NCBI GenBank assembly: GCA_040755995.1
Contig: JBFMAF010000028.1
Location: forward strand, 64,001 to 128,000
Reading direction: 5' to 3'
Length of the DNA: 64,000 nt
Origin: Acidobacteriota bacterium
GTDB lineage: Bacteria; Acidobacteriota; CAIWXX01
The position numbers and the translations under genes are program-made. Positions 1-64,000 of the stretch are shown here, piece after piece (the first letter of the stretch is position 1; every line of letters begins with the position of its first letter). The notes under the pieces are model-generated. The model did not search any database. It saw nothing but the letters and a program-made list of their open reading frames with translations, and was not told the origin of the DNA.

Positions 1-300
1 TTCTTCAACGCCCTGCCCATCCTGGGTGTCGACGGAAGCCTGGCGGACTCCGCCACGCCCGGGAGCAAGGCCATTGGCAAGGTTCGCGCGAAGACCGGAA
101 CGACCGCCGACTACGACCCATTGAATGACCGGGGCCTGCTCCTCGGGAAGGGGCTCGCCGGTTACGTGGACGCCGCGAGCGGGCGGCGCCTGGTCTTCGC
201 TGTCTACGTCAACAACGCGCCCTACCAGGACATCGACGGGATCATGGACGTGGGCCGTGACCTGGCACGCCTCACGGAAGCCATGCACGCGAACTTCTGA
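1..300 (+). CDS. dacB: D-alanyl-D-alanine carboxypeptidase/endopeptidase (peptidase S13, PBP4-like), 3' fragment
   Basis: Frame 1 reads FFNALPILGVDGSL...VRAKTGT...GLAGYVDAASGRRLVFAVYVNN...* (LPxxGxDG and KTG motifs of the S13 C-terminus). Truncated by the window edge and not in the ORF track. Confidence 0.85.
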   Translation, partial: FFNALPILGVDGSLADSATPGSKAIGKVRAKTGTTADYDPLNDRGLLLGKGLAGYVDAASGRRLVFAVYVNNAPYQDIDGIMDVGRDLARLTEAMHANF

Positions 301-360
301 CCGCCGGGCCTTGCAGGATGCCGAGTCGGGCTGCACGTTACCGCCCAGAGGGGGAGCAAA

Positions 361-1560
361 ATGTCCAAACATCGGATTGAGTCCTTGTCGATCGGCCGTG
401 GTGTCGCGGGCGCAATCGTCCTCGCGCTCCTGTTGGCCCTGAGTTTGCCGTCTGCGACGTATGGGGCCGGGACCCGCTGCGCCGACAGCGCGGCCAGAGC
501 CACTTCGGATGCGGGCACGCATGCGGGCGGGCAACGCAATGCGTACAGGGCAGCCGTCCTGCAAGTAGCGGAGGCGTATCACGTTCCAGGTGTTGTTGCC
601 GGCGTCTGGGTCCCAGGCCAAGAGCCCTGGAGAATCGCCCACGGACTTGGCGACGTGGATAGCGGCGCGCCAATCCGCTTCAACGACCGCTTCGCGATCC
701 GCAGCGTCACGAAGTCGTACACGGTGACCTTGATTCTCCAGCTGGTGCGCAGCAAGGCGATCTCGTTGGAGGACCCCATTGAGAAATGGGTCCCGGGGAT
801 TCCCAACGGGAACGAGATCACGCTCGCGAACCTCGCCGCCATGGAGAGCGGTGTGAAAAACTACTCCGACGTCGAGGCGTTCCTCTCTGCGTTGCAGGAG
901 GACTTTGGAAGGCCCTGGACCCCCGACGAGCTCCTCGCATTCGCCCTTCCATTTTCACCGGTATTCGCTCCGGCTGCGGAATACGAGTACAGCAACACCA
1001 ACACTATTCTGCTCGGCATGGTGGTGGAGAAGGTCACAGGGAAGGCGATCGCTGAAGCCTACCGCCAAGGGATCTTCGATCCTCTTGGACTTAGAGAGAC
1101 CTCGTACCCGAACAGCACAGACATCCCCACTCCTCACCCTACCCCTTACATTGTGGACCCGGCCACCGGCGAGGCGACAGAGTGTCCCGTCGTGAACCTC
1201 TCCGCCTTCGGCGCATCGGGTGGGATGGTGACGACGCTCAAGGAGCTCCACAAGTGGGGGAAAGCCCTTGGAACAGGCAAGCTCATCGGTCGCCGGCTTC
1301 ACAAGAAGCGGCTGCGGCACTCGCGGCCGGCCACCAGCGGTCCTGAGTACGACCGCTACGGCATCGGCATCGGAGAGCTGAAAGGCTGGTGGGGGCACAC
1401 CGGCGACGGCCTCGGATATCAGGCGGCGACGCTCTACGACCCGACGACCGGCAGCGTGATTTCCGTGGCCCTCAACTCATCCCAGGGTGTGAACGTTGCA
1501 GAAGAGGTCTTCAAAGCCCTCGCCGACGTCGTTCACCCGCCGGAGCAGAGGACAAGATAG
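361..1560 (+). CDS. Secreted serine hydrolase, beta-lactamase/D-Ala-D-Ala carboxypeptidase family
   Basis: Signal-peptide-like N-terminus; SxxK (SVTK), YxN (YSN) and HTG motifs. Confidence 0.88.
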   Translation: MSKHRIESLSIGRGVAGAIVLALLLALSLPSATYGAGTRCADSAARATSDAGTHAGGQRNAYRAAVLQVAEAYHVPGVVAGVWVPGQEPWRIAHGLGDVDSGAPIRFNDRFAIRSVTKSYTVTLILQLVRSKAISLEDPIEKWVPGIPNGNEITLANLAAMESGVKNYSDVEAFLSALQEDFGRPWTPDELLAFALPFSPVFAPAAEYEYSNTNTILLGMVVEKVTGKAIAEAYRQGIFDPLGLRETSYPNSTDIPTPHPTPYIVDPATGEATECPVVNLSAFGASGGMVTTLKELHKWGKALGTGKLIGRRLHKKRLRHSRPATSGPEYDRYGIGIGELKGWWGHTGDGLGYQAATLYDPTTGSVISVALNSSQGVNVAEEVFKALADVVHPPEQRTR

Positions 1561-1719
1561 GCCGCTGATCCCAGCTGGCAGCCGGCCAGCTCTTGAATGT
1601 TCGATCCACGTTGCTGAGCACGGAAGGGACTTCGCCAGTACGGCTGCTGACTGGTGCGCGTGGCGGCGTCTCTACGTCCCTACCTGGAGTAGAATGTGTT
1701 GGGAGAGGGAGATCAACGA

Positions 1720-2766
1720 ATGCGACATCTCGAGTTTCGGAGTGACACGATGACGCGCCCGTCACAGGCGATGCGGCAGGCGATGTTCGAAGCCGAGGTC
1801 GGCGACGATGTGCGCGGCGAGGACCCGACCGTCAACAAGCTGGAGGAGATGTCGGCCGCACTCCTTGGCAAGGAAGCCGCCCTCTTCGTCCCCAGCGGCA
1901 CCTTTGGAAATCAGTGTTCGATCGGGGTTCACACGCGGCCGGGGGATGAGGTCATCGTATCGGAGACGACGCACGTGGTCGAACACGAGGCCGGCGCTTC
2001 CGGCATCCTCAGCGGGGTGCAGCTCCGGACTCTTCTGCCATCGCGAGAGAGCTACATCACCGCCGATGAGGTCCGGCCCCGCCTGCGGATAGGTGACGAT
2101 ATTCACTACCCGCGTTCACGCCTGATCATTCTGGAGAACGCGCTTGCCGATGGCACCGTAATGCCACTCGATGCCATGAGCGCCGTGAAGAAGCTCGCGG
2201 AGGAGCACGGCCTCGCGGTGCATCTCGACGGGGCCCGCCTCTTCAACGCAGCAATCGCGCTACGGGTCGAAGCGCGTTCGATTGCTGCGCTCTGCGACAC
2301 CGTGACCTTCTGCCTGTCGAAGGGACTGGGCGCGCCGGTCGGCAGCGTGCTGTGCGGCACCGCGGGATTGATCAAGGATGCCCGCAAGCGCCGCAAGATC
2401 ATGGGTGGCGGCATGCGCCAGGTGGGAGTCCTTGCCGCCCCGGGGATCATCGCTTTGACCGACGGCGTCCGTCGTCTCCACGAGGATCACGACAACGCAA
2501 GACTCCTGGGGGAGCTGCTCGAGCCGATCCCGGGCGTCGTGCTCGATCTTCGAAAAGTCCAAACCAACATGGTGTGGATCAACGTCGAGAAAGCCGGGAA
2601 GACCGAAGAGGGGCTGGTCGAGTTCCTCCGGACACGGGGAATATTCACATATCCACCCACGGAGTGGGGAATTCGCTTCGTGACCAGCAGCGAAGTGAAC
2701 GAAACGGACGTCCGCGCGCTGGCGGAAGCGGTGGCGCAATATCTTGGGAGCGCGGCCGGACAGTAG
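1720..2766 (+). CDS. ltaE: Low-specificity L-threonine aldolase
   Basis: FRSDT, GDDVRGEDPTV, LFVPSGT, HLDGARLFNA, CLSKGLGAPVGS (PLP lysine), GGGMRQ. Confidence 0.93.
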   Translation: MRHLEFRSDTMTRPSQAMRQAMFEAEVGDDVRGEDPTVNKLEEMSAALLGKEAALFVPSGTFGNQCSIGVHTRPGDEVIVSETTHVVEHEAGASGILSGVQLRTLLPSRESYITADEVRPRLRIGDDIHYPRSRLIILENALADGTVMPLDAMSAVKKLAEEHGLAVHLDGARLFNAAIALRVEARSIAALCDTVTFCLSKGLGAPVGSVLCGTAGLIKDARKRRKIMGGGMRQVGVLAAPGIIALTDGVRRLHEDHDNARLLGELLEPIPGVVLDLRKVQTNMVWINVEKAGKTEEGLVEFLRTRGIFTYPPTEWGIRFVTSSEVNETDVRALAEAVAQYLGSAAGQ

Positions 2767-2868
2767 GGGCGGCGGCGGGCAGGTTGGCTCGGAGTGAGTT
2801 TGCCACTTCCTTGTGATCCGGAATCGAGAAGGCGTCGGAACGGCCGGTCTAAGGCCGGACTACGGTCG

Positions 2869-2897
2869 TTGCTCCCCCGTGTGAAACATGTTAATCT
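2869..2897 (+). promoter_or_regulatory. Putative sigma-70 promoter of the Phd/VapC operon (probably leaderless)
   Basis: TTGCTC-N17-TAATCT with extended -10 TG; an AACATGTT palindrome overlaps it; ATG lies 6 nt after the -10. Confidence 0.45.
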
Positions 2898-2903
2898 TAT
2901 CTC

Positions 2904-3161
2904 ATGAAGATGATGTCTGTCCGAGACCTCCGCCAGCGCTGGCCGGCGGCGGAAAAGGCCCTTGCCGCCGAAGGTGAGATCGTAGTGACACGTGACTCCA
3001 AGCCGGTCGCGAGGATACTGCCTTTCAAGCTGCGGGATAGCAGACCGCGCAAGCGATTCGATGCGGAAACCCACCTGCGGTGGATGGCGAGATTCTGGAG
3101 AGGGCGAAGGCTGCCGCCCATCGACGCCGAGTTGGCTGGGGACCGCGCCGATAGTGACTGA
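2904..3161 (+). CDS. Phd/YefM-family antitoxin
   Basis: 85 aa, MSVRDLR...EIVVTRDSKPVARI pattern; upstream of a PIN toxin. Confidence 0.75.
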   Translation: MKMMSVRDLRQRWPAAEKALAAEGEIVVTRDSKPVARILPFKLRDSRPRKRFDAETHLRWMARFWRGRRLPPIDAELAGDRADSD

Positions 3162-3250
3162 TCATCCGGGCCTCAACGAACGCGCGATCGGGGTCAACGC
3201 CGCCATGCCGATCAGGTGGATCGGATAGGCGAAGGACTGGACGGCCGCCG

Positions 3251-3685
3251 GTGGCGCTCTACCTCGACACGAGTTGCCTCTTGAAGCTCCTGTTTTCGGA
3301 GCCCGAGAGCGCGCGAGTCGCTCAGATCATTGCAGCCGAGAAGCGAGTCATCGTCTCGTCACTGGGTCGGCTCGAAGCGCTGGTGCGAATACGCGCACGC
3401 CGCTTGAGCGGTAGCATCAGTGCCGCAGAGGGGCGGCGACTGCTGCGGGCGCTCGACAGACTCACGAGCGCAGAGCCCTTCGTGACTCTGGATTGCCCTG
3501 TCACGATCTTCAAGGACGCCGAGCGACAGTTAGCGTCCGGTATCTCCAGGACTTGCTGCCGAACACTCGACCGGCTACACCTGGCAGCGGCGCTTGCACT
3601 GGAAGCCAAGCGGCTCCTGACCAACGACGACGCGCAGGCGAGGGCCGCCAAGGCGCTGAAGCTCCGCGTAGTGATACCGCGCTGA
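3251..3685 (+). CDS. vapC: PIN-domain (VapC-family) toxin
   Basis: YLDTSCLLK...E...RTLDRLHLAAA...LLTNDDAQ PIN acidic motifs. Confidence 0.88.
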   Translation: MALYLDTSCLLKLLFSEPESARVAQIIAAEKRVIVSSLGRLEALVRIRARRLSGSISAAEGRRLLRALDRLTSAEPFVTLDCPVTIFKDAERQLASGISRTCCRTLDRLHLAAALALEAKRLLTNDDAQARAAKALKLRVVIPR

Positions 3686-3804
3686 GCTGCACACCATGGG
3701 TCGCGGCGGCACGGCCAAGACGTCGGCCCGGTGAGCAAGCTGACCCTGAGATCTCTTCCCCGCCTGATCTCGGCGGGATCGAGCCCTGTTCTCGCCCGCG
3801 ATAC

Positions 3805-5877
3805 CTACCCTCGGCCGCCCGAGACCACGCGGTCGCGCCCCGAGTTCTTGGCCTGGTAAAGGGCTTTGTCGGCGGCTGCCGCCAGCGAGACGTGGTCGTC
3901 ATCGCCGCTGAGCTCGGCGACACCCGCGCTGAACGTGACCGAGAACTGCGAGCCGTCCGGGGCCATGTGGCGGACGAGAGCGAAGCCGCTGCGGATCCGG
4001 TCGAGGACGGCGACGGCGGAAGCGGCGTCCGACCCGGTGAAGATCAGCGCGAACTCGTCGCCGCCGTAGCGCCCGATGACATCGCTCTTGCGCATGCGTT
4101 CCTGCAGGAGGCGCGAGAGGCTCTTGAGCACGCGATCGCCCGCATGGTGGCCGTAAGTGTCGTTGACCGTCTTGAATCGATCGACATCCAGCATCGCGAA
4201 GGAAAAGGTGCTGTTGTTTCGCCGGGCACGCGCGATCACGACGCCGAGGATCTCCTTGATCTTCGAATGCGTGAGCAGACCGGTCAGGCTGTCCTGTGCC
4301 ATCACCGAGCGCAGGTCGCGGAACCGCTGCGCCCTCGCCACCACCGACGAGATCAATCGCGATGGCTCGATCGGCTTCGCAAGGAAATCATCTCCGCCCA
4401 GACCGAGGGCGGCAACCTGCTTGTCCAGGTTTGTCTCGGTCGAGAGAAACACGATAGGCAGGCTGATGTTGGCGGCCTGCTGGCGCAAGACGCCGGCGAG
4501 TTCCATCCCGGTGCATCCCGGCATGTACAGATCCATGAGGATCAGCTCCGGATCGAAGTCGGCGATCCACTTCATCAGGTCCGCCGGCTCGGTTACGACC
4601 TGCGTGCTCATTCCGGCATGCTGCAGGGCGAGCGCGTAGTGGGTGGCCAGCTGCTGGTCATCTTCGACGATGAGCACGCGAAACGGCACCGGCTCGTCGT
4701 GAGATGTCAGCGTGTCGAGCCGATGTACGAGCTCCCAGATGTCGACCGGCTTGGTGAAATACCCGCAACCTCCTGCGCGCACCGCCTCCAGCCGTGCCGT
4801 CAGGTCGCCGCGCGCTGACAGAAACACTACCGGCACCCGCTTGTCCGGCGATTGGTGCAAGTCGGCGGCGACGCGGGCTCCGGCCAGCTCCCCCTCCGGG
4901 AACATCATGTCCATGACGACCGCGGCGGGCTCATCCTGCGCCACCGCCTGCTTGATCCCGTCGAGACAGTCGAAGACGCGCACGGTGAAATCGTACAGAC
5001 TGATCTGCCGGGCGAGGTCCCCGGCGTGCGCCGGATCGGCGTCGACGAGGTAGATCAGGCGGCGGCCGGATGAGGGGCGGACGGACGGCTGCGGAGCTTG
5101 AATGTGCTGCAGCCTCGGAGCTCGAACAAGGGCGGTCGCCCTGGAGGCAGTGCGCCTGAGCGAGGAAACGAGCGAGCGCACGTGAGCCGCGTGCTGCGCA
5201 GACGGCGCGTGATCAGCGCCGATGAGCGAGACCAGCGCGCGCTCCAGGCCGCGTGCCTCGTCGGTGACGGCAGGCAGCCCGAATGTCGCAGCCGCTCCGA
5301 TCAGCCCGTGCACCCTGCGATGCAGATCCTGCACCTGCTCGACGTCCCACACCACCTCGACCAGCGCCTCCCACATCTCCTGTATCTCGCGCAACCTCTC
5401 CGGGAGCTGCTCGCGGTATGTCTTCCCGAGATCTTCGATCTTCTCCTCTATCTCCGACTGCGGCTGCTCTGCCTTCTGCCCCTCCTCCGGCGGCAGCAAC
5501 CTCCCGACACTCTGGGCCAGATCGCTCAACTCGAAGGGCTTCATCAGGAACTCGTCGGCCCCGTACCCCTTCCCCTCCATCTTGTAGCTGGTCTTCTTGT
5601 AGACAGCAGTCATCAGGATAAGCGGCGTTGCCGCCAGCTCAGGGTCTTCCTTGATCCTCTTGCACAGCTCGAACCCGTGCATGCGAGGCAGCAGCAGATC
5701 GGTGATCACGAGGTCGGGACGATTGTCGTGCACGAGCTGGTAGCCCGCGACACCGTCCCGCGCCAAAAGCACCTCGTACCCGCGCTGTTCCAGGAACACC
5801 TGGATCAGCTCGCCGAATTTGGCATTGTCATCAACAACGACTATACGCCTTGCCACGCTGTTCCTCGTCCCCCTCAA
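3805..5877 (-). CDS. Diguanylate cyclase with REC-Hpt-REC-REC-GGDEF architecture
   Basis: Three receiver domains (VVDDN/TDLLLP, LVDAD/MDMMFP, IVEDD/MDLYMP), Hpt-like VHGLIGAAATFG, RYGGDEF with RKSD I-site. Confidence 0.92.
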   Translation of the reverse strand: MRGTRNSVARRIVVVDDNAKFGELIQVFLEQRGYEVLLARDGVAGYQLVHDNRPDLVITDLLLPRMHGFELCKRIKEDPELAATPLILMTAVYKKTSYKMEGKGYGADEFLMKPFELSDLAQSVGRLLPPEEGQKAEQPQSEIEEKIEDLGKTYREQLPERLREIQEMWEALVEVVWDVEQVQDLHRRVHGLIGAAATFGLPAVTDEARGLERALVSLIGADHAPSAQHAAHVRSLVSSLRRTASRATALVRAPRLQHIQAPQPSVRPSSGRRLIYLVDADPAHAGDLARQISLYDFTVRVFDCLDGIKQAVAQDEPAAVVMDMMFPEGELAGARVAADLHQSPDKRVPVVFLSARGDLTARLEAVRAGGCGYFTKPVDIWELVHRLDTLTSHDEPVPFRVLIVEDDQQLATHYALALQHAGMSTQVVTEPADLMKWIADFDPELILMDLYMPGCTGMELAGVLRQQAANISLPIVFLSTETNLDKQVAALGLGGDDFLAKPIEPSRLISSVVARAQRFRDLRSVMAQDSLTGLLTHSKIKEILGVVIARARRNNSTFSFAMLDVDRFKTVNDTYGHHAGDRVLKSLSRLLQERMRKSDVIGRYGGDEFALIFTGSDAASAVAVLDRIRSGFALVRHMAPDGSQFSVTFSAGVAELSGDDDHVSLAAAADKALYQAKNSGRDRVVSGGRG

Positions 5878-6617
5878 ATACCGCCTCCGCCCCCGTCAGT
5901 GCGGGACCAGCTCGATCTCAGTACAGGGTACTGGATTCCGCGCTCATGGCACCGGACCAGACCATCGATGATCCCGTCTATCAGGCACGCGGGAGTCGAG
6001 AACGCCATCTCCCAGTCTTCCGTATGCCCATAAACCCGGCTGCCGTTGCACGGAAGGATGAGCCGCGGCCTGCCCTCTGCGGCGGTCCGGAGCAGCACGT
6101 CCGCGCAGTCCGGCGCAGCCGAGACCGAGGACGGCATCTCGCCGGGCCGGTCGAGCGCCCAGGCGGACATGAGCACCATGACCTGCGCGGAGTTTCCGTA
6201 GACGACGAAGACGTCGGGAGCAAACGTCGCGCGGGCGATCGGCGCGACCAGGACGCCGGCGTAGTCGGTCAGAGTGGACCCGGACCCAGTGGCGGCTCCG
6301 CCGGCCAGGGAATGGAGATCTTCGGAAGGCGCGCACGGGTGGCTCAGGGCAAAATCATCCTCACCCGAATCCAGACCGAACAGTCGTCGCTGGATCGGGC
6401 ACGCGGCATCTTCGGCTCCGAGGTACATCGCCCAACCGTGGCGTCTTGTCATCGTGACCACCTGGCAGAGCGACATCTTCTCGCCGAAATCCCGGAACGG
6501 CCGCTTCGCGCGTTCGGGAAGATCTTCCCCGCGCTTGACGAGGCGAAGCGCGAGTGGGAAGGTGGCAGGGCGCACGTACTCGCAAATCTGCGCGTGGATC
6601 TCCGCGAGGGCTCTCAT
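5874..6617 (-). CDS. DUF169-family protein
   Basis: CQVVTMTRRHG...DAACP, PDVFVVYGNSAQVM, PCNGSRVYG...DWEMAF pattern. Start placed at ATG 6617; its stop overlaps the start of the cyclase gene. Confidence 0.75.
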   Translation of the reverse strand: MRALAEIHAQICEYVRPATFPLALRLVKRGEDLPERAKRPFRDFGEKMSLCQVVTMTRRHGWAMYLGAEDAACPIQRRLFGLDSGEDDFALSHPCAPSEDLHSLAGGAATGSGSTLTDYAGVLVAPIARATFAPDVFVVYGNSAQVMVLMSAWALDRPGEMPSSVSAAPDCADVLLRTAAEGRPRLILPCNGSRVYGHTEDWEMAFSTPACLIDGIIDGLVRCHERGIQYPVLRSSWSRTDGGGGGI

Positions 6618-6850
6618 GACTGCGAGATCGATTCGGTCCGCCCGGTCTACTGGCGAGGCGCGGCCTCGGACCGATGAATTCTGCGAGGCCGCTCCACCCG
6701 CGCCCCGCGTGGAGTGTCGAGAGTGGAGCATGGAAAGTGGGTGGCTCCCGCGTGACAATGGCGCGCCGCGCCACAAACTTGACTCAATCGCAACATGTTT
6801 CTTCGCCTCAAGCCGCCTCGGACCCATTCCCTGCGGTGGCCGGGTCTCCA

Positions 6851-8464
6851 CTAGAGGGTCACGACCTCTCGCTCCGGAGTCCTCAGCGCCCCGCGGTCAC
6901 CGAGCGTCCCGTAAGTGAGACCGCTCAATGCTTCGACCTCGAACGACATCTGTCTGAACACGTCCTCGGCGTGTTTCAACGCCTCATATCCCTGCAGCCC
7001 GAAGCGCCGCCCGATCTCCACCAGCCACTGCCACTGCGGGAGGCACGCGCCGGGCGGCTCCATCGCCTTCTCGAACCGCTGGACTCGCCCCTGCATGTTG
7101 GTGAATGTCCCGTCGCTTTCGCTCCACGCGGCCGCCGGTAACAATACGGTTGCGTATGGTGACAGCGGCGACGGCTGCAGCTCGAACACGACGAGCAGTT
7201 CGAGCTTCCCCAGCACATGCAGCTCGCTCTTCAGGTCCGACACGCGATTCCCTGCCAGCGCGAAGAGCGCCTTGATCTCCCCTTTCGCGATCGCGTTCTT
7301 CAGCCCGGCGTAACCGCAACCGCTCTCCCGAATCCCCGCGTCCCGAGCGCCGTCGATGTTGGGCGCCTTGCAAGGTGGGATCTGGAACCCCGGGTAGTCC
7401 TCGGCCGCGCCGAGATCCTCGGCGTCGTTCAGGCCGAACTGGCTGGCGCCGAATGCATCTCGCATGAATCGCCAGAGCATGTAGTTGTCTTCGTTCGATC
7501 CATGCGGCGATCCCAGGCCGAAGAAGGCTGCTCCGCCGTCGCGCTGCTTTGTGCGCCTGGCGGCTTCGTAGACCTGCGCGTAGGCCTCTTCCCGCGTGGC
7601 AGCCTTGAGGTCCCCGTCCGAGCGAACCGATATGCCCCGACAGCGATCCCCCTCCAGCAGGCGATGGAATTCGAACCGGCCGTGGTCGCACATCCAGTAG
7701 CCGTTGACATGCGGGTTGTATCGCGGGACCGTCCGCAGGAGCTCGTTGGTGCGCCACTTGACATGGAGGCTGGTCGAGCACCCCTTCTCGCAGAACGGGC
7801 AGATCGACTGGTATGACTTGATCTCCCACGGCCGCGCCTTGAATCGATAGTCCTTGCTCGTGAGCGCGCCCACGGGACAGATGTCGACGAGGTTCCCCTG
7901 CAGAGATCCGCTCAGGTCCTCGTTGTCGAACGTACCGAGCTCGGAGTGCTGCCCGCGGTAGAAAAAGTCCAGCTCGGCCTTGCCCCGCACCTCGGCGCAG
8001 AACCGCACGCATCGAGTGCAGCGGATGCAGCGGTTCATGTTCAGCTTGATCGCCGGGCCCAGGTTCCGCTCGGCGAACGTCTGCTTGGGAAACTCGTAGC
8101 GGCTCTTGCCCTGCCCGTAGCCGTACGAGTAGTCCTGCAGATCGCACTCCCCGCCCTGATCGCACACCGGGCAGTCCAGCGGGTGATTGATCAGGAGGAA
8201 CTCCATCACCCCGTGCTGCGCCTTGTGCACTTCGTCGCTGGTCGTGATTACCTTCATGTTGTCGGCCACGGGGGTGGAGCAGGCGGTCTGGAGCTTGGGA
8301 ATGCCCTCGATCTTCACCAGGCACATCCGGCAGTTCCCGACCACACTCAGCGCCGGATGGTAGCAGTAGTGCGGGATGTGGATCTTGATCGTCTTGGCGG
8401 CCTCGAGGACTGAAGTGCCTTTGGGAACCGAGACCTCTTTGCCGTCGATGGTGAGCGTTGGCAT
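6851..8464 (-). CDS. nuoG: NADH:quinone oxidoreductase subunit G-like (Fe-S, molybdopterin-oxidoreductase fold)
   Basis: CYHP..GNCRMC, NHPLDCPVCDQGGECDLQD, RCIRCTRCVRFC, CPVGALT, CPFCEKGC, GTFTNMQGRVQ. Confidence 0.9.
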   Translation of the reverse strand: MPTLTIDGKEVSVPKGTSVLEAAKTIKIHIPHYCYHPALSVVGNCRMCLVKIEGIPKLQTACSTPVADNMKVITTSDEVHKAQHGVMEFLLINHPLDCPVCDQGGECDLQDYSYGYGQGKSRYEFPKQTFAERNLGPAIKLNMNRCIRCTRCVRFCAEVRGKAELDFFYRGQHSELGTFDNEDLSGSLQGNLVDICPVGALTSKDYRFKARPWEIKSYQSICPFCEKGCSTSLHVKWRTNELLRTVPRYNPHVNGYWMCDHGRFEFHRLLEGDRCRGISVRSDGDLKAATREEAYAQVYEAARRTKQRDGGAAFFGLGSPHGSNEDNYMLWRFMRDAFGASQFGLNDAEDLGAAEDYPGFQIPPCKAPNIDGARDAGIRESGCGYAGLKNAIAKGEIKALFALAGNRVSDLKSELHVLGKLELLVVFELQPSPLSPYATVLLPAAAWSESDGTFTNMQGRVQRFEKAMEPPGACLPQWQWLVEIGRRFGLQGYEALKHAEDVFRQMSFEVEALSGLTYGTLGDRGALRTPEREVVTL

Positions 8465-8488
8465 GCTGGTGATCCTCCTGGCGCAGGC

Positions 8489-9772
8489 TCAGTGCACGGG
8501 CTCCGGCGGCTGGTTCCCGAATGGACAGCGCCGCAGCCGCACATGCTCCAGAAACTCCTCCTTGAACTTACGAACGAACGCTTCGAATGGATACGCGAAG
8601 GCGTCGCCGAACGGGCAGAGCGTCTTGCCCTTGACGTTCTCGCAGATGTCCGAGATGAGTGCCAGGTCGGTCTCCTTGCCCTCCCCGCACTCCAGGCGCC
8701 GGAACAGCTTCTCCAGCCACCCGATTCCCTCGCGGCAGGGCGTGCACTTCCCACAACTCTCCTCGTAGAAGAACTTCGCCGTCGTATGCGCGACCTTGAC
8801 CATGCATGTGGTGTCGTCCATAACGATGGCTCCGCCCGACCCGAGCATGCTGCCGACCTTGGCCAGCGAGTCGAAATCGAGCGAGACGTTGCACTCGTCG
8901 GCGCGCAGAACCGGAGCCGACGCGCCCCCGGGGATGACTGCCTTCAACTTGCGGCCTTCGCGAATCCCACCGCAGTTGTCGTTGATCAGGTGCATGAGGT
9001 TGGTGCCGAGCGGCAGCTCGTAGACACCGGGCCGCGCCACGTGCCCGCTGACGGAGAAAAGCTTCGTCCCCTTGTTCCTGGCCGGACCTATCGACGCGAA
9101 CCACTCTGGTCCGTTGAGGACGATCGACGGCAGTGCGGCGAGGGTCTCGACGTTGTTGATGACCGTCGGGCCCTTGAACAGGCCTACGAGCGCCGGGAAG
9201 GGCGGCTTGAGCCTCGGCTGCCCCCGCTTCCCTTCGAGAGATTCCAGCAGCGCGGTCTCCTCGCCGCAAATGTAGGCGCCGGCGCCGCGATGGACGGAGA
9301 CGTCGAGGTCGAAGCCCTTCCCGAGGATGTTCTTGCCCAGAAGGTTCTTGGCGTAGGCCTGCGCGATCGCATCCTCGAGCACCTCAGCGCCGGACGAGAA
9401 CTCTCCACGGATATAGATGAATGCCGTGTGTATCCCCACCGCATAACAACAGATGATGATGCCTTCAAGCAGAAGGAACGGTTCGTACTCTATGATCTGC
9501 CGATCCTTGAAAGTCCCCGGCTCACTCTCGTCCGCGTTGCAGCAGAGGTACTTCGGCGACGCGCTCTCCTTCGGCACGAAGCCCCACTTCATTCCGGCCG
9601 AGAATCCCGCGCCGCCCCGGCCCCGAATCTCCGACTTCCTGACGATGTCGATCAGGTCGTGCGGCGGGACGGTGAGCGCCTTCTCGACGGCGCGATAGCC
9701 CCCGGCCTGAAGATAAGTATCGAGCTTTCTGAACCCGGCCTGTCCCATGTGCGCGATCAGTGTAGCTTCCAT
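8489..9772 (-). CDS. nuoF: NADH:quinone oxidoreductase subunit F (FMN/NADH-binding)
   Basis: GRGGAGF, NADESEPGTFKDR, GAGAYICGEETALLESLEG, ESCGKCTPCREG. Confidence 0.95.
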   Translation of the reverse strand: MEATLIAHMGQAGFRKLDTYLQAGGYRAVEKALTVPPHDLIDIVRKSEIRGRGGAGFSAGMKWGFVPKESASPKYLCCNADESEPGTFKDRQIIEYEPFLLLEGIIICCYAVGIHTAFIYIRGEFSSGAEVLEDAIAQAYAKNLLGKNILGKGFDLDVSVHRGAGAYICGEETALLESLEGKRGQPRLKPPFPALVGLFKGPTVINNVETLAALPSIVLNGPEWFASIGPARNKGTKLFSVSGHVARPGVYELPLGTNLMHLINDNCGGIREGRKLKAVIPGGASAPVLRADECNVSLDFDSLAKVGSMLGSGGAIVMDDTTCMVKVAHTTAKFFYEESCGKCTPCREGIGWLEKLFRRLECGEGKETDLALISDICENVKGKTLCPFGDAFAYPFEAFVRKFKEEFLEHVRLRRCPFGNQPPEPVH

Positions 9773-9960
9773 TCTGTCCTGCCTCTATAACCAGAAGCCC
9801 GTATTATTCCAGATCGCAGTGTTCATCACAAGGTTACCCTCGCCCGTTCGAACGCGCGCAACATGAAGTCGATCATGGAACCGGCGAGCCGCAGGGAAGC
9901 GGTCGGTGTAGGGGCGACGCATGCGTCGCCCCTGCGGTTGCACATACATGTTCCCTGAGG

Positions 9961-9988
9961 TTGACGCTCGGCGCATCCTGCGTATAAT
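9961..9988 (+). promoter_or_regulatory. Sigma-70 promoter, probably leaderless
   Basis: TTGACG-N16-TATAAT; in-frame GTG at 9996, 7 nt after the -10. Confidence 0.65.
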
Positions 9989-9995
9989 TCCAGCA

Positions 9996-10490
9996 GTGTC
10001 AAACTCAGCCCTCGCCCATCGAGTCCTCGTTGCAGCATCCGTTTTCAATCTCGCCGCCATCTGGTTGGCGCCGGCAATGGTGCCGGATTCCCTCGTGTGC
10101 ATCGGCCAACGGATCGCCTACTCGGCGGTTTGTCACCAGCGCGAGGACCGGACGCTCCGTCTGGACGGCGTGCCGATGCCGGTCTGCTCGAGGTGCGCGG
10201 CGATCTACACGGGGCTCACAGCCGGGCTGCTACTGCCGCTCATCTGCGCGCCGCGGCGGCGCGCGATCGCCCTCGGCCTGCTCCTGGTCGCGGTGGAGAT
10301 CGCAGGCGAGAAGACGGGTTTTTCTGCAAGCAACCTCACCAGGTTCCTCGCGTCACTGCCGCTTGCGTTGATGGTGGGCGCGTCGGTGCGGCGGGCGCTT
10401 GCGGGCGGCATTCAGACCACTGGATCCGCCGACAGCCTATTCATCAATACAGCAATTGAAAGCCGACTCAAAGAAGGGAGTACACCGTGA
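9996..10490 (+). CDS. DUF2085-like membrane protein
   Basis: CHQxxDR and PVCSRCxxIYxG motifs, hydrophobic helices. Start inferred from the promoter position. Confidence 0.7.
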   Translation: MSNSALAHRVLVAASVFNLAAIWLAPAMVPDSLVCIGQRIAYSAVCHQREDRTLRLDGVPMPVCSRCAAIYTGLTAGLLLPLICAPRRRAIALGLLLVAVEIAGEKTGFSASNLTRFLASLPLALMVGASVRRALAGGIQTTGSADSLFINTAIESRLKEGSTP

Positions 10491-11014
10491 ACCAGCAAGG
10501 GAACTATTGGAAACCCGCGCTTTTTGGAGGGCTCGCCACCGGATTCCTCTCATGGGTGCCCGTGATCAGCGCAGGTAACTGCCTGTGTTGTATGTGGGTG
10601 ATTGCCGGAGGAGTACTGGCAACATACTTCCTCTCGCAGCAATCGCAGGGTTCCGTATCGGCCGGCGATGGAGCGCTGGTCGGACTGATGAGCGGCCTTA
10701 TCGGGGCTCTCGTCACGACGATCCTGAACCTCGTGACTCTGCCCCTCATGGGGCTGTCGGCTCTGCGCAAGCAGCTGGACCAGATGAGAAACCTTCCGGG
10801 GCTGCCGCCGGAAGCTCGCCGGGTCTTCGAAGGGATCGCGTTCGAGGGAGGCTTCGTTCTGGTGATTCTACTGATAGTGCTGGTGGTCTCCCTCGTCATC
10901 TTCTCGATCTTCGGTACCCTCGGCGGCCTGCTCGGCTCCCTGCTCTTCGGCAAGAAGCAGCAGATGCTTCCGCCCGCGCCCCCGCTGCCCCCAGCCCCGC
11001 CGCCGATTGGGTAG
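10487..11014 (+). CDS. Hypothetical membrane protein (about 4 TM) with Pro-rich tail
   Basis: Hydrophobic segments, CLCCMW motif; GTGA overlap with the upstream gene. Confidence 0.75.
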   Translation: MNQQGNYWKPALFGGLATGFLSWVPVISAGNCLCCMWVIAGGVLATYFLSQQSQGSVSAGDGALVGLMSGLIGALVTTILNLVTLPLMGLSALRKQLDQMRNLPGLPPEARRVFEGIAFEGGFVLVILLIVLVVSLVIFSIFGTLGGLLGSLLFGKKQQMLPPAPPLPPAPPPIG

Positions 11015-11047
11015 TAGAGAGTGGAGAGTAGAGAGTAGAGAGTGGAG
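11013..11047. repeat. Short tandem heptamer repeat (AGTAGAG/AGTGGAG) x5
   Basis: Read directly; a partial inverted copy lies near 11099-11115. Confidence 0.75.
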
Positions 11048-13618
11048 GTGAAGGCGGGTAGGCCGGCGCCCATCCACCCGGTCTCCACCCCACGCGGTCT
11101 ACTCTCTACTTCTCTCCTCCTCGCTACAGCCCTTCCTCTTGCAGCAGCGTCCCCTCAAACAACGTCGGCCCCTGTACGCTTCGCGTGGCCTCTGGAAATC
11201 AACGACGGGTTCTCCTCGACCTTCGGCGAGTACCGCACGAACCACCTCCACGGCGGCATCGACTTCAAGACGCGGGGCCAGAGCGGCTTCAAGGTGTTCG
11301 CCGCCGCCGACGGTGAGATTTTCCGGATCAAGTGCGAGCGGCGCGGCTACGGGAAGGTGATCTATGTGCGCCATCCCGACGACTGGGTGACAGTGTATGC
11401 GCATCTCGAGGCCTTCGAGAACGAGGTACTGAGGCTGGAGGACCTGCTCGCGCGCCTGCAGCAGGCGGCACGGATGCCTTATCCGGGCGACTACTACCTC
11501 GAAGAGCCGCTACCGGTATCTCGAGGACAAGTCATCGGGTACTCGGGCGAAAGCGGAGCCGGCCTGCCACATCTCCATTTCGAGACCCGCGTGGGGGAGC
11601 TCGAACAGGTCAATCCGTTTCTGGCCGGGTTTGACTGGGCGGGCGACTCGACACCGCCCACCGTACTCTCGGCGACGCTGATTCCGGACGGAGCCGCGGC
11701 CACGGTGATGAATGGGAAGCTGCCCAGGACCGTGCCGTTCCAGAGGAGCGGCGATCGATTCGTCTGGCAGCAGCCGGTGTGGGTCGAGCCGCCGCTGCGC
11801 CTGCTGGTGACAGCGTTCGACGTCGAAGGAACGACGAACAATACATGCAGCCTTTACTCGCTTGTCGTCTCGATCGATGGGGACACGATTTACAGGCTCG
11901 ATAGCGACCGTTTCTCACTGAGGCCCGCGCTTAGAGTCGGGCTCGTCTTCGACTTGAACCGCAACGGCAAGTTCCCCCATGCGTTCACCTACACGCTGGA
12001 TCCCAGAGTCAGCGACTACCTTTCGATCGCTCATTCGCGATTCCCCGTCGAGAGCCTGCCCCTGGGGATACACCACCTGGAGATCGTCGCCTCCGATGTC
12101 TGGGGCAACGCCATGACAGCCGCAGGCGACCTGATCGTGCCGTCCCATCCACTGCTGCAGTTCGGCAACGCACGCGAGGTGGAGACCGGCGTCTTCGAAC
12201 TGCCGTGGTCGGTGACGGGGAGGCGTGGGGCGTCCGAGGAGGTGGTTGTCGAGGTCTCACGAGATGGAGCCGAGACGTTCGCGCCGGTTCGGGTGGAGAC
12301 TCCGCAGGATGCCAGCGGCCTGGTCCGGGTCCTCGCGAGCAGCCCCATCTACAGCCCCGAGCTCATCGTGCGGGGACACGTGCGAGGTGTCGCCAGCATC
12401 AGCGAGTGCGCCGTGGCCACAGTGAACCTGCTGGCCTCCCCGATCTCCCCGATCCAGGCAATCGACATCGATTCCGAGGGACGCCTCACCGTGGACCTGA
12501 AACGCGCCGTGGCCTACACTCTGCGTGCGATTGGATTCGAACCGTTCGCCGAATGGCCGCCGCAGACCATCAGCGCTTCAGGATTGGCAGCGGCCACGAG
12601 GCGCCGGGTCTTCAGTCGCCCCCGGTCCAACTCCAGACGCCTCTACGCCCAGATCGAGTTCGACGGCACCGGCCAGACCGGCGAGGCACCGACTGCCTTT
12701 CTCGTCCCGTGGGTGGCAAGTACCGATGGGACGAGCCACCTGCTCTACCCGAACAGGAACTTCGCGGCTCTGCAGGTCACGTTTGATCGACCGCAGACGA
12801 CGTGGGACGGCATCGGCCAGGTCGACTACCCGGATCACACGCGGCAGCAGCTGAGGTTCGAGCGGATGGATGAGCGCCGATTCACAGCCTCGCTCGCGCC
12901 GCCGCCGATGACCGGCGCCGCCGTCGTGAGCTTTCTCTCGCGCACAATCAGGGTCGACATCCGTCGAGTCCACGCCGACAGTTCGCAGAGGTTCGTCGAT
13001 GGAAACTTCATCGTCACCTTTGAACGCGGCGCCGCGTACTCCGACTTCTTCCTCTGGACGATGCGCGGGCAGCCGTGGAGCGACCCGCTCCTGCGCCAGG
13101 TAGGCGATATCTTTCGCCTGGCCCCCGAAGGCGAGCCCCTGGCCGACGACGCTCACATCCAGATGCAATATCCATCTACAATCCGTGACCCGCTGAAGCT
13201 CGGCATCTACAGCTGGGACTCAGAGGGCTTCTGGGTTTATGAGAACACGGGGTTCGACCGCCACCACCGCCTCGCGTCAGCCTCGGTGATGCGCCTCGGC
13301 CTCTACGCGCTCCTGGAAGACCGCGCCAGGCCAACCGTCAAGATCATCTATCCGCGGCCTTCTTCGCGCGTCAGTCGCGACAAGCTCCGCTCCCTCTTGG
13401 TCGAGATCGAGGATTACGGCAAAGGAGTCGACGAAGGATCGATTCAGGTCACGCTGGATGGGCGCAAGCTCGCGGCCTACTACGACCCAGACAGGCACTG
13501 GGCTGCCTACGTCATCAAGAACCCGCTGAAGATCGGCCGCCATACCCTTCGCGCTTCCGCGCGCGACCTCGCGGGCAACTACGGGATTCCTGCCGCGGGC
13601 GTGTTCTATGCGAAGTGA
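11042..13618 (+). CDS. M23-family metallopeptidase with long C-terminal extension
   Basis: FGEYRTNHLHGGIDF (HxxxD), YAHL, PHLHFE (HxH); signal-like N-terminus; Ig-like C-terminus (ARDLAGN). Start uncertain. Confidence 0.85.
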   Translation: MEVKAGRPAPIHPVSTPRGLLSTSLLLATALPLAAASPQTTSAPVRFAWPLEINDGFSSTFGEYRTNHLHGGIDFKTRGQSGFKVFAAADGEIFRIKCERRGYGKVIYVRHPDDWVTVYAHLEAFENEVLRLEDLLARLQQAARMPYPGDYYLEEPLPVSRGQVIGYSGESGAGLPHLHFETRVGELEQVNPFLAGFDWAGDSTPPTVLSATLIPDGAAATVMNGKLPRTVPFQRSGDRFVWQQPVWVEPPLRLLVTAFDVEGTTNNTCSLYSLVVSIDGDTIYRLDSDRFSLRPALRVGLVFDLNRNGKFPHAFTYTLDPRVSDYLSIAHSRFPVESLPLGIHHLEIVASDVWGNAMTAAGDLIVPSHPLLQFGNAREVETGVFELPWSVTGRRGASEEVVVEVSRDGAETFAPVRVETPQDASGLVRVLASSPIYSPELIVRGHVRGVASISECAVATVNLLASPISPIQAIDIDSEGRLTVDLKRAVAYTLRAIGFEPFAEWPPQTISASGLAAATRRRVFSRPRSNSRRLYAQIEFDGTGQTGEAPTAFLVPWVASTDGTSHLLYPNRNFAALQVTFDRPQTTWDGIGQVDYPDHTRQQLRFERMDERRFTASLAPPPMTGAAVVSFLSRTIRVDIRRVHADSSQRFVDGNFIVTFERGAAYSDFFLWTMRGQPWSDPLLRQVGDIFRLAPEGEPLADDAHIQMQYPSTIRDPLKLGIYSWDSEGFWVYENTGFDRHHRLASASVMRLGLYALLEDRARPTVKIIYPRPSSRVSRDKLRSLLVEIEDYGKGVDEGSIQVTLDGRKLAAYYDPDRHWAAYVIKNPLKIGRHTLRASARDLAGNYGIPAAGVFYAK

Positions 13619-13741
13619 CCCGTTCCGCAGCCATCCTCGACAACGCCCAGATCGTTGAGTCGACGAACCACCCGCTGGCGCTCAGGCCGACCTCTCCACG
13701 GATGCAAGAGCGACACGACTGGACTTCGGTAATAGCTCAAA

Positions 13742-13771
13742 CTTGACAAAGATACACTCAAGAATTATATT
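13742..13771 (+). promoter_or_regulatory. dnaK promoter with overlapping HAIR-like (HspR) operator
   Basis: TTGACA(13743)-N17-TATATT; CTTGACA-N7-ACTCAAG at 13742-13762 versus the HAIR consensus CTTGAGT-N7-ACTCAAG. Confidence 0.8.
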
Positions 13772-13803
13772 GGTATGGGACTAAGGATAGATGGAGTGAC
13801 AGC

Positions 13804-15705
13804 ATGAGCAAAATCATCGGGATAGACCTGGGCACCACGAACTCGGTGGTGGCAGTGATGGAGGGTGGAGAGCCTGTAGTTATCACGAACCCTGAGGGGA
13901 GCAGGCTGACCCCCTCGGTTGTTGCCTTCACGAAGTCGGGCGAGCGGCTCGTCGGTCAGGTGGCAAAGCGGCAGGCGGTGACGAACCCGACAAACACGGT
14001 GTTTTCTATCAAGCGCTTCATGGGTCGTCGTTATGGCGAGGTCAACGAGGAGATCAAGCTGGTGCCGTACAAGGTGACCCAGGCGCCCAACGGCGATGCG
14101 CGGGTCGAGATCATGGGTAAGCAGTACTCCCCGCCGGAGATCTCCGCGATGATACTACAGAAGATGAAGGCGTCGGCGGAGGCGTACTTGGGCGAGAAGA
14201 TAGAGAAAGCCGTCGTGACGGTGCCGGCATATTTCAACGACAGCCAGCGGCAGGCCACCAAGGATGCCGGCAAGATCTCCGGGCTCGACGTGGTGAGAAT
14301 CGTGAACGAACCGACGGCGGCAGCCCTCGCCTACGGGCTCGACAAGAAGAAGGATGAAACCATCGCCGTGTACGACTTCGGTGGCGGAACCTTCGACATC
14401 TCCATTCTGGAGGTCGGCGAGGGTGTGGTCGAGGTCAAGTCGACCAACGGCGACACGCACCTCGGCGGCGACGACATCGACCAGCGGGTCATCGACTGGA
14501 TCGTGGACGAATTCATCAAAGACCAGGGGATCGACCTCAGCAAGGACCCGATGGCGATGCAGCGGCTCAAGGAGACCGCGGAGAAGGCGAAGATCGAGCT
14601 CTCGACCACACTCGAGACCGACATCAACCTGCCGTTCATCACCGCCGACGCAGCGGGCCCGAAGCACCTGGTCATGAAGCTCACCAGGTCAAAACTGGAG
14701 CAGCTCGCGGATGATCTGATCCAGCGCACCGTCGGGCCCTGCAAGCAGGCCATCAAGGACGCGGGGATCTCGCCCCAACAGATCAACGAGGTTGTGCTGG
14801 TCGGGGGCTCCACGCGCATTCCGAAGGTGCAGGAACAGGTGCGCGAGCTCTTCGGCAGGGAGCCCCACAAGGGCGTCAACCCGGACGAGGTTGTGGCGGT
14901 CGGAGCCGCCGTGCAGGCGGGCGTCCTGGCAGGTGACGTCAAGGACCTGTTGCTCCTGGATGTGACGCCGCTGACGCTCGGCATCGAGACGCTCGGCGGT
15001 GTCTTCACGAAACTCATCGAACGCAACACCACAATTCCGACGCGCAAGAGCGAGATCTTCTCGACGGCCGCCGACAACCAGACGCAGGTCGAGATCCACG
15101 TGCTGCAGGGCGAACGCCCGATGGCATCGGACAACCGTACGCTGGGCAAGTTCCACCTGGTGGGTATCCCGTCGGCTCCGCGCGGCGTTCCCCAGATCGA
15201 GGTCACCTTCGATATCGATGCCAACGGCATCCTCAACGTTTCGGCGAAGGACCTCGGGACGGGCCGCGAGCAGAAGATCACTATCACATCCTCCTCGGGC
15301 CTCAACAAGGATGAGATCGACAAGATGGTCAGAGAGGCGCAGACGCATTCGGACGACGATCGCCGCAAGCAGGCGGAGATCGAGCTGCGCAACCGCGCCG
15401 ACAGCATGATCTACACAACCGAGAAGACTCTCGCCGAGCATCGGGACAAGGTGCCGTCTGAAGATGCGCGGGCCGTCGAGGACGCGATCGCGATGACGAA
15501 GAAGGCCATGGACAGCGGATCCTCGGATCAGATCCATTCGGCCCTCGAGACCCTCACCAGGGCGTCGCACAAGCTGGCCGAGTCGATCTACAAGGGCACC
15601 TCGCGCGCCCAGCCGCAGGCCGAACGCGCCGGGGAGGGAGCAGGCCAGAAGAAGGCCGACGATGTGATCGACGCCGAGTTCGTCGACGAAGAAGGCAAGA
15701 AGTAG
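13804..15705 (+). CDS. dnaK: Chaperone DnaK (Hsp70)
   Basis: [47 protein letters not shown] tail. Confidence 0.99.
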
Positions 15706-15757
15706 AGGCCATGAGAACGCGCGCGCGAGGCGAGCCTCCGCGCGCCGCCAGGCGGCC

Positions 15758-16879
15758 ATGGAACCGAAGGACTACTACAAGATCCTCGGGGTCGGCCGCG
15801 ATGCGTCGACCGCGGAGATAAAGAAGGCCTACAAAAAGCTCGCTCGCAAGTTTCATCCCGACTTGAATCCGGGGGACAAGGCGGCCGAGGGCCGGTTCAA
15901 AGAGGTCAGCGAAGCACACGACGTCCTGACCGACCCTCAGAAGCGCGAGAAGTACGACCGTTTCGGCACGATTTCGGACTTCGGAGGTGCCGGCCCCGGG
16001 ACGACCCACACCTACGGGTTCGAGGGGTTCGACTGGAGCGACTCTTCGCAGTTCGGCTCCACCTCTTTCAAGGACATCTTCTCCGACCTCTTTCGCGGTG
16101 CATTCGGCGGGCAGCAGGACGAGGAACAACAAGCGCCCGCAGGCGACGATATCCAGTACACGATGAACCTGGGCTTCGAGGACGCGATGCGCGGCCTGAC
16201 GACGCGAATCCAGGTGGCGAGACTGCAGCACTGCCCGCGCTGCCGCGGCGCAGGGAGGGATACGGGAGCCGAGCGCACCTGCCCTTCCTGCAACGGGACC
16301 GGGCGGGTCATGATGCAGAAGGGACACATGCGGTTCGCGTCCGCGTGCACGCGATGCCAGGGAAAGGGCAAAGAGCGCGGCAGCCCATGCAGCGAGTGCC
16401 ACGGGGATGGGCGGCAGGAGGTCACCGAGGCGCTGCGGGTCCGCATCCCTCCCGGTGTCGAGACCGGTTCGAAGGTGCGCATCGCCGGGAAGGGGAATGC
16501 CGGCCGCGGAGGCGGACCGACCGGCGACCTGTACATCATCACGAATGTCTCGTCGCACCCGTTCTTCACGCGTGAGGGTGACAACATCTACTGCACAATC
16601 CCCGTCACGGTGACCGAGGCGGCGCTGGGGACGAAGATCGACGTCCCGACTCTGGACGGCACCGCCGTCATGAAGATACCACCGGGCACCCAGAGCGGGC
16701 AGAAATTCCGGCTGCGCGAGAAAGGCGCCCAGTCGCTCCGCACCAACCTCCGCGGCGACCAGTTCGTCGAAGTGCGGATCGTGATGCCGCAGATCAAGGA
16801 TGAGCGATCGAAGGAGATTCTCCGCGAGCTCGCGCGCTTGAATCCGTGGAATCCAAGGGAGCATCTCAAGACGTCATGA
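15758..16879 (+). CDS. dnaJ: Chaperone DnaJ
   Basis: J-domain with HPD, G/F region, four CxxCxGxG motifs. Confidence 0.97.
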
Positions 16880-17310
16880 AGAAGAGCGAAAGACGCTATT
16901 TCATGATCAGCACCGTCGCGCAGAGCTATGGCATACATCCGCAGACGCTGCGACTCTATGAGCGGGAGGGCCTTCTGAAGCCGTCGCGCACCGTCGGCAA
17001 CACCCGCGTATATACCGAGAGCGATCTGAAGCAGCTGGAGGTCATTCTGAATCTCACGCGGGATCTCGGCGTGAACCTCGCGGGGGTCGAGATCATTTTG
17101 AACATGCGGAACAAGATGGAGCGCATGCAGGGGGAGATCAACGACTTTCTCAAGTTCCTGGGCGAAGAGCTGCAGCATGGGGCCAACGCGCGGCGCACCG
17201 AACCCAAGCACGCCCTCATGCGCATCGCTCAGACAAAGCTGATCCGGGTGAGCGACGACGCCGCCGAGGCGATGCCCGGCGGGCCCCGGGAAGACAAGGG
17301 CCGGCGGTAG
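16876..17310 (+). CDS. hspR: MerR-family heat-shock repressor (HspR-like)
   Basis: [29 protein letters not shown]...[16 protein letters not shown]-coupled to dnaJ. Confidence 0.88.
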
Positions 17311-17510
17311 CAAGGGCAGGGCCTCAGAACCACGAGGCATGTCCGCCTCCGCCGTACCCGGGCCGGAGGCCGGTACCCGAACGCGTACACGATCGTGATA
17401 CTGCGGGATCGTCATCGATTGCAGGCCGGCGCATCCCTTCGCCCAGACTCCGGTGATCCACCCGCTGCGGCGTTCGCTGTTTTTCCCCGACCGGGCGTAT
17501 AATAGGGGCG

Positions 17511-18377
17511 GTGTCGAAGATGGGCCACAAGCATCACTCGCTGGACAAGCTCTCGACTGACAACCTGAGGCTCTACCTGCGAGAGATCTCGCGCATGCCT
17601 GCGCTGACGCACGAAGAGGAGCTCGAGCTGGGCGAGAAGGCGAGGCAGGGGGATGAGGAGGCGATCCACAGGCTGGTCGAGTCCAATCTGCGCTTCGTGG
17701 TCGCTTATGCCAAGCGGTACAAGCACATGAACGTGAACTTCATGGACCTGATCAACGCGGGCAACCTGGGCCTCCTTGAGGCTGCCCGCCGGTACAATCC
17801 CGACAGGAACCTGCGTTTCATCACTTACGCGGTGTGGTGGATCCGCCAGGCCATCCTGTCGTCCCTGTCCAGCCAGAGCCGGGCCTTTTCGGTGCCTCAG
17901 CGCGTGGCGAACCTGCTCTACCGAATCGGCAAGAAGTCGCACCATCTCTCGCACGAACTGAACCGCGAGCCGTCGAACGCAGAACTGGCCGACAGCTTCG
18001 ACATGACCGACGCGCAGATGGACGACCTGCTGGCGCTCGATGCGAAGGAGGTGTCGCTCAACCAGCAGGTAGGTGAAGAAGACAGCCGCGACATCGAGAG
18101 CGTGCTCGAGGTCCCGACCGTGGATCCGGTCGAAGATGCGATGATACGCGAATCGTTGCTGCAGCAGATCGACGAGTCGCTCAACGAGCTCGATCCGAAG
18201 GAGCGCGAAGTCATAAGCCTGCGGTTCGGGTTGGATGGGGGCGAGGCGAGGACGCTGAAGGAAGTGGGCGACCTTCTTCGCCTGTCGCGCGAGCGCGTGC
18301 GCCAGATCGAGGCCCGCGCGAAGCACAAGCTCAGGCAGAGCCAGAAGTTCCGTTCGCTGCTCGGATACCTGAACTGA
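17511..18377 (+). CDS. Sigma-70 family factor, RpoD/RpoS-like, lacking region 1.1
   Basis: LYLREI, LVESNLRFVV, DLINAGNLGL, TYAVWWIRQAI, TLKEVG...SRERVRQIE. TATAAT lies 7 nt upstream of the GTG. Confidence 0.93.
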   Translation: MSKMGHKHHSLDKLSTDNLRLYLREISRMPALTHEEELELGEKARQGDEEAIHRLVESNLRFVVAYAKRYKHMNVNFMDLINAGNLGLLEAARRYNPDRNLRFITYAVWWIRQAILSSLSSQSRAFSVPQRVANLLYRIGKKSHHLSHELNREPSNAELADSFDMTDAQMDDLLALDAKEVSLNQQVGEEDSRDIESVLEVPTVDPVEDAMIRESLLQQIDESLNELDPKEREVISLRFGLDGGEARTLKEVGDLLRLSRERVRQIEARAKHKLRQSQKFRSLLGYLN

Positions 18378-18492
18378 CGACAGCCGTGTCTGCGCGAGCC
18401 GCTTCGAAACTCACAGTACCAGCCGAACGCGCACTGCGTGCGACGCTGGGCCGCGGTGACGCGGTGACGCCGTGAGCCGGACGGAGATTGCG

Positions 18493-19332
18493 ATGACCAA
18501 GGCGGGTGTCTGCGAGAAGTGCGGAGGCACGGGATGGGTCATCGAGACGCGGGGAGGCACGAAGCTGGCCAACCGGTGCCGGTGCGTTCTGGAGTCACGG
18601 AGGAAGCGGGATCCCCGGGATGTCGGGGTCCCCGAGCGCTACGCTGACTGCACGCTTGATGGACTGGAAGACAAGAACGCCACCATCAAGGCAGCCAGGA
18701 AGACAGCGAGGAAGTTCATCGAGGACTACCCGGCGGTGAAGGAGGGGCTTTTGTTCATCGGGCCTCCGGGTGTTGGCAAGACGCATATCGCCGTCGCGAT
18801 CTTGAAGGAGATCCTCCGAAAGACGGGCGACCGCTGCCTGTTCTGCGATTACCGGGACCTGCTGATGCAGATCCAGCACAGCTACGATCCTGCTTCAGAG
18901 GTGACAGAGGTGGAGATTCTGGACCCCGTGCTGAACTGTAAGGTACTGTTGTTGGATGAATTGGCCTCTCGCAAGGTGACCGCCTGGATGCACGACATGA
19001 TGTTCTACGTCCTCAATCAACGTTACAGCAACAACATGATCACACTGATCACTACCAACTTCCTTGACTCCGAGACCCTAGCCAGCAGACGCCGGCGCGG
19101 GACAGCCGAGAACGGGCATGTGGAGAAGTCCTGGTCCACGCCGCTGACGTATCCCAAGGATTCTGGGACCCCGATCAGCTCTCCATCGAAGGACAAAGAT
19201 GAGGAGAGCCTGGAAGAACGGATCGGTGTGCGTGCCGTCAGTCGCATCCACGAGATGTGCAAGTTCGTGCCCATGGAGGGCGAGGACTATCGCAGGGCAA
19301 TCATTCACAAGAAACACGGCCGGCTGGATTGA
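18493..19332 (+). CDS. DnaC/DnaI/IstB-like AAA+ ATPase with N-terminal Cys cluster
   Basis: CEKCGGTGW...CRC, GPPGVGKTH, LLLDEL, ITTN, ERIGVRAVSRIHEMC. Confidence 0.85.
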   Translation: MTKAGVCEKCGGTGWVIETRGGTKLANRCRCVLESRRKRDPRDVGVPERYADCTLDGLEDKNATIKAARKTARKFIEDYPAVKEGLLFIGPPGVGKTHIAVAILKEILRKTGDRCLFCDYRDLLMQIQHSYDPASEVTEVEILDPVLNCKVLLLDELASRKVTAWMHDMMFYVLNQRYSNNMITLITTNFLDSETLASRRRRGTAENGHVEKSWSTPLTYPKDSGTPISSPSKDKDEESLEERIGVRAVSRIHEMCKFVPMEGEDYRRAIIHKKHGRLD

Positions 19333-19409
19333 TGTGCGGTTTGGAAAAGATAGAGCCGGCCCCGCAGTACCATTACGACATCTGTAGTAATAAGGAGGCG
19401 CATCCGATC

Positions 19410-20402
19410 ATGATCGAGCTGGACCAGCAGCGAATCAACGAGAAAGTCATCAGAGAGAGCGCGTTCGCCGAGGCACTTGTCGGCGAGATCAAGAAGGTGA
19501 TCGTCGGGCAGATGTACCTCCTGGATCGCCTTCTAGTGGGACTTCTGGCCAACGGCCACATCCTGCTGGAAGGCGTGCCGGGGCTTGCGAAGACGCTGGC
19601 AGTCAAGACCTTCGCACAGACGATCAACACCGCCTTCCAGCGCATCCAGTTCACCCCGGACCTGCTCCCTGCCGACCTCATCGGCACCATGGTCTACAAC
19701 CCGAAGGACCAGACCTTCTACGCGCGCAAGGGGCCGATTTTTACGAACATCCTGCTGGCCGACGAGATCAATCGCGCGCCGGCCAAGGTTCAAAGCGCGC
19801 TGCTGGAGGCCATGCAGGAGCGGCAGGTGACGATCGGAGAGACCAGCTACAAGCTCACCGAGCCCTTCATGGTGCTCGCCACTCAAAACCCGATCGAGTC
19901 CGAGGGCACGTACGCGCTGCCGGAGGCCCAGGTCGACCGATTCATGCTGAAGCTCAAGATCGACTACCCCGACAAGAAGGAAGAGAAGGCCATCATGGAA
20001 CGGATGGTCCCCGGAGACGAGATCCCGGTCGACACCGTCGCCACGCCCGAGACCATCCTCCACGCCCGCCAGGTCGTGAAGGACATCTACGTAGACGAGC
20101 GCATCAAGGACTACATCGTCGACATCGTGTTCGCCACGCGCTTCCCTGACCAGTACGGCCTGGAGGACCTCAAGGGCCTCGTGCAGTACGGCGCTTCGCC
20201 GCGCGCCACGCTCTATCTGACGCAGGCCGGCAAGGCCCATGCCTTCATGCGCATGCGCGGCTACGTCACACCGGAGGACGTGAAATCAATCGGCTACGAC
20301 ATCCTGCGCCACAGAATCATCCTCTCGTACGAGGCCGAGGCCGAGGAGATCACGACCGAAGACGTGATCCGCAAGATCTTCGACAAGATCCCGGTCCCGT
20401 AG
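19410..20402 (+). CDS. MoxR-family AAA ATPase
   Basis: LLEGVPGLAKT, RIQFTPDLLPAD, LADEINRAPAKVQSALLEAMQE, ATQNPIE; AAGGAGG RBS. Confidence 0.95.
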   Translation: MIELDQQRINEKVIRESAFAEALVGEIKKVIVGQMYLLDRLLVGLLANGHILLEGVPGLAKTLAVKTFAQTINTAFQRIQFTPDLLPADLIGTMVYNPKDQTFYARKGPIFTNILLADEINRAPAKVQSALLEAMQERQVTIGETSYKLTEPFMVLATQNPIESEGTYALPEAQVDRFMLKLKIDYPDKKEEKAIMERMVPGDEIPVDTVATPETILHARQVVKDIYVDERIKDYIVDIVFATRFPDQYGLEDLKGLVQYGASPRATLYLTQAGKAHAFMRMRGYVTPEDVKSIGYDILRHRIILSYEAEAEEITTEDVIRKIFDKIPVP

Positions 20403-20598
20403 CAGGCCCACCCAGTGGGTCGCCCATCGTGATCGTAGACGATGCCAGACACGAGGGTCCGTTCAAGTTCACGTCGACGTCCACGAGCACGAAGGCGCAT
20501 GCGATGGGCCGAGATGAGGATTGACACACCGTTCCCGAGACCTGTCTCAATCGCAACATGGTTCTTCACGAAGCCAATCTGAGGACCCGGAGGAGATC

Positions 20599-22611
20599 AT
20601 GCTGAATCACCGCCGCTGCGATCTGTTGCTTTCACCGATTCGTGTCAAGTGTGTCGAGCTTCGGAACCGCATCGTGATGCCGGCGATGCACCTGCCGCAG
20701 CCGAGCGGCCGGAGGCCCAGTCTCGATCTGACGGCGTTCTACGAGGAGCGCGCCCGGGGCGGCGTCGCGCTCATCATGATCGGCGGATGCGGAATCGACA
20801 TGTGCGGGAGCGGCCCATACATGCTCGGGATCGATTCGGACGAGTTCCGGAGCGACTACGAGCGATTGAACGGCGCGATCAAGGCGCACGGCGCCGCAAG
20901 CGGAATTCAGCTCTTCCACGCCGGCCGCTATGCGCGTAGTGCCGACACGGGGGAGAAACCCGTCGCGCCGTCCCCAGTGCGGTCGCGGCTGACGGGGGAG
21001 ACGCCGCGCGAGCTGACGCAGCCGGAAATCGAGGAGATCGTTAGGAGCTTCGCGGCGGCCGCCGGAAGGGTCCGGGCGTGGGGATTCGACGTGGTCGAGG
21101 TGATCGCATCCGCGGGCTATCTGGTCTCGCAGTTCCTTTCCCCGCTGACCAATCACCGTACGGATGCGTACGGGGGCTCGCTGGAGGCGCGAGCGAGGTT
21201 CATGGTGGAGGTGATCGGGGCGGTGCGTCGGGCCGCTGGCGATGAGACTCCGATCATGCTCAGGCTCTCCGGCAGCGATTTCGTAGAGGGCGGCAACACG
21301 CTCAAGGACACGGTGCGGATCGCCCGGATCGCAGCGCAGGCAGGTGTCGACGTGCTGAACGTGACCGGCGGCTGGCACGAGACCCGCGTCCCGCAGATCT
21401 CCGGCTTCGTTCCTCCGAAGGGCTTTTCATACCTCGCGCGCGCCATCCGCGAGGCCGTGGCGGACCTCGGCGTCCTCGTAGCGGCATCGAATCGCATCAA
21501 CGATCCGCTCGTGGCCGAGGAGCTGCTCCGGGGCGGCGAGTGCGACCTGGTCAGCATGGGACGCGCTCTCATCGCGGATCCCGCGCTTCCCAGGAAGGCG
21601 ACGACTGGCGAGACCCTGATCCCGTGTATCGCCTGCAACCAGAGCTGTTTTGACCACCTCTTCGACCACCAGCCCGCGCACTGCCTGGTCAACCCTCGGG
21701 CGGGTCGCGAGCTAGCGGCGGTGGCCGGCGCTGCTCCGCGACGCAAGTGCGTCGCCGTCGTAGGAGGCGGTCCGGCTGGGTGCACGGCCGCGATTACCGC
21801 GGCCGAGCGCGGCCATCGCGTCGTGCTGTTCGAGACAGATGCGCTGGGCGGCAAAGCGCGGATGTGTGCCAGGAGTTACGGCAAGCACGAGTGGCGCAGG
21901 TTGCCGGAGTACTACGAGGCGCGCGTGGCCGAGCTCGGTATCGAGCTGCGCAGCGGGCGCGATGCCGCCGTCGATGAGATCCTCGGTGTCTCACCTGACG
22001 CCGTCGTCCTGGCGACCGGTTCGATCCCCGCTACCCCGCCCATCCCCGGGGCTGACCTTCCACTCGTCACGACCGCGGAGGCGGTTCTCAGCGGACGCAC
22101 GCAGACGGGCCGGAATGTCGTCGTCGTCGGAGGCGCGGCCGTGGGGTGCGAAGTCGCGCTCGAGCTTGCGATCGAGGGTGCGGCAACGCCCGATGAGATC
22201 TACTTCCTGCTCGTAAACGGAGCCGAGGACTACGAGTCGCTACGCTGCCTCGCCTTTCGCGGCACGAACTCCGTCACGATGATCGAGATGCTCTCGACGA
22301 TGGGCCAGGGCATCGGCCGGTCGACGAAGTGGACGTACATGGAGGAGCTCAAGCGGCGCGGCGTGCGGATGCTGACCAACACGAAGGCAGTTGTGATCGA
22401 GCCCGATGGCGTCGTGATCGAGACGCGCGGTGAGACTCAGAAGCTGCCGGCAGACACCGTAGTCATGGCCACCGGCTACGTGCCCGACAGCGGCCTTGCT
22501 GCTGCGCTCGCTGGCAAGGTGCCCGAGCTTCACGTGATCGGCGACTCGTTCAAAGTCGGTGACGCCGAAGCAGCCATCCTGCACGGATTCGAGATCGGAA
22601 GCCGCCTGTAG
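20599..22611 (+). CDS. NADH:flavin oxidoreductase, 2,4-dienoyl-CoA reductase (FadH)-like
   Basis: OYE-like barrel (LRNRIVM, QFLSPLTNHRTDAYGGS), CIACNQSC 4Fe-4S motif, VVGGGPAG FAD site. Confidence 0.88.
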   Translation: MLNHRRCDLLLSPIRVKCVELRNRIVMPAMHLPQPSGRRPSLDLTAFYEERARGGVALIMIGGCGIDMCGSGPYMLGIDSDEFRSDYERLNGAIKAHGAASGIQLFHAGRYARSADTGEKPVAPSPVRSRLTGETPRELTQPEIEEIVRSFAAAAGRVRAWGFDVVEVIASAGYLVSQFLSPLTNHRTDAYGGSLEARARFMVEVIGAVRRAAGDETPIMLRLSGSDFVEGGNTLKDTVRIARIAAQAGVDVLNVTGGWHETRVPQISGFVPPKGFSYLARAIREAVADLGVLVAASNRINDPLVAEELLRGGECDLVSMGRALIADPALPRKATTGETLIPCIACNQSCFDHLFDHQPAHCLVNPRAGRELAAVAGAAPRRKCVAVVGGGPAGCTAAITAAERGHRVVLFETDALGGKARMCARSYGKHEWRRLPEYYEARVAELGIELRSGRDAAVDEILGVSPDAVVLATGSIPATPPIPGADLPLVTTAEAVLSGRTQTGRNVVVVGGAAVGCEVALELAIEGAATPDEIYFLLVNGAEDYESLRCLAFRGTNSVTMIEMLSTMGQGIGRSTKWTYMEELKRRGVRMLTNTKAVVIEPDGVVIETRGETQKLPADTVVMATGYVPDSGLAAALAGKVPELHVIGDSFKVGDAEAAILHGFEIGSRL

Positions 22612-22627
22612 CTGCTCGCCGCATCCT

Positions 22628-22726
22628 CCTCGATTCCGATCCTCTCCGTCTCAACGCGTTTCCCCGTCTCCTGTTCTCCGATTCCCCGTTTCTCCGGTTC
22701 TCCCCGTCTCCGCGTCCCCGCGTCTG
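22628..22726. repeat. Degenerate 8-mer tandem repeat tract (CTCCGATT/CTCCGTCT/CCCCGTCT-type)
   Basis: Pyrimidine-rich periodic tract between convergent genes. Confidence 0.65.
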
Positions 22727-22770
22727 CCGGTCGCCGTGCACCAGCCCAGCTCTTGGAGCAGCCTCTCCTG

Positions 22771-23517
22771 CTACTTGTGCCTCTCGTCGAGCATCCGCAC
22801 GCTCTCCATTATCAGCTCACCCGCCGGGAGAGCCACAACCGAGGCCGGCGGTACATCGTCAACGTAGGTCTCGATCCTGAAGGCAGCGCCCTCCCACAAT
22901 AGCATCTGGTAGAAAAGCCTCGGGTCGAACACTCCGTCGACGCTGATCCCCTGGATGATCCCGTCCTTCACATATATCTTTCCGGCGTTGCCCGATCTCT
23001 GGACGCTTATCAGTGCGCTCCTCCGATTCATCTCCAGCACCTGGATGATGTCGATCAAGCTGAGGTGACCGAGCGTGCCGGCGACCCCGTCGTGGGAAGG
23101 CGAGAGAAGGCTGGCGCGACCTCGATGATGTTCCAGGCATTTCTCGAGGCGCGCCAGCAGCTCGTCGTGGTGAAACGGCTTGGCAATGAAGTCGTCCGCG
23201 CCCATGCGCAGGCCCCTTACTCGATCCGGAGGCGACGCCACATTCGTAAGGAAGATGAACGGAACGCCGCTGGTCTCAGGCCGCAGCCGCGCCTTCTGGA
23301 AGAACTCCCACCCGCTCATCTCGGGCATCTGGATGTCCGAAATGATGAGGTCCGGCACTGAGCTCACGAGAAGAGCAAGGGCGCGCTCGGCGGATGCGGC
23401 CGTCGCGACCTCGTATCCGCGGCGGAGCAGGATCATCGTGAGCAGGTGCAGCATGGCTGCATCATCGTCGACGACCAGAATCTTCTTTCGCTTCCCCGGC
23501 TGGCTAGTTTCGGCCAC
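22771..23517 (-). CDS. Response regulator with DUF4388-like domain
   Basis: ILVVDDD, ISDIQMP, KPF; C-terminal GTLGHLSLIDIIQVLEMNRRSA. Confidence 0.85.
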   Translation of the reverse strand: MAETSQPGKRKKILVVDDDAAMLHLLTMILLRRGYEVATAASAERALALLVSSVPDLIISDIQMPEMSGWEFFQKARLRPETSGVPFIFLTNVASPPDRVRGLRMGADDFIAKPFHHDELLARLEKCLEHHRGRASLLSPSHDGVAGTLGHLSLIDIIQVLEMNRRSALISVQRSGNAGKIYVKDGIIQGISVDGVFDPRLFYQMLLWEGAAFRIETYVDDVPPASVVALPAGELIMESVRMLDERHK

Positions 23518-23549
23518 GACGTCTCCTCGCGATGGACATCAGTATATCA

Positions 23550-25277
23550 TCAGCCCCGCTTCTCGGGGAACAACTCCTGAAGCGACTTCGGATCCGGTTT
23601 CGGTGTGGCCAGAGAGACCACGAAGAGCGCCAGAACCGAAACAGCCAGCGAAGGATAGATGCTGGGAACACCCCACGGATCCTGCGACCCCGCCGGCCCC
23701 TTCATTACCTGCGGGAACAGGTTCGGGATCACCAGCTCGAGAAGCAGTGCCATCACAGCGCCGCTGATGATCGAGACGACGCCGCCGGCGCGGGTGGCGC
23801 GCTTCCACGCGAGAGCCGCCAGCAGCGCCGGTGTTATGGCCACCCCGTACATCGTGTAGGCGAAGTAGCTGTACCTCAGAACGGAGATCCTCGCGTGCAT
23901 CACCGTCGGTATGAAGATCATCAGGAAGGCACAGAGACCGACGATCACCACGAACACCTTCTGCAGGGCGACCATCCGTCCCGGAGGTGGGTTCGGATTG
24001 ATGAAGCGCTGGTAGATGTCGCGCATGATGTTGGTCGTCGGAGACAACAAGTAGTTCATGCCCGTGGATAGAACGACGGCGCAGGCCGCCGCCAGCAGCA
24101 GCACACCGAATACGAGCTGGACGCCGCCCCGCGAGGCGATGTTCTCGGCGCTGACGAGCACGACGGAGGCAGGGTCGCGCCCGATGCGCTCGGCTTCGCG
24201 CACGAAGTTTGCAGGATCAGCGAGCAACGGCTGCACCTCCGTCCTGAGCTGCTGGGTCAGGCCCGCCGCGTGTTCGCTCTTGACCTGCCCGTTGGCCACC
24301 CTTTCCCGAACCAGCGCGTCCGCGCGGGCCGGCGCTCCGGCCACATCGAGCCTCCCCTCCCGCACCTCCGCGGCCAACTGCCTGCCGAGGTCGAACACCT
24401 GGATGCTGTGCCAGTTCGCGCTCGCACCGTAGATTGCGATCGCCACGACCAGCGTCTCGACCAGGATCGTTCCGACGATCCAGAGCGCCACGGCCTGCTT
24501 GGCCTCCTTGGGCGACCTTGCGCTGTAGAACTTCTGGTACATGCTCTGCACACCCATGAGCAGCATCATCGTGGCGAGAAAATAGCTGCCGGCCTTGAGC
24601 AGCGGGTGTTCGCCGAAGTCCTGGCTGAAGGGCTGGAAGTGGCCGTCCGGCAGAACCGCGTGGGGGCTGTCCCAGCCGCCGGCGAAGGCGATCGCAAATG
24701 GCACAGCGGCGATGCACGCCACGACGATGATGATGCCGTTGGGCAGGTCCGTGTGGGCGACGGCGACCATGCCTCCGAGGGCCGTGAACAGGATGACGAA
24801 GGTCGCCGTGATCGCCTGCCCCCACTCAACCGAGACGACACCGTTTGTCACAACGTTGAGGATGTAGCCGCCGGCACGAAACTGGTAGCTGACGATCGTC
24901 GTGAACGCGATGACCAGGGCGATCGCGCCGAAGACGCGCGCAAACTTCCCATAGCGCACCTCGAGGATGTCGCCGATGGTGTACTGGCCGAAAGTGCGGA
25001 TCTTCCCGGCGAGGAAGTAGATCACGGCGATCCCGAACCAGGCTCCGGCCGGCAGCCACAGGCTGCTCCACCCGGCCCTCGCCGCATACTCCGCCCCGGC
25101 AATGAACGTGCCGGACCCGATCCATGTGCAGATCAGGGTGAACACCATGATCCGCAGACTCAGCGTGCGGCCCGCCACCATGAAGTCCTCGTGGCTCTTG
25201 ATCTGGCGGGACCTATAGAAGTTGAACGCCATCAGAACGAGCAGATAGCCCAGGATCAGGTACAGGTACACATACAT
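23550..25277 (-). CDS. Sodium:solute symporter family protein
   Basis: DFMVAGR, TWIGSG, GGMVAVAHTD, MYQKFYSA, LAWKRATRAG; multiple TM helices. Confidence 0.9.
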   Translation of the reverse strand: MYVYLYLILGYLLVLMAFNFYRSRQIKSHEDFMVAGRTLSLRIMVFTLICTWIGSGTFIAGAEYAARAGWSSLWLPAGAWFGIAVIYFLAGKIRTFGQYTIGDILEVRYGKFARVFGAIALVIAFTTIVSYQFRAGGYILNVVTNGVVSVEWGQAITATFVILFTALGGMVAVAHTDLPNGIIIVVACIAAVPFAIAFAGGWDSPHAVLPDGHFQPFSQDFGEHPLLKAGSYFLATMMLLMGVQSMYQKFYSARSPKEAKQAVALWIVGTILVETLVVAIAIYGASANWHSIQVFDLGRQLAAEVREGRLDVAGAPARADALVRERVANGQVKSEHAAGLTQQLRTEVQPLLADPANFVREAERIGRDPASVVLVSAENIASRGGVQLVFGVLLLAAACAVVLSTGMNYLLSPTTNIMRDIYQRFINPNPPPGRMVALQKVFVVIVGLCAFLMIFIPTVMHARISVLRYSYFAYTMYGVAITPALLAALAWKRATRAGGVVSIISGAVMALLLELVIPNLFPQVMKGPAGSQDPWGVPSIYPSLAVSVLALFVVSLATPKPDPKSLQELFPEKRG

Positions 25278-25337
25278 GATCTACCTCCAGTATTCGGTCA
25301 CTTGAGCAGCAGCGGTTTGGCTCTCGGAATGTCTCCC

Positions 25338-25433
25338 TCCACCGTCTCTCCGCGTCCGCGTCTCCGTCTCCGCGCTTCTCCGCTTCTCCCTTTCTCCGAT
25401 TCTCCGTTTCCCCGATTCTCCGTTTCCTTCTCC
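25338..25433. repeat. Degenerate 8-mer tandem repeat tract (CTCCGCGT/CTCCGTTT/CTCCGATT)
   Basis: Periodic tract upstream of the symporter; same family as 22628. Confidence 0.65.
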
Positions 25434-25478
25434 GAACACAACGACGCCGGCTAATTGACGTTCACACGACGATGATGC

Positions 25479-26261
<783 letters not shown>

Positions 26262-26273
26262 GACGGCACCTCC

Positions 26274-27134
26274 CTACGCCTTCTTCGAGTAGTCGTAGAA
26301 CCCGCGTCCCGACTTCTTGCCGTACCAGCCGGCGAGCACCATGCGTTTGAGGAGCGGAGGCGGCGCGAACCGCTTCTCCTTGTATGCGTCGAACATGATG
26401 TTGGCGATGTAGTAGGTTGTGTCGAGGCCCACGAAGTCGAGCAGGGTGAACGGGCCCATGGGGTGGCCGCAGCCGAGGGTCATGCCCTTGTCGATATCAT
26501 CGACCGTTCCAACCCCCTCCTCGAGAGCCCGGATCGCATCGAGCAGATACGGGATGAGCAGGCGGTTGACGATGAAGCCGGGGCTGTCGTTGGCCGCGAT
26601 GGCCGTCTTGTTGAGTGTTGCGGCGAACTCCGCGGCCTCTTTGAACACTGCCTCATCCACCGTGATCGTTCTGACCAGCTCGACCAGCTTCATGATCGGC
26701 ACGGGATTGAAGAAGTGCATGCCGCAGAACCGCGCCGGACGGCCGCTGGCCACCGCCAGCTCGGTCATCGACAGCGACGAGGTGTTGCTGCAGAAGATTG
26801 TGGACTCCGGGCAAAGCCTGTTCAATGCCTGGAAGATCTCCGTCTTCACTTTGAGGTCCTCGGTGATGGCCTCGATGACGATGTCGCAATCGGCGAGCTC
26901 GTCCAGCGCCGTTGTGCCTCGCAGCCTGGACGTGGTGGCATCCCGATCCGCAGGGGTCATCTTGCCCTTTTCGACGCTCTTCCCGAGAAACGACGAGATC
27001 GACGACAGGCCCTTCTGCAGCAGCCCGTCGCTCACCTCACGCACGACCGTTTCGTACCCCGACTGCGCGCAGACCTGGGCAATTCCGGAACCCATGAGCC
27101 CGCATCCGATCACTCCGACTCTCTTGATTGCCAT
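26274..27134 (-). CDS. hbd: 3-hydroxybutyryl-CoA dehydrogenase
   Basis: GCGLMGSGIA, SNTSSL, GMHFFNPVP, GFIVNRLL, HPMGP...DFVGLD. Confidence 0.93.
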   Translation of the reverse strand: MAIKRVGVIGCGLMGSGIAQVCAQSGYETVVREVSDGLLQKGLSSISSFLGKSVEKGKMTPADRDATTSRLRGTTALDELADCDIVIEAITEDLKVKTEIFQALNRLCPESTIFCSNTSSLSMTELAVASGRPARFCGMHFFNPVPIMKLVELVRTITVDEAVFKEAAEFAATLNKTAIAANDSPGFIVNRLLIPYLLDAIRALEEGVGTVDDIDKGMTLGCGHPMGPFTLLDFVGLDTTYYIANIMFDAYKEKRFAPPPLLKRMVLAGWYGKKSGRGFYDYSKKA

Positions 27135-27156
27135 ATTATTGCCTCCGTGGAATAAC

Positions 27157-27310
27157 AGTTGCCGGTTGTCAGTTGATAGTTGTCAATTGCCGGGACGAAA
27201 CGCCACAGGACAACGCCGAGACCGATCCACCGCTGCGGGGTCCGTTCTCCGTGTCACCGCGTCTCCCCTTCTCCGTGTCTCCATGTCTCCGTGTCACCGC
27301 TTCTCCGCGT
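27157..27310. repeat. Heptamer (GTTGTCA-type) and octamer (CTCCGTGT/CACCGCGT-type) tandem repeats
   Basis: Heptamers at 27157-27189 and octamers at 27241-27310, intergenic. Confidence 0.65.
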
Positions 27311-27822
27311 CAGATACGCTGGCCGCCCGTGATGCGCCGCCGGGCGTAGTCCTCGAGGCCTCCGGTCAGGATCAAGGTCTTGACGAAGTCGTGGATCGGC
27401 GTGCAGTGGAAGCCGCGCATCTTGGAGACGTTGCGCACGAGCCCCTGGTCGGGATCGACCTCGACCAGCTCCCCCGTCTTGATTCCGTATTGCACCGCCA
27501 GCACCTCGAGCACGGGGAGGCCGATGTTTACGGCGTTCCGGTAGAAGAACCTGTCGAACGAGTCGGCCAGAACAGCTCGAATCCCGGCCCACTTGATCAC
27601 GAGCGCCGCTATCTCGCGCGGGCTACCGCAGCCGAAGCCGTGTCCGCCGACGATGATGTCTCCCTTCTTCATCCGTTTCGCGAACTCGGGGTCGGCGCCC
27701 TCCATCAGGTGCGGCACCAGGTCCTCGGGCTTCCTCGACAGGCAGTATCTGGCGGGAAGGATCTGCTCGGTGTCTATGTAGTTGCCGTACGCGTGGGCGG
27801 TCGCGCGGAACTTCATCAGCAT
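27310..27822 (-). CDS. Aconitase-family small subunit (LeuD/HacB/DmdB-like), divergent
   Basis: IDTEQILPARY, FGCGSPRE, SFDRFFYRNAVNIGLP. Confidence 0.85.
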   Translation of the reverse strand: MLMKFRATAHAYGNYIDTEQILPARYCLSRKPEDLVPHLMEGADPEFAKRMKKGDIIVGGHGFGCGSPREIAALVIKWAGIRAVLADSFDRFFYRNAVNIGLPVLEVLAVQYGIKTGELVEVDPDQGLVRNVSKMRGFHCTPIHDFVKTLILTGGLEDYARRRITGGQRI

Positions 27823-27834
27823 CTGTAGCCCCCT

Positions 27835-29100
27835 TCAGATAGAGACGCTTCGCGGATCGGCGACGAATCCCATCAGGGCAGATACCGCCGCCACCGCCGG
27901 CCCGGCGAGGTAGACCTGGCCGGCCGGGTCCCCCATGCATCCCGCCAGGCTGAAGGGCGCAGTCGTCACAGCGACTTCCCCGGCGGCCAGGGCGCCACCT
28001 TGCCCTCTGTTGCACGGTCCGCAGCCCGGAGGCAACACCAGCGCGCCCGCGCCAACGAATGTCTGGATGAGCCCTTCCTCGATTGCCTGCTTCAGGGTGC
28101 CCGATGTGCCCGGGATCACGAGCATTCGCACCTGGCGGTTCACCTTGTTTCCGCGCATGATCGCAGCGGCCTCGCGGAGGTCCTCGATCATGCCGTTCGA
28201 ACATGATCCGAGAACCACCTGGTCGATGCGGACTTTGTCGAGGGCGTCCACGGGCTTGACCTGTATCGGCCTCCCCGCAAGGGCGACCTGCGGAGCGAAT
28301 CCGCCAAGGTCATACCGGCGGGTCTCCTCATAGCGCGCATCGTGGTCCGCCTTGAACAGCCGGAGTGTTCGCCTGGCCCGAGGGCGGACCCACGATGCAG
28401 CGACGTCGTCGGCCTGTATGATTGCGTTCTTCGCCCCGGCCTCCACGGCCATCGCGCAGAGCGCCACCCGATGATGAACCGGCAGGCGCTCGATCGCGCT
28501 GCCGCAGAACTCGATCGCCTTGTAACGCGCCGCGTCGGGCCCGAGATCGCCGGCCAGCTTCAGTGCGAGGTCCTTTCCGCCGACCCACTGAGGCAACTCG
28601 CCCGAGAGCTCCACCTTCACCGTCTCCGGCACCTTCATCCAAGTCTCGCCGATCGCCCACGCAGCCGCAATGTCCTGGCTCCCGAATCCGGCCGCGAACA
28701 ACCCCAGCGCCCCCTGCGCACAGGTATGCTCATCCGCACCGATCACGACATCGCCGGGAACGGCCAGCCCCTCTTCGAGCATCAGCAGGTGGCCGACTCC
28801 TGATCGTCCAACCTCGAAGTAGTTCGCTATCCCCTGCTCCTCGGCGAATTTTCGCATGAGGGCGGCGGTTTCCGCCGCCTGCGCATCGCGCGCCGGGACC
28901 AGGTGATCGTGCACGAAAACCACGCGGTCCGGCTTGATGACAGTGCGGGCCCCGATTCTCTTGAAGCTCTCTATCGCATCCGGGGCCGATTCGTCAGTCA
29001 CCAGGATCGCGTCGGGCTTGATCAGGATGAACTGCCCCGGCTGGATCTCCTCGATCTCGGCGCGATCCGCCAGGATCTTCTCGGTCAACGTCCGGCCCAT
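27835..29100 (-). CDS. Aconitase-family large subunit (LeuC/HacA/DmdA-like), divergent
   Basis: MGRTLTEKIL, VHDHL, GSCSNG and GCGPC 4Fe-4S cysteines, VYLAGPAVAA. Confidence 0.88.
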   Translation of the reverse strand: MGRTLTEKILADRAEIEEIQPGQFILIKPDAILVTDESAPDAIESFKRIGARTVIKPDRVVFVHDHLVPARDAQAAETAALMRKFAEEQGIANYFEVGRSGVGHLLMLEEGLAVPGDVVIGADEHTCAQGALGLFAAGFGSQDIAAAWAIGETWMKVPETVKVELSGELPQWVGGKDLALKLAGDLGPDAARYKAIEFCGSAIERLPVHHRVALCAMAVEAGAKNAIIQADDVAASWVRPRARRTLRLFKADHDARYEETRRYDLGGFAPQVALAGRPIQVKPVDALDKVRIDQVVLGSCSNGMIEDLREAAAIMRGNKVNRQVRMLVIPGTSGTLKQAIEEGLIQTFVGAGALVLPPGCGPCNRGQGGALAAGEVAVTTAPFSLAGCMGDPAGQVYLAGPAVAAVSALMGFVADPRSVSI

Positions 29101-29518
29101 ACGGTCACCTCGTATCAACGGCGGATCGACATGGCAAGCTGTGAGTCGCCCCTCGCGCTTCTGCAGCTGCTCATTGCCATCACCCTGTCTACACAATACA
29201 ACCAGGGAAGGCGGTTGGGCAAGACCGAATCTCACTCAATCGGCCACGCCGATCCAGCAGATCGTCCCTGTGCCCGAGCGCGAGGAGCGGAATAGGGTGG
29301 TCGGGCAGGGCGCGCGTCTGCACTGCAACCGGCGATCGTCATCCACGCGGGCACGCGACACCTGTCGGTCCGACGCCGCACCTCGCTCGATTGTTCCACG
29401 CTTTGCTAATACGCGCAGGCCGATCCCTCCATCCCTCCAGGTTGCCCTTGAGTCGCTATGCGGGAATTGCGTATCATAGGCGAGCCCTGCTTGCGGCATT
29501 ACTATCAAGGAGGCACTC

Positions 29519-30913
29519 ATGCCGGACCCAATCTTCCAGCGAATCAAGAAAGACAAGATCGAGTTCGTCGATTTGATGTACACGGATCTGCTGGGCGGCT
29601 GGCACCACCTGACGCTGCCGGCGGACCGATTCACTCCAGGCCTTTGCGAGAACGGTGTCGGGGTGGATGGGTCCTCGGTCACGGGCTTTCGAAAGACGAA
29701 GGCCGGCGACATGGTGCTCAAGCCGGATCTGGCGACTCATTTCGCGCACCCCTTTGCCGAGCATCGGACGCTCTGCGTACTGGGCGACCTGGTGGATGTG
29801 GGCGCAAGGGAGGGGTTCTCGCGCGACTCGCGGTACGTGGCGCGCAAGGCCGAACGCTACCTGAGCAGGATGCGTCGCGGCGAATCGAGCCTGTGGCTGC
29901 CGGAGCTGGAGTTCTATCTGTTCGACAGCGTGGCCGTCTGCGGGCGCCCGGGACACAGCCAGTTCACGATCATGTCGCGCGAGGCCGGTAATCCCGGCGG
30001 GGCGCCGGCTATCCCGGAGCACATGAGCGAGCGGCGCGGGTATCACGCAGCATCGCCCGAAGACCGCTTCGAGAACATTCGATCGACGATGTGCCGCTCG
30101 TTGATGGAGATCGGCATACCGGTCAAGTACCATCATCACGAGGTGGGCCCGGCGGGGCAGGTCGAGATCGAGTTGAATTTCATGCCGATACTCAAGGCGG
30201 GCGACAGCGTTGCACTCGCGAAATGGGTGATCCGGAACATCGCAGATCGCAACGGGCTCGTGGCCACATTCATGCCCAAGCCCATTTACGGCGAGGCCGG
30301 ATCCGGCATGCATTTCCATCAGTACCTGGTGAAGGGGTCGACGTCGTCGTTCTATGCGCCTCGAAAGGTGCTCTCCGAGGCCGGCCTGCATTACGTGGGC
30401 GGCCTGCTCGCGCACGGGCGCGCGCTGAGCGCCTTCGCCAGCCCGTCGACCAATTCGTACAAGCGCCTCGTGCCCGGATTCGAGGCCCCGGTCCGACTGG
30501 CATACTCCGTCGGGAATCGGACTGCAGCGATAAGGGTGCCTGGATATGCAATCACGCCCGAGAACTGCCGGATCGAGTACCGACCGCCCGACGCCACGTG
30601 CAACACGCACCTGACGCTGGCGGCGATGCTGATGGCGGGGCTCGACGGAATCAGGCGCAAGCTCGATCCCGGCTCTCCGCTTTCGGGCGATCTGTACGCG
30701 CTGCCCGAGGAGAAGTTGCGCGAGATTCCCGCCATGCCGCGGAGCCTGGGCGAGGCGCTGGAGGCGCTAGAGAAGGACCGCGACTTCCTGATGCAAGGCG
30801 GCGTCTTCACCGAAGACCTGCTGACTGCATGGACATCGCTGAAGCAGAACGAGGTAAGGGACCTGGCCGACCGGCCTCACCCTCGCGAGTTCGAGATGTA
30901 CTTGGGAATTTGA
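29519..30913 (+). CDS. glnA: Glutamine synthetase type I
   Basis: VDGSSV, HHHEVG, FMPKPIYGEAGSGMHFH, NSYKRLVPGFEAP, NRTAAIRVP, RIEYR, DLY adenylylation-site region. Confidence 0.95.
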   Translation: MPDPIFQRIKKDKIEFVDLMYTDLLGGWHHLTLPADRFTPGLCENGVGVDGSSVTGFRKTKAGDMVLKPDLATHFAHPFAEHRTLCVLGDLVDVGAREGFSRDSRYVARKAERYLSRMRRGESSLWLPELEFYLFDSVAVCGRPGHSQFTIMSREAGNPGGAPAIPEHMSERRGYHAASPEDRFENIRSTMCRSLMEIGIPVKYHHHEVGPAGQVEIELNFMPILKAGDSVALAKWVIRNIADRNGLVATFMPKPIYGEAGSGMHFHQYLVKGSTSSFYAPRKVLSEAGLHYVGGLLAHGRALSAFASPSTNSYKRLVPGFEAPVRLAYSVGNRTAAIRVPGYAITPENCRIEYRPPDATCNTHLTLAAMLMAGLDGIRRKLDPGSPLSGDLYALPEEKLREIPAMPRSLGEALEALEKDRDFLMQGGVFTEDLLTAWTSLKQNEVRDLADRPHPREFEMYLGI

Positions 30914-30936
30914 CCGGGTGAACAAGGAGGACTCCC

Positions 30937-32664
30937 ATGAAGAGAAAAGTTGCTGATCTGCTGCTGACGTATCTGGCCGAGGAAGGTGTGGAGCACATGT
31001 TCGGCGTGCCGGGCCTTCCGCTTATGCCGCTTTTCGAAGCGTGCAAGCGGGATGCGCGCATAAAGCTCATCATCTCGAAGCATGAAGAAGGAGCCGCGTT
31101 CATGGCGGACGGCTACGCCCGGATCAAGGGCTGCCCGGGAGTCTGTTTCTCGACTTCGGGTCCGGGCGCTACCAACCTGGTGACTGGCGTGGCCAGCGCC
31201 CACTGCAACAACACGCCCCTGCTGGTCCTCACGGGCCAGGTTCACACGGCGACCTACGGCAAGGGGACCTTTCAGGATTCGACCAAGAAAGGCATCGACT
31301 CTGTCGCAATGTTCGACGCGATGACGAGGCAGAGCTCGATGGTGATATCGCGGTACCGCGCGGAGGAAGAGATCCGCGAGGCACTGCGCGTGGCGCTGAG
31401 CGGCAAGCAGGGTCCGGTACACCTCAGCATTCCGCGCGACATACTGGCATCGGAGGTCGAGGAGGAGTTCCGCACCCATGGCACGTATCGGCCGCCCATG
31501 CGGTTTTTCGATCGGGAGCTCGTCATCCAGGCAGCCGAGCGGCTCATGGAGGCCGCCAACCCGGTGATACTCATCGGAAGCGGCGCGGTGCGGTCGGGTG
31601 CGTGCGAAGACGTGAGGGCGCTGGCCGAGATGCTGCACATCCCGGTGGCTTCCACTCCGAAGGCGAAGGGCGCTTTTCCCGAGGACCACCCGCTCGCGCT
31701 CGGCGTCCTCGGCCTGAACGGATCTCCTCTGGCCAACCATTACGTGAGATCGGGCACGATCGATGTGCTGCTGGCGGTCGGTGCGAGCCTGAACCAGATC
31801 ACAACGTCCTCGTGGGACCCGCGGATCGCGCCGACGAAGGCCCTCATCCAGAACGATATCGATCCGGCGGAGGTGGGCAAGAACTACAAGGTCGACATAC
31901 CGCTGGTCGGGGACGCTTGCACGGTGATCAACGAGCTCTCGTTCCGCGTGTTGCGGTATCTGGGCGAGGCGGCCGATCGTATTCGGACGCGTGAGGACGA
32001 GGTCGCGCGCCTCAGGCAGGAGATCGGGATGTTCGTCGATCCCGAGAAGATGCGCTCCGAATCCTCACCCGTCAAGCCGCAGCGGCTGATGAGCGACCTG
32101 CAGGAAGCGATGCCGGAGGACGCGCTGCTGTTCGTCGACACCGGGAACTGCCTGCTCTGGGCCGGCCACTACCTCACCATCAGGAGGCCGAACTCATTTG
32201 TGGCCGAGTACGGACTGCTCAGCATGGGCTACGGCATGGCCGCCCCGATCGGCGGGAAGCTCGCCGCGCCGGATCGGCCCGTGATTTCGGTCGCCGGCGA
32301 TGGCGCGTTTCTGATGAACGGCACCGAGGTCGCCACGGCGGTGAACTACGACATACCCGTCGTATGGATCATCCAGAACAACGCCCGGCTCGCGCTGATC
32401 CATGTGCTTCAGAAGGCCGTCCTGGGCGCCGACGAGAAGATCACGCCGTTCAAGAGAATCGACTGCGCGCGCGTGGCCGAGGGGCTCGGCGCCGTGGGGT
32501 ATCGTATCGAGAAACCGGGCGAGCTCGTCAAGGTTCTGCCCGAAGCGTTGGCGACACGCAGGCCGGCCGTGATCGACTGCATCATCGATGACACAGAGGT
32601 ACCTCCGCTGGGCGCCTTCATCGAAGGCCTCCAGCAGTTCGCGCACCGCCTCGAAATGATGTGA
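30937..32664 (+). CDS. Thiamine pyrophosphate-dependent enzyme (acetolactate synthase-like)
   Basis: FGVPG, HEEGAAFMADGYAR, TSGPGATN, GDGAFLM...NN TPP motif. Confidence 0.9.
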   Translation: MKRKVADLLLTYLAEEGVEHMFGVPGLPLMPLFEACKRDARIKLIISKHEEGAAFMADGYARIKGCPGVCFSTSGPGATNLVTGVASAHCNNTPLLVLTGQVHTATYGKGTFQDSTKKGIDSVAMFDAMTRQSSMVISRYRAEEEIREALRVALSGKQGPVHLSIPRDILASEVEEEFRTHGTYRPPMRFFDRELVIQAAERLMEAANPVILIGSGAVRSGACEDVRALAEMLHIPVASTPKAKGAFPEDHPLALGVLGLNGSPLANHYVRSGTIDVLLAVGASLNQITTSSWDPRIAPTKALIQNDIDPAEVGKNYKVDIPLVGDACTVINELSFRVLRYLGEAADRIRTREDEVARLRQEIGMFVDPEKMRSESSPVKPQRLMSDLQEAMPEDALLFVDTGNCLLWAGHYLTIRRPNSFVAEYGLLSMGYGMAAPIGGKLAAPDRPVISVAGDGAFLMNGTEVATAVNYDIPVVWIIQNNARLALIHVLQKAVLGADEKITPFKRIDCARVAEGLGAVGYRIEKPGELVKVLPEALATRRPAVIDCIIDDTEVPPLGAFIEGLQQFAHRLEMM

Positions 32665-32722
32665 GCGAAGGGAAGTCTGCTCGCAGCCCATAGCGCCCGC
32701 GTGGCGCGAACTCGTCGGGCCC

Positions 32723-33109
32723 CTACGCGAGCTCCAGGTCGGTCTGCGCGAAATCATCGCCTGTGCACAGAAGGGGCTGAGCTGCCAGCTTGGACGTGGC
32801 GTATGAGAGGCAATCGCCGAAGTTGAGCGCAGCCGGGTGCCGGCCTTTGCCGTACCGGGCGTACGCGTCAACAGCTTCCTGCCAGTGCGCCTCGCCGAAC
32901 GGGACGACGCTGATCCCGAACTCCTGCATGAATCGGCTGAGTCGGCCGAGGGGATCGAATGGGAACCGTGCAAGCACTACGATTCCGGTCTCCGTCAGCG
33001 TTGGGGCTCCAATCCCGATGAACTCCGCTTCCACCAGCCGCTTGATGACGCGCTCATACTCTGGTTCCCTCATCAGCACGCAGACCACGGCCGAGCTATC
33101 GACGATCAA
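32723..33109 (-). CDS. vapC: VapC PIN-domain toxin
   Basis: MIVDSSAV...YGKGRHPAALNFGDCLSYA...LLCTGDDFAQTD. Confidence 0.93.
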   Translation of the reverse strand: MIVDSSAVVCVLMREPEYERVIKRLVEAEFIGIGAPTLTETGIVVLARFPFDPLGRLSRFMQEFGISVVPFGEAHWQEAVDAYARYGKGRHPAALNFGDCLSYATSKLAAQPLLCTGDDFAQTDLELA

Positions 33110-33378
33110 ACACCCTCCGGCCCATATCCGAGTATCTCGTCCTCCGCCTCTCGGTCACGGGGACGGTCGAGTAGCTCCTGCGGGAGGTGTGCCCATACCT
33201 CCGTCTCGAGGAACCGCATCGCATCTGCCAGGCGGTCCCTCCGGACCACGCGAAAGGAAAGCCTCTGTCTCCTCTCGTCCAGTGCTCTCCGGATCGCCTC
33301 GGTCTTCGTTTCTCCCGTCATGCTTGCGATCTCGGTCACAAGTCGCTCGACTTCGCTGTTCTTTATGTTAAGGGCCAC
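33106..33378 (-). CDS. vapB: VapB antitoxin
   Basis: MALNIKNSEVERL...TGETKTEAIRRAL...DEILGYGPEGV; overlaps vapC by 4 nt. Confidence 0.9.
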   Translation of the reverse strand: MALNIKNSEVERLVTEIASMTGETKTEAIRRALDERRQRLSFRVVRRDRLADAMRFLETEVWAHLPQELLDRPRDREAEDEILGYGPEGV

Positions 33379-33394
33379 ATCCACCAACTAAGAA

Positions 33395-33423
33395 ATCGTA
33401 CCAACCATGGTAGAAAATGTCAA
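33395..33423 (-). promoter_or_regulatory. Sigma-70 promoter of vapBC
   Basis: Minus strand TTGACA-N17-TACGAT. Confidence 0.7.
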
Positions 33424-33559
33424 CCTATCCACCCGATTTCAGTCGAGTACATCGCCCCGATTCCCGGCAGCACGCCTGCGCTGACAGCGGTAACGGTATC
33501 GAGACTGCGGTCTTCCATCTTTCGAGAACAGTTGGTTGAGAAGGGAGTAAGCCTGATGG

Positions 33560-36500
33560 GTTTCAATTCCCCGAAGGGATGTCTCATCGTTTCCATGGAC
33601 CCATGCCGTGCATCACGTGTGGATCATCATGGGTTTCAATTCCCCGAAGGGATGTCTCATCGTTTCCATCTCCCGCTCGACTACCGCCACCTGGCCAGCG
33701 CAAGCGTTTCAATTCCCCGAAGGGATGTCTCATCGTTTCCATACAAATCATAGCCATTTGGCCACATGCAGCTCCTGCCTCGTTTCAATTCCCCGAAGGG
33801 ATGTCTCATCGTTTCCATACACAACACTGCTCGCGCCCGAGGACCACGATTTGCCGTTTCAATTCCCCGAAGGGATGTCTCATCGTTTCCATGATAGAGA
33901 CGGCCTCGTCTCGGGGTAGCTGGCCGAGAGGTTTCAATTCCCCGAAGGGATGTCTCATCGTTTCCATGCACCTGCAGTCCGATGAATTCGCCCGACTAGT
34001 TCAGGGTTTCAATTCCCCGAAGGGATGTCTCATCGTTTCCATCAGCCAGCCATCCGTGGCAGTGTGTGGGGGTTCACATGTTTCAATTCCCCGAAGGGAT
34101 GTCTCATCGTTTCCATTTTGCGAATCATCATCTCAGTTATGCCCATCTGCGACGTTTCAATTCCCCGAAGGGATGTCTCATCGTTTCCATACCATTCGCG
34201 AAGCTGATCCTGCCTATGGGATTGGACGTTTCAATTCCCCGAAGGGATGTCTCATCGTTTCCATGGAGGGTGTGACCTATATCTTGGCTGTGAGACACGC
34301 AGTTTCAATTCCCCGAAGGGATGTCTCATCGTTTCCATCGGAGCGCCGAGGATCGCTAGGAACACCTCGATGAAGTTTCAATTCCCCGAAGGGATGTCTC
34401 ATCGTTTCCATCTAGGGACGGGAGGATTTTCATGAGTATTGACCTAGAGGGTTTCAATTCCCGGAAGGGATGTCTCATCGTTTCCATGTCCGGGATGGTG
34501 GGACGTGGATTGCCAAGAGCCGCGGTATGTTTCAATTCCCCGAAGGGATGTCTCATCGTTTCCATATACTTTCCCTTGATGTGGTACTGACCCGGGATGC
34601 AGGTTTCAATTCCCCGAAGGGATGTCTCATCGTTTCCATCTCGATACTCGGGTCAGACTGTGAATCGCCTCATGCTCCGTTTCAATTCCCCGAAGGGATG
34701 TCTCATCGTTTCCATTGACGGCAGGGGCGTATGCGGCGTAGGCCTTGTCGGTTTCAATTCCCCGAAGGGATGTCTCATCGTTTCCATTTATCCGATCACG
34801 CGTCTCACCCATCGGTTTGTATCCGGTTTCAATTCCCCGAAGGGATGTCTCATCGTTTCCATGTGAGCTGCCGTCGAGCGATGTCGTGATACTCAATTAT
34901 GTTTCAATTCCCCGAAGGGATGTCTCATCGTTTCCATTGCCATCATTGATTATCTCGGTATCACGCCTCTGCAGTTTCAATTCCCCGAAGGGATGTCTCA
35001 TCGTTTCCATTAACAGATATGCCCATCCTCGACTCCAGGGGCATTGATGTTTCAATTCCCCGAAGGGATGTCTCATCGTTTCCATGGTGCTGGACAGCGA
35101 GCATCTCGGGAGGTATACCGGCCAGGTTTCAATTCCCCGAAGGGATGTCTCATCGTTTCCATTCAGTGGGACTTCCATGTATCCTGCGACCTGCACAGTG
35201 GTTTCAATTCCCCGAAGGGATGTCTCATCGTTTCCATCCATCCGACGAGCGTCAGCTGGTCGCGTCTCATGTCTGTTTCAATTCCCCGAAGGGATGTCTC
35301 ATCGTTTCCATTTGGAAGTGTGGGAAATGGTCCTCAACCACGTACCAGTGTTTCAATTCCCCGAAGGGATGTCTCATCGTTTCCATGGCGGAGGCCTTGG
35401 CGCGCTCGGCGGAGGCCTTGGCGGTTTCAATTCCCCGAAGGGATGTCTCATCGTTTCCATGGAGGAGTGACATGAGACACATGAGACGCGACCAGCTGTT
35501 TCAATTCCCCGAAGGGATGTCTCATCGTTTCCATGATGCTGAGATTGATGCTCTCTCCCCGCCCTCGCTTATGTTTCAATTCCCCGAAGGGATGTCTCAT
35601 CGTTTCCATATCCGGACGCATTACGAGGCGCTGATCCAGGCGATTGAGGGTTTCAATTCCCCGAAGGGATGTCTCATCGTTTCCATACGCGGATGGCCGC
35701 GCCGCTGCATCATGATAGCCCTCCGTTTCAATTCCCCGAAGGGATGTCTCATCGTTTCCATTTTGGCCGTGTCAGTCTCTGAATGAAGCTTCTCCATCTG
35801 TTTCAATTCCCCGAAGGGATATCTCATCGTTTCCATTCCTACGGTGAGGAGGATTGCAACCTATCCCCTGCGCAAGTTTCAATTCCCCGAAGGGATGTCT
35901 CATCGTTTCCATTGGGCCTGATCTCCAGGCCCGATCAGGAGCAGGTGGGGTTTCAATTCCCCGAAGGGATGTCTCATCGTTTCCATAGATCGATCTGTCC
36001 ATCATCCATCACGAGCGGGCTGGTTTCAATTCCCCGAAGGGATGTCTCATCGTTTCCATGGCGAGATCCCGCGCGAGGCTGTCCATCCGCTGGTCCTCCG
36101 TTTCAATTCCCCGAAGGGATGTCTCATCGTTTCCATCTCCGAGCTCGGTAGCCTATCCCCAGGGCGGGGACACATCGTTTCAATTCCCCGAAGGGATGTC
36201 TCATCGTTTCCATTGAGTACGATCCACGCCGGAACAGGTTCGTCGTGAAGGTTTCAATTCCCCGAAGGGATGTCTCATCGTTTCCATAGTCACAGGACTC
36301 GGCTCGCCCATCGGCCATGGCATCAGAGTTTCAATTCCCCGAAGGGATGTCTCATCGTTTCCATACTGTGGCAGGCAGCGCACAACGCTATCCGGCCCAC
36401 CCGTTTCAATTCCCCGAAGGGATGTCTCATCGTTTCCATCAAACAAAAGTTTCACGGCGCTCGAAGCATTTCTCAGGTTTCAATTCCCCGAAGGGATGTC

Positions 36501-38383
36501 TCATCGTTTCCATGATGCCGATCGAGGTCAGGGAATGAGTATCTTCAAGGTTTCAATTCCCCGAAGGGATGTCTCATCGTTTCCATCGAGATCCTGTATC
36601 AAGAGGAGGAGGACGGCACATTCCGTTTCAATTCCCCGAAGGGATGTCTCATCGTTTCCATGCGCAGGGAATGCGAGGAGACGGTGCGTTTCCTCGCCGT
36701 TTCAATTCCCCGAAGGGATGTCTCATCGTTTCCATCATCCACTGGTAGCCTAAGACGAATGCGAGGCAGCGCATCGTTTCAATTCCCCGAAGGGATGTCT
36801 CATCGTTTCCATGCCGCCAATCGAGCAACTGACGCATCCTGCCGTTGTAAGTTTCAATTCCCCGAAGGGATGTCTCATCGTTTCCATGGGCTCGCGCTAC
36901 TGATTGCCAGCGGCGCGGCGAGTTACGTTTCAATTCCCCGAAGGGATGTCTCATCGTTTCCATACGCGACCAATGCATCATGGCATGCGAGTGCAGTAGT
37001 GTTTCAATTCCCCGAAGGGATGTCTCATCGTTTCCATACGTGATCGTCGAATGCCATCACTCGCAGCGCATTGCGTTTCAATTCCCCGAAGGGATGTCTC
37101 ATCGTTTCCATCGGTGCACTCCACCCTTCGAGGCATGTCTCTCCGGTGTTTCAATTCCCCGAAGGGATGTCTCATCGTTTCCATCTGAATGATCGCGGTT
37201 CGCTGGTCTGCCGGCGGTGTCCGTTTCAATTCCCCGAAGGGATGTCTCATCGTTTCCATCTGCTCGTAGGCGTCCCGCGCCTGCTCGTAGGCATCCGTTT
37301 CAATTCCCCGAAGGGATGTCTCATCGTTTCCATGGCGCTGGAGCACCCAGGAACGCATCCCACACCGTCCCGTTTCAATTCCCCGAAGGGATGTCTCATC
37401 GTTTCCATCGGGCATCACAGACAAGGCGTATCGGGCCGGCTCTCGCGGTTTCAATTCCCCGAAGGGATGTCTCATCGTTTCCATTCTGACGGTCGCGATC
37501 GAGCCGATGGGTCTGGAGGTCCTCGGGTTTCAATTCCCCGAAGGGATGTCTCATCGTTTCCATCCAGAGGAGCCGACAATCGAGGAGACGCCAGTTGAGG
37601 CGTTTCAATTCCCCGAAGGGATGTCTCATCGTTTCCATCTAGGATCGCCAGCAGCGAGGCCCACCACGCCGCGCAGGTTTCAATTCCCCGAAGGGATGTC
37701 TCATCGTTTCCATCACTTGTTGCCACTTGAACCCGTCGCCAAGGATCGCAAGTTTCAATTCCCCGAAGGGATGTCTCATCGTTTCCATCCTTGCCTAAGT
37801 ATTTCGTGAGTTTCGGTTCTTGTCGTTTCAATTCCCCGAAGGGATGTCTCATCGTTTCCATCGTTGCTGCGCCTCGATCGCCAACGCCATCAGTCGCTCG
37901 TTTCAATTCCCCGAAGGGATGTCTCATCGTTTCCATGCCGCTTACGATACCAGGCCGCTTCCTCGGGCGACAAGTTTCAATTCCCCGAAGGGATGTCTCA
38001 TCGTTTCCATTCGGCACGATATCGCTGAGCGTGCTCTTGTAGTCGACGTTTCAATTCCCCGAAGGGATGTCTCATCGTTTCCATGAAGGCGACACATTCA
38101 GTTTCTCTCGCGGCCTCGAACGTTTCAATTCCCCGAAGGGATGTCTCATCGTTTCCATATTGGGTTCTGTGGCAGGATTGCGAGCCGGACCTTGCCGGTT
38201 TCAATTCCCCGAAGGGATGTCTCATCGTTTCCATAGTCGGGTCGAGCTCCGGCTCTGCTGGCCGGCGATCCGTTTCAATTCCCCGAAGGGATGTCTCATC
38301 GTTTCCATTGCGATGGGGGCAATCCGCGTTGGTGGTCAGCATCCAAGTTTCAATTCCCCGAAGGGATGTCTCATCGTTTCCAT
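33560..38383 (-). CRISPR. CRISPR array, about 65 repeats / 64 spacers
   Basis: 37-nt repeat GTTTCAATTCCCCGAAGGGATGTCTCATCGTTTCCAT (+ strand); spacers about 35-42 nt; single-base variants near 34451 and 35800 (manual count). The minus-strand form ends ATTGAAAC with a TCCC-TTCG-GGGA hairpin, and the leader faces cas2, so transcription on the minus strand is inferred. Confidence 0.99.
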
Positions 38384-38618
38384 GGCGCCCAGATAGTTGT
38401 ATGTGATGCCAGGCGTTGCTGGTCTTGTTGCGAGAGGGTCGTGGTTCGCCCGATCTCGACGACCATTTGAGCACGGGCTCATTGATCACATCGCAGTACT
38501 CCCCCCGCCGTTGCATGGAGTTACCCTGTGCACGAGAGGTCACGGGTGTTCCCGTTGCTGATCGACCTCTCGCGGCGTCGCGCCGGCCTGGTCCGCTCGT
38601 CCATCGCACATCACCTCC
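38384..38618 (-). promoter_or_regulatory. CRISPR leader
   Basis: Non-coding stretch between the cas2 stop and the first repeat; carries repeated CGAGAGG(G)TC motifs. Confidence 0.75.
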
Positions 38619-38897
38619 TCAGACGATCAAGTCCTGCTTTTCGAGCAGGCCTTTGCTGATGCCGATCCTTTCGAGTCCCCGATGGCATGCGGAGCACAAA
38701 TGGTAGATCACCACCGAATCCTCCCTCTTGTCCATCAGAGATTCGAGCCTGTGTCGCATCCGGACCAGTTGTTGTTCGTCCAGTGCGCATTCGAAGACGC
38801 TGTATTGCGTCCAGACTCCGAAGCTCATCAGCGCCCGGTGGACGGCATTCCTGCGCTTGTCGTCCTCGATATCATAGGCCACAACGAAGCTCGACAT
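38619..38897 (-). CDS. cas2: CRISPR-associated endonuclease Cas2
   Basis: VVAYDIEDDKRR...QYSVFEC...EDSVVIY. Confidence 0.96.
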   Translation of the reverse strand: MSSFVVAYDIEDDKRRNAVHRALMSFGVWTQYSVFECALDEQQLVRMRHRLESLMDKREDSVVIYHLCSACHRGLERIGISKGLLEKQDLIV

Positions 38898-38950
38898 TGC
38901 ACTGCTTCCTCACCCACCACGGCCCGGCCTGTCATGGGTCGCCATCACGG

Positions 38951-40651
38951 TCACCTCACCACCAATGGATAGTACGAGTCGATCTCGCCGGAGAGGTACT
39001 TGGCCAGAATCCTGGCCTGGAGCTCCATAGCCCGGCGATATGGCAGCCGGTAGGAGAATACCGGATGTGTGATCCGATCGCTCTTCCGCTGCTCGTAGAG
39101 GCGGTAGAATCTTTTCCGTGCCGTCTCGTTCATGTAGACGCCTCCCTCCCGGGTCTCAGAATCGTTCGGGGAGACCATTCCGTTGTTCACGAAGGTGAGC
39201 ACCACCGAATCCGCAACGATAGGGCGCATCTCCTCCATCAGGTCGAGCGCCAGGCATGGCCGGCCATACTTCGGCTGGTGGTAGAACCCGACATACGGGT
39301 CGAGCCCCACCGTGGCGATGGTCGAGATCATGTCCTTGGACAGCAGGGCGTAGGCGAACGAGAGTAGGGCGTTGACGGGATCGCGCGGCGGGCGACGGCT
39401 CCTCTTCTCGAAGGAGAAGCCCACGTCGCTCTTGAGCAGTTCGCCGAACACGCGAAAGTAGTCGCTGCTTCCGTTGCCTTCAATCCCGAGCAGCTGCTCC
39501 AGACCCGTGGCGCGGTCCACCTCTTGCAGCCGCATGCGGATTCTCGTGATGCTCTGATGGACGGAGGGGCTCTGCAACGTCCGGTTGTAGCGGAGGAGCA
39601 GGCTGCGCATGTTGGCGAGCTTCGCAGTCACGAACTGCCTGGCCAGCGGGAGGGCTTTCTCGATGTCGGATGAAGCCCGGTGCTGGGCGATCCGCAGGAT
39701 CGAGTTCCTGGAGAACTCAGGGACCAGCGTCCCCTCGTAGTTGCCTCCTGCCGACATGAACACCACGGGTATTCCGCGACCGAGCAGGAACCTCAAGGCC
39801 GGTGTAGTGAATCCCACATTCCCGCCCAGGACCACCTGGTCCACGTTGATCGCCGGCAGGTCGCGCAGGACCTCCTCTCGTGCGCCATCCTCTCGCTTAG
39901 CGACGACGAGGCGCTCATCTGTCTTCCGGATGTAGGCTCCCTGCGTGTCCACATATAGCACATGCTCCATGCCGAGGGAGGGGACCGGGCGCCTGGGCCT
40001 GATCTGGGCACCTTCCGGAGATGGGCGACTCGGCGTCTGCCCGGTCTGCCCGGAGATGCCATCGCCTTGGGCCTGCAAGAGCGCCGTCTCGGCCGGGAGA
40101 CAGATCGGCCTGATGCTGCAGCCGTTGCAGCGGTTGTTATCGAGCGCCGGAGGGATGGCGGGATGGGCCACCAGATCGTGCGCGCGAGAGATGATGTCGA
40201 GAGTCGTGCTGCGCAGCGCCTGGTCGAAGGCCACCTCCTTGCGCCGGTGAGACCCGATGTAGAACAGGTCGCCCGAGGAGACGGAGATGCCTCGGAGCTC
40301 CTCGACGCAGAGTGCTTCCGCGCAGAGCTGGACCTTGTCGTTCAGCCAGTCCCCGAGGTGTCCGCGCTTGTACTCGATCGGCCTCACCACTCCGTTTTCT
40401 TCCTCTATCAAGTCAGCGTAGCCGCTCACTCCCAGCTTCTCGGATGCAACGTAGACCTGCCGGGAGATGGTCTTATCGCCGCGCTTGAGCCCGTAGGCTT
40501 CCTCGTTCACCGCTTGGTGCTTCTGTGCGCCGTCCTCGATGAACTCGTTGCGCCGCTCCTCCCCTTCGATGAATTCGTAGAAGAAGCGGCGGGGACAGTA
40601 GACGAAGGTGTTCAGTTTCGAGATCGGAATGAACACACGTTCGCCATCCAT
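38951..40651 (-). CDS. cas1: Cas4-Cas1 fusion
   Basis: N-terminal Cas4 (YCPRR, ADL, EYKRG, QLCA, CNGCSIRPIC); C-terminal Cas1 (GIEG, RRPPRDPVNALLSFAY, GFYH, LALDLMEEMRP). Confidence 0.95.
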   Translation of the reverse strand: MDGERVFIPISKLNTFVYCPRRFFYEFIEGEERRNEFIEDGAQKHQAVNEEAYGLKRGDKTISRQVYVASEKLGVSGYADLIEEENGVVRPIEYKRGHLGDWLNDKVQLCAEALCVEELRGISVSSGDLFYIGSHRRKEVAFDQALRSTTLDIISRAHDLVAHPAIPPALDNNRCNGCSIRPICLPAETALLQAQGDGISGQTGQTPSRPSPEGAQIRPRRPVPSLGMEHVLYVDTQGAYIRKTDERLVVAKREDGAREEVLRDLPAINVDQVVLGGNVGFTTPALRFLLGRGIPVVFMSAGGNYEGTLVPEFSRNSILRIAQHRASSDIEKALPLARQFVTAKLANMRSLLLRYNRTLQSPSVHQSITRIRMRLQEVDRATGLEQLLGIEGNGSSDYFRVFGELLKSDVGFSFEKRSRRPPRDPVNALLSFAYALLSKDMISTIATVGLDPYVGFYHQPKYGRPCLALDLMEEMRPIVADSVVLTFVNNGMVSPNDSETREGGVYMNETARKRFYRLYEQRKSDRITHPVFSYRLPYRRAMELQARILAKYLSGEIDSYYPLVVR

Positions 40652-40662
40652 CGGAGCTGCGC

Positions 40663-41538
40663 CTATCTCTCACCCCGGCGGGCCGTCCCGACCCGTCTGG
40701 TCTGCCCCATGCCCATGGTGGTCTTGTACCCGGTGCCGCAATAGAAAGCGAAGGACGCCAGCGCGTCGAGCTGTCTGCACATCTCGCCGGCGTCGACTTC
40801 GGCGAAACTCGTCCCCCGGGCCGGACCTATTACCCACTCGACCCTGCCCACGAAGCCGGTCTTACGATACGCCCCGAAGTCGAGTGATCGAGTCTCTATG
40901 TTGGCCCGTCGGAGTTGTGCAGTCTGTTGGACGAATTCCAGCAACCGATCTCGCTCGAAGCTGAGCGCAGGCGGGGCGAATCGGTTCCAGCGGCTGACCC
41001 ATGATTGCACACAATGCCACAGGCTCGGCTCCGCGACATTCCGCGAACGCCCGCGCGACTCCGTGACACGAAAGCACGTAGGCGAATAGAAGCGCATCGC
41101 CAGACCATCTACCGGCTTGGCCTCCTCCCACAGCTTCTCGAACGTGGCGAACCCGCTCCATTTCGTATCCTGGCTCGAGGTGCTCGTTACCCGCATCACC
41201 GTGAACGTCACCTCCTCGAGCGGAAGCACGGCAGACGCAGTCTCGAGGAAGAACCTCGAAACGGTCTCATACAGGGCGTCTGCGAGGAATGTGAACCTCA
41301 GCCAGTACTCGCCACCCACCTGCATGCGCACCCGCCCAGTACCATCCGATTCCAGTGGGCCCTGAAGCGGAGACACAGTGAAGGGCTTCTCGGACTCCGT
41401 GTCATGCATCTCAGCGGCGAGCTCCGGATCCGCTGCCTTGACGATTCCCAGCAACGCCGCGTGTGCGTGCCGCCCCAGAGTAGCCGGGAGCACGGCGGGT
41501 CGCGCAGGCAGCAGCAGCACGACAAGGCTATGGAGCAC
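40663..41538 (-). CDS. cas6: CRISPR pre-crRNA endoribonuclease Cas6
   Basis: LH...KPFTVSPL, FYSPTCF, GFVGRV, G-rich loop GTGYKTTMGMG. Confidence 0.93.
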   Translation of the reverse strand: MLHSLVVLLLPARPAVLPATLGRHAHAALLGIVKAADPELAAEMHDTESEKPFTVSPLQGPLESDGTGRVRMQVGGEYWLRFTFLADALYETVSRFFLETASAVLPLEEVTFTVMRVTSTSSQDTKWSGFATFEKLWEEAKPVDGLAMRFYSPTCFRVTESRGRSRNVAEPSLWHCVQSWVSRWNRFAPPALSFERDRLLEFVQQTAQLRRANIETRSLDFGAYRKTGFVGRVEWVIGPARGTSFAEVDAGEMCRQLDALASFAFYCGTGYKTTMGMGQTRRVGTARRGER

Positions 41539-41577
41539 TCTGCCTCCAGATGGGCATCCTGCTCCCCACCAGCCTAT

Positions 41578-43422
41578 TCATGAAGGCTCCTGTTCATCCA
41601 GCCCATCGCCGCCACCGTCGCTCCGTTCATCCTCCCGTGCGGACGGTGCCTCCTCTTCGGCATCAGGCCTCCAGCTCAGGTAATAGAGTCGCACGTCTTT
41701 CTTCTCGCCGTTGCTCCGGGGATAGCGCAACTCCTGGCGGTAGCCGTCGCGCCGCCCCCACACGAAAGGCTTGGGTACATCCACCCAACCCCGGGACGCA
41801 TCAAATGCATCGCGTTGGACCTCGATCACCAGATCGCGGAAATAGGCCCAGCCTCCCCATGCGAGCTCCTTCAGGGCGATTTCGTACTCGTTGCCCCATT
41901 TCCGGTTGAAGTACCTCACGTATACTCTGCAGTTCGAGTCGACCCTGTCGCGGGTCGTGGCGCACCGGCTGATCGGGACATTGACGGCGTGTCGCATGGA
42001 CTCCTTGTCAGTCGTCAGGGTGACGGTCGGTTCCCAGCTTCGCGTCACCACAAGTCCCTTGTCGTGGAGCGGCTTGTTCTCAAGCCTGCCCTCGTAGACA
42101 TACTCGAAGAGCATGTCGAACAGGACTTCAGTCCTGTAGTCGAACGCCACATGGCGCTCACTGAATTCCAGGAAATCTCCGGGATCGAACAACGACCCGT
42201 TCTTGCGTGACAGCACCTGTCTGTACTTGACTTCCTCTTCATCCCCGATCTCGGAGACGAAGTCCTGGATGGCATCCCCAACTACGACCACTTCAGCGCC
42301 CCGGCGGTCCCCGCGCCGATTACACCGCCCTGCACGCTGTATCAGACTCGCCGGGTTGCAGATCTCAGTGATCAGGTGGTCGGCGTTCAGATCGCAGCCC
42401 ACTTCGATGGCACTGGTCGTGACGAGCAGGTAGCCTCCTCCGTTCGCCTCACGTCGCTTCAACTCCTCGTATACCTTCTTGCGTTGATAGTCATCCAACC
42501 GGCCGTGGTACAGGAGTGGTTTCTGCCCGGCGGATTTGAGATGGTCCCAGACCTGCACCGCATCCTTGATCCGCTCCAGGGTCACGATGATCCGTAGGCC
42601 ATCTCCCACACGCTTCTCTACCTCGGCGGCAACAGCTTCGGCGATTGACCTAGCGCTTCTGCTCAGGGGCACGTAGCACAGCGTCTTGGAGAAGTCCGCC
42701 GACAGGTCCATCCGCTCGCGCCAAGTCCGCATCTCGTCACATCTCTCAGCGACGAAGTCGACCGGCTTGCCCAGGAAATGCAGTTCCCTCTGGTAGCTGT
42801 CCGGCATCGTTGCGGTCATTACCACTACGTCGAGACCCGCCGAATAGAGGGCCTTGAGCAGTCTGATGAAGTTGGTGAACGCCGTGTCCTCGTACGAATG
42901 GGCTTCGTCGAAGACGAACAGGTTGCGTCGCAGCCCGTGGAAGATCCGGAACGGGAATATGTAGCTCTTCCTCTCCTCTCCGAATCCGAAGAACCGGTAC
43001 AGGAACTTGTCGAGGGTGGATACGATGATGTCGCCATCGTACAGGTGCCGGCGCGGATTGAGGAGCGAGCCCTCAACTCTGCCGCCGTTCTCGTAGATGT
43101 GGCGCTGTGATGCAGCACCCGTGTCGACTACGAAGGAGAGGCGATTGCCCTTGCTCGACAGTTTGGCGAGCAGCGAATCTATCCTGCCCATCTGGTCCTC
43201 AACGAGACTGCGGGCAGGATAGATCATGAACAACCTGCGTTTGGCTTGGGCGTTCAGCACCGTCCACAGACTCGGCACTACAACTGCTTCCGTTTTCCCA
43301 GTGCCCGTGGCGGACTTGAGCAGTGTGGCGCAATCATCGCCGGTGACCAACTCCCACATGAGCGTCTGCATGGGATTCGGCTCGTAGCCACTGATCGATT
43401 TGAATTCGTCTAGGGACGCCAT
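41578..43422 (-). CDS. cas3: Cas3' helicase (no HD domain)
   Basis: ATGTGKT about 35 aa from the start, DEAH, MTAT, YHGR, TSAIEVGCD, QRAGRCNR. Confidence 0.9.
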   Translation of the reverse strand: MASLDEFKSISGYEPNPMQTLMWELVTGDDCATLLKSATGTGKTEAVVVPSLWTVLNAQAKRRLFMIYPARSLVEDQMGRIDSLLAKLSSKGNRLSFVVDTGAASQRHIYENGGRVEGSLLNPRRHLYDGDIIVSTLDKFLYRFFGFGEERKSYIFPFRIFHGLRRNLFVFDEAHSYEDTAFTNFIRLLKALYSAGLDVVVMTATMPDSYQRELHFLGKPVDFVAERCDEMRTWRERMDLSADFSKTLCYVPLSRSARSIAEAVAAEVEKRVGDGLRIIVTLERIKDAVQVWDHLKSAGQKPLLYHGRLDDYQRKKVYEELKRREANGGGYLLVTTSAIEVGCDLNADHLITEICNPASLIQRAGRCNRRGDRRGAEVVVVGDAIQDFVSEIGDEEEVKYRQVLSRKNGSLFDPGDFLEFSERHVAFDYRTEVLFDMLFEYVYEGRLENKPLHDKGLVVTRSWEPTVTLTTDKESMRHAVNVPISRCATTRDRVDSNCRVYVRYFNRKWGNEYEIALKELAWGGWAYFRDLVIEVQRDAFDASRGWVDVPKPFVWGRRDGYRQELRYPRSNGEKKDVRLYYLSWRPDAEEEAPSAREDERSDGGGDGLDEQEPS

Positions 43423-44117
43423 AACCGCACTACCTTTTCCTGATGTGCTTCTGGAGTCCACTCCCGTAACGCGCGTCGCACCTTTTCGGGATCGCGCAAC
43501 TGCTCCGCGATCTCGAACTCGGCATGGCGAACGCACAGGTCAAGAGGGGATCTCGCGAACGGGAATGGCTCCATCTCGACTTCGAGGTCGGACGCCGAAC
43601 GTTGACGTGAGTGGAGTTCCATGAACACCCGTTCCTCGGTGTGGCCCTGGAGGGCATAGCTCTCCGCCTCCGCCGCAACCTGGTCGCACATCTCAAGAGC
43701 GTAGAGGTCGAATGGGAAATTCCTCGCGTATACATCGCCCAGCAAGCGCCGCAATCGCGCCTGCCACTCCGCCACGCCGTCCACGCTAAACTCGTGGTGC
43801 ATTTTTATCAAGGCGTCCTCATAGATGTCATCACAGTGCACCCGGAAACGGTGACCGGCGAATGAGTAGGTCCAGCGTCCGTCGCCATCAAGCAACAGCC
43901 TGAACGATCTCGGTTTCGCCTCATCGTGACGACGCGCCGCTCTGGCGAGCCTCTCGCGGGTCTGGCTCAGGTCGCATTCAGCTGGTACTCGATAGGCTAC
44001 TGCATCGTTCCAAGCTTCGGCGAGAGCAACAACACTGTCCACGTGGCTCTGGAGTGGCACGACCGAGGCTTTGGATGGCATCTTCGGGTTGTCGAAAAAG
44101 ATGCGACCGACGTCCAT
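43410..44117 (-). CDS. Stand-alone Cas3''-type HD nuclease
   Basis: Ordered H (LQSHV), HD (HDEAK), H (GHRF), HH (HHEF), D (CDQ) motifs as in Cas3 HD domains. Confidence 0.8.
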   Translation of the reverse strand: MDVGRIFFDNPKMPSKASVVPLQSHVDSVVALAEAWNDAVAYRVPAECDLSQTRERLARAARRHDEAKPRSFRLLLDGDGRWTYSFAGHRFRVHCDDIYEDALIKMHHEFSVDGVAEWQARLRRLLGDVYARNFPFDLYALEMCDQVAAEAESYALQGHTEERVFMELHSRQRSASDLEVEMEPFPFARSPLDLCVRHAEFEIAEQLRDPEKVRRALREWTPEAHQEKVVRLWRP

Positions 44118-44908
44118 CAGACAACTTCCCCTTGGAGGATGTCGACGAGCGCCTTCGGGATGAACGTCGTTCCGTCCGTGTAATACTCAGCCTTCAGGGG
44201 TGTCTCGGTGAGGCCTGCCATGAAGGGTACGAAGCCCCTGACGGGGCTGGGGCTTGGAGAGAAGAGGCCACCATCAGGGCCGTCAGTCCAGTCGTGCCGA
44301 TATACCTGGAAGGCATCGCAGGGATGCCCGGCCAGCAGTCTGCCCGGCACGATCGTGGATGGCACCTCTGTTGTGTCGATCAGGCGGTATTGGGTCGGGC
44401 CGGTGATATCAGCGATGAAAGCGTATCCCTCCTTCCCCAACTTGCAGCCACGGTTTCCCAAACCGAGCAAAGGACTGAGGCATTCCTCTTTCTTGCCGAG
44501 TAGGTACCCTGTGAGGTCCTCGCACATCAGGTAATCCCAGTCATGCAACTGGTACACCTCCTTCTCCGCCGCGACGCGGTAAAGGCGCGAAAACGCATCG
44601 TGTTTGAAGTCCCGAATCCCCTGCCGCTTGGTTGTGTGGACCCAATGACCGGAGTCACCTGTGTAGGCTCCGACCGGGATCAGATCACGCGGCAATACAT
44701 ACATCTCTCGCTCTGTCTCCTGGTGTTTCACGAACGCAGCCAAATCAAGTGAAGGGCCCGCCGCGAGCATCATGACCAGACGACGCAGGAATCCCGACAA
44801 CGTTGTTGGCGGGACGAAGGTATAGGAGCCGATGTGCAGAATCGAACCCGGCAGACGGCGGAATGTGAGTCCTCCCGTGGGCCGAATCAGCATCCTGATG
44901 CCGTACAT
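44117..44908 (-). CDS. cas5: Cas5-family RAMP subunit, divergent
   Basis: SYTFVPPTTLSGFL (PxT motif), KLGKEG G-loop; follows cas7. Confidence 0.72.
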   Translation of the reverse strand: MYGIRMLIRPTGGLTFRRLPGSILHIGSYTFVPPTTLSGFLRRLVMMLAAGPSLDLAAFVKHQETEREMYVLPRDLIPVGAYTGDSGHWVHTTKRQGIRDFKHDAFSRLYRVAAEKEVYQLHDWDYLMCEDLTGYLLGKKEECLSPLLGLGNRGCKLGKEGYAFIADITGPTQYRLIDTTEVPSTIVPGRLLAGHPCDAFQVYRHDWTDGPDGGLFSPSPSPVRGFVPFMAGLTETPLKAEYYTDGTTFIPKALVDILQGEVV

Positions 44909-44910
44909 CG

Positions 44911-45780
44911 TCAACTCCCTGTCAGATGCTTCTTGACAAACCCCGCGGCGCATTCTTGGAGGTATTTCAGCGCCTCTTTGCCCTTGCGCCGCTCGAAGTT
45001 CTCGCTAGGTGTGAACTGCTCCGCGGCATCGGCGAACTGCTTGATGACCTCATCCGTTTCGTCCAGCGATGGCGAGACCACAGGCCGTTTTCCTAGTGGC
45101 GCAAGGTAGCGATCCACGACCAGTAGAGGTTCGCCGACCCAGCGGCTCTGGTGCTCATGTATCCTGAGACCCTTGGGGTTACCAGCCCCCAGACGGGCGA
45201 GCGAGTCAAGAAACGCATAGGCCACGGCTGTGAACTCCTCGTCGGTGACGCTCAGACAGTGGTTGTAGACGGGGTACAGCAGCCCTGGCTCATTGTACTG
45301 CCGCTTGAACGGTATCGGGTCATCACCCTTTTCCTTGCTGATCATCGAGGGGTGCATGGCGCGCTGTTTCTCGACAGGGTCCATCTCCTGCACCGCTACG
45401 CCCCCGCCGTGAACAAGCCTTCCGACGAGCGTCTTCTTGCCGGGCTGGAGACCACCGAAGACCGCGCAAATCGGACATTCCAGGTCTGCACACGTATTCG
45501 GGATCCCGCAGTTCAATTTGTCACCCAGCAGTTTCCCATTCTTGACGGGCGCCCAAATGAGGCTCCGCCGCTCCACGCCACGGCGCTTCGTCGGGGAGAG
45601 ATAGCACTTATCTGGCTTGTCCTTCCCGAGCTTAACGGTTTCAACGAGGTTCACATTGATCTGAACCTGGTCTCCGAAATACAGCTCCTGGGCACCCTCC
45701 AAAATCGCATATATATCGAAGTGCCAACGGTCCGAATCCTTGACGATGCCTGTGGTGACGTCTTTCTTTTCTGAGGCCAT
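44911..45780 (-). CDS. cas7: Cas7-family backbone subunit with Cys cluster (Csc2/Cas7d-like), divergent
   Basis: KRRGVERR, C..C..CPICAVFG, RLGAG motifs; position between the large subunit and cas5. Confidence 0.72.
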   Translation of the reverse strand: MASEKKDVTTGIVKDSDRWHFDIYAILEGAQELYFGDQVQINVNLVETVKLGKDKPDKCYLSPTKRRGVERRSLIWAPVKNGKLLGDKLNCGIPNTCADLECPICAVFGGLQPGKKTLVGRLVHGGGVAVQEMDPVEKQRAMHPSMISKEKGDDPIPFKRQYNEPGLLYPVYNHCLSVTDEEFTAVAYAFLDSLARLGAGNPKGLRIHEHQSRWVGEPLLVVDRYLAPLGKRPVVSPSLDETDEVIKQFADAAEQFTPSENFERRKGKEALKYLQECAAGFVKKHLTGS

Positions 45781-45782
45781 CT

Positions 45783-46256
45783 CTACTCTCCCTTCTCCTT
45801 GACATAGTACTCGGGGTATTTTGCCGCCAGACTGAGTCTGATCTCAGTGGCTACATCCTTCTGTTCTTTGTCGCTCTTGTAGACGGATCCGAACAGAGAC
45901 GCGTAGACATTGCGGAGGTCATCGAAATACGCACGCAGGAAAGGAGTGCCTTGCTCGGTCATGCCTTGACGCTCTGTGATGTTCACTCCTTCAAGACCTG
46001 CCAGGAGTTTCTGCGCCTCGTCGAAACAGAAGTAGTTGTCTGGGTTGCGGTAAATCGTGGCCATCTCTCCAGATAGATTGTGGGTCGCACGATAGATGAA
46101 TTGGTATGGGTCGGTGACCTCTTCTATGAGCTTGGTCACCTCCCGCTTCGTGTTCTTCCCGGCCTTCTCCGCCTCGTTCTGCACTTGGCGACAGAAGGCG
46201 TCGAGCAGGCCTGTTAGCCCAGCCACGTGACGGAACAGAGTCGCTCTCTCTGCCAT
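45783..46256 (-). CDS. Putative in-frame internally translated small subunit (Cas11-like), 157 aa
   Basis: AAGGAGGTGAAT-ATG inside the large-subunit ORF, in frame; product MAERATLFRHVAGLTG... looks alpha-helical. Confidence 0.65.
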   Translation of the reverse strand: MAERATLFRHVAGLTGLLDAFCRQVQNEAEKAGKNTKREVTKLIEEVTDPYQFIYRATHNLSGEMATIYRNPDNYFCFDEAQKLLAGLEGVNITERQGMTEQGTPFLRAYFDDLRNVYASLFGSVYKSDKEQKDVATEIRLSLAAKYPEYYVKEKGE

Positions 46257-48044
46257 ATTCACCTCCTTGAGAAGATCGCAGTGCGACTGCCTCAGTTCTT
46301 CGAGCAAGCGCAGCTCAGCGCGACTTCGCATTGTCAGGCGCCGGGGCTCGGACTCATCGGCGATGAGCAGCGCATACGTAGCCTTGATTACCTGTTCCTT
46401 TTGCACGAGCCTTACGGCTTCGAATGCGGCGTGATTTGGCCGTTGACGACCCGATTTCGCATCGTATTGAGTCAACCGCAGGTCAAAGATCTCTTGAAGA
46501 TAGCTCAGCCAGACCATCCATCGAACCGGCATCTGTTGCTCGTCACCACCGATGAGCGAGGCGCAGCAGTTGCCCAACACGTCGCGCGGGAGAGTTGTGC
46601 CGACTTTGAACAGCGCATACTGAAGCAGGCCCATTGGATCAGCAACCGGTACCCAGCGAGATCGGCCTGCCTTCTGGATTTGGACAGCCTCTGTGCATTT
46701 CATCAGGAGGTACGGACCTGCAGCTAGGTTTAGCTCGCCTAGTGTCATCATGCGGAGATATCGGCTAGACTCCTGCTCATCTGCAGATGCATGGAGCGCC
46801 AAACGCACGACAACGCTCCCCTGGCGGAACTTGACCGGGCATATCATCGCCACCGACGCGCACGTGCAGCACACACGAGGTTCGTCTTGAGACTTGCCGG
46901 ATTGTAGCCGCTGTGACGAGGCTCCAAAGATAATTCGGTTTGCTTTCACGAAATCCTTGCCTGGGAGCGGATTTCCACACGCGTAGCAGACATCCGACTG
47001 CGCGTCGCCGGGTCGACAGGGTGTCACCTCGGCGGTATTGATTCTAATCGGGCATATGGGCCTGTAGCCGGCCGGTGCCTCAAGAAGGTCTGGGATCATC
47101 TTCGCCAGCTTGTCTGTGCCGACCGTTCCGTAGGAGAACTGCGTCCGCGCCAGGGAATTGAAACGCGACGCAAGCAGTCGTAGCCTTCTTAGTGCATCAG
47201 CAGGAATCTCCTTGCCCAAGTCGCGTACGGCCTTCTCATAGTCACGGCGATTGTTCTTCAGGGCACTCGTGCGCTCCTTGGTGACGTCGCCGAGTTCTTT
47301 GTCCAACTCGGACAGCCGCCTGCTGTCGCCCTTCTGCTCGGCCTTGTGCCGCTGAGCCGAGAGAGCCAAGTAGCGTTTCCTGGCTGCCCTGTGGTTGTTT
47401 GAACCGTAGAGGATGCGGTCTTCCAGTGTGGCGAGATAAAGAGCTGCCTGAACCTCCGCCGTATCTCGCGTTACAGCCGGGAACCGTGCCGCGCCAAAAC
47501 CCCGATCCGTCAGCTTCACCGAGTTCAGCAACAGCACAAACGTCTTCAGCAGCTCTTGACGCGAGAAGGCCCTGGACACGAAGTCCGGCCAGGCCGTGTC
47601 CAGGGACGAGTCTGCCGCGCGCGGCACGAAAGCCAGGATAGCTGCATCGTGTTGAGAGAGCGCCACGATCTTCCGTGTTGTGGCGAGATAGCCCAGAAAT
47701 CGATGGATCAATGTGTCGTAAGCGATGCGCGTCTGCATCTCCTGAGGGAGGACCGAGCGGTACCACCTCACAAGGTTACCGATCTCCTGCCCTCCCAGGG
47801 AAATCCTGTCATCCCTGACCGTGACAGTCTGCGAGGCGGTGTCTGTAGGAGCGGCGCGATTCATGCGACGTATTAGAGGGAGGGCGTCCAGGGATGCGAG
47901 CAGATGCCTCAGCTCAGCGACCAAGTGTGCCGATCTCGCCCATCCAACGAGCGAATCGAAGTCACCATCGGGGTGTCCAGCCGCGAAGTAGGCGGCACAG
48001 ATCGCAAGCTTCTGGTGGTCCGTTAATACAGTCATTTCATCCAT
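45783..48044 (-). CDS. Cascade large subunit (Cas8/Cas10d-like, unclassified), about 753 aa
   Basis: First gene of the effector module; CYACG...CCTC zinc-finger pair; no HD or GGDD motif seen; GGGGAG RBS before ATG 48044. Confidence 0.65.
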   Translation of the reverse strand: MDEMTVLTDHQKLAICAAYFAAGHPDGDFDSLVGWARSAHLVAELRHLLASLDALPLIRRMNRAAPTDTASQTVTVRDDRISLGGQEIGNLVRWYRSVLPQEMQTRIAYDTLIHRFLGYLATTRKIVALSQHDAAILAFVPRAADSSLDTAWPDFVSRAFSRQELLKTFVLLLNSVKLTDRGFGAARFPAVTRDTAEVQAALYLATLEDRILYGSNNHRAARKRYLALSAQRHKAEQKGDSRRLSELDKELGDVTKERTSALKNNRRDYEKAVRDLGKEIPADALRRLRLLASRFNSLARTQFSYGTVGTDKLAKMIPDLLEAPAGYRPICPIRINTAEVTPCRPGDAQSDVCYACGNPLPGKDFVKANRIIFGASSQRLQSGKSQDEPRVCCTCASVAMICPVKFRQGSVVVRLALHASADEQESSRYLRMMTLGELNLAAGPYLLMKCTEAVQIQKAGRSRWVPVADPMGLLQYALFKVGTTLPRDVLGNCCASLIGGDEQQMPVRWMVWLSYLQEIFDLRLTQYDAKSGRQRPNHAAFEAVRLVQKEQVIKATYALLIADESEPRRLTMRSRAELRLLEELRQSHCDLLKEVNMAERATLFRHVAGLTGLLDAFCRQVQNEAEKAGKNTKREVTKLIEEVTDPYQFIYRATHNLSGEMATIYRNPDNYFCFDEAQKLLAGLEGVNITERQGMTEQGTPFLRAYFDDLRNVYASLFGSVYKSDKEQKDVATEIRLSLAAKYPEYYVKEKGE

Positions 48045-48059
48045 GTGCTCCCCAAGCGG

Positions 48060-48092
48060 ATTGTAAAAGACCCATGTTGCATCCGGCGCAAC
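48060..48092 (-). promoter_or_regulatory. Putative cas-operon promoter and operator
   Basis: GTTGC-N7-GCAAC inverted repeat (48076-48092) upstream of a minus-strand TACAAT (48060-48065). Confidence 0.45.
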
Positions 48093-48096
48093 GGAA

Positions 48097-49107
48097 TCAC
48101 GCGTCCCTCGACCCTCCGTTTCCGTACGTCTTCGCCATCGCCCGGGCCGTCTCCAACATGCGGGCGCGGAGCTCCGGCGGGTGCAGCACTTCGACCTCGG
48201 GGCCGAAGCCGAGGAGCCACGCGATGAAGTCGGGTGCCAGGGGGACCTGCACGTGGAGCAGCGCCGCTCCACCGGGCAGGTCTTCGACGCGCTGCGTCGC
48301 GTGACGCTGTTGCTCCTTGATCAGCGGCACCAGGCGTGCAGCGAACTTGACCGTGACATCGACGGGCTCGCCGTCGAATAGCTCCCAGGCGCGAGAGAGA
48401 TGCGCATCCACCGAGAAGCCCGGCGGCGGAACAAACGTCCGGTCCAGCTCAGAGACACGCTTGAACCGGATGAGCTTGAACGTCAGCGCGCGTTCGCAGT
48501 CCGATGGGATCGCAGCTGCGTACCACGCATGGCGCCTGAAGAACAGTCCCAACGGCGCCAGCACGTACTTCCGAGCTTTCTTCTCCCCGAGCGCCTGATA
48601 GTACGCCTCCACGTACCGAGCATCGTAGACTGCTCGCTCCAAACGCCTGAAGACTTCCCTGACAGCCTTGTAGTCGCTCTGGCTGCTCACGCGCAATTGC
48701 ACGCGGTCCTTGGCGCGTCGTGCGACCTTGGTGACCTCCGGGCTCGCCAGCGATTCGATCTTGTGCATTGCAGCCTTCAGGGGCTCCGCCAATGGCGTTC
48801 CTGCATTGAGAGCAGGCGCGGAAGCCGCAGTGTAAAGGCTCAGCAATTCCTCCACCGTGAAGCTGACCGGGAGCGCGGTTGCGCTCATCATTTTCCAGCC
48901 GTAGCGCCCGTTCACAACCGGGAAACCGGCCTCGCAGAGTGACCTCAGGTTTCGCCAGATGGTCGATCGTTGCACGCGGAACTCCTCCGCCAGCTCCGAG
49001 AGCCTCCAACTCCGGTGCCCGCACAGCATCCGCGCGAGAGCGAGAAGCCGGGCAAAACCACGCCGACTATCTCTCTCTACGGCTGTTCTACCACTTGCTC
49101 GTCCCAA
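48097..49107 (-). CDS. HTH-WYL-WCX transcriptional regulator
   Basis: ELAEEFRVQRSTIWRNLRSL HTH; PLGLFFRRHAWY...TFKLIRF WYL; WLLGFGPEVEVLHPPELR WCX. Start uncertain. Confidence 0.92.
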   Translation of the reverse strand: MGRASGRTAVERDSRRGFARLLALARMLCGHRSWRLSELAEEFRVQRSTIWRNLRSLCEAGFPVVNGRYGWKMMSATALPVSFTVEELLSLYTAASAPALNAGTPLAEPLKAAMHKIESLASPEVTKVARRAKDRVQLRVSSQSDYKAVREVFRRLERAVYDARYVEAYYQALGEKKARKYVLAPLGLFFRRHAWYAAAIPSDCERALTFKLIRFKRVSELDRTFVPPPGFSVDAHLSRAWELFDGEPVDVTVKFAARLVPLIKEQQRHATQRVEDLPGGAALLHVQVPLAPDFIAWLLGFGPEVEVLHPPELRARMLETARAMAKTYGNGGSRDA

Positions 49108-49198
49108 GGAGACACCTTCTCCCCTGCGATGGACTGCTTGGGAGCCTATGATGTGCGGGGAAACGGCAGCTTGTCAAATCGCCGGTCTGCGCGTCTGC

Positions 49199-49335
49199 GC
49201 GCTCCGGCAGGGGGGACAGAGGCTGGACATCGAAGCTGGCGTCACTCTGTCGCCCCTACGGGGCTCCCGCCTTGAGATCACCACGCATCCTGGCGCTCAC
49301 GCGCCAGGCTACACTCTGCCGCCACTCCGCGGCTT
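49199..49335. repeat. REP-like palindromic cluster
   Basis: GCTCCGGCAGGGGGGACAGAG pairs with CTCTGTCGCCCCTACGGGGCTC; CCTGGCGCTCACGCGCCAGG hairpin; second unit ACTCTGCCGCCACTCCGCGGC. Confidence 0.65.
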
Positions 49336-49544
49336 CTCTGACCGGACATGAGAGCAGAAGTCCCTGTGCCTGCTGTTGGCTTGGGTGCATGGATCTCTGT
49401 GTCGTACGTGGAGGTCCGCGTTCCCACAGTTCACGGATGCGCCCCCGCGGCGGTGCATCAGGCACGCAACTGCCGACGGCGGCTCCGGCCGCACCGGCAG
49501 GGCAGGTCGGTGAGCCCAGTCATGGACCTCACAAACTTGGGCCC

Positions 49545-49673
49545 TACGGCCCCCGCGGCGCTGGCAGACGTACCCTTATCTCCTGCCGCCTCTCGGCCAG
49601 CGAAATTACGCCATACTTCTTCTCGTTGTCCTGGAACACCAGGCGGTCGATGACTGCTGCGACCTTCTGCCGC
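49545..49673 (-). pseudogene. Possible orphan 3' gene fragment abutting the mazF stop
   Basis: Reads RQKVAAVIDRLVFQDNEKKYGVISLAERRQE...* with host-like codons but no start codon. Confidence 0.35.
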
Positions 49674-50018
49674 CTATCGGCCTAGGACGACATCAATCCC
49701 AGCGAACACGAGCGCCAGGTTTGAGCGGCTCAGCCTGCCCGAACGCTCCACCAGCAGTGACCTATCAAGCGCTACGATCTGAGACACGTTCGCCACCGAG
49801 TCCTTTGGCAAGCCAGTGGTTTTCGCGCCAAGCAGGACATTGCCCGGAGCGGCAGCCCACTTGATGTTGCTAGTCAGCGGAACACAGACGACCGTTCCGA
49901 TTCTACTTCGGTTCAGCGAGTCGGACTGTACGACCAGCACTGGCCTCCGGTAGCCCGGGCCGGAGCCAGTGGGTTCCGGCATGTCAGCCCACCAGACCTC
50001 ACCCTGCGCGATCACCAC
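49674..50018 (-). CDS. mazF: PemK/MazF-family toxin
   Basis: QGEVWWADM...GSGPGYRRPVLVVQSD...VPLTSN...GLPKDSVANVSQI. Confidence 0.93.
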   Translation of the reverse strand: MVIAQGEVWWADMPEPTGSGPGYRRPVLVVQSDSLNRSRIGTVVCVPLTSNIKWAAAPGNVLLGAKTTGLPKDSVANVSQIVALDRSLLVERSGRLSRSNLALVFAGIDVVLGR

Positions 50019-50248
50019 TCAGTCCGCCTCAAGACGCGGCGTGCCGCCTTCCGGACGAACTCATCAGGCTGTGGACCTAGCTCGCCACACACCTGGTCCA
50101 TCTGCGCGGTGACACGGTCGGCCTCGTGACGGGCAAGGAACTCGCTCAGGGCGCGAGAATAGAGCCGGCTCCGCGAAGTCTTGATGGACCGGGCGAGGCA
50201 CTCCGCTTCCCTGAAAACGTCATCTGGTATCGAAACTGCCGTCTTCAT
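50012..50248 (-). CDS. Ribbon-helix-helix antitoxin (MazE/ChpI-like)
   Basis: MKTAVSIPDDVF...SRSRLYSRAL; overlaps mazF. Confidence 0.88.
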   Translation of the reverse strand: MKTAVSIPDDVFREAECLARSIKTSRSRLYSRALSEFLARHEADRVTAQMDQVCGELGPQPDEFVRKAARRVLRRTEW

Positions 50249-50254
50249 ACCCAT

Positions 50255-50283
50255 AGTATAACTCTTACACATCTGGCCGTCAA
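50255..50283 (-). promoter_or_regulatory. Sigma-70 promoter of the mazEF-like operon, probably leaderless
   Basis: TTGACG-N17-TATACT; ATG 6 nt downstream. Confidence 0.7.
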
Positions 50284-50404
50284 TGGGTACACGCACTGGT
50301 GCGCAGGCGCACTCGTCTGTGCTCCGGCAGGGAGGAGTAGCGGCCCGCGCCAGGATTCAATCCCCTGATATTGACACTGAGGGTTCCAGAGGCCATGCGT
50401 CAGG

Positions 50405-51388
50405 TCAGAGCTTCAGGGTCAGGGTCCGCACGGCTTCGGTGTTCATCTTTCCAAGGCCGCGATCCTGCGCGAGGCGCAAATACGGCAGCCGCGTGTGATC
50501 GAGGTTCCAGAAGGCTTTCGCCGCCCATGCGTCGGCCGCCACCGGATCGGTGCTCGCTATCAGCGTCTTTCGCAGGTCGACGTCCTTCGGGTTGCCGCCC
50601 TTGGGCCCATTCCGGAGCAATACGCGATAGGCATCTATGATCGTCAGCGCCGGCTGCATGGACTCTGCCAGGTCCACGACCTTCTCCTGGATGCCCATGT
50701 GCACTCGAAAGCGCCAACCGCCCAGAATTCCGAGCCAGTTCTTCATCCCGAGTGTGACGCCCGTCAAGCTGTGGTGCTTTGCTATCGGAACGTTGATGAC
50801 CTTGTCCGCCATGATGAACGGCTCCAGCACCGGCCAGACTCCAAGTGCCTCCCCCTTGAGCCGCACCTTCCTGAACAACCGCGACTCGGGCAGCACGACC
50901 TCGGCTCCGGCGGCGTGCGCAGCGACACCGATCCCGCTGCGATAGAAGCAGTCCTCCGCGTCGTCGCAGCTCACGTCGGTCACGATCACCTTCTTCGCCC
51001 CCGCGTCCATGCACATGCGGACGACTTCTGCGACCAGGTCCGGATTGGTGTTCGCCGCCTGTTCCGGTGTCCGATTCCATCCGATGTTGGGCTTCACCAC
51101 GACGACATCGCCACGCGACACGAATCGAGCGATGCCACCCAGCTCATCGAGCGCGCGGCGCACAAGTGCGCGCGGGTCGTCGCCGTGCGCCACGATCAAC
51201 TCTGGCAACCCGGGATCGGCAGCCACTCCAGAGCTGCGATCCAGCGCCATGACTCGCGACTCGTCGGCGCTGCGGCAGCGGCCCGTCATGCAGGCTGCAG
51301 CGGCGGCGCCGGCCGCGCTCAGGCTCCCCAGCCGCAGCGTCTCATGCAGAAACTCGCGACGCTGCATGGGTCGAGATTCTGATCTCAT
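50405..51388 (-). CDS. DUF362-family protein with Tat-like signal
   Basis: RREFL, VVVKPNIGW...ANTNP, INVPIAKHH...TLGMKNWLG, STDPVAADA; GGAGG RBS. Confidence 0.85.
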   Translation of the reverse strand: MRSESRPMQRREFLHETLRLGSLSAAGAAAAACMTGRCRSADESRVMALDRSSGVAADPGLPELIVAHGDDPRALVRRALDELGGIARFVSRGDVVVVKPNIGWNRTPEQAANTNPDLVAEVVRMCMDAGAKKVIVTDVSCDDAEDCFYRSGIGVAAHAAGAEVVLPESRLFRKVRLKGEALGVWPVLEPFIMADKVINVPIAKHHSLTGVTLGMKNWLGILGGWRFRVHMGIQEKVVDLAESMQPALTIIDAYRVLLRNGPKGGNPKDVDLRKTLIASTDPVAADAWAAKAFWNLDHTRLPYLRLAQDRGLGKMNTEAVRTLTLKL

Positions 51389-51515
51389 CGTGGTCCTCCG
51401 CAAGCGTGCGATCCGACTTCGGCCGTCGAGCATCGGCTCCGACGCGCGCCGTCGAGGCTCGCGTCGACTCCCGGTCGCGACCGCCCGCGCTTCGCTCCCC
51501 CAAGCCCCGCCAAAA

Positions 51516-51545
51516 TTGACATCATGCGTAGCATTCTATTATATT
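51516..51545 (+). promoter_or_regulatory. Putative promoter of the secretion-system operon
   Basis: TTGACA followed by AT-rich TATTATATT (spacing 15 or 18 nt). Confidence 0.5.
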
Positions 51546-51580
51546 CGTCGAGGAAGGGTTGCCCCCTAGATGTATTCAGA

Positions 51581-52546
51581 ATGAGCCTCTACAAGAGCCT
51601 CTATTTCATGTCGCTGGTCGGCTTCATGGCCGGTCTCTTCTCCTGGGCGCTGACCTTCATCCTTTCCGCCGTCATCCCCTACCAGGACAGGGTATGGGTC
51701 GCAGATCTCATATCGGCCGCACTCTTGGGAGGATTCATCGGCGGGCTCACCGTCGGCTACTCCGACCACTGGTCCGGCAACCGTGTCCTGGCCAGGTGGG
51801 TTATCACGGGCACGCTGATTGGACTCCTGGCGGGCGGCCTGGCCGGTGTCATCCAGATCCCGATCACGGAGCGCCTGGCGCTCCAGGCGCCCATCCTCAC
51901 GCGCCTCATCGCGTGGATGCTGGCAGGATCGCTCATCGGTCTGGGGCTGGGCCTGCGCTGGGTGGCTGTGAATCCGCTGCGCGCCGCGCACGCATTCGCA
52001 GGCGGCCTGGTGGGCGGCGCGGTCGGAGGCTACCTGTTTGCCGCGCTGGGCGCCCGCATCCCCGATTTGTCTCAGGCGCTCGGCTTCGTCTTGACCGGTG
52101 TAGGCATCTGCTTCGGCGTCACACTCGCTCCGATCCTCGTCCGCGACGGCCTCCTCCAGTTCATCAGCAGCGGGGACGCGCGGGCGCAGAGCAAGTTCGG
52201 GCGCTCGCGGAAAGAATGGGAGCTGCAGGACGGCGATTCCTACATGATCGGCAGCCAGTCCATCGATTCCTCGGCGACGCGATACCGGCCGGAGATCGAG
52301 ATCTTCGTGCCGGACGCAGCCATCGCCCCCCGCCACGCGACGCTCTTCGGCCGGGGCGGCCGGTTCTACCTGGCGCGGCACCCCGAAGCAGCGGGCCAGG
52401 CCGGCATCGCCCGCTACGTGTTGAAGGTGCGAGGCAAGACGGTGACCGCGAGCCAGGAGCTGTACCACTCCGACGATATCCTGATCGGCCGCACGGCACT
52501 TCGTTTCGTGGCCCGGAGCAAGACCCGGCAGACGAGAGAAGCATGA
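51581..52546 (+). CDS. Multi-pass membrane protein with C-terminal FHA-like domain
   Basis: About 6 Gly-rich TM helices, then YMIGS...DAAIAPRHA...LYHSDDILIGRTALRF. Confidence 0.75.
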   Translation: MSLYKSLYFMSLVGFMAGLFSWALTFILSAVIPYQDRVWVADLISAALLGGFIGGLTVGYSDHWSGNRVLARWVITGTLIGLLAGGLAGVIQIPITERLALQAPILTRLIAWMLAGSLIGLGLGLRWVAVNPLRAAHAFAGGLVGGAVGGYLFAALGARIPDLSQALGFVLTGVGICFGVTLAPILVRDGLLQFISSGDARAQSKFGRSRKEWELQDGDSYMIGSQSIDSSATRYRPEIEIFVPDAAIAPRHATLFGRGGRFYLARHPEAAGQAGIARYVLKVRGKTVTASQELYHSDDILIGRTALRFVARSKTRQTREA

Positions 52547-54066
52547 TGATCTCGGATTTCGGATTTCGAGTTTCGGATTTTCGGACCGCGCCGTCTGACA
52601 TCCGAGACTCCCGGCCCGAGCTTCCCAGTCGCGCATCGAATCGCGCGGAGATCTGCCTGCTGACTGCGGTCGCGCTTCTCTCGGGATCCCTGTTGCGCGC
52701 GGAGACGCGCCTGGAGTTCGCCGACCATGTGAGGATGGTAAGCTGCGAGCCGGCCTCCAGAGTGCCATGTTTCCGGCTCAAGGCGAGCCTCGTAGACGCT
52801 CAGGGGACGCCCGTGGCCGCGGAGGTGCCCGCCGGCAGCGACGTGGTCCAGTACCTGACCGTTCGTTTCAACGGGCAGGAGTATGCTCCGTTCTATGCGA
52901 CGACCGGGAGTGGTGAGGGAACCGGCGAAGTCCGCCGGCGTATGGCGCTCATTCTCATGGACGTGAGCGGGAGCATGAGGGAGGTCTTGCCGGGGGGACA
53001 GACCAGGTTCGCAGCTGCAAGATCCGCGGCCGCCGAGTTCCTCCGCAACTTCGAGAGCGGTGTCGACCGGGTCGCCGTCGTGCCGTTCGGGAGCCGCAAC
53101 GTGATATCGACGATCCGATCTGCCCGCTTCGCGACAACGTCGGATGAAGCGCTGCGGCAGATCCAATCGCTTCCGGACCCGCTGCCGACGAGCAACACGG
53201 CGTTGTATTCGGCGGTCGCCACGGGGATCGACGTTCTCATCGAACAGGGGCGCGTCCCGTCGAGCTCAACCGAGGCCGTTCTCGTGGTAATGACCGACGG
53301 CAAGAATTTCGTGCGGCAGGGCGATGACGACCCCGGGCTCCTGGAGGGACCGGCCGGCCTGCAGCAGGTCGCCGAGAAGGTGCGGGCCATGGGCATCCAG
53401 GTGCTGGCCATCGGCCTCGGAGACCACCTCACGATCGACCAAGCAGCAATGCGCCAGATCAGTACGAAACTCTATATGGTGCAGGATATCGACGCCTTGA
53501 AGCATGCCTTCTTCGTGGCCCGCGGACTGTTCATCAACCGCATACAGGCCACCGTCGCCTCTCCGTGGGAGGACCGGGCATCGCTCGCCGGCAAGTCTCT
53601 CCGAATCCAGCTCGTGATGCGCCTGCCCGGCGGGCAGCAGATCGAGACACCGGAGACCGTCTGGTCTGCGCCGCAGATAGGGCTTCCGATCTACGAGGGG
53701 AACTGCGACTCGGCCGAGATGAAAGCGTTCCTCGACGTCCACAAGGCGTCGTCCGCCGCTGAGTGGTTGCCGCTGGTGAGGCCGATCCTGGTCTTCCTTG
53801 CGCTGGGTACCATCCTGCTGATCCTCTGGTTCTGGATCCCGCGGCTCGTCTGGGCCGACCAGTATGTCGGGGATCTGCGCGCGATTCACGGAGGAGCCCG
53901 GTGGCAGGGAGAGGGTGCTGGTTCGCGCCAGGAGCGGATGCCGGGGCGTCCGGCGCCTCCGGGATTCGACAAGGCCGGGGGGGCTCGGCCGCCGCTTAAG
54001 CGAGACCCTGGAGATCTGACGATCAGAGGAAGGATCGGGCAGATCAAAGACGATAGACGAGACTAA
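52543..54066 (+). CDS. Membrane-anchored VWA-domain protein
   Basis: MIDAS DVSGS, NTALYSA, VMTDG; C-terminal TM helix and Pro/Arg tail; ATGA-coupled to the upstream gene. Start uncertain. Confidence 0.85.
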   Translation: MMISDFGFRVSDFRTAPSDIRDSRPELPSRASNRAEICLLTAVALLSGSLLRAETRLEFADHVRMVSCEPASRVPCFRLKASLVDAQGTPVAAEVPAGSDVVQYLTVRFNGQEYAPFYATTGSGEGTGEVRRRMALILMDVSGSMREVLPGGQTRFAAARSAAAEFLRNFESGVDRVAVVPFGSRNVISTIRSARFATTSDEALRQIQSLPDPLPTSNTALYSAVATGIDVLIEQGRVPSSSTEAVLVVMTDGKNFVRQGDDDPGLLEGPAGLQQVAEKVRAMGIQVLAIGLGDHLTIDQAAMRQISTKLYMVQDIDALKHAFFVARGLFINRIQATVASPWEDRASLAGKSLRIQLVMRLPGGQQIETPETVWSAPQIGLPIYEGNCDSAEMKAFLDVHKASSAAEWLPLVRPILVFLALGTILLILWFWIPRLVWADQYVGDLRAIHGGARWQGEGAGSRQERMPGRPAPPGFDKAGGARPPLKRDPGDLTIRGRIGQIKDDRRD

Positions 54067-54105
54067 CGCAGCTAGCCGGCTCCGCCGGCGGGAGGTTGGA
54101 AGAAT

Positions 54106-54609
54106 ATGCCGCTAGTGAAAGTGATTCGCAAAGGGGTGACCCCCGCGATCCGCAAGGTTCCCACGTCTACGACCGCGGCCGTCATGCCGATGACTCTGGA
54201 CCGCGTCGGCAAGGAGGTCGCTTCCGAGAACGAGGAAGCCACCAAGGTCGAGTCGGCTCAGGACGCGTTCGAGAAGTTCAAGCCGGCGCTGGATTTCAAG
54301 GCGCGAGCGGGCGAGGAGGAGACGGAGTTCCGAGCTGAGTTTCGTTTTCGGAGCATCAAGGATTTCGATCCTGAGAACCTGCAGAAGCGCCAGGAGATCA
54401 AGAACGCGGACGGCACGGTGGACGTACTCCGCAACGACATCGCGGACCTCAAGAACGGGATCGATCTGCTGTACCGTCTCAAGGACCGCTGGAAGCTTCC
54501 CGCAGTGCGCCGGGCATGGGGCGCGGAGAACCAGCGCAAGGAGATTATCAACGCCCTGGGGCGGCTTCGTGGCGAGCTCGAAAAGGTCGCCGGGAGGGGA
54601 GGTAAGTGA
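54106..54609 (+). CDS. tssB: Contractile sheath small subunit, Bacteroidota-type TssB-like
   Basis: DAFEKFKPAL...EFRFRSIKDFDPENL; directly upstream of and coupled to the large sheath subunit. Confidence 0.75.
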   Translation: MPLVKVIRKGVTPAIRKVPTSTTAAVMPMTLDRVGKEVASENEEATKVESAQDAFEKFKPALDFKARAGEEETEFRAEFRFRSIKDFDPENLQKRQEIKNADGTVDVLRNDIADLKNGIDLLYRLKDRWKLPAVRRAWGAENQRKEIINALGRLRGELEKVAGRGGK

Positions 54610-55955
54610 TGCCGGAAGAGGTTGCAACCAAGACCAGGACGACGGGGGAGATTCTTGGAGAGAGTGCAGCACGCGAGCTGCTGCAGGACATCTTCGCCGA
54701 CCTGCACCCGGGCCTGATCGACGAGACGCGTGACATCGCCAGCATCTTCACGCCTCAGTCGGCCGGCGAATTCCTCACGCAGCTCACGAACCTGGAGCAT
54801 CTCCTCAGCGACACCGACACCTATGAAGACACGGTGAAGAAGATTCAGTCTCAGATCGACAAGGGCGAGAAGACCCGGGATGAGCTGTTGGCGCAGATTT
54901 TCCAGAAGATCCGGCCGCTGGAGAAGAGCTATCGCCAGCTGATGATGTTCTTCGAGAACTCGAAGGTGCCGGACGGAAAGGTGCGCAAGCCGGTCGAGTG
55001 CTACGTGCTCAACGCCGACACCAAGGCGATGACCGACGTGTTCGGAATGAACATTGCCGCCCTCGAGAACTTCGTGCGCAAGCGGAACGACAACTTCAAT
55101 TTCCGCGACGACATCTGCAATCTGGTCATCCCCGGCTACGTGCCGCAGACGGTGCGCGAGAAGCTCGAAGACCTCGCCAACGCCTGGGGCATGCTCCTGA
55201 TCACCGACATCGACGACGAGAAGTCGTTCAAGAATGTCGAGCGGAACTTCCTGCCCGGCGGCAAGTATGAGTTCATGAAGCGTCCCGAAGACCGAGCGGC
55301 CGCGGATGTGGTCACGATGGGATACCTGCAGCTCAGGTCGGCGCACTGGTTCGAGAAGCAGGTCGAGGGTGGTGATGACCTCTACGGCCCGCCATCGGTG
55401 GTGTTCGCCGGGGCGCTCGCTCGCGCCGACGATCAGCAGGGGCTGGCCCAGGGGCCGATAGGGTCGCGTTTCGGGCAGATCTCCGGCGCGGAGAATTGCC
55501 GCGTCGAGCCGCTCATCGGCGAGATGGAGCACCTCAGTATGGAGCGCCAGCTCATCCCGATCATCCGCGACGCCGACAATCATCTATGCTTCTTCGGATG
55601 CCGGACGCAGGCCGAAGATCCATACGGCGTCCTGAAGTTCTTCACCTCCTACAGGATCCTGCGATTCCTGGAACGCTGCTGCAGGCATTATCTGCTGCAG
55701 GTCGCCGGACAGGTGCTCACACGGGAGTTCATGGAGGAGAACATCGAGAAGCCGCTGCGGCGCCTGCTCAATGAACAGCTCGAGCAGGGCACTATCAGCG
55801 GGTTCGAGCTGACCGTCGACAAGGATTCGCAGAAGCGCATGCAGGGCATCTGTGACATCACGCTGACCGTCATGCCAACCGGGCCCGCCGAGACGTTCGT
55901 CCTGAAGATCGACGTACCCGAGTTTTCCAAGGGAGGCGACGCGGCAAAAAAGTAG
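54609..55955 (+). CDS. tssC: Contractile sheath large subunit, DUF5458/T6SS-iii TssC-like
   Basis: RPLEKSYRQLMMFFEN, NLVIPGY, LLITD, PPSVVFAG, and a phage-sheath-like C-terminus. Confidence 0.8.
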   Translation: MPEEVATKTRTTGEILGESAARELLQDIFADLHPGLIDETRDIASIFTPQSAGEFLTQLTNLEHLLSDTDTYEDTVKKIQSQIDKGEKTRDELLAQIFQKIRPLEKSYRQLMMFFENSKVPDGKVRKPVECYVLNADTKAMTDVFGMNIAALENFVRKRNDNFNFRDDICNLVIPGYVPQTVREKLEDLANAWGMLLITDIDDEKSFKNVERNFLPGGKYEFMKRPEDRAAADVVTMGYLQLRSAHWFEKQVEGGDDLYGPPSVVFAGALARADDQQGLAQGPIGSRFGQISGAENCRVEPLIGEMEHLSMERQLIPIIRDADNHLCFFGCRTQAEDPYGVLKFFTSYRILRFLERCCRHYLLQVAGQVLTREFMEENIEKPLRRLLNEQLEQGTISGFELTVDKDSQKRMQGICDITLTVMPTGPAETFVLKIDVPEFSKGGDAAKK

Positions 55956-55972
55956 CCCAGCCGCGGACGGGA

Positions 55973-56491
55973 ATGACCAAGCCATCGCACGGACCAATTG
56001 ACGTCCGAATGACACGCTCGATCGGGAAAGAGCGCCGGCAGCCGTCTGCCCGCGAGGAGGCCGACGACGGGATCGGAGATCGCAAGCCGGAGCCGTTCCG
56101 GGCATCGCTGGGCGTGAAGGTAGCGGGCGCGGTCGGGCAGAAGTTCGAGTTTCGGGCGAGGCCTGACCGTGCCGGTGAACTGCTGCCAGACGGTGCGGCA
56201 GGGGACAGCGCCGAGGCGGCAGCCGAAGAGAGGCGCCACCAGGAGCGATTCGACCCGAAGCTGGGCGTCAAGGCGGCCGGCGCGGTGGGGCAGAAGTTCC
56301 AGTTCGCGGCGCGACCGACGGGGCCCGGAGAGCTGCTGCCCGCTGCAGAGGAGGTCAAACCCGAGCCAGCGATGCGAGCGACGACAGAGAATTCGACATC
56401 CGCCGAAGCTGCGCCGGCGCCCGCGCCCACACGCGGGGTATTCGGATCGATTCTGGGAGGCCTGGGCCGCCTGTTCCGCCGGCGACGCTAG
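55973..56491 (+). CDS. Hypothetical protein with internal duplication and amphipathic C-terminal helix
   Basis: Two copies of LGVKxAGAVGQKFxFxARPxxxGELLP spaced 51 aa apart; ends GVFGSILGGLGRLFRRRR. Confidence 0.65.
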   Translation: MTKPSHGPIDVRMTRSIGKERRQPSAREEADDGIGDRKPEPFRASLGVKVAGAVGQKFEFRARPDRAGELLPDGAAGDSAEAAAEERRHQERFDPKLGVKAAGAVGQKFQFAARPTGPGELLPAAEEVKPEPAMRATTENSTSAEAAPAPAPTRGVFGSILGGLGRLFRRRR

Positions 56492-56537
56492 AGGCCTCTA
56501 GGGTCAAGTCAACAGGAATCATTCAAGGAGGTTTAAC

Positions 56538-56999
56538 ATGGCCGCTCCGTACAGATCCACAGTGACGATCGATGGGGACAAGTTCGACGCCGTCTCCACG
56601 GGCGTTGCGTTCAACACACTCAAGGACAGGGCCGGCATGCCGGAGATGGGGAGTCTCACGACGTCCATCAAGGTCTTTGTCGATTTCCACGACGATCAGA
56701 ACATGCCGCATGCAACGCTGAAGAAGCTCTTCGATCTTGCGAACGTCGTCACGCGCGACAAGATCAAGGACATCAAGCTCGAGTTCTGGAAGGACGACGC
56801 CAAGCAGGACGCCCTGTGCAGCTATGCCTTCAAGGGCTGGATCAGCAAGTTCGAGACGTGCAACCCGATGCCGAGCAGTGCCGTGGGCTCCGGCGCCACC
56901 GATCTGTCGCCGTATTCCACGATCAACCACCTGCTCATCCTGGAGCTCGAACCGGTCCTCAACCAACAGAACTTCAAAGAGATCACGATGAGCAATTAG
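56538..56999 (+). CDS. tssD: Tube protein (Hcp/TssD-like)
   Basis: 153 aa, strong AAGGAGG RBS; YRSTVTIDGDKFD...DRAGMP and KDIKLEF...YAFKGWISKF resemble tail-tube/TssD patterns; lies between the sheath and gp25-like genes. Confidence 0.7.
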   Translation: MAAPYRSTVTIDGDKFDAVSTGVAFNTLKDRAGMPEMGSLTTSIKVFVDFHDDQNMPHATLKKLFDLANVVTRDKIKDIKLEFWKDDAKQDALCSYAFKGWISKFETCNPMPSSAVGSGATDLSPYSTINHLLILELEPVLNQQNFKEITMSN

Positions 57000-57097
57000 G
57001 TAGGGGCGAGCGGCGCTCGCCCTCGGCGCGAGTGCCGCGCGCGCTGCGGCGAGCAGCACCTCGTCCCTACATGGACGTGCAGGGGCGAGCGGCGCTC
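57000..57097. repeat. GTAG-type REP-like hairpin after the tube gene
   Basis: GTAGGGGCGAGCGGCGCTCGCC...GGCGAGCAGCACCTCGTCCCTAC inverted pair plus a second partial unit at 57079. Confidence 0.65.
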
Positions 57098-57186
57098 ATC
57101 CCGCATCGTGCAGCGCACCCTCCCAATCGATATCTTGACCTCACGCGAGTCCCCGCCCCCGGGGGATTGGACTGTGCAGTAGTCGT

Positions 57187-57546
57187 ATGCCGTTTGTCGA
57201 ATTCCCTCTCCGGCTCACTGGCGGATTCCTTCGCCGCACGGGAGAACCGGAGGCTGTCCTGGCGCTCATCGAGATCATGGGAAGAACGCCTCACGGCTCG
57301 TGGCGCGGCTCTGCGCATTTCGGTCTTCGGGACCTGCTGACTGACCCGAAGAGCCGGCAGGAGTTCGGATCGGTGGCGATGCAGCAGATCAACCTTGCAC
57401 TCGATGACATCGGCATCAAGGACTACAGGGTACAGAGCGTGCAGCGCGAACAGGCGACACGCGAGGGCTCGGAATCATACGCGATCACCCTCGCTTCGAC
57501 CCAAGAGAAAGACCGCCTGTACGCCACCAGGGTTGTGCGGAGCTGA
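57187..57546 (+). CDS. tssE: gp25/TssE-like baseplate protein
   Basis: 119 aa; LIEIMGRTPHGSW....FG pattern typical of GPW/gp25; gene order fits. Confidence 0.65.
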   Translation: MPFVEFPLRLTGGFLRRTGEPEAVLALIEIMGRTPHGSWRGSAHFGLRDLLTDPKSRQEFGSVAMQQINLALDDIGIKDYRVQSVQREQATREGSESYAITLASTQEKDRLYATRVVRS

Positions 57547-57595
57547 ATCGTGTTGCCGCAGGTACTCACGAGCAAGTGTCGGGTTGCGTGGAGCA

Positions 57596-57679
57596 GACGC
57601 GGGGACGCGGGGACGCGGATACGCGGAGAACCGCTCGGGGGACATTCACCGCGTCTCCCTGCCACCGCGTCTCCGTGTC
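57596..57679. repeat. Octamer tandem repeats (GACGCGGG-type) followed by inverted copies
   Basis: Same family as 22628/25338/27241, in both orientations. Confidence 0.6.
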
Positions 57680-57701
57680 TGGTTTCGCTGGCAGGTGTCT
57701 G

Positions 57702-59399
57702 ATGGCCTACGGTAAGACGACAGCGGCGGAAATCGACAAGAAACTGCGGGATGATTTCCGAAAACGACTACAGGACTATGGTGTATCTGCCGAGGCGACC
57801 GATCCCATGCTCGCCGTGCTCTTCCGCACGTTCGCGACGCAGCTCGATGGCCTGTACTCCGAGACGGAGCGGATTCGACTTGCGCTGCTCGACGAGCTGG
57901 TGGCGGGGCTGGGCATCGAGGGACGTGCGGCGCGGGCCGCTCAGACTGTGGTCCGCTTTCACAGCGCCTCCGGCACGCAATTCGTGGACGCGGGCACCGA
58001 GCTGATCGGCGAGGCGCAGTCCGGCGAGAGACTCACATTCGCCACCGACGCGGCCATAGCCGTGTCGCCGGCTTCGATCGCGCTGGCCGCCGTGTACCAG
58101 AACGGATCTCTGCAGCTTCTGTCCGCTGTGGAGATGTCCGAGGACATCCAGAACGCACGCCCGTCGCTGGATCCGGTCCGTGTCAATCTTGGGACGAATC
58201 CGGCGATCTTCCTTGCGATCGATGGTGTACCGGCGAATCACCTCGGCCAGCACGGCTTTTTCGTTCAGGTGAGCCCCTACGCCAGAGGGGTACAGCAGGC
58301 GCTGCGGCGTGAGACCTGGTGCCTTGCCGGATACGAGGGTGACTTCGGCGCGACTGGCATCCTGCGCCCTCACCGTGCCAGCGCCGGCGTCCAGATGCTG
58401 CGATGGCTGCTGGCCGATGCCGCGCGCGAAGAGAGCGAGGGCTCGGATACCGGGGCTCCGAAGCTCCCGGATGGCTTCTACGCCGGGCGGCTCTTCATTC
58501 TCCCCGTCGTCCCACCCGGCCGCCGCTTCCTCTGCCGCGCTCCACGGGGCATGGAGCCCGCGATGGGCACGATTTTTGGGCGGAACGCTCCGGCCGTCCT
58601 CGATCGCAAGCGCGCCTGGCTGCGCATCTCCATGCCGCGCGACGTGCCGGACCTTGCGACGGCGCTCACGGCCGTCTCGCTGCATGCGGTGAGCGCGTCC
58701 AACATCGAGTGCCTGAACCAGACGATCGCGTTCGAGAAGCATGGTACCAACATCCCCGTGAGCGTCGAGGCGGGGACGTCCAAGTACCTGGTGGCGCCTC
58801 TGTCGATTCTCGGCGAAGGCGGAGGGAGCTACCTGCCGGAGCTCGAACCCTCGTTCGACCCCGGCGCCGGTCGATACTCCATTCGGAACGGCCGCATACA
58901 CCTGCAGCCGGCCCAGCATCAGGATGGCCGCGTCGATGCATACGCCAATCTGCGCCTCTGGGTCACCAATGGCCCCGTAGGCAACGGGGTCGGTCCTGGC
59001 AAAGTCCAATCCTTCCTCAGAAGCGGCTCCTCCCCGGCACTCCGTCTCACCAATCCGACATCAGCCGCCGGAGGCACCGACGCCGAGACGTTCGCGCAGG
59101 CGCAGGCCCGGTTCGCCAGCGTGCTGCTTTCGAGGGAACGCATCGTGACTCGGGCCGACGTGACGGCGGCCGTACGCGCCTTCGACCGGAGAGTGCAGCA
59201 GGTGGATATCTCGTCCGGTTTGAAGCGAACAGAGCACGGGCTGGCTCGACTGCAGCGAGTCAAGGTCGGCCTCGCCCAGTCCGATTTCACTGATCCGGAG
59301 GCCGAATCGCGAATTCTGCGCGAGGAGATCGAGAGCTACTTGCAGCAGCGTTTCTTCTACGACATGGCGATCGAAGTCGAAACGGAGTGGGCAGTCTGA
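57702..59399 (+). CDS. tssF: Baseplate wedge subunit TssF/gpJ-like
   Basis: N-terminal DPMLAVLF...AAQTVV...AGTE; C-terminal TNG...AAGGTDAE...LLSRERIVTRADV. Confidence 0.78.
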   Translation: MAYGKTTAAEIDKKLRDDFRKRLQDYGVSAEATDPMLAVLFRTFATQLDGLYSETERIRLALLDELVAGLGIEGRAARAAQTVVRFHSASGTQFVDAGTELIGEAQSGERLTFATDAAIAVSPASIALAAVYQNGSLQLLSAVEMSEDIQNARPSLDPVRVNLGTNPAIFLAIDGVPANHLGQHGFFVQVSPYARGVQQALRRETWCLAGYEGDFGATGILRPHRASAGVQMLRWLLADAAREESEGSDTGAPKLPDGFYAGRLFILPVVPPGRRFLCRAPRGMEPAMGTIFGRNAPAVLDRKRAWLRISMPRDVPDLATALTAVSLHAVSASNIECLNQTIAFEKHGTNIPVSVEAGTSKYLVAPLSILGEGGGSYLPELEPSFDPGAGRYSIRNGRIHLQPAQHQDGRVDAYANLRLWVTNGPVGNGVGPGKVQSFLRSGSSPALRLTNPTSAAGGTDAETFAQAQARFASVLLSRERIVTRADVTAAVRAFDRRVQQVDISSGLKRTEHGLARLQRVKVGLAQSDFTDPEAESRILREEIESYLQQRFFYDMAIEVETEWAV

Positions 59400-59400
59400 G

Positions 59401-59437
59401 GTGCCGGTTGTCAGTTGCCAGTTGTCGGTTGTCAGTT
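59401..59437. repeat. Heptamer tandem repeat (GTTGTCA-type)
   Basis: GTTGTCA GTTGCCA GTTGTCG GTTGTCA; same family as 27157. Confidence 0.7.
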
Positions 59438-59511
59438 AAGGCCGGGCGGGCGGAACGCACGGAGCGTTGGCGCAGTGCGGGGGTCAACGTCTGCGACAGG
59501 GCACGGCTCCA

Positions 59512-60435
59512 ATGACGCCCACCGTACACCCGCGCATGCCGGATTTCTCGCATTCTCATCCGGGCTTTCATCACACGGTCGACTCAGCGCTCGAGGTGCT
59601 GTCGAGCCTCAGTGTGCTGCCGTCGCGCGTGACGCTGCGCATGGCTGGGCGCGGCTGGCCGACTTGCCGCGTGGTCCACCAGAGCCCGCCGCCCGGCGCG
59701 GAGCTCACCCCCGACCAGACGATCACTCTTCACGTCGCGGGCGTCGGCTTTTTCCAGTCGCTCCCGGTGGGCATGTGGGACAGAGGCGGCGAGGTCGAGA
59801 TGGGCACGCAGGAGATTCTGGAAATCGTGGACGACCCGCTCCAGAAGGCCGCGCATTGGCTGCGCGAAGGCGCCCGCCTCTTCGACGTGCGCCCCGACAA
59901 CCCGCAGGCCTGCGCCCGCTGGATCTCGCTCTTCGGCCTCTCGGCCGAAGGCTGGCCCGCCGAGTGCTGGTACAACCTGGCGTTGTTCCTGCCAAATCTC
60001 CAGCGGCTCGCGGGCAGGGAGATCGGCATCCGCTTCGCACTTCAGCTCGTTCTCGGTCTGCCCCTCTCCGAGATCCGCGGGAGACGCTCGTTCAGCTACC
60101 TTCAGGAAGCTGACCTCTCGCTGCTGGCGCAGTCATCCAGCCGGCTCGGGGTCGACCTCATCGTGGGTGACTGCATCGAGGACGTGGCGCGCCTCGTGCT
60201 GGTGATCGGGCCCGTGCCGCTCGCCACCTACTACGAATACCAGGAAGCCGACAGGCAAAGAGTCCTCGACTCGGTGCTTCAGCTATGCGTGACGTGCCAT
60301 CAGAAGTATCGAGTCTCATGGCTGGTTCAAGATCCCGGACGCCCGCCACGACTCGGCTTCGAAGAACAGAATGCCCGCCTGGGCATCAACTCGCATCTGG
60401 GCAAGAACGCATCCGCACTCGTTGCCCTCGGCTAG
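59512..60435 (+). CDS. tssG: Baseplate subunit TssG-like with N-terminal PASTA-like domain
   Basis: Follows tssF; GFFQSLPVG, SRLGVDLIVG, LVIGPV and terminal RLGINSHLG motifs; N-terminal MPDF...A...L...RVVHQSPPPGAELTPDQTITLHV. Confidence 0.7.
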   Translation: MTPTVHPRMPDFSHSHPGFHHTVDSALEVLSSLSVLPSRVTLRMAGRGWPTCRVVHQSPPPGAELTPDQTITLHVAGVGFFQSLPVGMWDRGGEVEMGTQEILEIVDDPLQKAAHWLREGARLFDVRPDNPQACARWISLFGLSAEGWPAECWYNLALFLPNLQRLAGREIGIRFALQLVLGLPLSEIRGRRSFSYLQEADLSLLAQSSSRLGVDLIVGDCIEDVARLVLVIGPVPLATYYEYQEADRQRVLDSVLQLCVTCHQKYRVSWLVQDPGRPPRLGFEEQNARLGINSHLGKNASALVALG

Positions 60436-60459
60436 AACGTGACAGAATGGAAGTGACCC

Positions 60460-62190
60460 ATGAGAGACGATGACATCAAGCTCGGCTCGGTGAACTTCGA
60501 ACACGGGATGCTGCTCACGCCGGAGCACTTCTTGCGAATGGAGCAGTACATCGACTCGTCGGTGATCTGGATGCTGCGCCACATGTCCTCGGCGTTCGGT
60601 CTGATCGGCGGCGGTCCGAGACTGCCCGAGAGCGAACGAGGCGCCGTGCACCACGATCCGATCGTCGTGATCGACGCCGACGATACCGGTGTCAACGTAA
60701 CGGTCACGCAGTGCCGGGCGCTGACACCCGCGGGCTGCATCGTCGACATCGACCCGGCGCATCCCATCCGGCGCCGGTTCGGCGGGAAGGATCTCGAGGG
60801 GGTTACCGAGTCGCCCATCTACGTGGTATGCACGCCGCACGAGAAGCAGCCGGTGCAGGGGGTCGCCGATGAATTCAACCCGCAGATGCAGACCGAGCGG
60901 CGCCCGGTGTACTCGATAGCCCTTCAGGTCCATGCCGACTGGACGGCTTACAGCGCCGCCGTCGCGCGGCTGCGCCGCCCGCCTCACGGCGCAGGCTACG
61001 AGAAGGACCCCGAGTTCATACCCGCCTGCACGTCGATGGTCAACCACAGCCAGCTAGCAGCAGGATGGCGGCAGGTCGTCGAGGCGGTGACCCATCTGGC
61101 AAGCCGCTACACCGAGCTCCACCGCGCCATGATGGAGTTCGTGACGCTGTTCAAGGAGCGCGGCATAGAGACCGAGCTCGACATGGAGACCATGAACTTC
61201 ACCGGCCGCATGGTGGTCGCGCTGCAGGACTGCATCTATGGCGTCCTCGATCCCGTGCAGATGCCCCAGAGCTTCTTCGGCGCCCTGCGCCGCTTCTTTC
61301 ACAGCGCCGCGGTCTACCTGGACCTCAGCCCGTCCGTACGGCAGTACTTCGAGCTGCTGAAGGAGAGCGGCGAGACCGAGTTCATCGCGCTGCTCGAACA
61401 GCAGCGCAAGGTGCTCTCGCTCACCCCCCGCTGGAACGTGCACGACGACCTCGGTGTCGAGCTGCGATCGGCGCTGCAGTCGATCTCATCGTTGCAACGA
61501 CTGGAGGGCGCGCTCGAAGGCAAGTACCTCGACTTCCACATCAACCGCGCGCTCGACGCGATGAACTTCGTGTTCGACCGCGGAGGGAAGGTCCTGTACA
61601 AGCTCGCCGCGAAGCCGTCGCGCGTGCAGGGGTTTGCCGACGAGCTCACCGTTACCTTTGCCAACCTCCGTCTGGAGGGACGCGACAAATACAGGCTGGT
61701 GCTGGTCGGCGAGCAGAACGCCACCTTCGAGAAGGGGACGCGGATCACCGTCGAGATCCGCATAAACGAGGGGTCCGGATTCAAGCGGAAACCGCTGATC
61801 ATGCCGTGCGACGCGCGAATGAGCGGACAGTGCAACTTCGAATTCGACTTCGAGGCGCCCGACGTCCCCACCATCACCGACCTGCGTGTGGCGCTGCCGG
61901 GCCATCACCCGTTTCGTACGGCACTGCTGTTCGTCCGGCAGCGGTTCTACGCCGGAGCCGGAGCCGAGCCGCCGGCACGGCACGTGCAGCCGCTGGAAGC
62001 GCCGCCATCGCCCAGGACCGAGCCGGTGCCGCGCCCGCAGCGTCCTGTGCCGCCGCAGCAGCCGGGCTTCGGCCCGCCCGAGCCCCCCGCCGAGCATCGC
62101 CCGCCGTGGGAGGCGCCCGATCGGGGCGGCCGGCGGCCGCAGGAACCCGAGCCGCCGCCACAGCCGCCTCGACGGCGAAGACTCGAATGA
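60460..62190 (+). CDS. tssK: TssK-like baseplate accessory protein with Pro-rich tail
   Basis: VNFEHGMLLTPEHF start motif, CRALTPAGCIVDI, EFIPAC. Confidence 0.7.
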   Translation: MRDDDIKLGSVNFEHGMLLTPEHFLRMEQYIDSSVIWMLRHMSSAFGLIGGGPRLPESERGAVHHDPIVVIDADDTGVNVTVTQCRALTPAGCIVDIDPAHPIRRRFGGKDLEGVTESPIYVVCTPHEKQPVQGVADEFNPQMQTERRPVYSIALQVHADWTAYSAAVARLRRPPHGAGYEKDPEFIPACTSMVNHSQLAAGWRQVVEAVTHLASRYTELHRAMMEFVTLFKERGIETELDMETMNFTGRMVVALQDCIYGVLDPVQMPQSFFGALRRFFHSAAVYLDLSPSVRQYFELLKESGETEFIALLEQQRKVLSLTPRWNVHDDLGVELRSALQSISSLQRLEGALEGKYLDFHINRALDAMNFVFDRGGKVLYKLAAKPSRVQGFADELTVTFANLRLEGRDKYRLVLVGEQNATFEKGTRITVEIRINEGSGFKRKPLIMPCDARMSGQCNFEFDFEAPDVPTITDLRVALPGHHPFRTALLFVRQRFYAGAGAEPPARHVQPLEAPPSPRTEPVPRPQRPVPPQQPGFGPPEPPAEHRPPWEAPDRGGRRPQEPEPPPQPPRRRRLE

Positions 62191-62243
62191 GGGTCGCCAG
62201 AACCATCCGCCTGATCGAAATCGCGAAGTGAAGGAGGACCGCA

Positions 62244-64000
62244 ATGGGCATTGATCTCGACAAGATCTCGAACGAGATGGAGGACGCGCTGGAACGGGCG
62301 CGGCTCCTGGCCGAACGGCGCAAGCAGGCGCAGATCACGCCGCTTCACATGCTGTACGTGCTGCTGGAACCCGACGGGCCGCTCGCGGGCCTGATGGAGA
62401 AGGCCGGCACGGCGTGCAGCACGCTGCTGGAAAACTTCGCCACCAAACTCAACAAGGAGGGCGGGCTGAAGCTCGAAGAGGGCAGGCGCCCGACGGCATC
62501 GCGGTCGTTGCGCGAGCTGATCGAGAAGTCATTCGAGAAAATGCACCAGCGCGGGGCGGAGATGGCGGAGCCCATCGACTTCCTGACGGCGGCGATCGAG
62601 TCCGGCGAGGATGATCTCAAGCAGGAGATGCGCACCGCAGGCGTCACGAAGAAGACGGTGGAGCAGGCGTCCGAGACTCGCGCCGCCACGAGGGAAACGC
62701 TCGGCGAGAAGAAGAGCGCCGCGCCTGCCGGCGGCTCGAAGGCCCTGGAACGTTTCGGGCGCGATTTGACGGCCGCGGCAGCCGCCGGCGACCTCATGCC
62801 GGTTATCGGCCGTGACAACGAGATCCGCCTCGTCATCCAGACGCTGCTCCGCAAGACCAAGAACAACCCGGTCCTCGTCGGAGACCCCGGCACAGGAAAG
62901 ACCGCCGTTGCCGAAGGTCTTGCTCAGCGCATCGCCGCAGGCGACGTGCCGGACTCGCTCAAGAAGTGCAAGGTCATGGCGCTCGACCTCACGTCCATGG
63001 TCGCGGGGGCGAAGTACCGTGGCGAGTTCGAGGAACGGATCAAGAGTGTGGTCGACGAGGTCAGAGCGAAGAAGGGCGAGATCATCCTGTTCCTGGACGA
63101 GATACACACGCTGGTGGGCGCCGGAGGCAGCGAGGGCGGGATGGACGCGGCCAACATCCTGAAGCCTGCGCTGGCACGCGGCGAGCTCCGCTGCGTCGGT
63201 GCCACTACTTACGACGAGTACCGCGAGCGCATCGAGAAGGACGGCGCGCTCGCGCGGCGCTTCGAGGTCGTGGTGGTGAAAGAGCCGACCGACGACATCA
63301 TGATGACGATGCTCCGGGGCATTCGCCCGCGCTACGAGACGTATCACGGCGTGCGACTGTCGGACGAATCGCTGCAGGCGTCCATCAAGCTCTCACGACG
63401 ATATCTGCGTACGCGCTTCCTGCCGGACAAGGCGATCGATATCATCGACGAGGCCACAGCGCGCATCAGGATGCAGAAGGAGAGCAAGCCGAACGAAGTG
63501 GATCAGATGGAGCGGCGGCTGATACAGAAGGAAGCTGAGCTGGCGAGTCTCGAAGGCGGGGCTGCTACTGCGGCTCAGAAGAAGGCGGTCGAGGCGCTGC
63601 GCGCCGAGATCGAGGAGCTTCGCCCGAAGGTCGAAGAGCTGGTCGGCCAGTGGAAGACTCAGAAGACCGCCTCGGACCAGCTCCGCGCCACCAAGCAGGC
63701 GATCGAGGAGCAGACGAAGCTCCTGGCGGCGGCCGAGACGCAGGGCAACGTGGCGAAGGCGGCCGAGATCCGCTATGGCTCGCTGAAGTACCTCGATCAG
63801 CAACGCGAAGATCTCGAGAAGCAGCTCTCGAAGATCGCCGCCGGAGGCGGGATGATCCCGGAGGAAGTGCGCGAGGAACACGTTGCGGAGGTGATAGCCG
63901 ATCGCACCGGCATCCCGATATCGAGAATGCTGGAGAGCGAGCGGGAGCGGTTGCTGAAGCTCGAAGAGCGCATCGGCGAACGGGTGTTCGGGCAGGACGG
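62244..64000 (+). CDS. ClpB/ClpV(TssH)-family AAA+ ATPase, 5' portion
   Basis: Not in the ORF track because it runs off the edge. [61 protein letters not shown]-domain AAEIRYG. Confidence 0.93.

Follow-up and report, generated by a model that had tools for sequence, protein, structure and literature searches.

The question raised by this locus is whether a contractile tail of the T6SS-iii type can stand, outside the Bacteroidota, on a membrane platform of its own. T6SS-iii is reported only in Bacteroidota, with no case among more than 20,000 other genomes, and it always comes with part of the TssNQOPR set, the origin of this membrane complex being left open (PMC10781749, Bongiovanni et al. 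2024). The window, i.e., the whole stretch of 64,000 nucleotides that was analysed, holds at 51581-64000 a single operon of 11 genes on the same strand (Table 1). A preliminary description had read it as a one-direction cluster from an FHA-membrane protein to a Clp ATPase in a non-Bacteroidota host; all 11 genes were recovered in that order, and taxonomic placement points to Acidobacteriota for the host. Our preferred reading, with a probability of about 0.68 as a whole, is a cell-anchored contractile injection system with its own membrane platform and ubiquitin-like protein (Ubl) enzymes, forming a mostly acidobacterial subtype, distinct within the wider T6SS-iii lineage. It is apparently a kind of contractile injection machine undescribed so far.

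Table 1. Genes of the contractile injection operon, with positions in the window.
Feature	Position	Strand	Remarks
6-TM inner-membrane protein with C-terminal degenerate FHA (6-TM/FHA)	51581..52546	+	321 aa; six hydrophobic segments; candidate Ubl acceptor and baseplate dock
vWA-TM protein	52543..54066	+	signal-like segment, exported vWA, one TM helix, short cytoplasmic tail; start codon uncertain
TssB, small sheath subunit	54106..54609	+	167 aa; PF05591 E 0.0035, under cut-off
TssC, large sheath subunit, T6SS-iii type	54606..55955	+	449 aa; PF17541 E 8.5e-23
Low-complexity protein, optional accessory	55973..56491	+	172 aa; two internal repeats; basic-hydrophobic C-terminal tail
Hcp/TssD-like tube protein	56538..56999	+	153 aa; closest to Bacteroidales TssD
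TssE/gp25-like baseplate protein	57187..57546	+	119 aa; Bacteroidota gp25 profile match
TssF baseplate wedge	57702..59399	+	TIGR02243 E 2.8e-8, under cut-off
TssG with N-terminal PASTA-like domain	59512..60435	+	start 59512 or 59536; PF06996 E 1.3e-6
TssK baseplate connector	60460..62190	+	576 aa; Pro-rich C-terminal tail; model-based TssK match
ClpB-like AAA+ ATPase, locus-dedicated	62244..64000	+	871 aa; gene runs on to G000:C28:128859; presumed sheath recycler

Regarding the tail, a sheath split into TssB and TssC, an Hcp tube and TssE, TssF, TssG and TssK are present, as in a T6SS, and the PF17541-type TssC goes with a TssD-type tube, as in T6SS-iii. The split sheath and TssK separate the system from T6SS-iv/eCIS, which have a single-chain sheath, a tape measure, a tail terminator and no TssK. 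The family matches of TssB, TssF, TssK and FHA are weak and under the cut-off. In a 19-sequence set, profiles related TssB to Bacteroides TssB (1.6e-7), TssF to Bacteroides TssF (1.4e-16), TssE to Bacteroidota gp25 (E 2e-4) and the tube protein to Bacteroidales TssD (E 1.5e-6; otherwise E 0.13 and a score of 0.93), and the T6SS-iii-like character first claimed for sheath and tube was borne out. The TssK model (pLDDT 80) had TssK as its best Foldseek match (E 4.7e-11) and aligned with it structurally over 359 residues (Z 17.1, rmsd 8.1). We dropped the notion of a new domain in the TssK head, because full-length TssK also aligns across the head; generic beta-sandwiches align at Z 6-9. The PASTA-like domain of TssG matches PF03793 under the cut-off (E 1.9e-4), with weak structural matches to the PASTA domains of StkP and PknB.

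Among related loci, Hcp and TssE, F, G and K lie downstream of TssC in 65/65 with a full downstream flank, and the 6-TM/FHA and vWA genes lie upstream in 57/57 with a full upstream flank; this conserved gene order is far beyond chance. Relatives share TssB at a median identity of 73%, and most carry two Hcp copies in tandem. The low-complexity slot holds an ORF in 47 of 75 loci, with a GSAAR-like motif common to 41 of the 45 ORFs examined; the protein of the window itself was matched by tblastn in only 3 of 80 loci, and in an amphipathic-tail test its tail was not separable from those of TssB and TssF.

In agreement with the little-characterised T6SS lineage proposed beforehand, the TssC tree gives these proteins their own clade (SH-aLRT 98.8), outside the one formed by three Bacteroidota references (99.6). 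The identity of TssC is 19-22% to these references, 21.5-24.8% to eight plasmid matches, all from Bacteroidota, and 12-17% to T6SS-i TssC; a sequence search of solved structures with TssC was uninformative. For the deep branches of the tree, cluster data give an organism for 1 of 30 distant TssC proteins. The Clp ATPase reached 966 bits with the ClpB model against 734 bits with the TssH model, both under the cut-off, is 45% identical to the genome's other ClpB-like protein and 30-36% to two Bacteroidota TssH, and forms its own clade together with 11 locus-linked Clps. Compared with the Bacteroidota T6SS-iii, the acidobacterial system shares TssC and tube types, TssB, E, F, G and K, a Clp ATPase and the lack of TssJLM, and the envelope parts of both include ubiquitin-like and vWA domains and a polytopic protein of the inner membrane. 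However, it differs in its host, in a TssC of about 20% identity in a separate clade, in its FHA proteins, PASTA-TssG and ClpB-like ATPase, in a free, putatively conjugatable Ubl with E1, E2 and RING, in a VgrG split from its needle with no PAAR found, and in that no TssN, O, P, Q or R was found. With the T6SS-i of Proteobacteria it has in common the tail and baseplate architecture, the TssK fold and the FHA and vWA domains, whereas TssJ, TssL, TssM and TssA were not found in this genome; T6SS-i occurs in Acidobacteriota too, as a separate system.

The absence of these anchors had been noted before, with the reservation that the locus was truncated. It is barely so: because the operon ends 859 bases beyond the window, at the Clp gene stop, and the near-complete genome lacks matches, truncation does not explain that absence. 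Searches for TssJ, TssL, TssM and TssA with PF12790, PF09850, PF14331 and PF06812 found nothing in this genome (completeness 99.84%), all four being positive in an E. coli control. TssN (PF17555) was found neither here nor in any of 201 genomes of the order, with 3/3 Bacteroidota plasmids matched as a control, and TssO, TssP, TssQ and TssR, which are fast-diverging proteins, gave no tblastn match at E 0.01 with one Bacteroides query set. Moreover, PAAR had no match in the 99.8%-complete genome, an ORF listing read by eye held no recognisable T6SS genes, nor a canonical membrane complex, downstream of Clp, and TssL appears in only 6 of the 18 carrier genomes, at other loci. VgrG, also listed as missing, is in fact encoded outside the window by two genes (G000:C28:201267 and C36:158077), one of which reaches the TIGR01646 cut-off, so that the genome does hold a T6SS spike. 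A needle-less VgrG goes with a gp5-type needle encoded as a separate gene, and the VgrG islands hold candidate cargo and paired small genes.

Three conserved inner-membrane proteins belong to the system: the 6-TM/FHA protein, the vWA-TM protein (PF00092 E 9e-14; two hydrophobic segments) and a DUF1080-TM-FHA protein, located outside the window in this genome. One natural FHA-vWA fusion was found (P0121). The earlier suggestion of an own membrane complex stood insofar as no canonical one was found genome-wide; that these proteins compose it is what we infer. The tail could instead be anchored to the inner membrane only, or released, and serve intracellular or extracellular contractile injection rather than firing through an intact envelope. 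This would suit a genome without TssJ, L, M, N, A or PAAR matches, the separate VgrG and needle genes, and the 20 extended flanks where no conserved lipoprotein or outer-membrane gene was recognised, no outer-membrane channel or component having been identified either. It is nevertheless improbable, as a two-part TssB/TssC sheath, TssK and a dedicated Clp ATPase are hallmarks of T6SS, the sheath and tube are nearest to T6SS-iii proteins, and the VgrG islands carry candidate cargo with paired small genes.

The preliminary reading was supported but incomplete, as it missed, besides the DUF1080-TM-FHA protein and the split VgrG, an E1-RING-Ubl-E2 operon outside the window, located on another contig in this genome. 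This location speaks against our preferred reading, as does the lack of the system in the two other sampled members of the host's family. In 56 of 57 informative loci, the Ubl, E2 and membrane RING (TM-RING) genes lie within 10 kb upstream of tssC, and E1 and 6-TM/FHA are head to head in 49 of the 51 loci having both genes whole (median gap 123 bp); promoter-like hexamers are the one shared regulatory motif seen between them. The Ubl, a beta-grasp protein of 86 aa, ends in Gly in 63/63 sequences; its model (pLDDT 92) had ubiquitin as first structural match. YukD and TmoB are listed as feature neighbours of the Ubl; a sequence search of solved structures was uninformative. E1 carries GxGxxG and Cys204 (55/55), which we take to be catalytic by its position, by reference to ThiF/MoeB-type enzymes, and E2, related to UQ_con (1.5e-6), carries the HPN...C pattern, with Cys106 in 58/58 and His95 in 57/58. 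The TM-RING protein has 16 conserved Cys and matches Prok-RING_2 under the cut-off (E 0.025), and the best solved matches of its second zinc finger are RING E3s (E 0.002-0.01, with RING E3 structures extending to E 0.1). Judged by these residues, the operon looks catalytically intact. JAB peptidase gave only two weak matches, both on other contigs.

Bil-type bacterial Ubl systems are antiviral, and the Ubl operon could likewise be unrelated to the machine, e.g., an anti-phage system riding along on one island with an ordinary Bacteroidota-derived T6SS-iii whose TssNOPQR diverged or were lost. Indeed, every annotated plasmid match of TssC is from Bacteroidota, the system is scattered within the phylum, where 5 of 201 genomes have it, and a vWA domain is also found in TssR. 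However, TssC and Ubl mark the identical 18 of 201 genomes, neither occurring without the other, and one genome (G372) has two copies of each; Ubl is also fused to a gene of the T6SS operon. Because of this co-occurrence and the fusions, such an origin is largely refuted and highly improbable; in addition, TssC lies outside the clade of the Bacteroidota references, and at third codon positions the operon has a GC of 0.74-0.86, similar to dnaK (0.86). Carriers include cultured species, e.g., Edaphobacter modestus.

The fusions also point to a partner for the Ubl. Among its 85 longer homologues, the only partners are the 6-TM/FHA protein (53/85) and E2. In the fusions to 6-TM/FHA, which sit within the same T6SS operon (6 of 17 fused loci reach tssC), the terminal Asn-Gly is no longer seen beyond the last Ubl strand, and E1 or E2 occurs in 0/17 loci, compared to 35/40 other Ubl-bearing loci. 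The TM-RING gene is retained in 16 of the 17 without E2, which argues for an additional structural role. All 17 loci come from one lineage, are nearly identical and lie on short contigs, only five having at least 8 kb upstream, so E1 and E2 could be elsewhere in those genomes; no fused Ubl occurred among 401 genomes searched. Within the 6-TM/FHA protein, Lys205 is retained in 67/68 sequences; among the 53 fusions, the position holds Arg 41 times and Lys 11 times, a pattern that would suit an acceptor, although it comes mostly from one lineage. Lys286, adjoining the fusion junction, was rejected as acceptor because its conservation is below 80%.

The tag might also act as a regulatory switch, or be placed on a different substrate (the baseplate, the tube, cargo, or the sheath as a target of the ClpB-like ATPase), with docking left to the FHA, vWA and DUF1080 proteins alone. 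Tagging would then replace the PpkA/Fha phosphorylation control of T6SS, a pathway in which FHA and vWA domains take part. The FHA domain of the 6-TM protein (E 0.033, under the cut-off) indeed looks phospho-independent, its consensus lacking the phospho-Thr-binding Arg and Ser that we take to be the canonical motif, and kinase-like genes border just a part of the loci (of the 84 clustered, 28 hold family 12). Invariant lysines in TssK (K355, 63/63), TssG (70/70) and TssB, together with an ATPase that is ClpB-like and not TssH-like, add to this option. We still regard it as unlikely, as the Ubl is fused to nothing other than 6-TM/FHA or E2, and a diffusible tag would still need E1 and E2, yet the fused loci have neither.

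Returning to a cell-anchored machine with Ubl enzymes, its platform in the inner membrane would be made up of the TM-RING protein together with the three conserved membrane proteins. E1 would activate the terminal Gly of the Ubl, and E2 and RING would pass it to the cytoplasmic domain of 6-TM/FHA, a transfer that we hold slightly more probable than its opposite, with Lys205 as candidate site. In Bacteroides fragilis, TssN co-purifies TssK, TssN's cytoplasmic domain is, by prediction, ubiquitin-like, and the canonical T6SS-iii is modelled with TssK docking on it (PMC10781749). Given this model, building or licensing a dock is the likeliest use of Ubl conjugation, and by analogy the enzymes probably build or switch on the membrane docking site of the machine. 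It is conceivable, at rather less than even odds, that tagged 6-TM/FHA is the functional counterpart of TssN, joining a TM bundle to a ubiquitin-like domain, and that it brings in the TssK baseplate or licenses it. In sequence, no similarity between the Ubl and TssN's cytoplasmic domain was detected (profile comparison, probability 0.1%), so the two are linked solely by fold class and by analogy. For TssK residues 190-497 with Ubl, complex prediction scored 0.33, 0.25 and 0.10 against a mark of 0.32 and was counted neither way. Sheath contraction would then fire the Hcp-VgrG spike at neighbouring cells, the ClpB-like ATPase recycling the sheath; conjugation, docking and secretion are all steps that we infer from sequence.

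Only tentatively, then, do we propose a further T6SS subtype in which an E1-E2-RING cascade of eukaryote-like kind attaches a ubiquitin-fold protein covalently to an inner-membrane subunit, giving the baseplate dock. If true, the conjugation product would have hard-wired equivalents in canonical TssN and in the natural Ubl/6-TM/FHA fusion, and ubiquitination in bacteria would play a structural part in secretion-machine assembly. The lineage itself presents, in a major soil phylum, a related tail whose envelope platform differs, and it offers a bacterial E1-E2-RING operon a concrete, testable candidate substrate and a purpose outside phage defence. For reconstitution, the four small genes together with a single membrane protein would be enough, with the natural fusion as bypass control.

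Prokaryotic Ubl-E1-E2-RING operons with Prok-RING_2 were reportedly described by Burroughs, Iyer and Aravind in 2011, whose work may already list the acidobacterial operon. They share with it the ThiF-type E1, the UBC-type E2, the Cys-rich RING with TM helices and the Gly-ended Ubl; the acidobacterial operon differs in being tied to a contractile injection locus and in lacking the JAB peptidase, its Ubl needing no maturation. The Bil and Bub ubiquitination systems, said to be treated by Chambers et al., share the E1-E2-Ubl chemistry, whereas Bil acts against phage, uses a deubiquitinase and is not part of T6SS. EccD and YukD of type VII secretion likewise put a beta-grasp domain at the membrane complex of a secretion system; to our knowledge, they are not conjugated, and neither belongs to T6SS. 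Elsewhere in the window, a gene at 16846-17310, located 3' of dnaK-dnaJ, is presumably HspR-like, in line with the HspR first ascribed to this host.

Eleven genes on one strand, running from 51581 to the end of the window in its ORF listing, form the one-direction contractile secretion cluster that the preliminary description had proposed as T6SS-iii-like yet divergent, and both parts of that claim hold. TssC matches the T6SS-iii family PF17541 (E 8.5e-23), and the predicted TssK structure has a solved TssK as its best match (Z 17.1, rmsd 8.1, 359 aligned). The family scans also found the vWA domain among the window proteins and gave only weak matches for FHA, TssB, TssF and TssK. Profiles derived from relatives match Bacteroidota TssB, D, E, F, G and K, with E-values that are generous because the target set has only 19 sequences; the closest named relatives of the tube protein are Bacteroidales TssD, and for its ATPase the locus has a ClpB-like paralogue of its own. 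Regarding TssG, PASTA-like domains such as the one at its N-terminus are extracytoplasmic as a rule, and TssG is a cytoplasmic baseplate protein. The locus had been thought truncated at the window end: the Clp gene indeed runs past it, but the ORFs 3' of that gene hold no recognisable T6SS gene.

The TssC plasmid matches are all from Bacteroidota (8/8), at 21.5-24.8% identity. From 218 distant homologues found by profile search, the best 150 were taken, and the near-full-length ones gave a first tree of 91 rows; the second comprised 48 hand-picked sequences and four T6SS-i outgroups, picked by a motif, over 369 columns. In this TssC phylogeny, part of a check that had been proposed, the window TssC belongs to a clade (SH-aLRT 98.8) separate from that holding the three annotated Bacteroidota references (99.6), with several deep unnamed lineages between them and a root made uncertain by the great length of the outgroup branch (2.5). 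One deep branch holds P0265, a TssC that is T6SS-iii-like and carries the name Candidatus Eisenbacteria; together with the other deep unnamed clades, it suggests that there may be more T6SS-iii-related subtypes outside Bacteroidota. The system is real, conserved and a member of neither T6SS-i nor canonical T6SS-iii. T6SS-iii is described only from Bacteroidetes in 10.1101/031039, PMC10781749 counts 443 such systems in Bacteroidota but not one among more than 20,000 genomes from elsewhere, and an acidobacterial plasmid T6SS is assigned to subtype i4b (PMC9113992). Titles and abstract starts, searched outside subscription journals and bioRxiv supplements, gave no published description of the system; the ubiquitin-like operon described below may already appear in Burroughs et al. 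2011 or in the supplements to that paper.

Among the top-scoring 80 of the 95 related loci, with TssC identities of 67-86%, 75 are labelled acidobacterial, the others being two Arcobacter, one Methylomirabilota, one Verrucomicrobia and one uncultured bacterium. The two labelled Arcobacter (L028 and L040) have a gene order nearly identical to Bryobacteraceae loci and are possibly mislabelled bins. The distribution is patchy: the system occurs in 5/201 genomes of the phylum, the source genome (G000, 7.7 Mb) included, in neither of two other genomes of the host's family, and in 18/201 genomes of the order sample around Edaphobacter modestus. The host is inferred to belong to Acidobacteriota, since four of the genomes listed under its phylum turn up again, at identical match coordinates, in that order sample.

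The canonical anchors are missing well beyond the locus, where TssJLM and TssA had been noted as absent: the TssL, TssM, TssN, PAAR, TssA and TssJ families have no match in the source genome, which is 99.84% complete. TssN is found in 0/201 order-sample genomes (positive control, 3/3 Bacteroidota plasmids). TssNOPQR had been noted as not visible in the window; TssN, O, P, Q and R queries from a single Bacteroides set gave no tblastn match, a weak test with fast-diverging proteins. TssL occurs in 34/201 of these genomes, a count that includes the unpublished G224, used for such counts only, but in only 6/18 carriers of the system. It is close to a separate T6SS-i TssC in three carriers that were checked, as well as in another genome, G304. 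In place of these anchors stand three conserved membrane proteins: the 6-TM/FHA and vWA-TM proteins precede tssB in 57/57 loci with a full upstream flank, and a DUF1080-TM-FHA protein lies behind the ATPase in 55 of 65 with a full downstream flank.

VgrG is absent from the window, as first described, but two are encoded elsewhere in the genome. That on contig C28 (524 aa) extends no further than the OB domain and a short stretch of beta structure, and all 19 complete VgrG matches in the loci analysed end at the same point. Gp5-type needle repeats are encoded by the gene that follows (PF22178, E 1.3e-6, under the cut-off); a crude needle motif comes after VgrG in 11 of the 19. The two paralogous genes behind VgrG and the needle gene recur in most VgrG islands of relatives, a constancy more suggestive of adaptors or chaperones than of immunity proteins. 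The second VgrG, on contig C36, is extended at its C-terminus. Behind it are encoded a peptidoglycan-binding protein and a protein of 711 aa that has a C39-like peptidase match and a lysozyme-like motif; the 711-aa protein is a candidate antibacterial cargo.

Coordinates of the features (G000, source genome; L008 and L010, loci within it)
Feature	Position	Strand	Remark
CRISPR repeat array and cas genes	window 34600-49107	minus	array in low-GC stretch, cas genes next
TssG with N-terminal PASTA-like domain	window 59512-60435		family scan; fusion throughout family
End of Clp gene	G000:C28:128859
Two paralogous genes	L008:13679-15351 (G000:C28:203678-205350)		no known family; after VgrG and needle gene
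DUF1080-TM-FHA	G000 C28:205456-207711		third conserved membrane protein; faces VgrG island
Peptidoglycan-binding and 711-aa proteins	L010:12068-14889 (G000:C36)		after second VgrG

When the neighbourhoods of 84 loci were clustered, a family of 86-aa proteins emerged in 56 of them; its predicted fold is like that of ubiquitin (Ubl), and the length of 86 aa and a terminal Gly are seen in 63/63. Ubl, E2 and a TM-zinc finger protein are found in 56/57 loci with a full upstream flank and E1 in 46/57; of the 11 without E1, ten have an operon cut off at the boundary of the locus, and in L035 none was seen. In 49/51 loci, E1 lies head to head with the 6-TM/FHA gene. In the source genome the operon (E1, TM-zinc finger, Ubl, E2) is on contig C32. 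Ubl marks exactly the 18/201 genomes with TssC, which as kin are not independent, and G372 has two of each. The putative catalytic cysteines of E1 and E2 are kept without exception, and, of the tandem zinc fingers, the second weakly resembles RING E3s. In Bryobacteraceae-type loci, a conserved insert upstream of the 6-TM/FHA gene (L024, L026-L029, L031, L035, L037, L040, L044, L052) lies between the Ubl and T6SS operons; it encodes kinase-like, two DUF4384-like and caspase-like/TPR exported proteins, named by eye.

The 85 longer Ubl homologues include 53 Ubl/6-TM/FHA fusions and 31 Ubl-E2 fusions. In the former, Ubl reads through without a terminal Asn-Gly, and the last FHA strands are relocated 3' of Ubl in the seven inspected, therefore Ubl sits against the FHA domain. 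In the latter, a GG or NG junction is retained in 28 of 32 short fusions; P0273, P0288 and their kin form a lineage in which Ubl precedes E2 in one chain that has an internal Gly-Gly, and release of such a tag would need a peptidase. A metagenome scan with a Ubl/6-TM/FHA fusion as query gave 59 loci, of which 57 were analysed after two marginal matches were dropped. The fusion lies within one ORF in 17/57, with the TM-zinc finger retained in 16 of the 17 and tssC reached in six. The ligation enzymes are missing from the locus where Ubl and membrane protein are fused: E1 or E2 is seen in 0/17 fused loci compared to 35/40 other Ubl-bearing loci. The fused loci are close kin, and only 5/17 have at least 8 kb upstream.

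As described in PMC10781749, TssN of B. fragilis combines a TM bundle with a cytoplasmic domain for which a ubiquitin-like fold is predicted. TssK co-purifies with it, the proposed model makes it the dock for the baseplate, and a vWA-like domain occurs in TssR. In the acidobacterial system, which is without TssN, these ingredients are encoded by separate genes, and ligation enzymes are added to them. In the simplest reading, an E1-E2-RING cascade would attach Ubl to the 6-TM/FHA protein, which, once tagged, may dock or license the baseplate. The retention of the RING protein without E2 counts against this mechanism, as do the absence of a sequence link between Ubl and TssN and of any identified outer-membrane passage in 20 extended flanks. 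Gene content, linkage, folds, conserved catalytic residues and fusions are what the analysis shows, whereas conjugation, its target, docking and firing are inferred. The boldest reading, that conjugation builds the baseplate dock, is given a probability of about 0.4. PMC11354881 and PMC7159879 gave nothing on a link between Ubl and T6SS.

In the neighbouring CRISPR region, the genes, as named by eye, are presumably cas2, cas4/cas1-like, cas3-like, cas5/cas7-like, one for a large subunit that appears unusual, and one for a WYL regulator.
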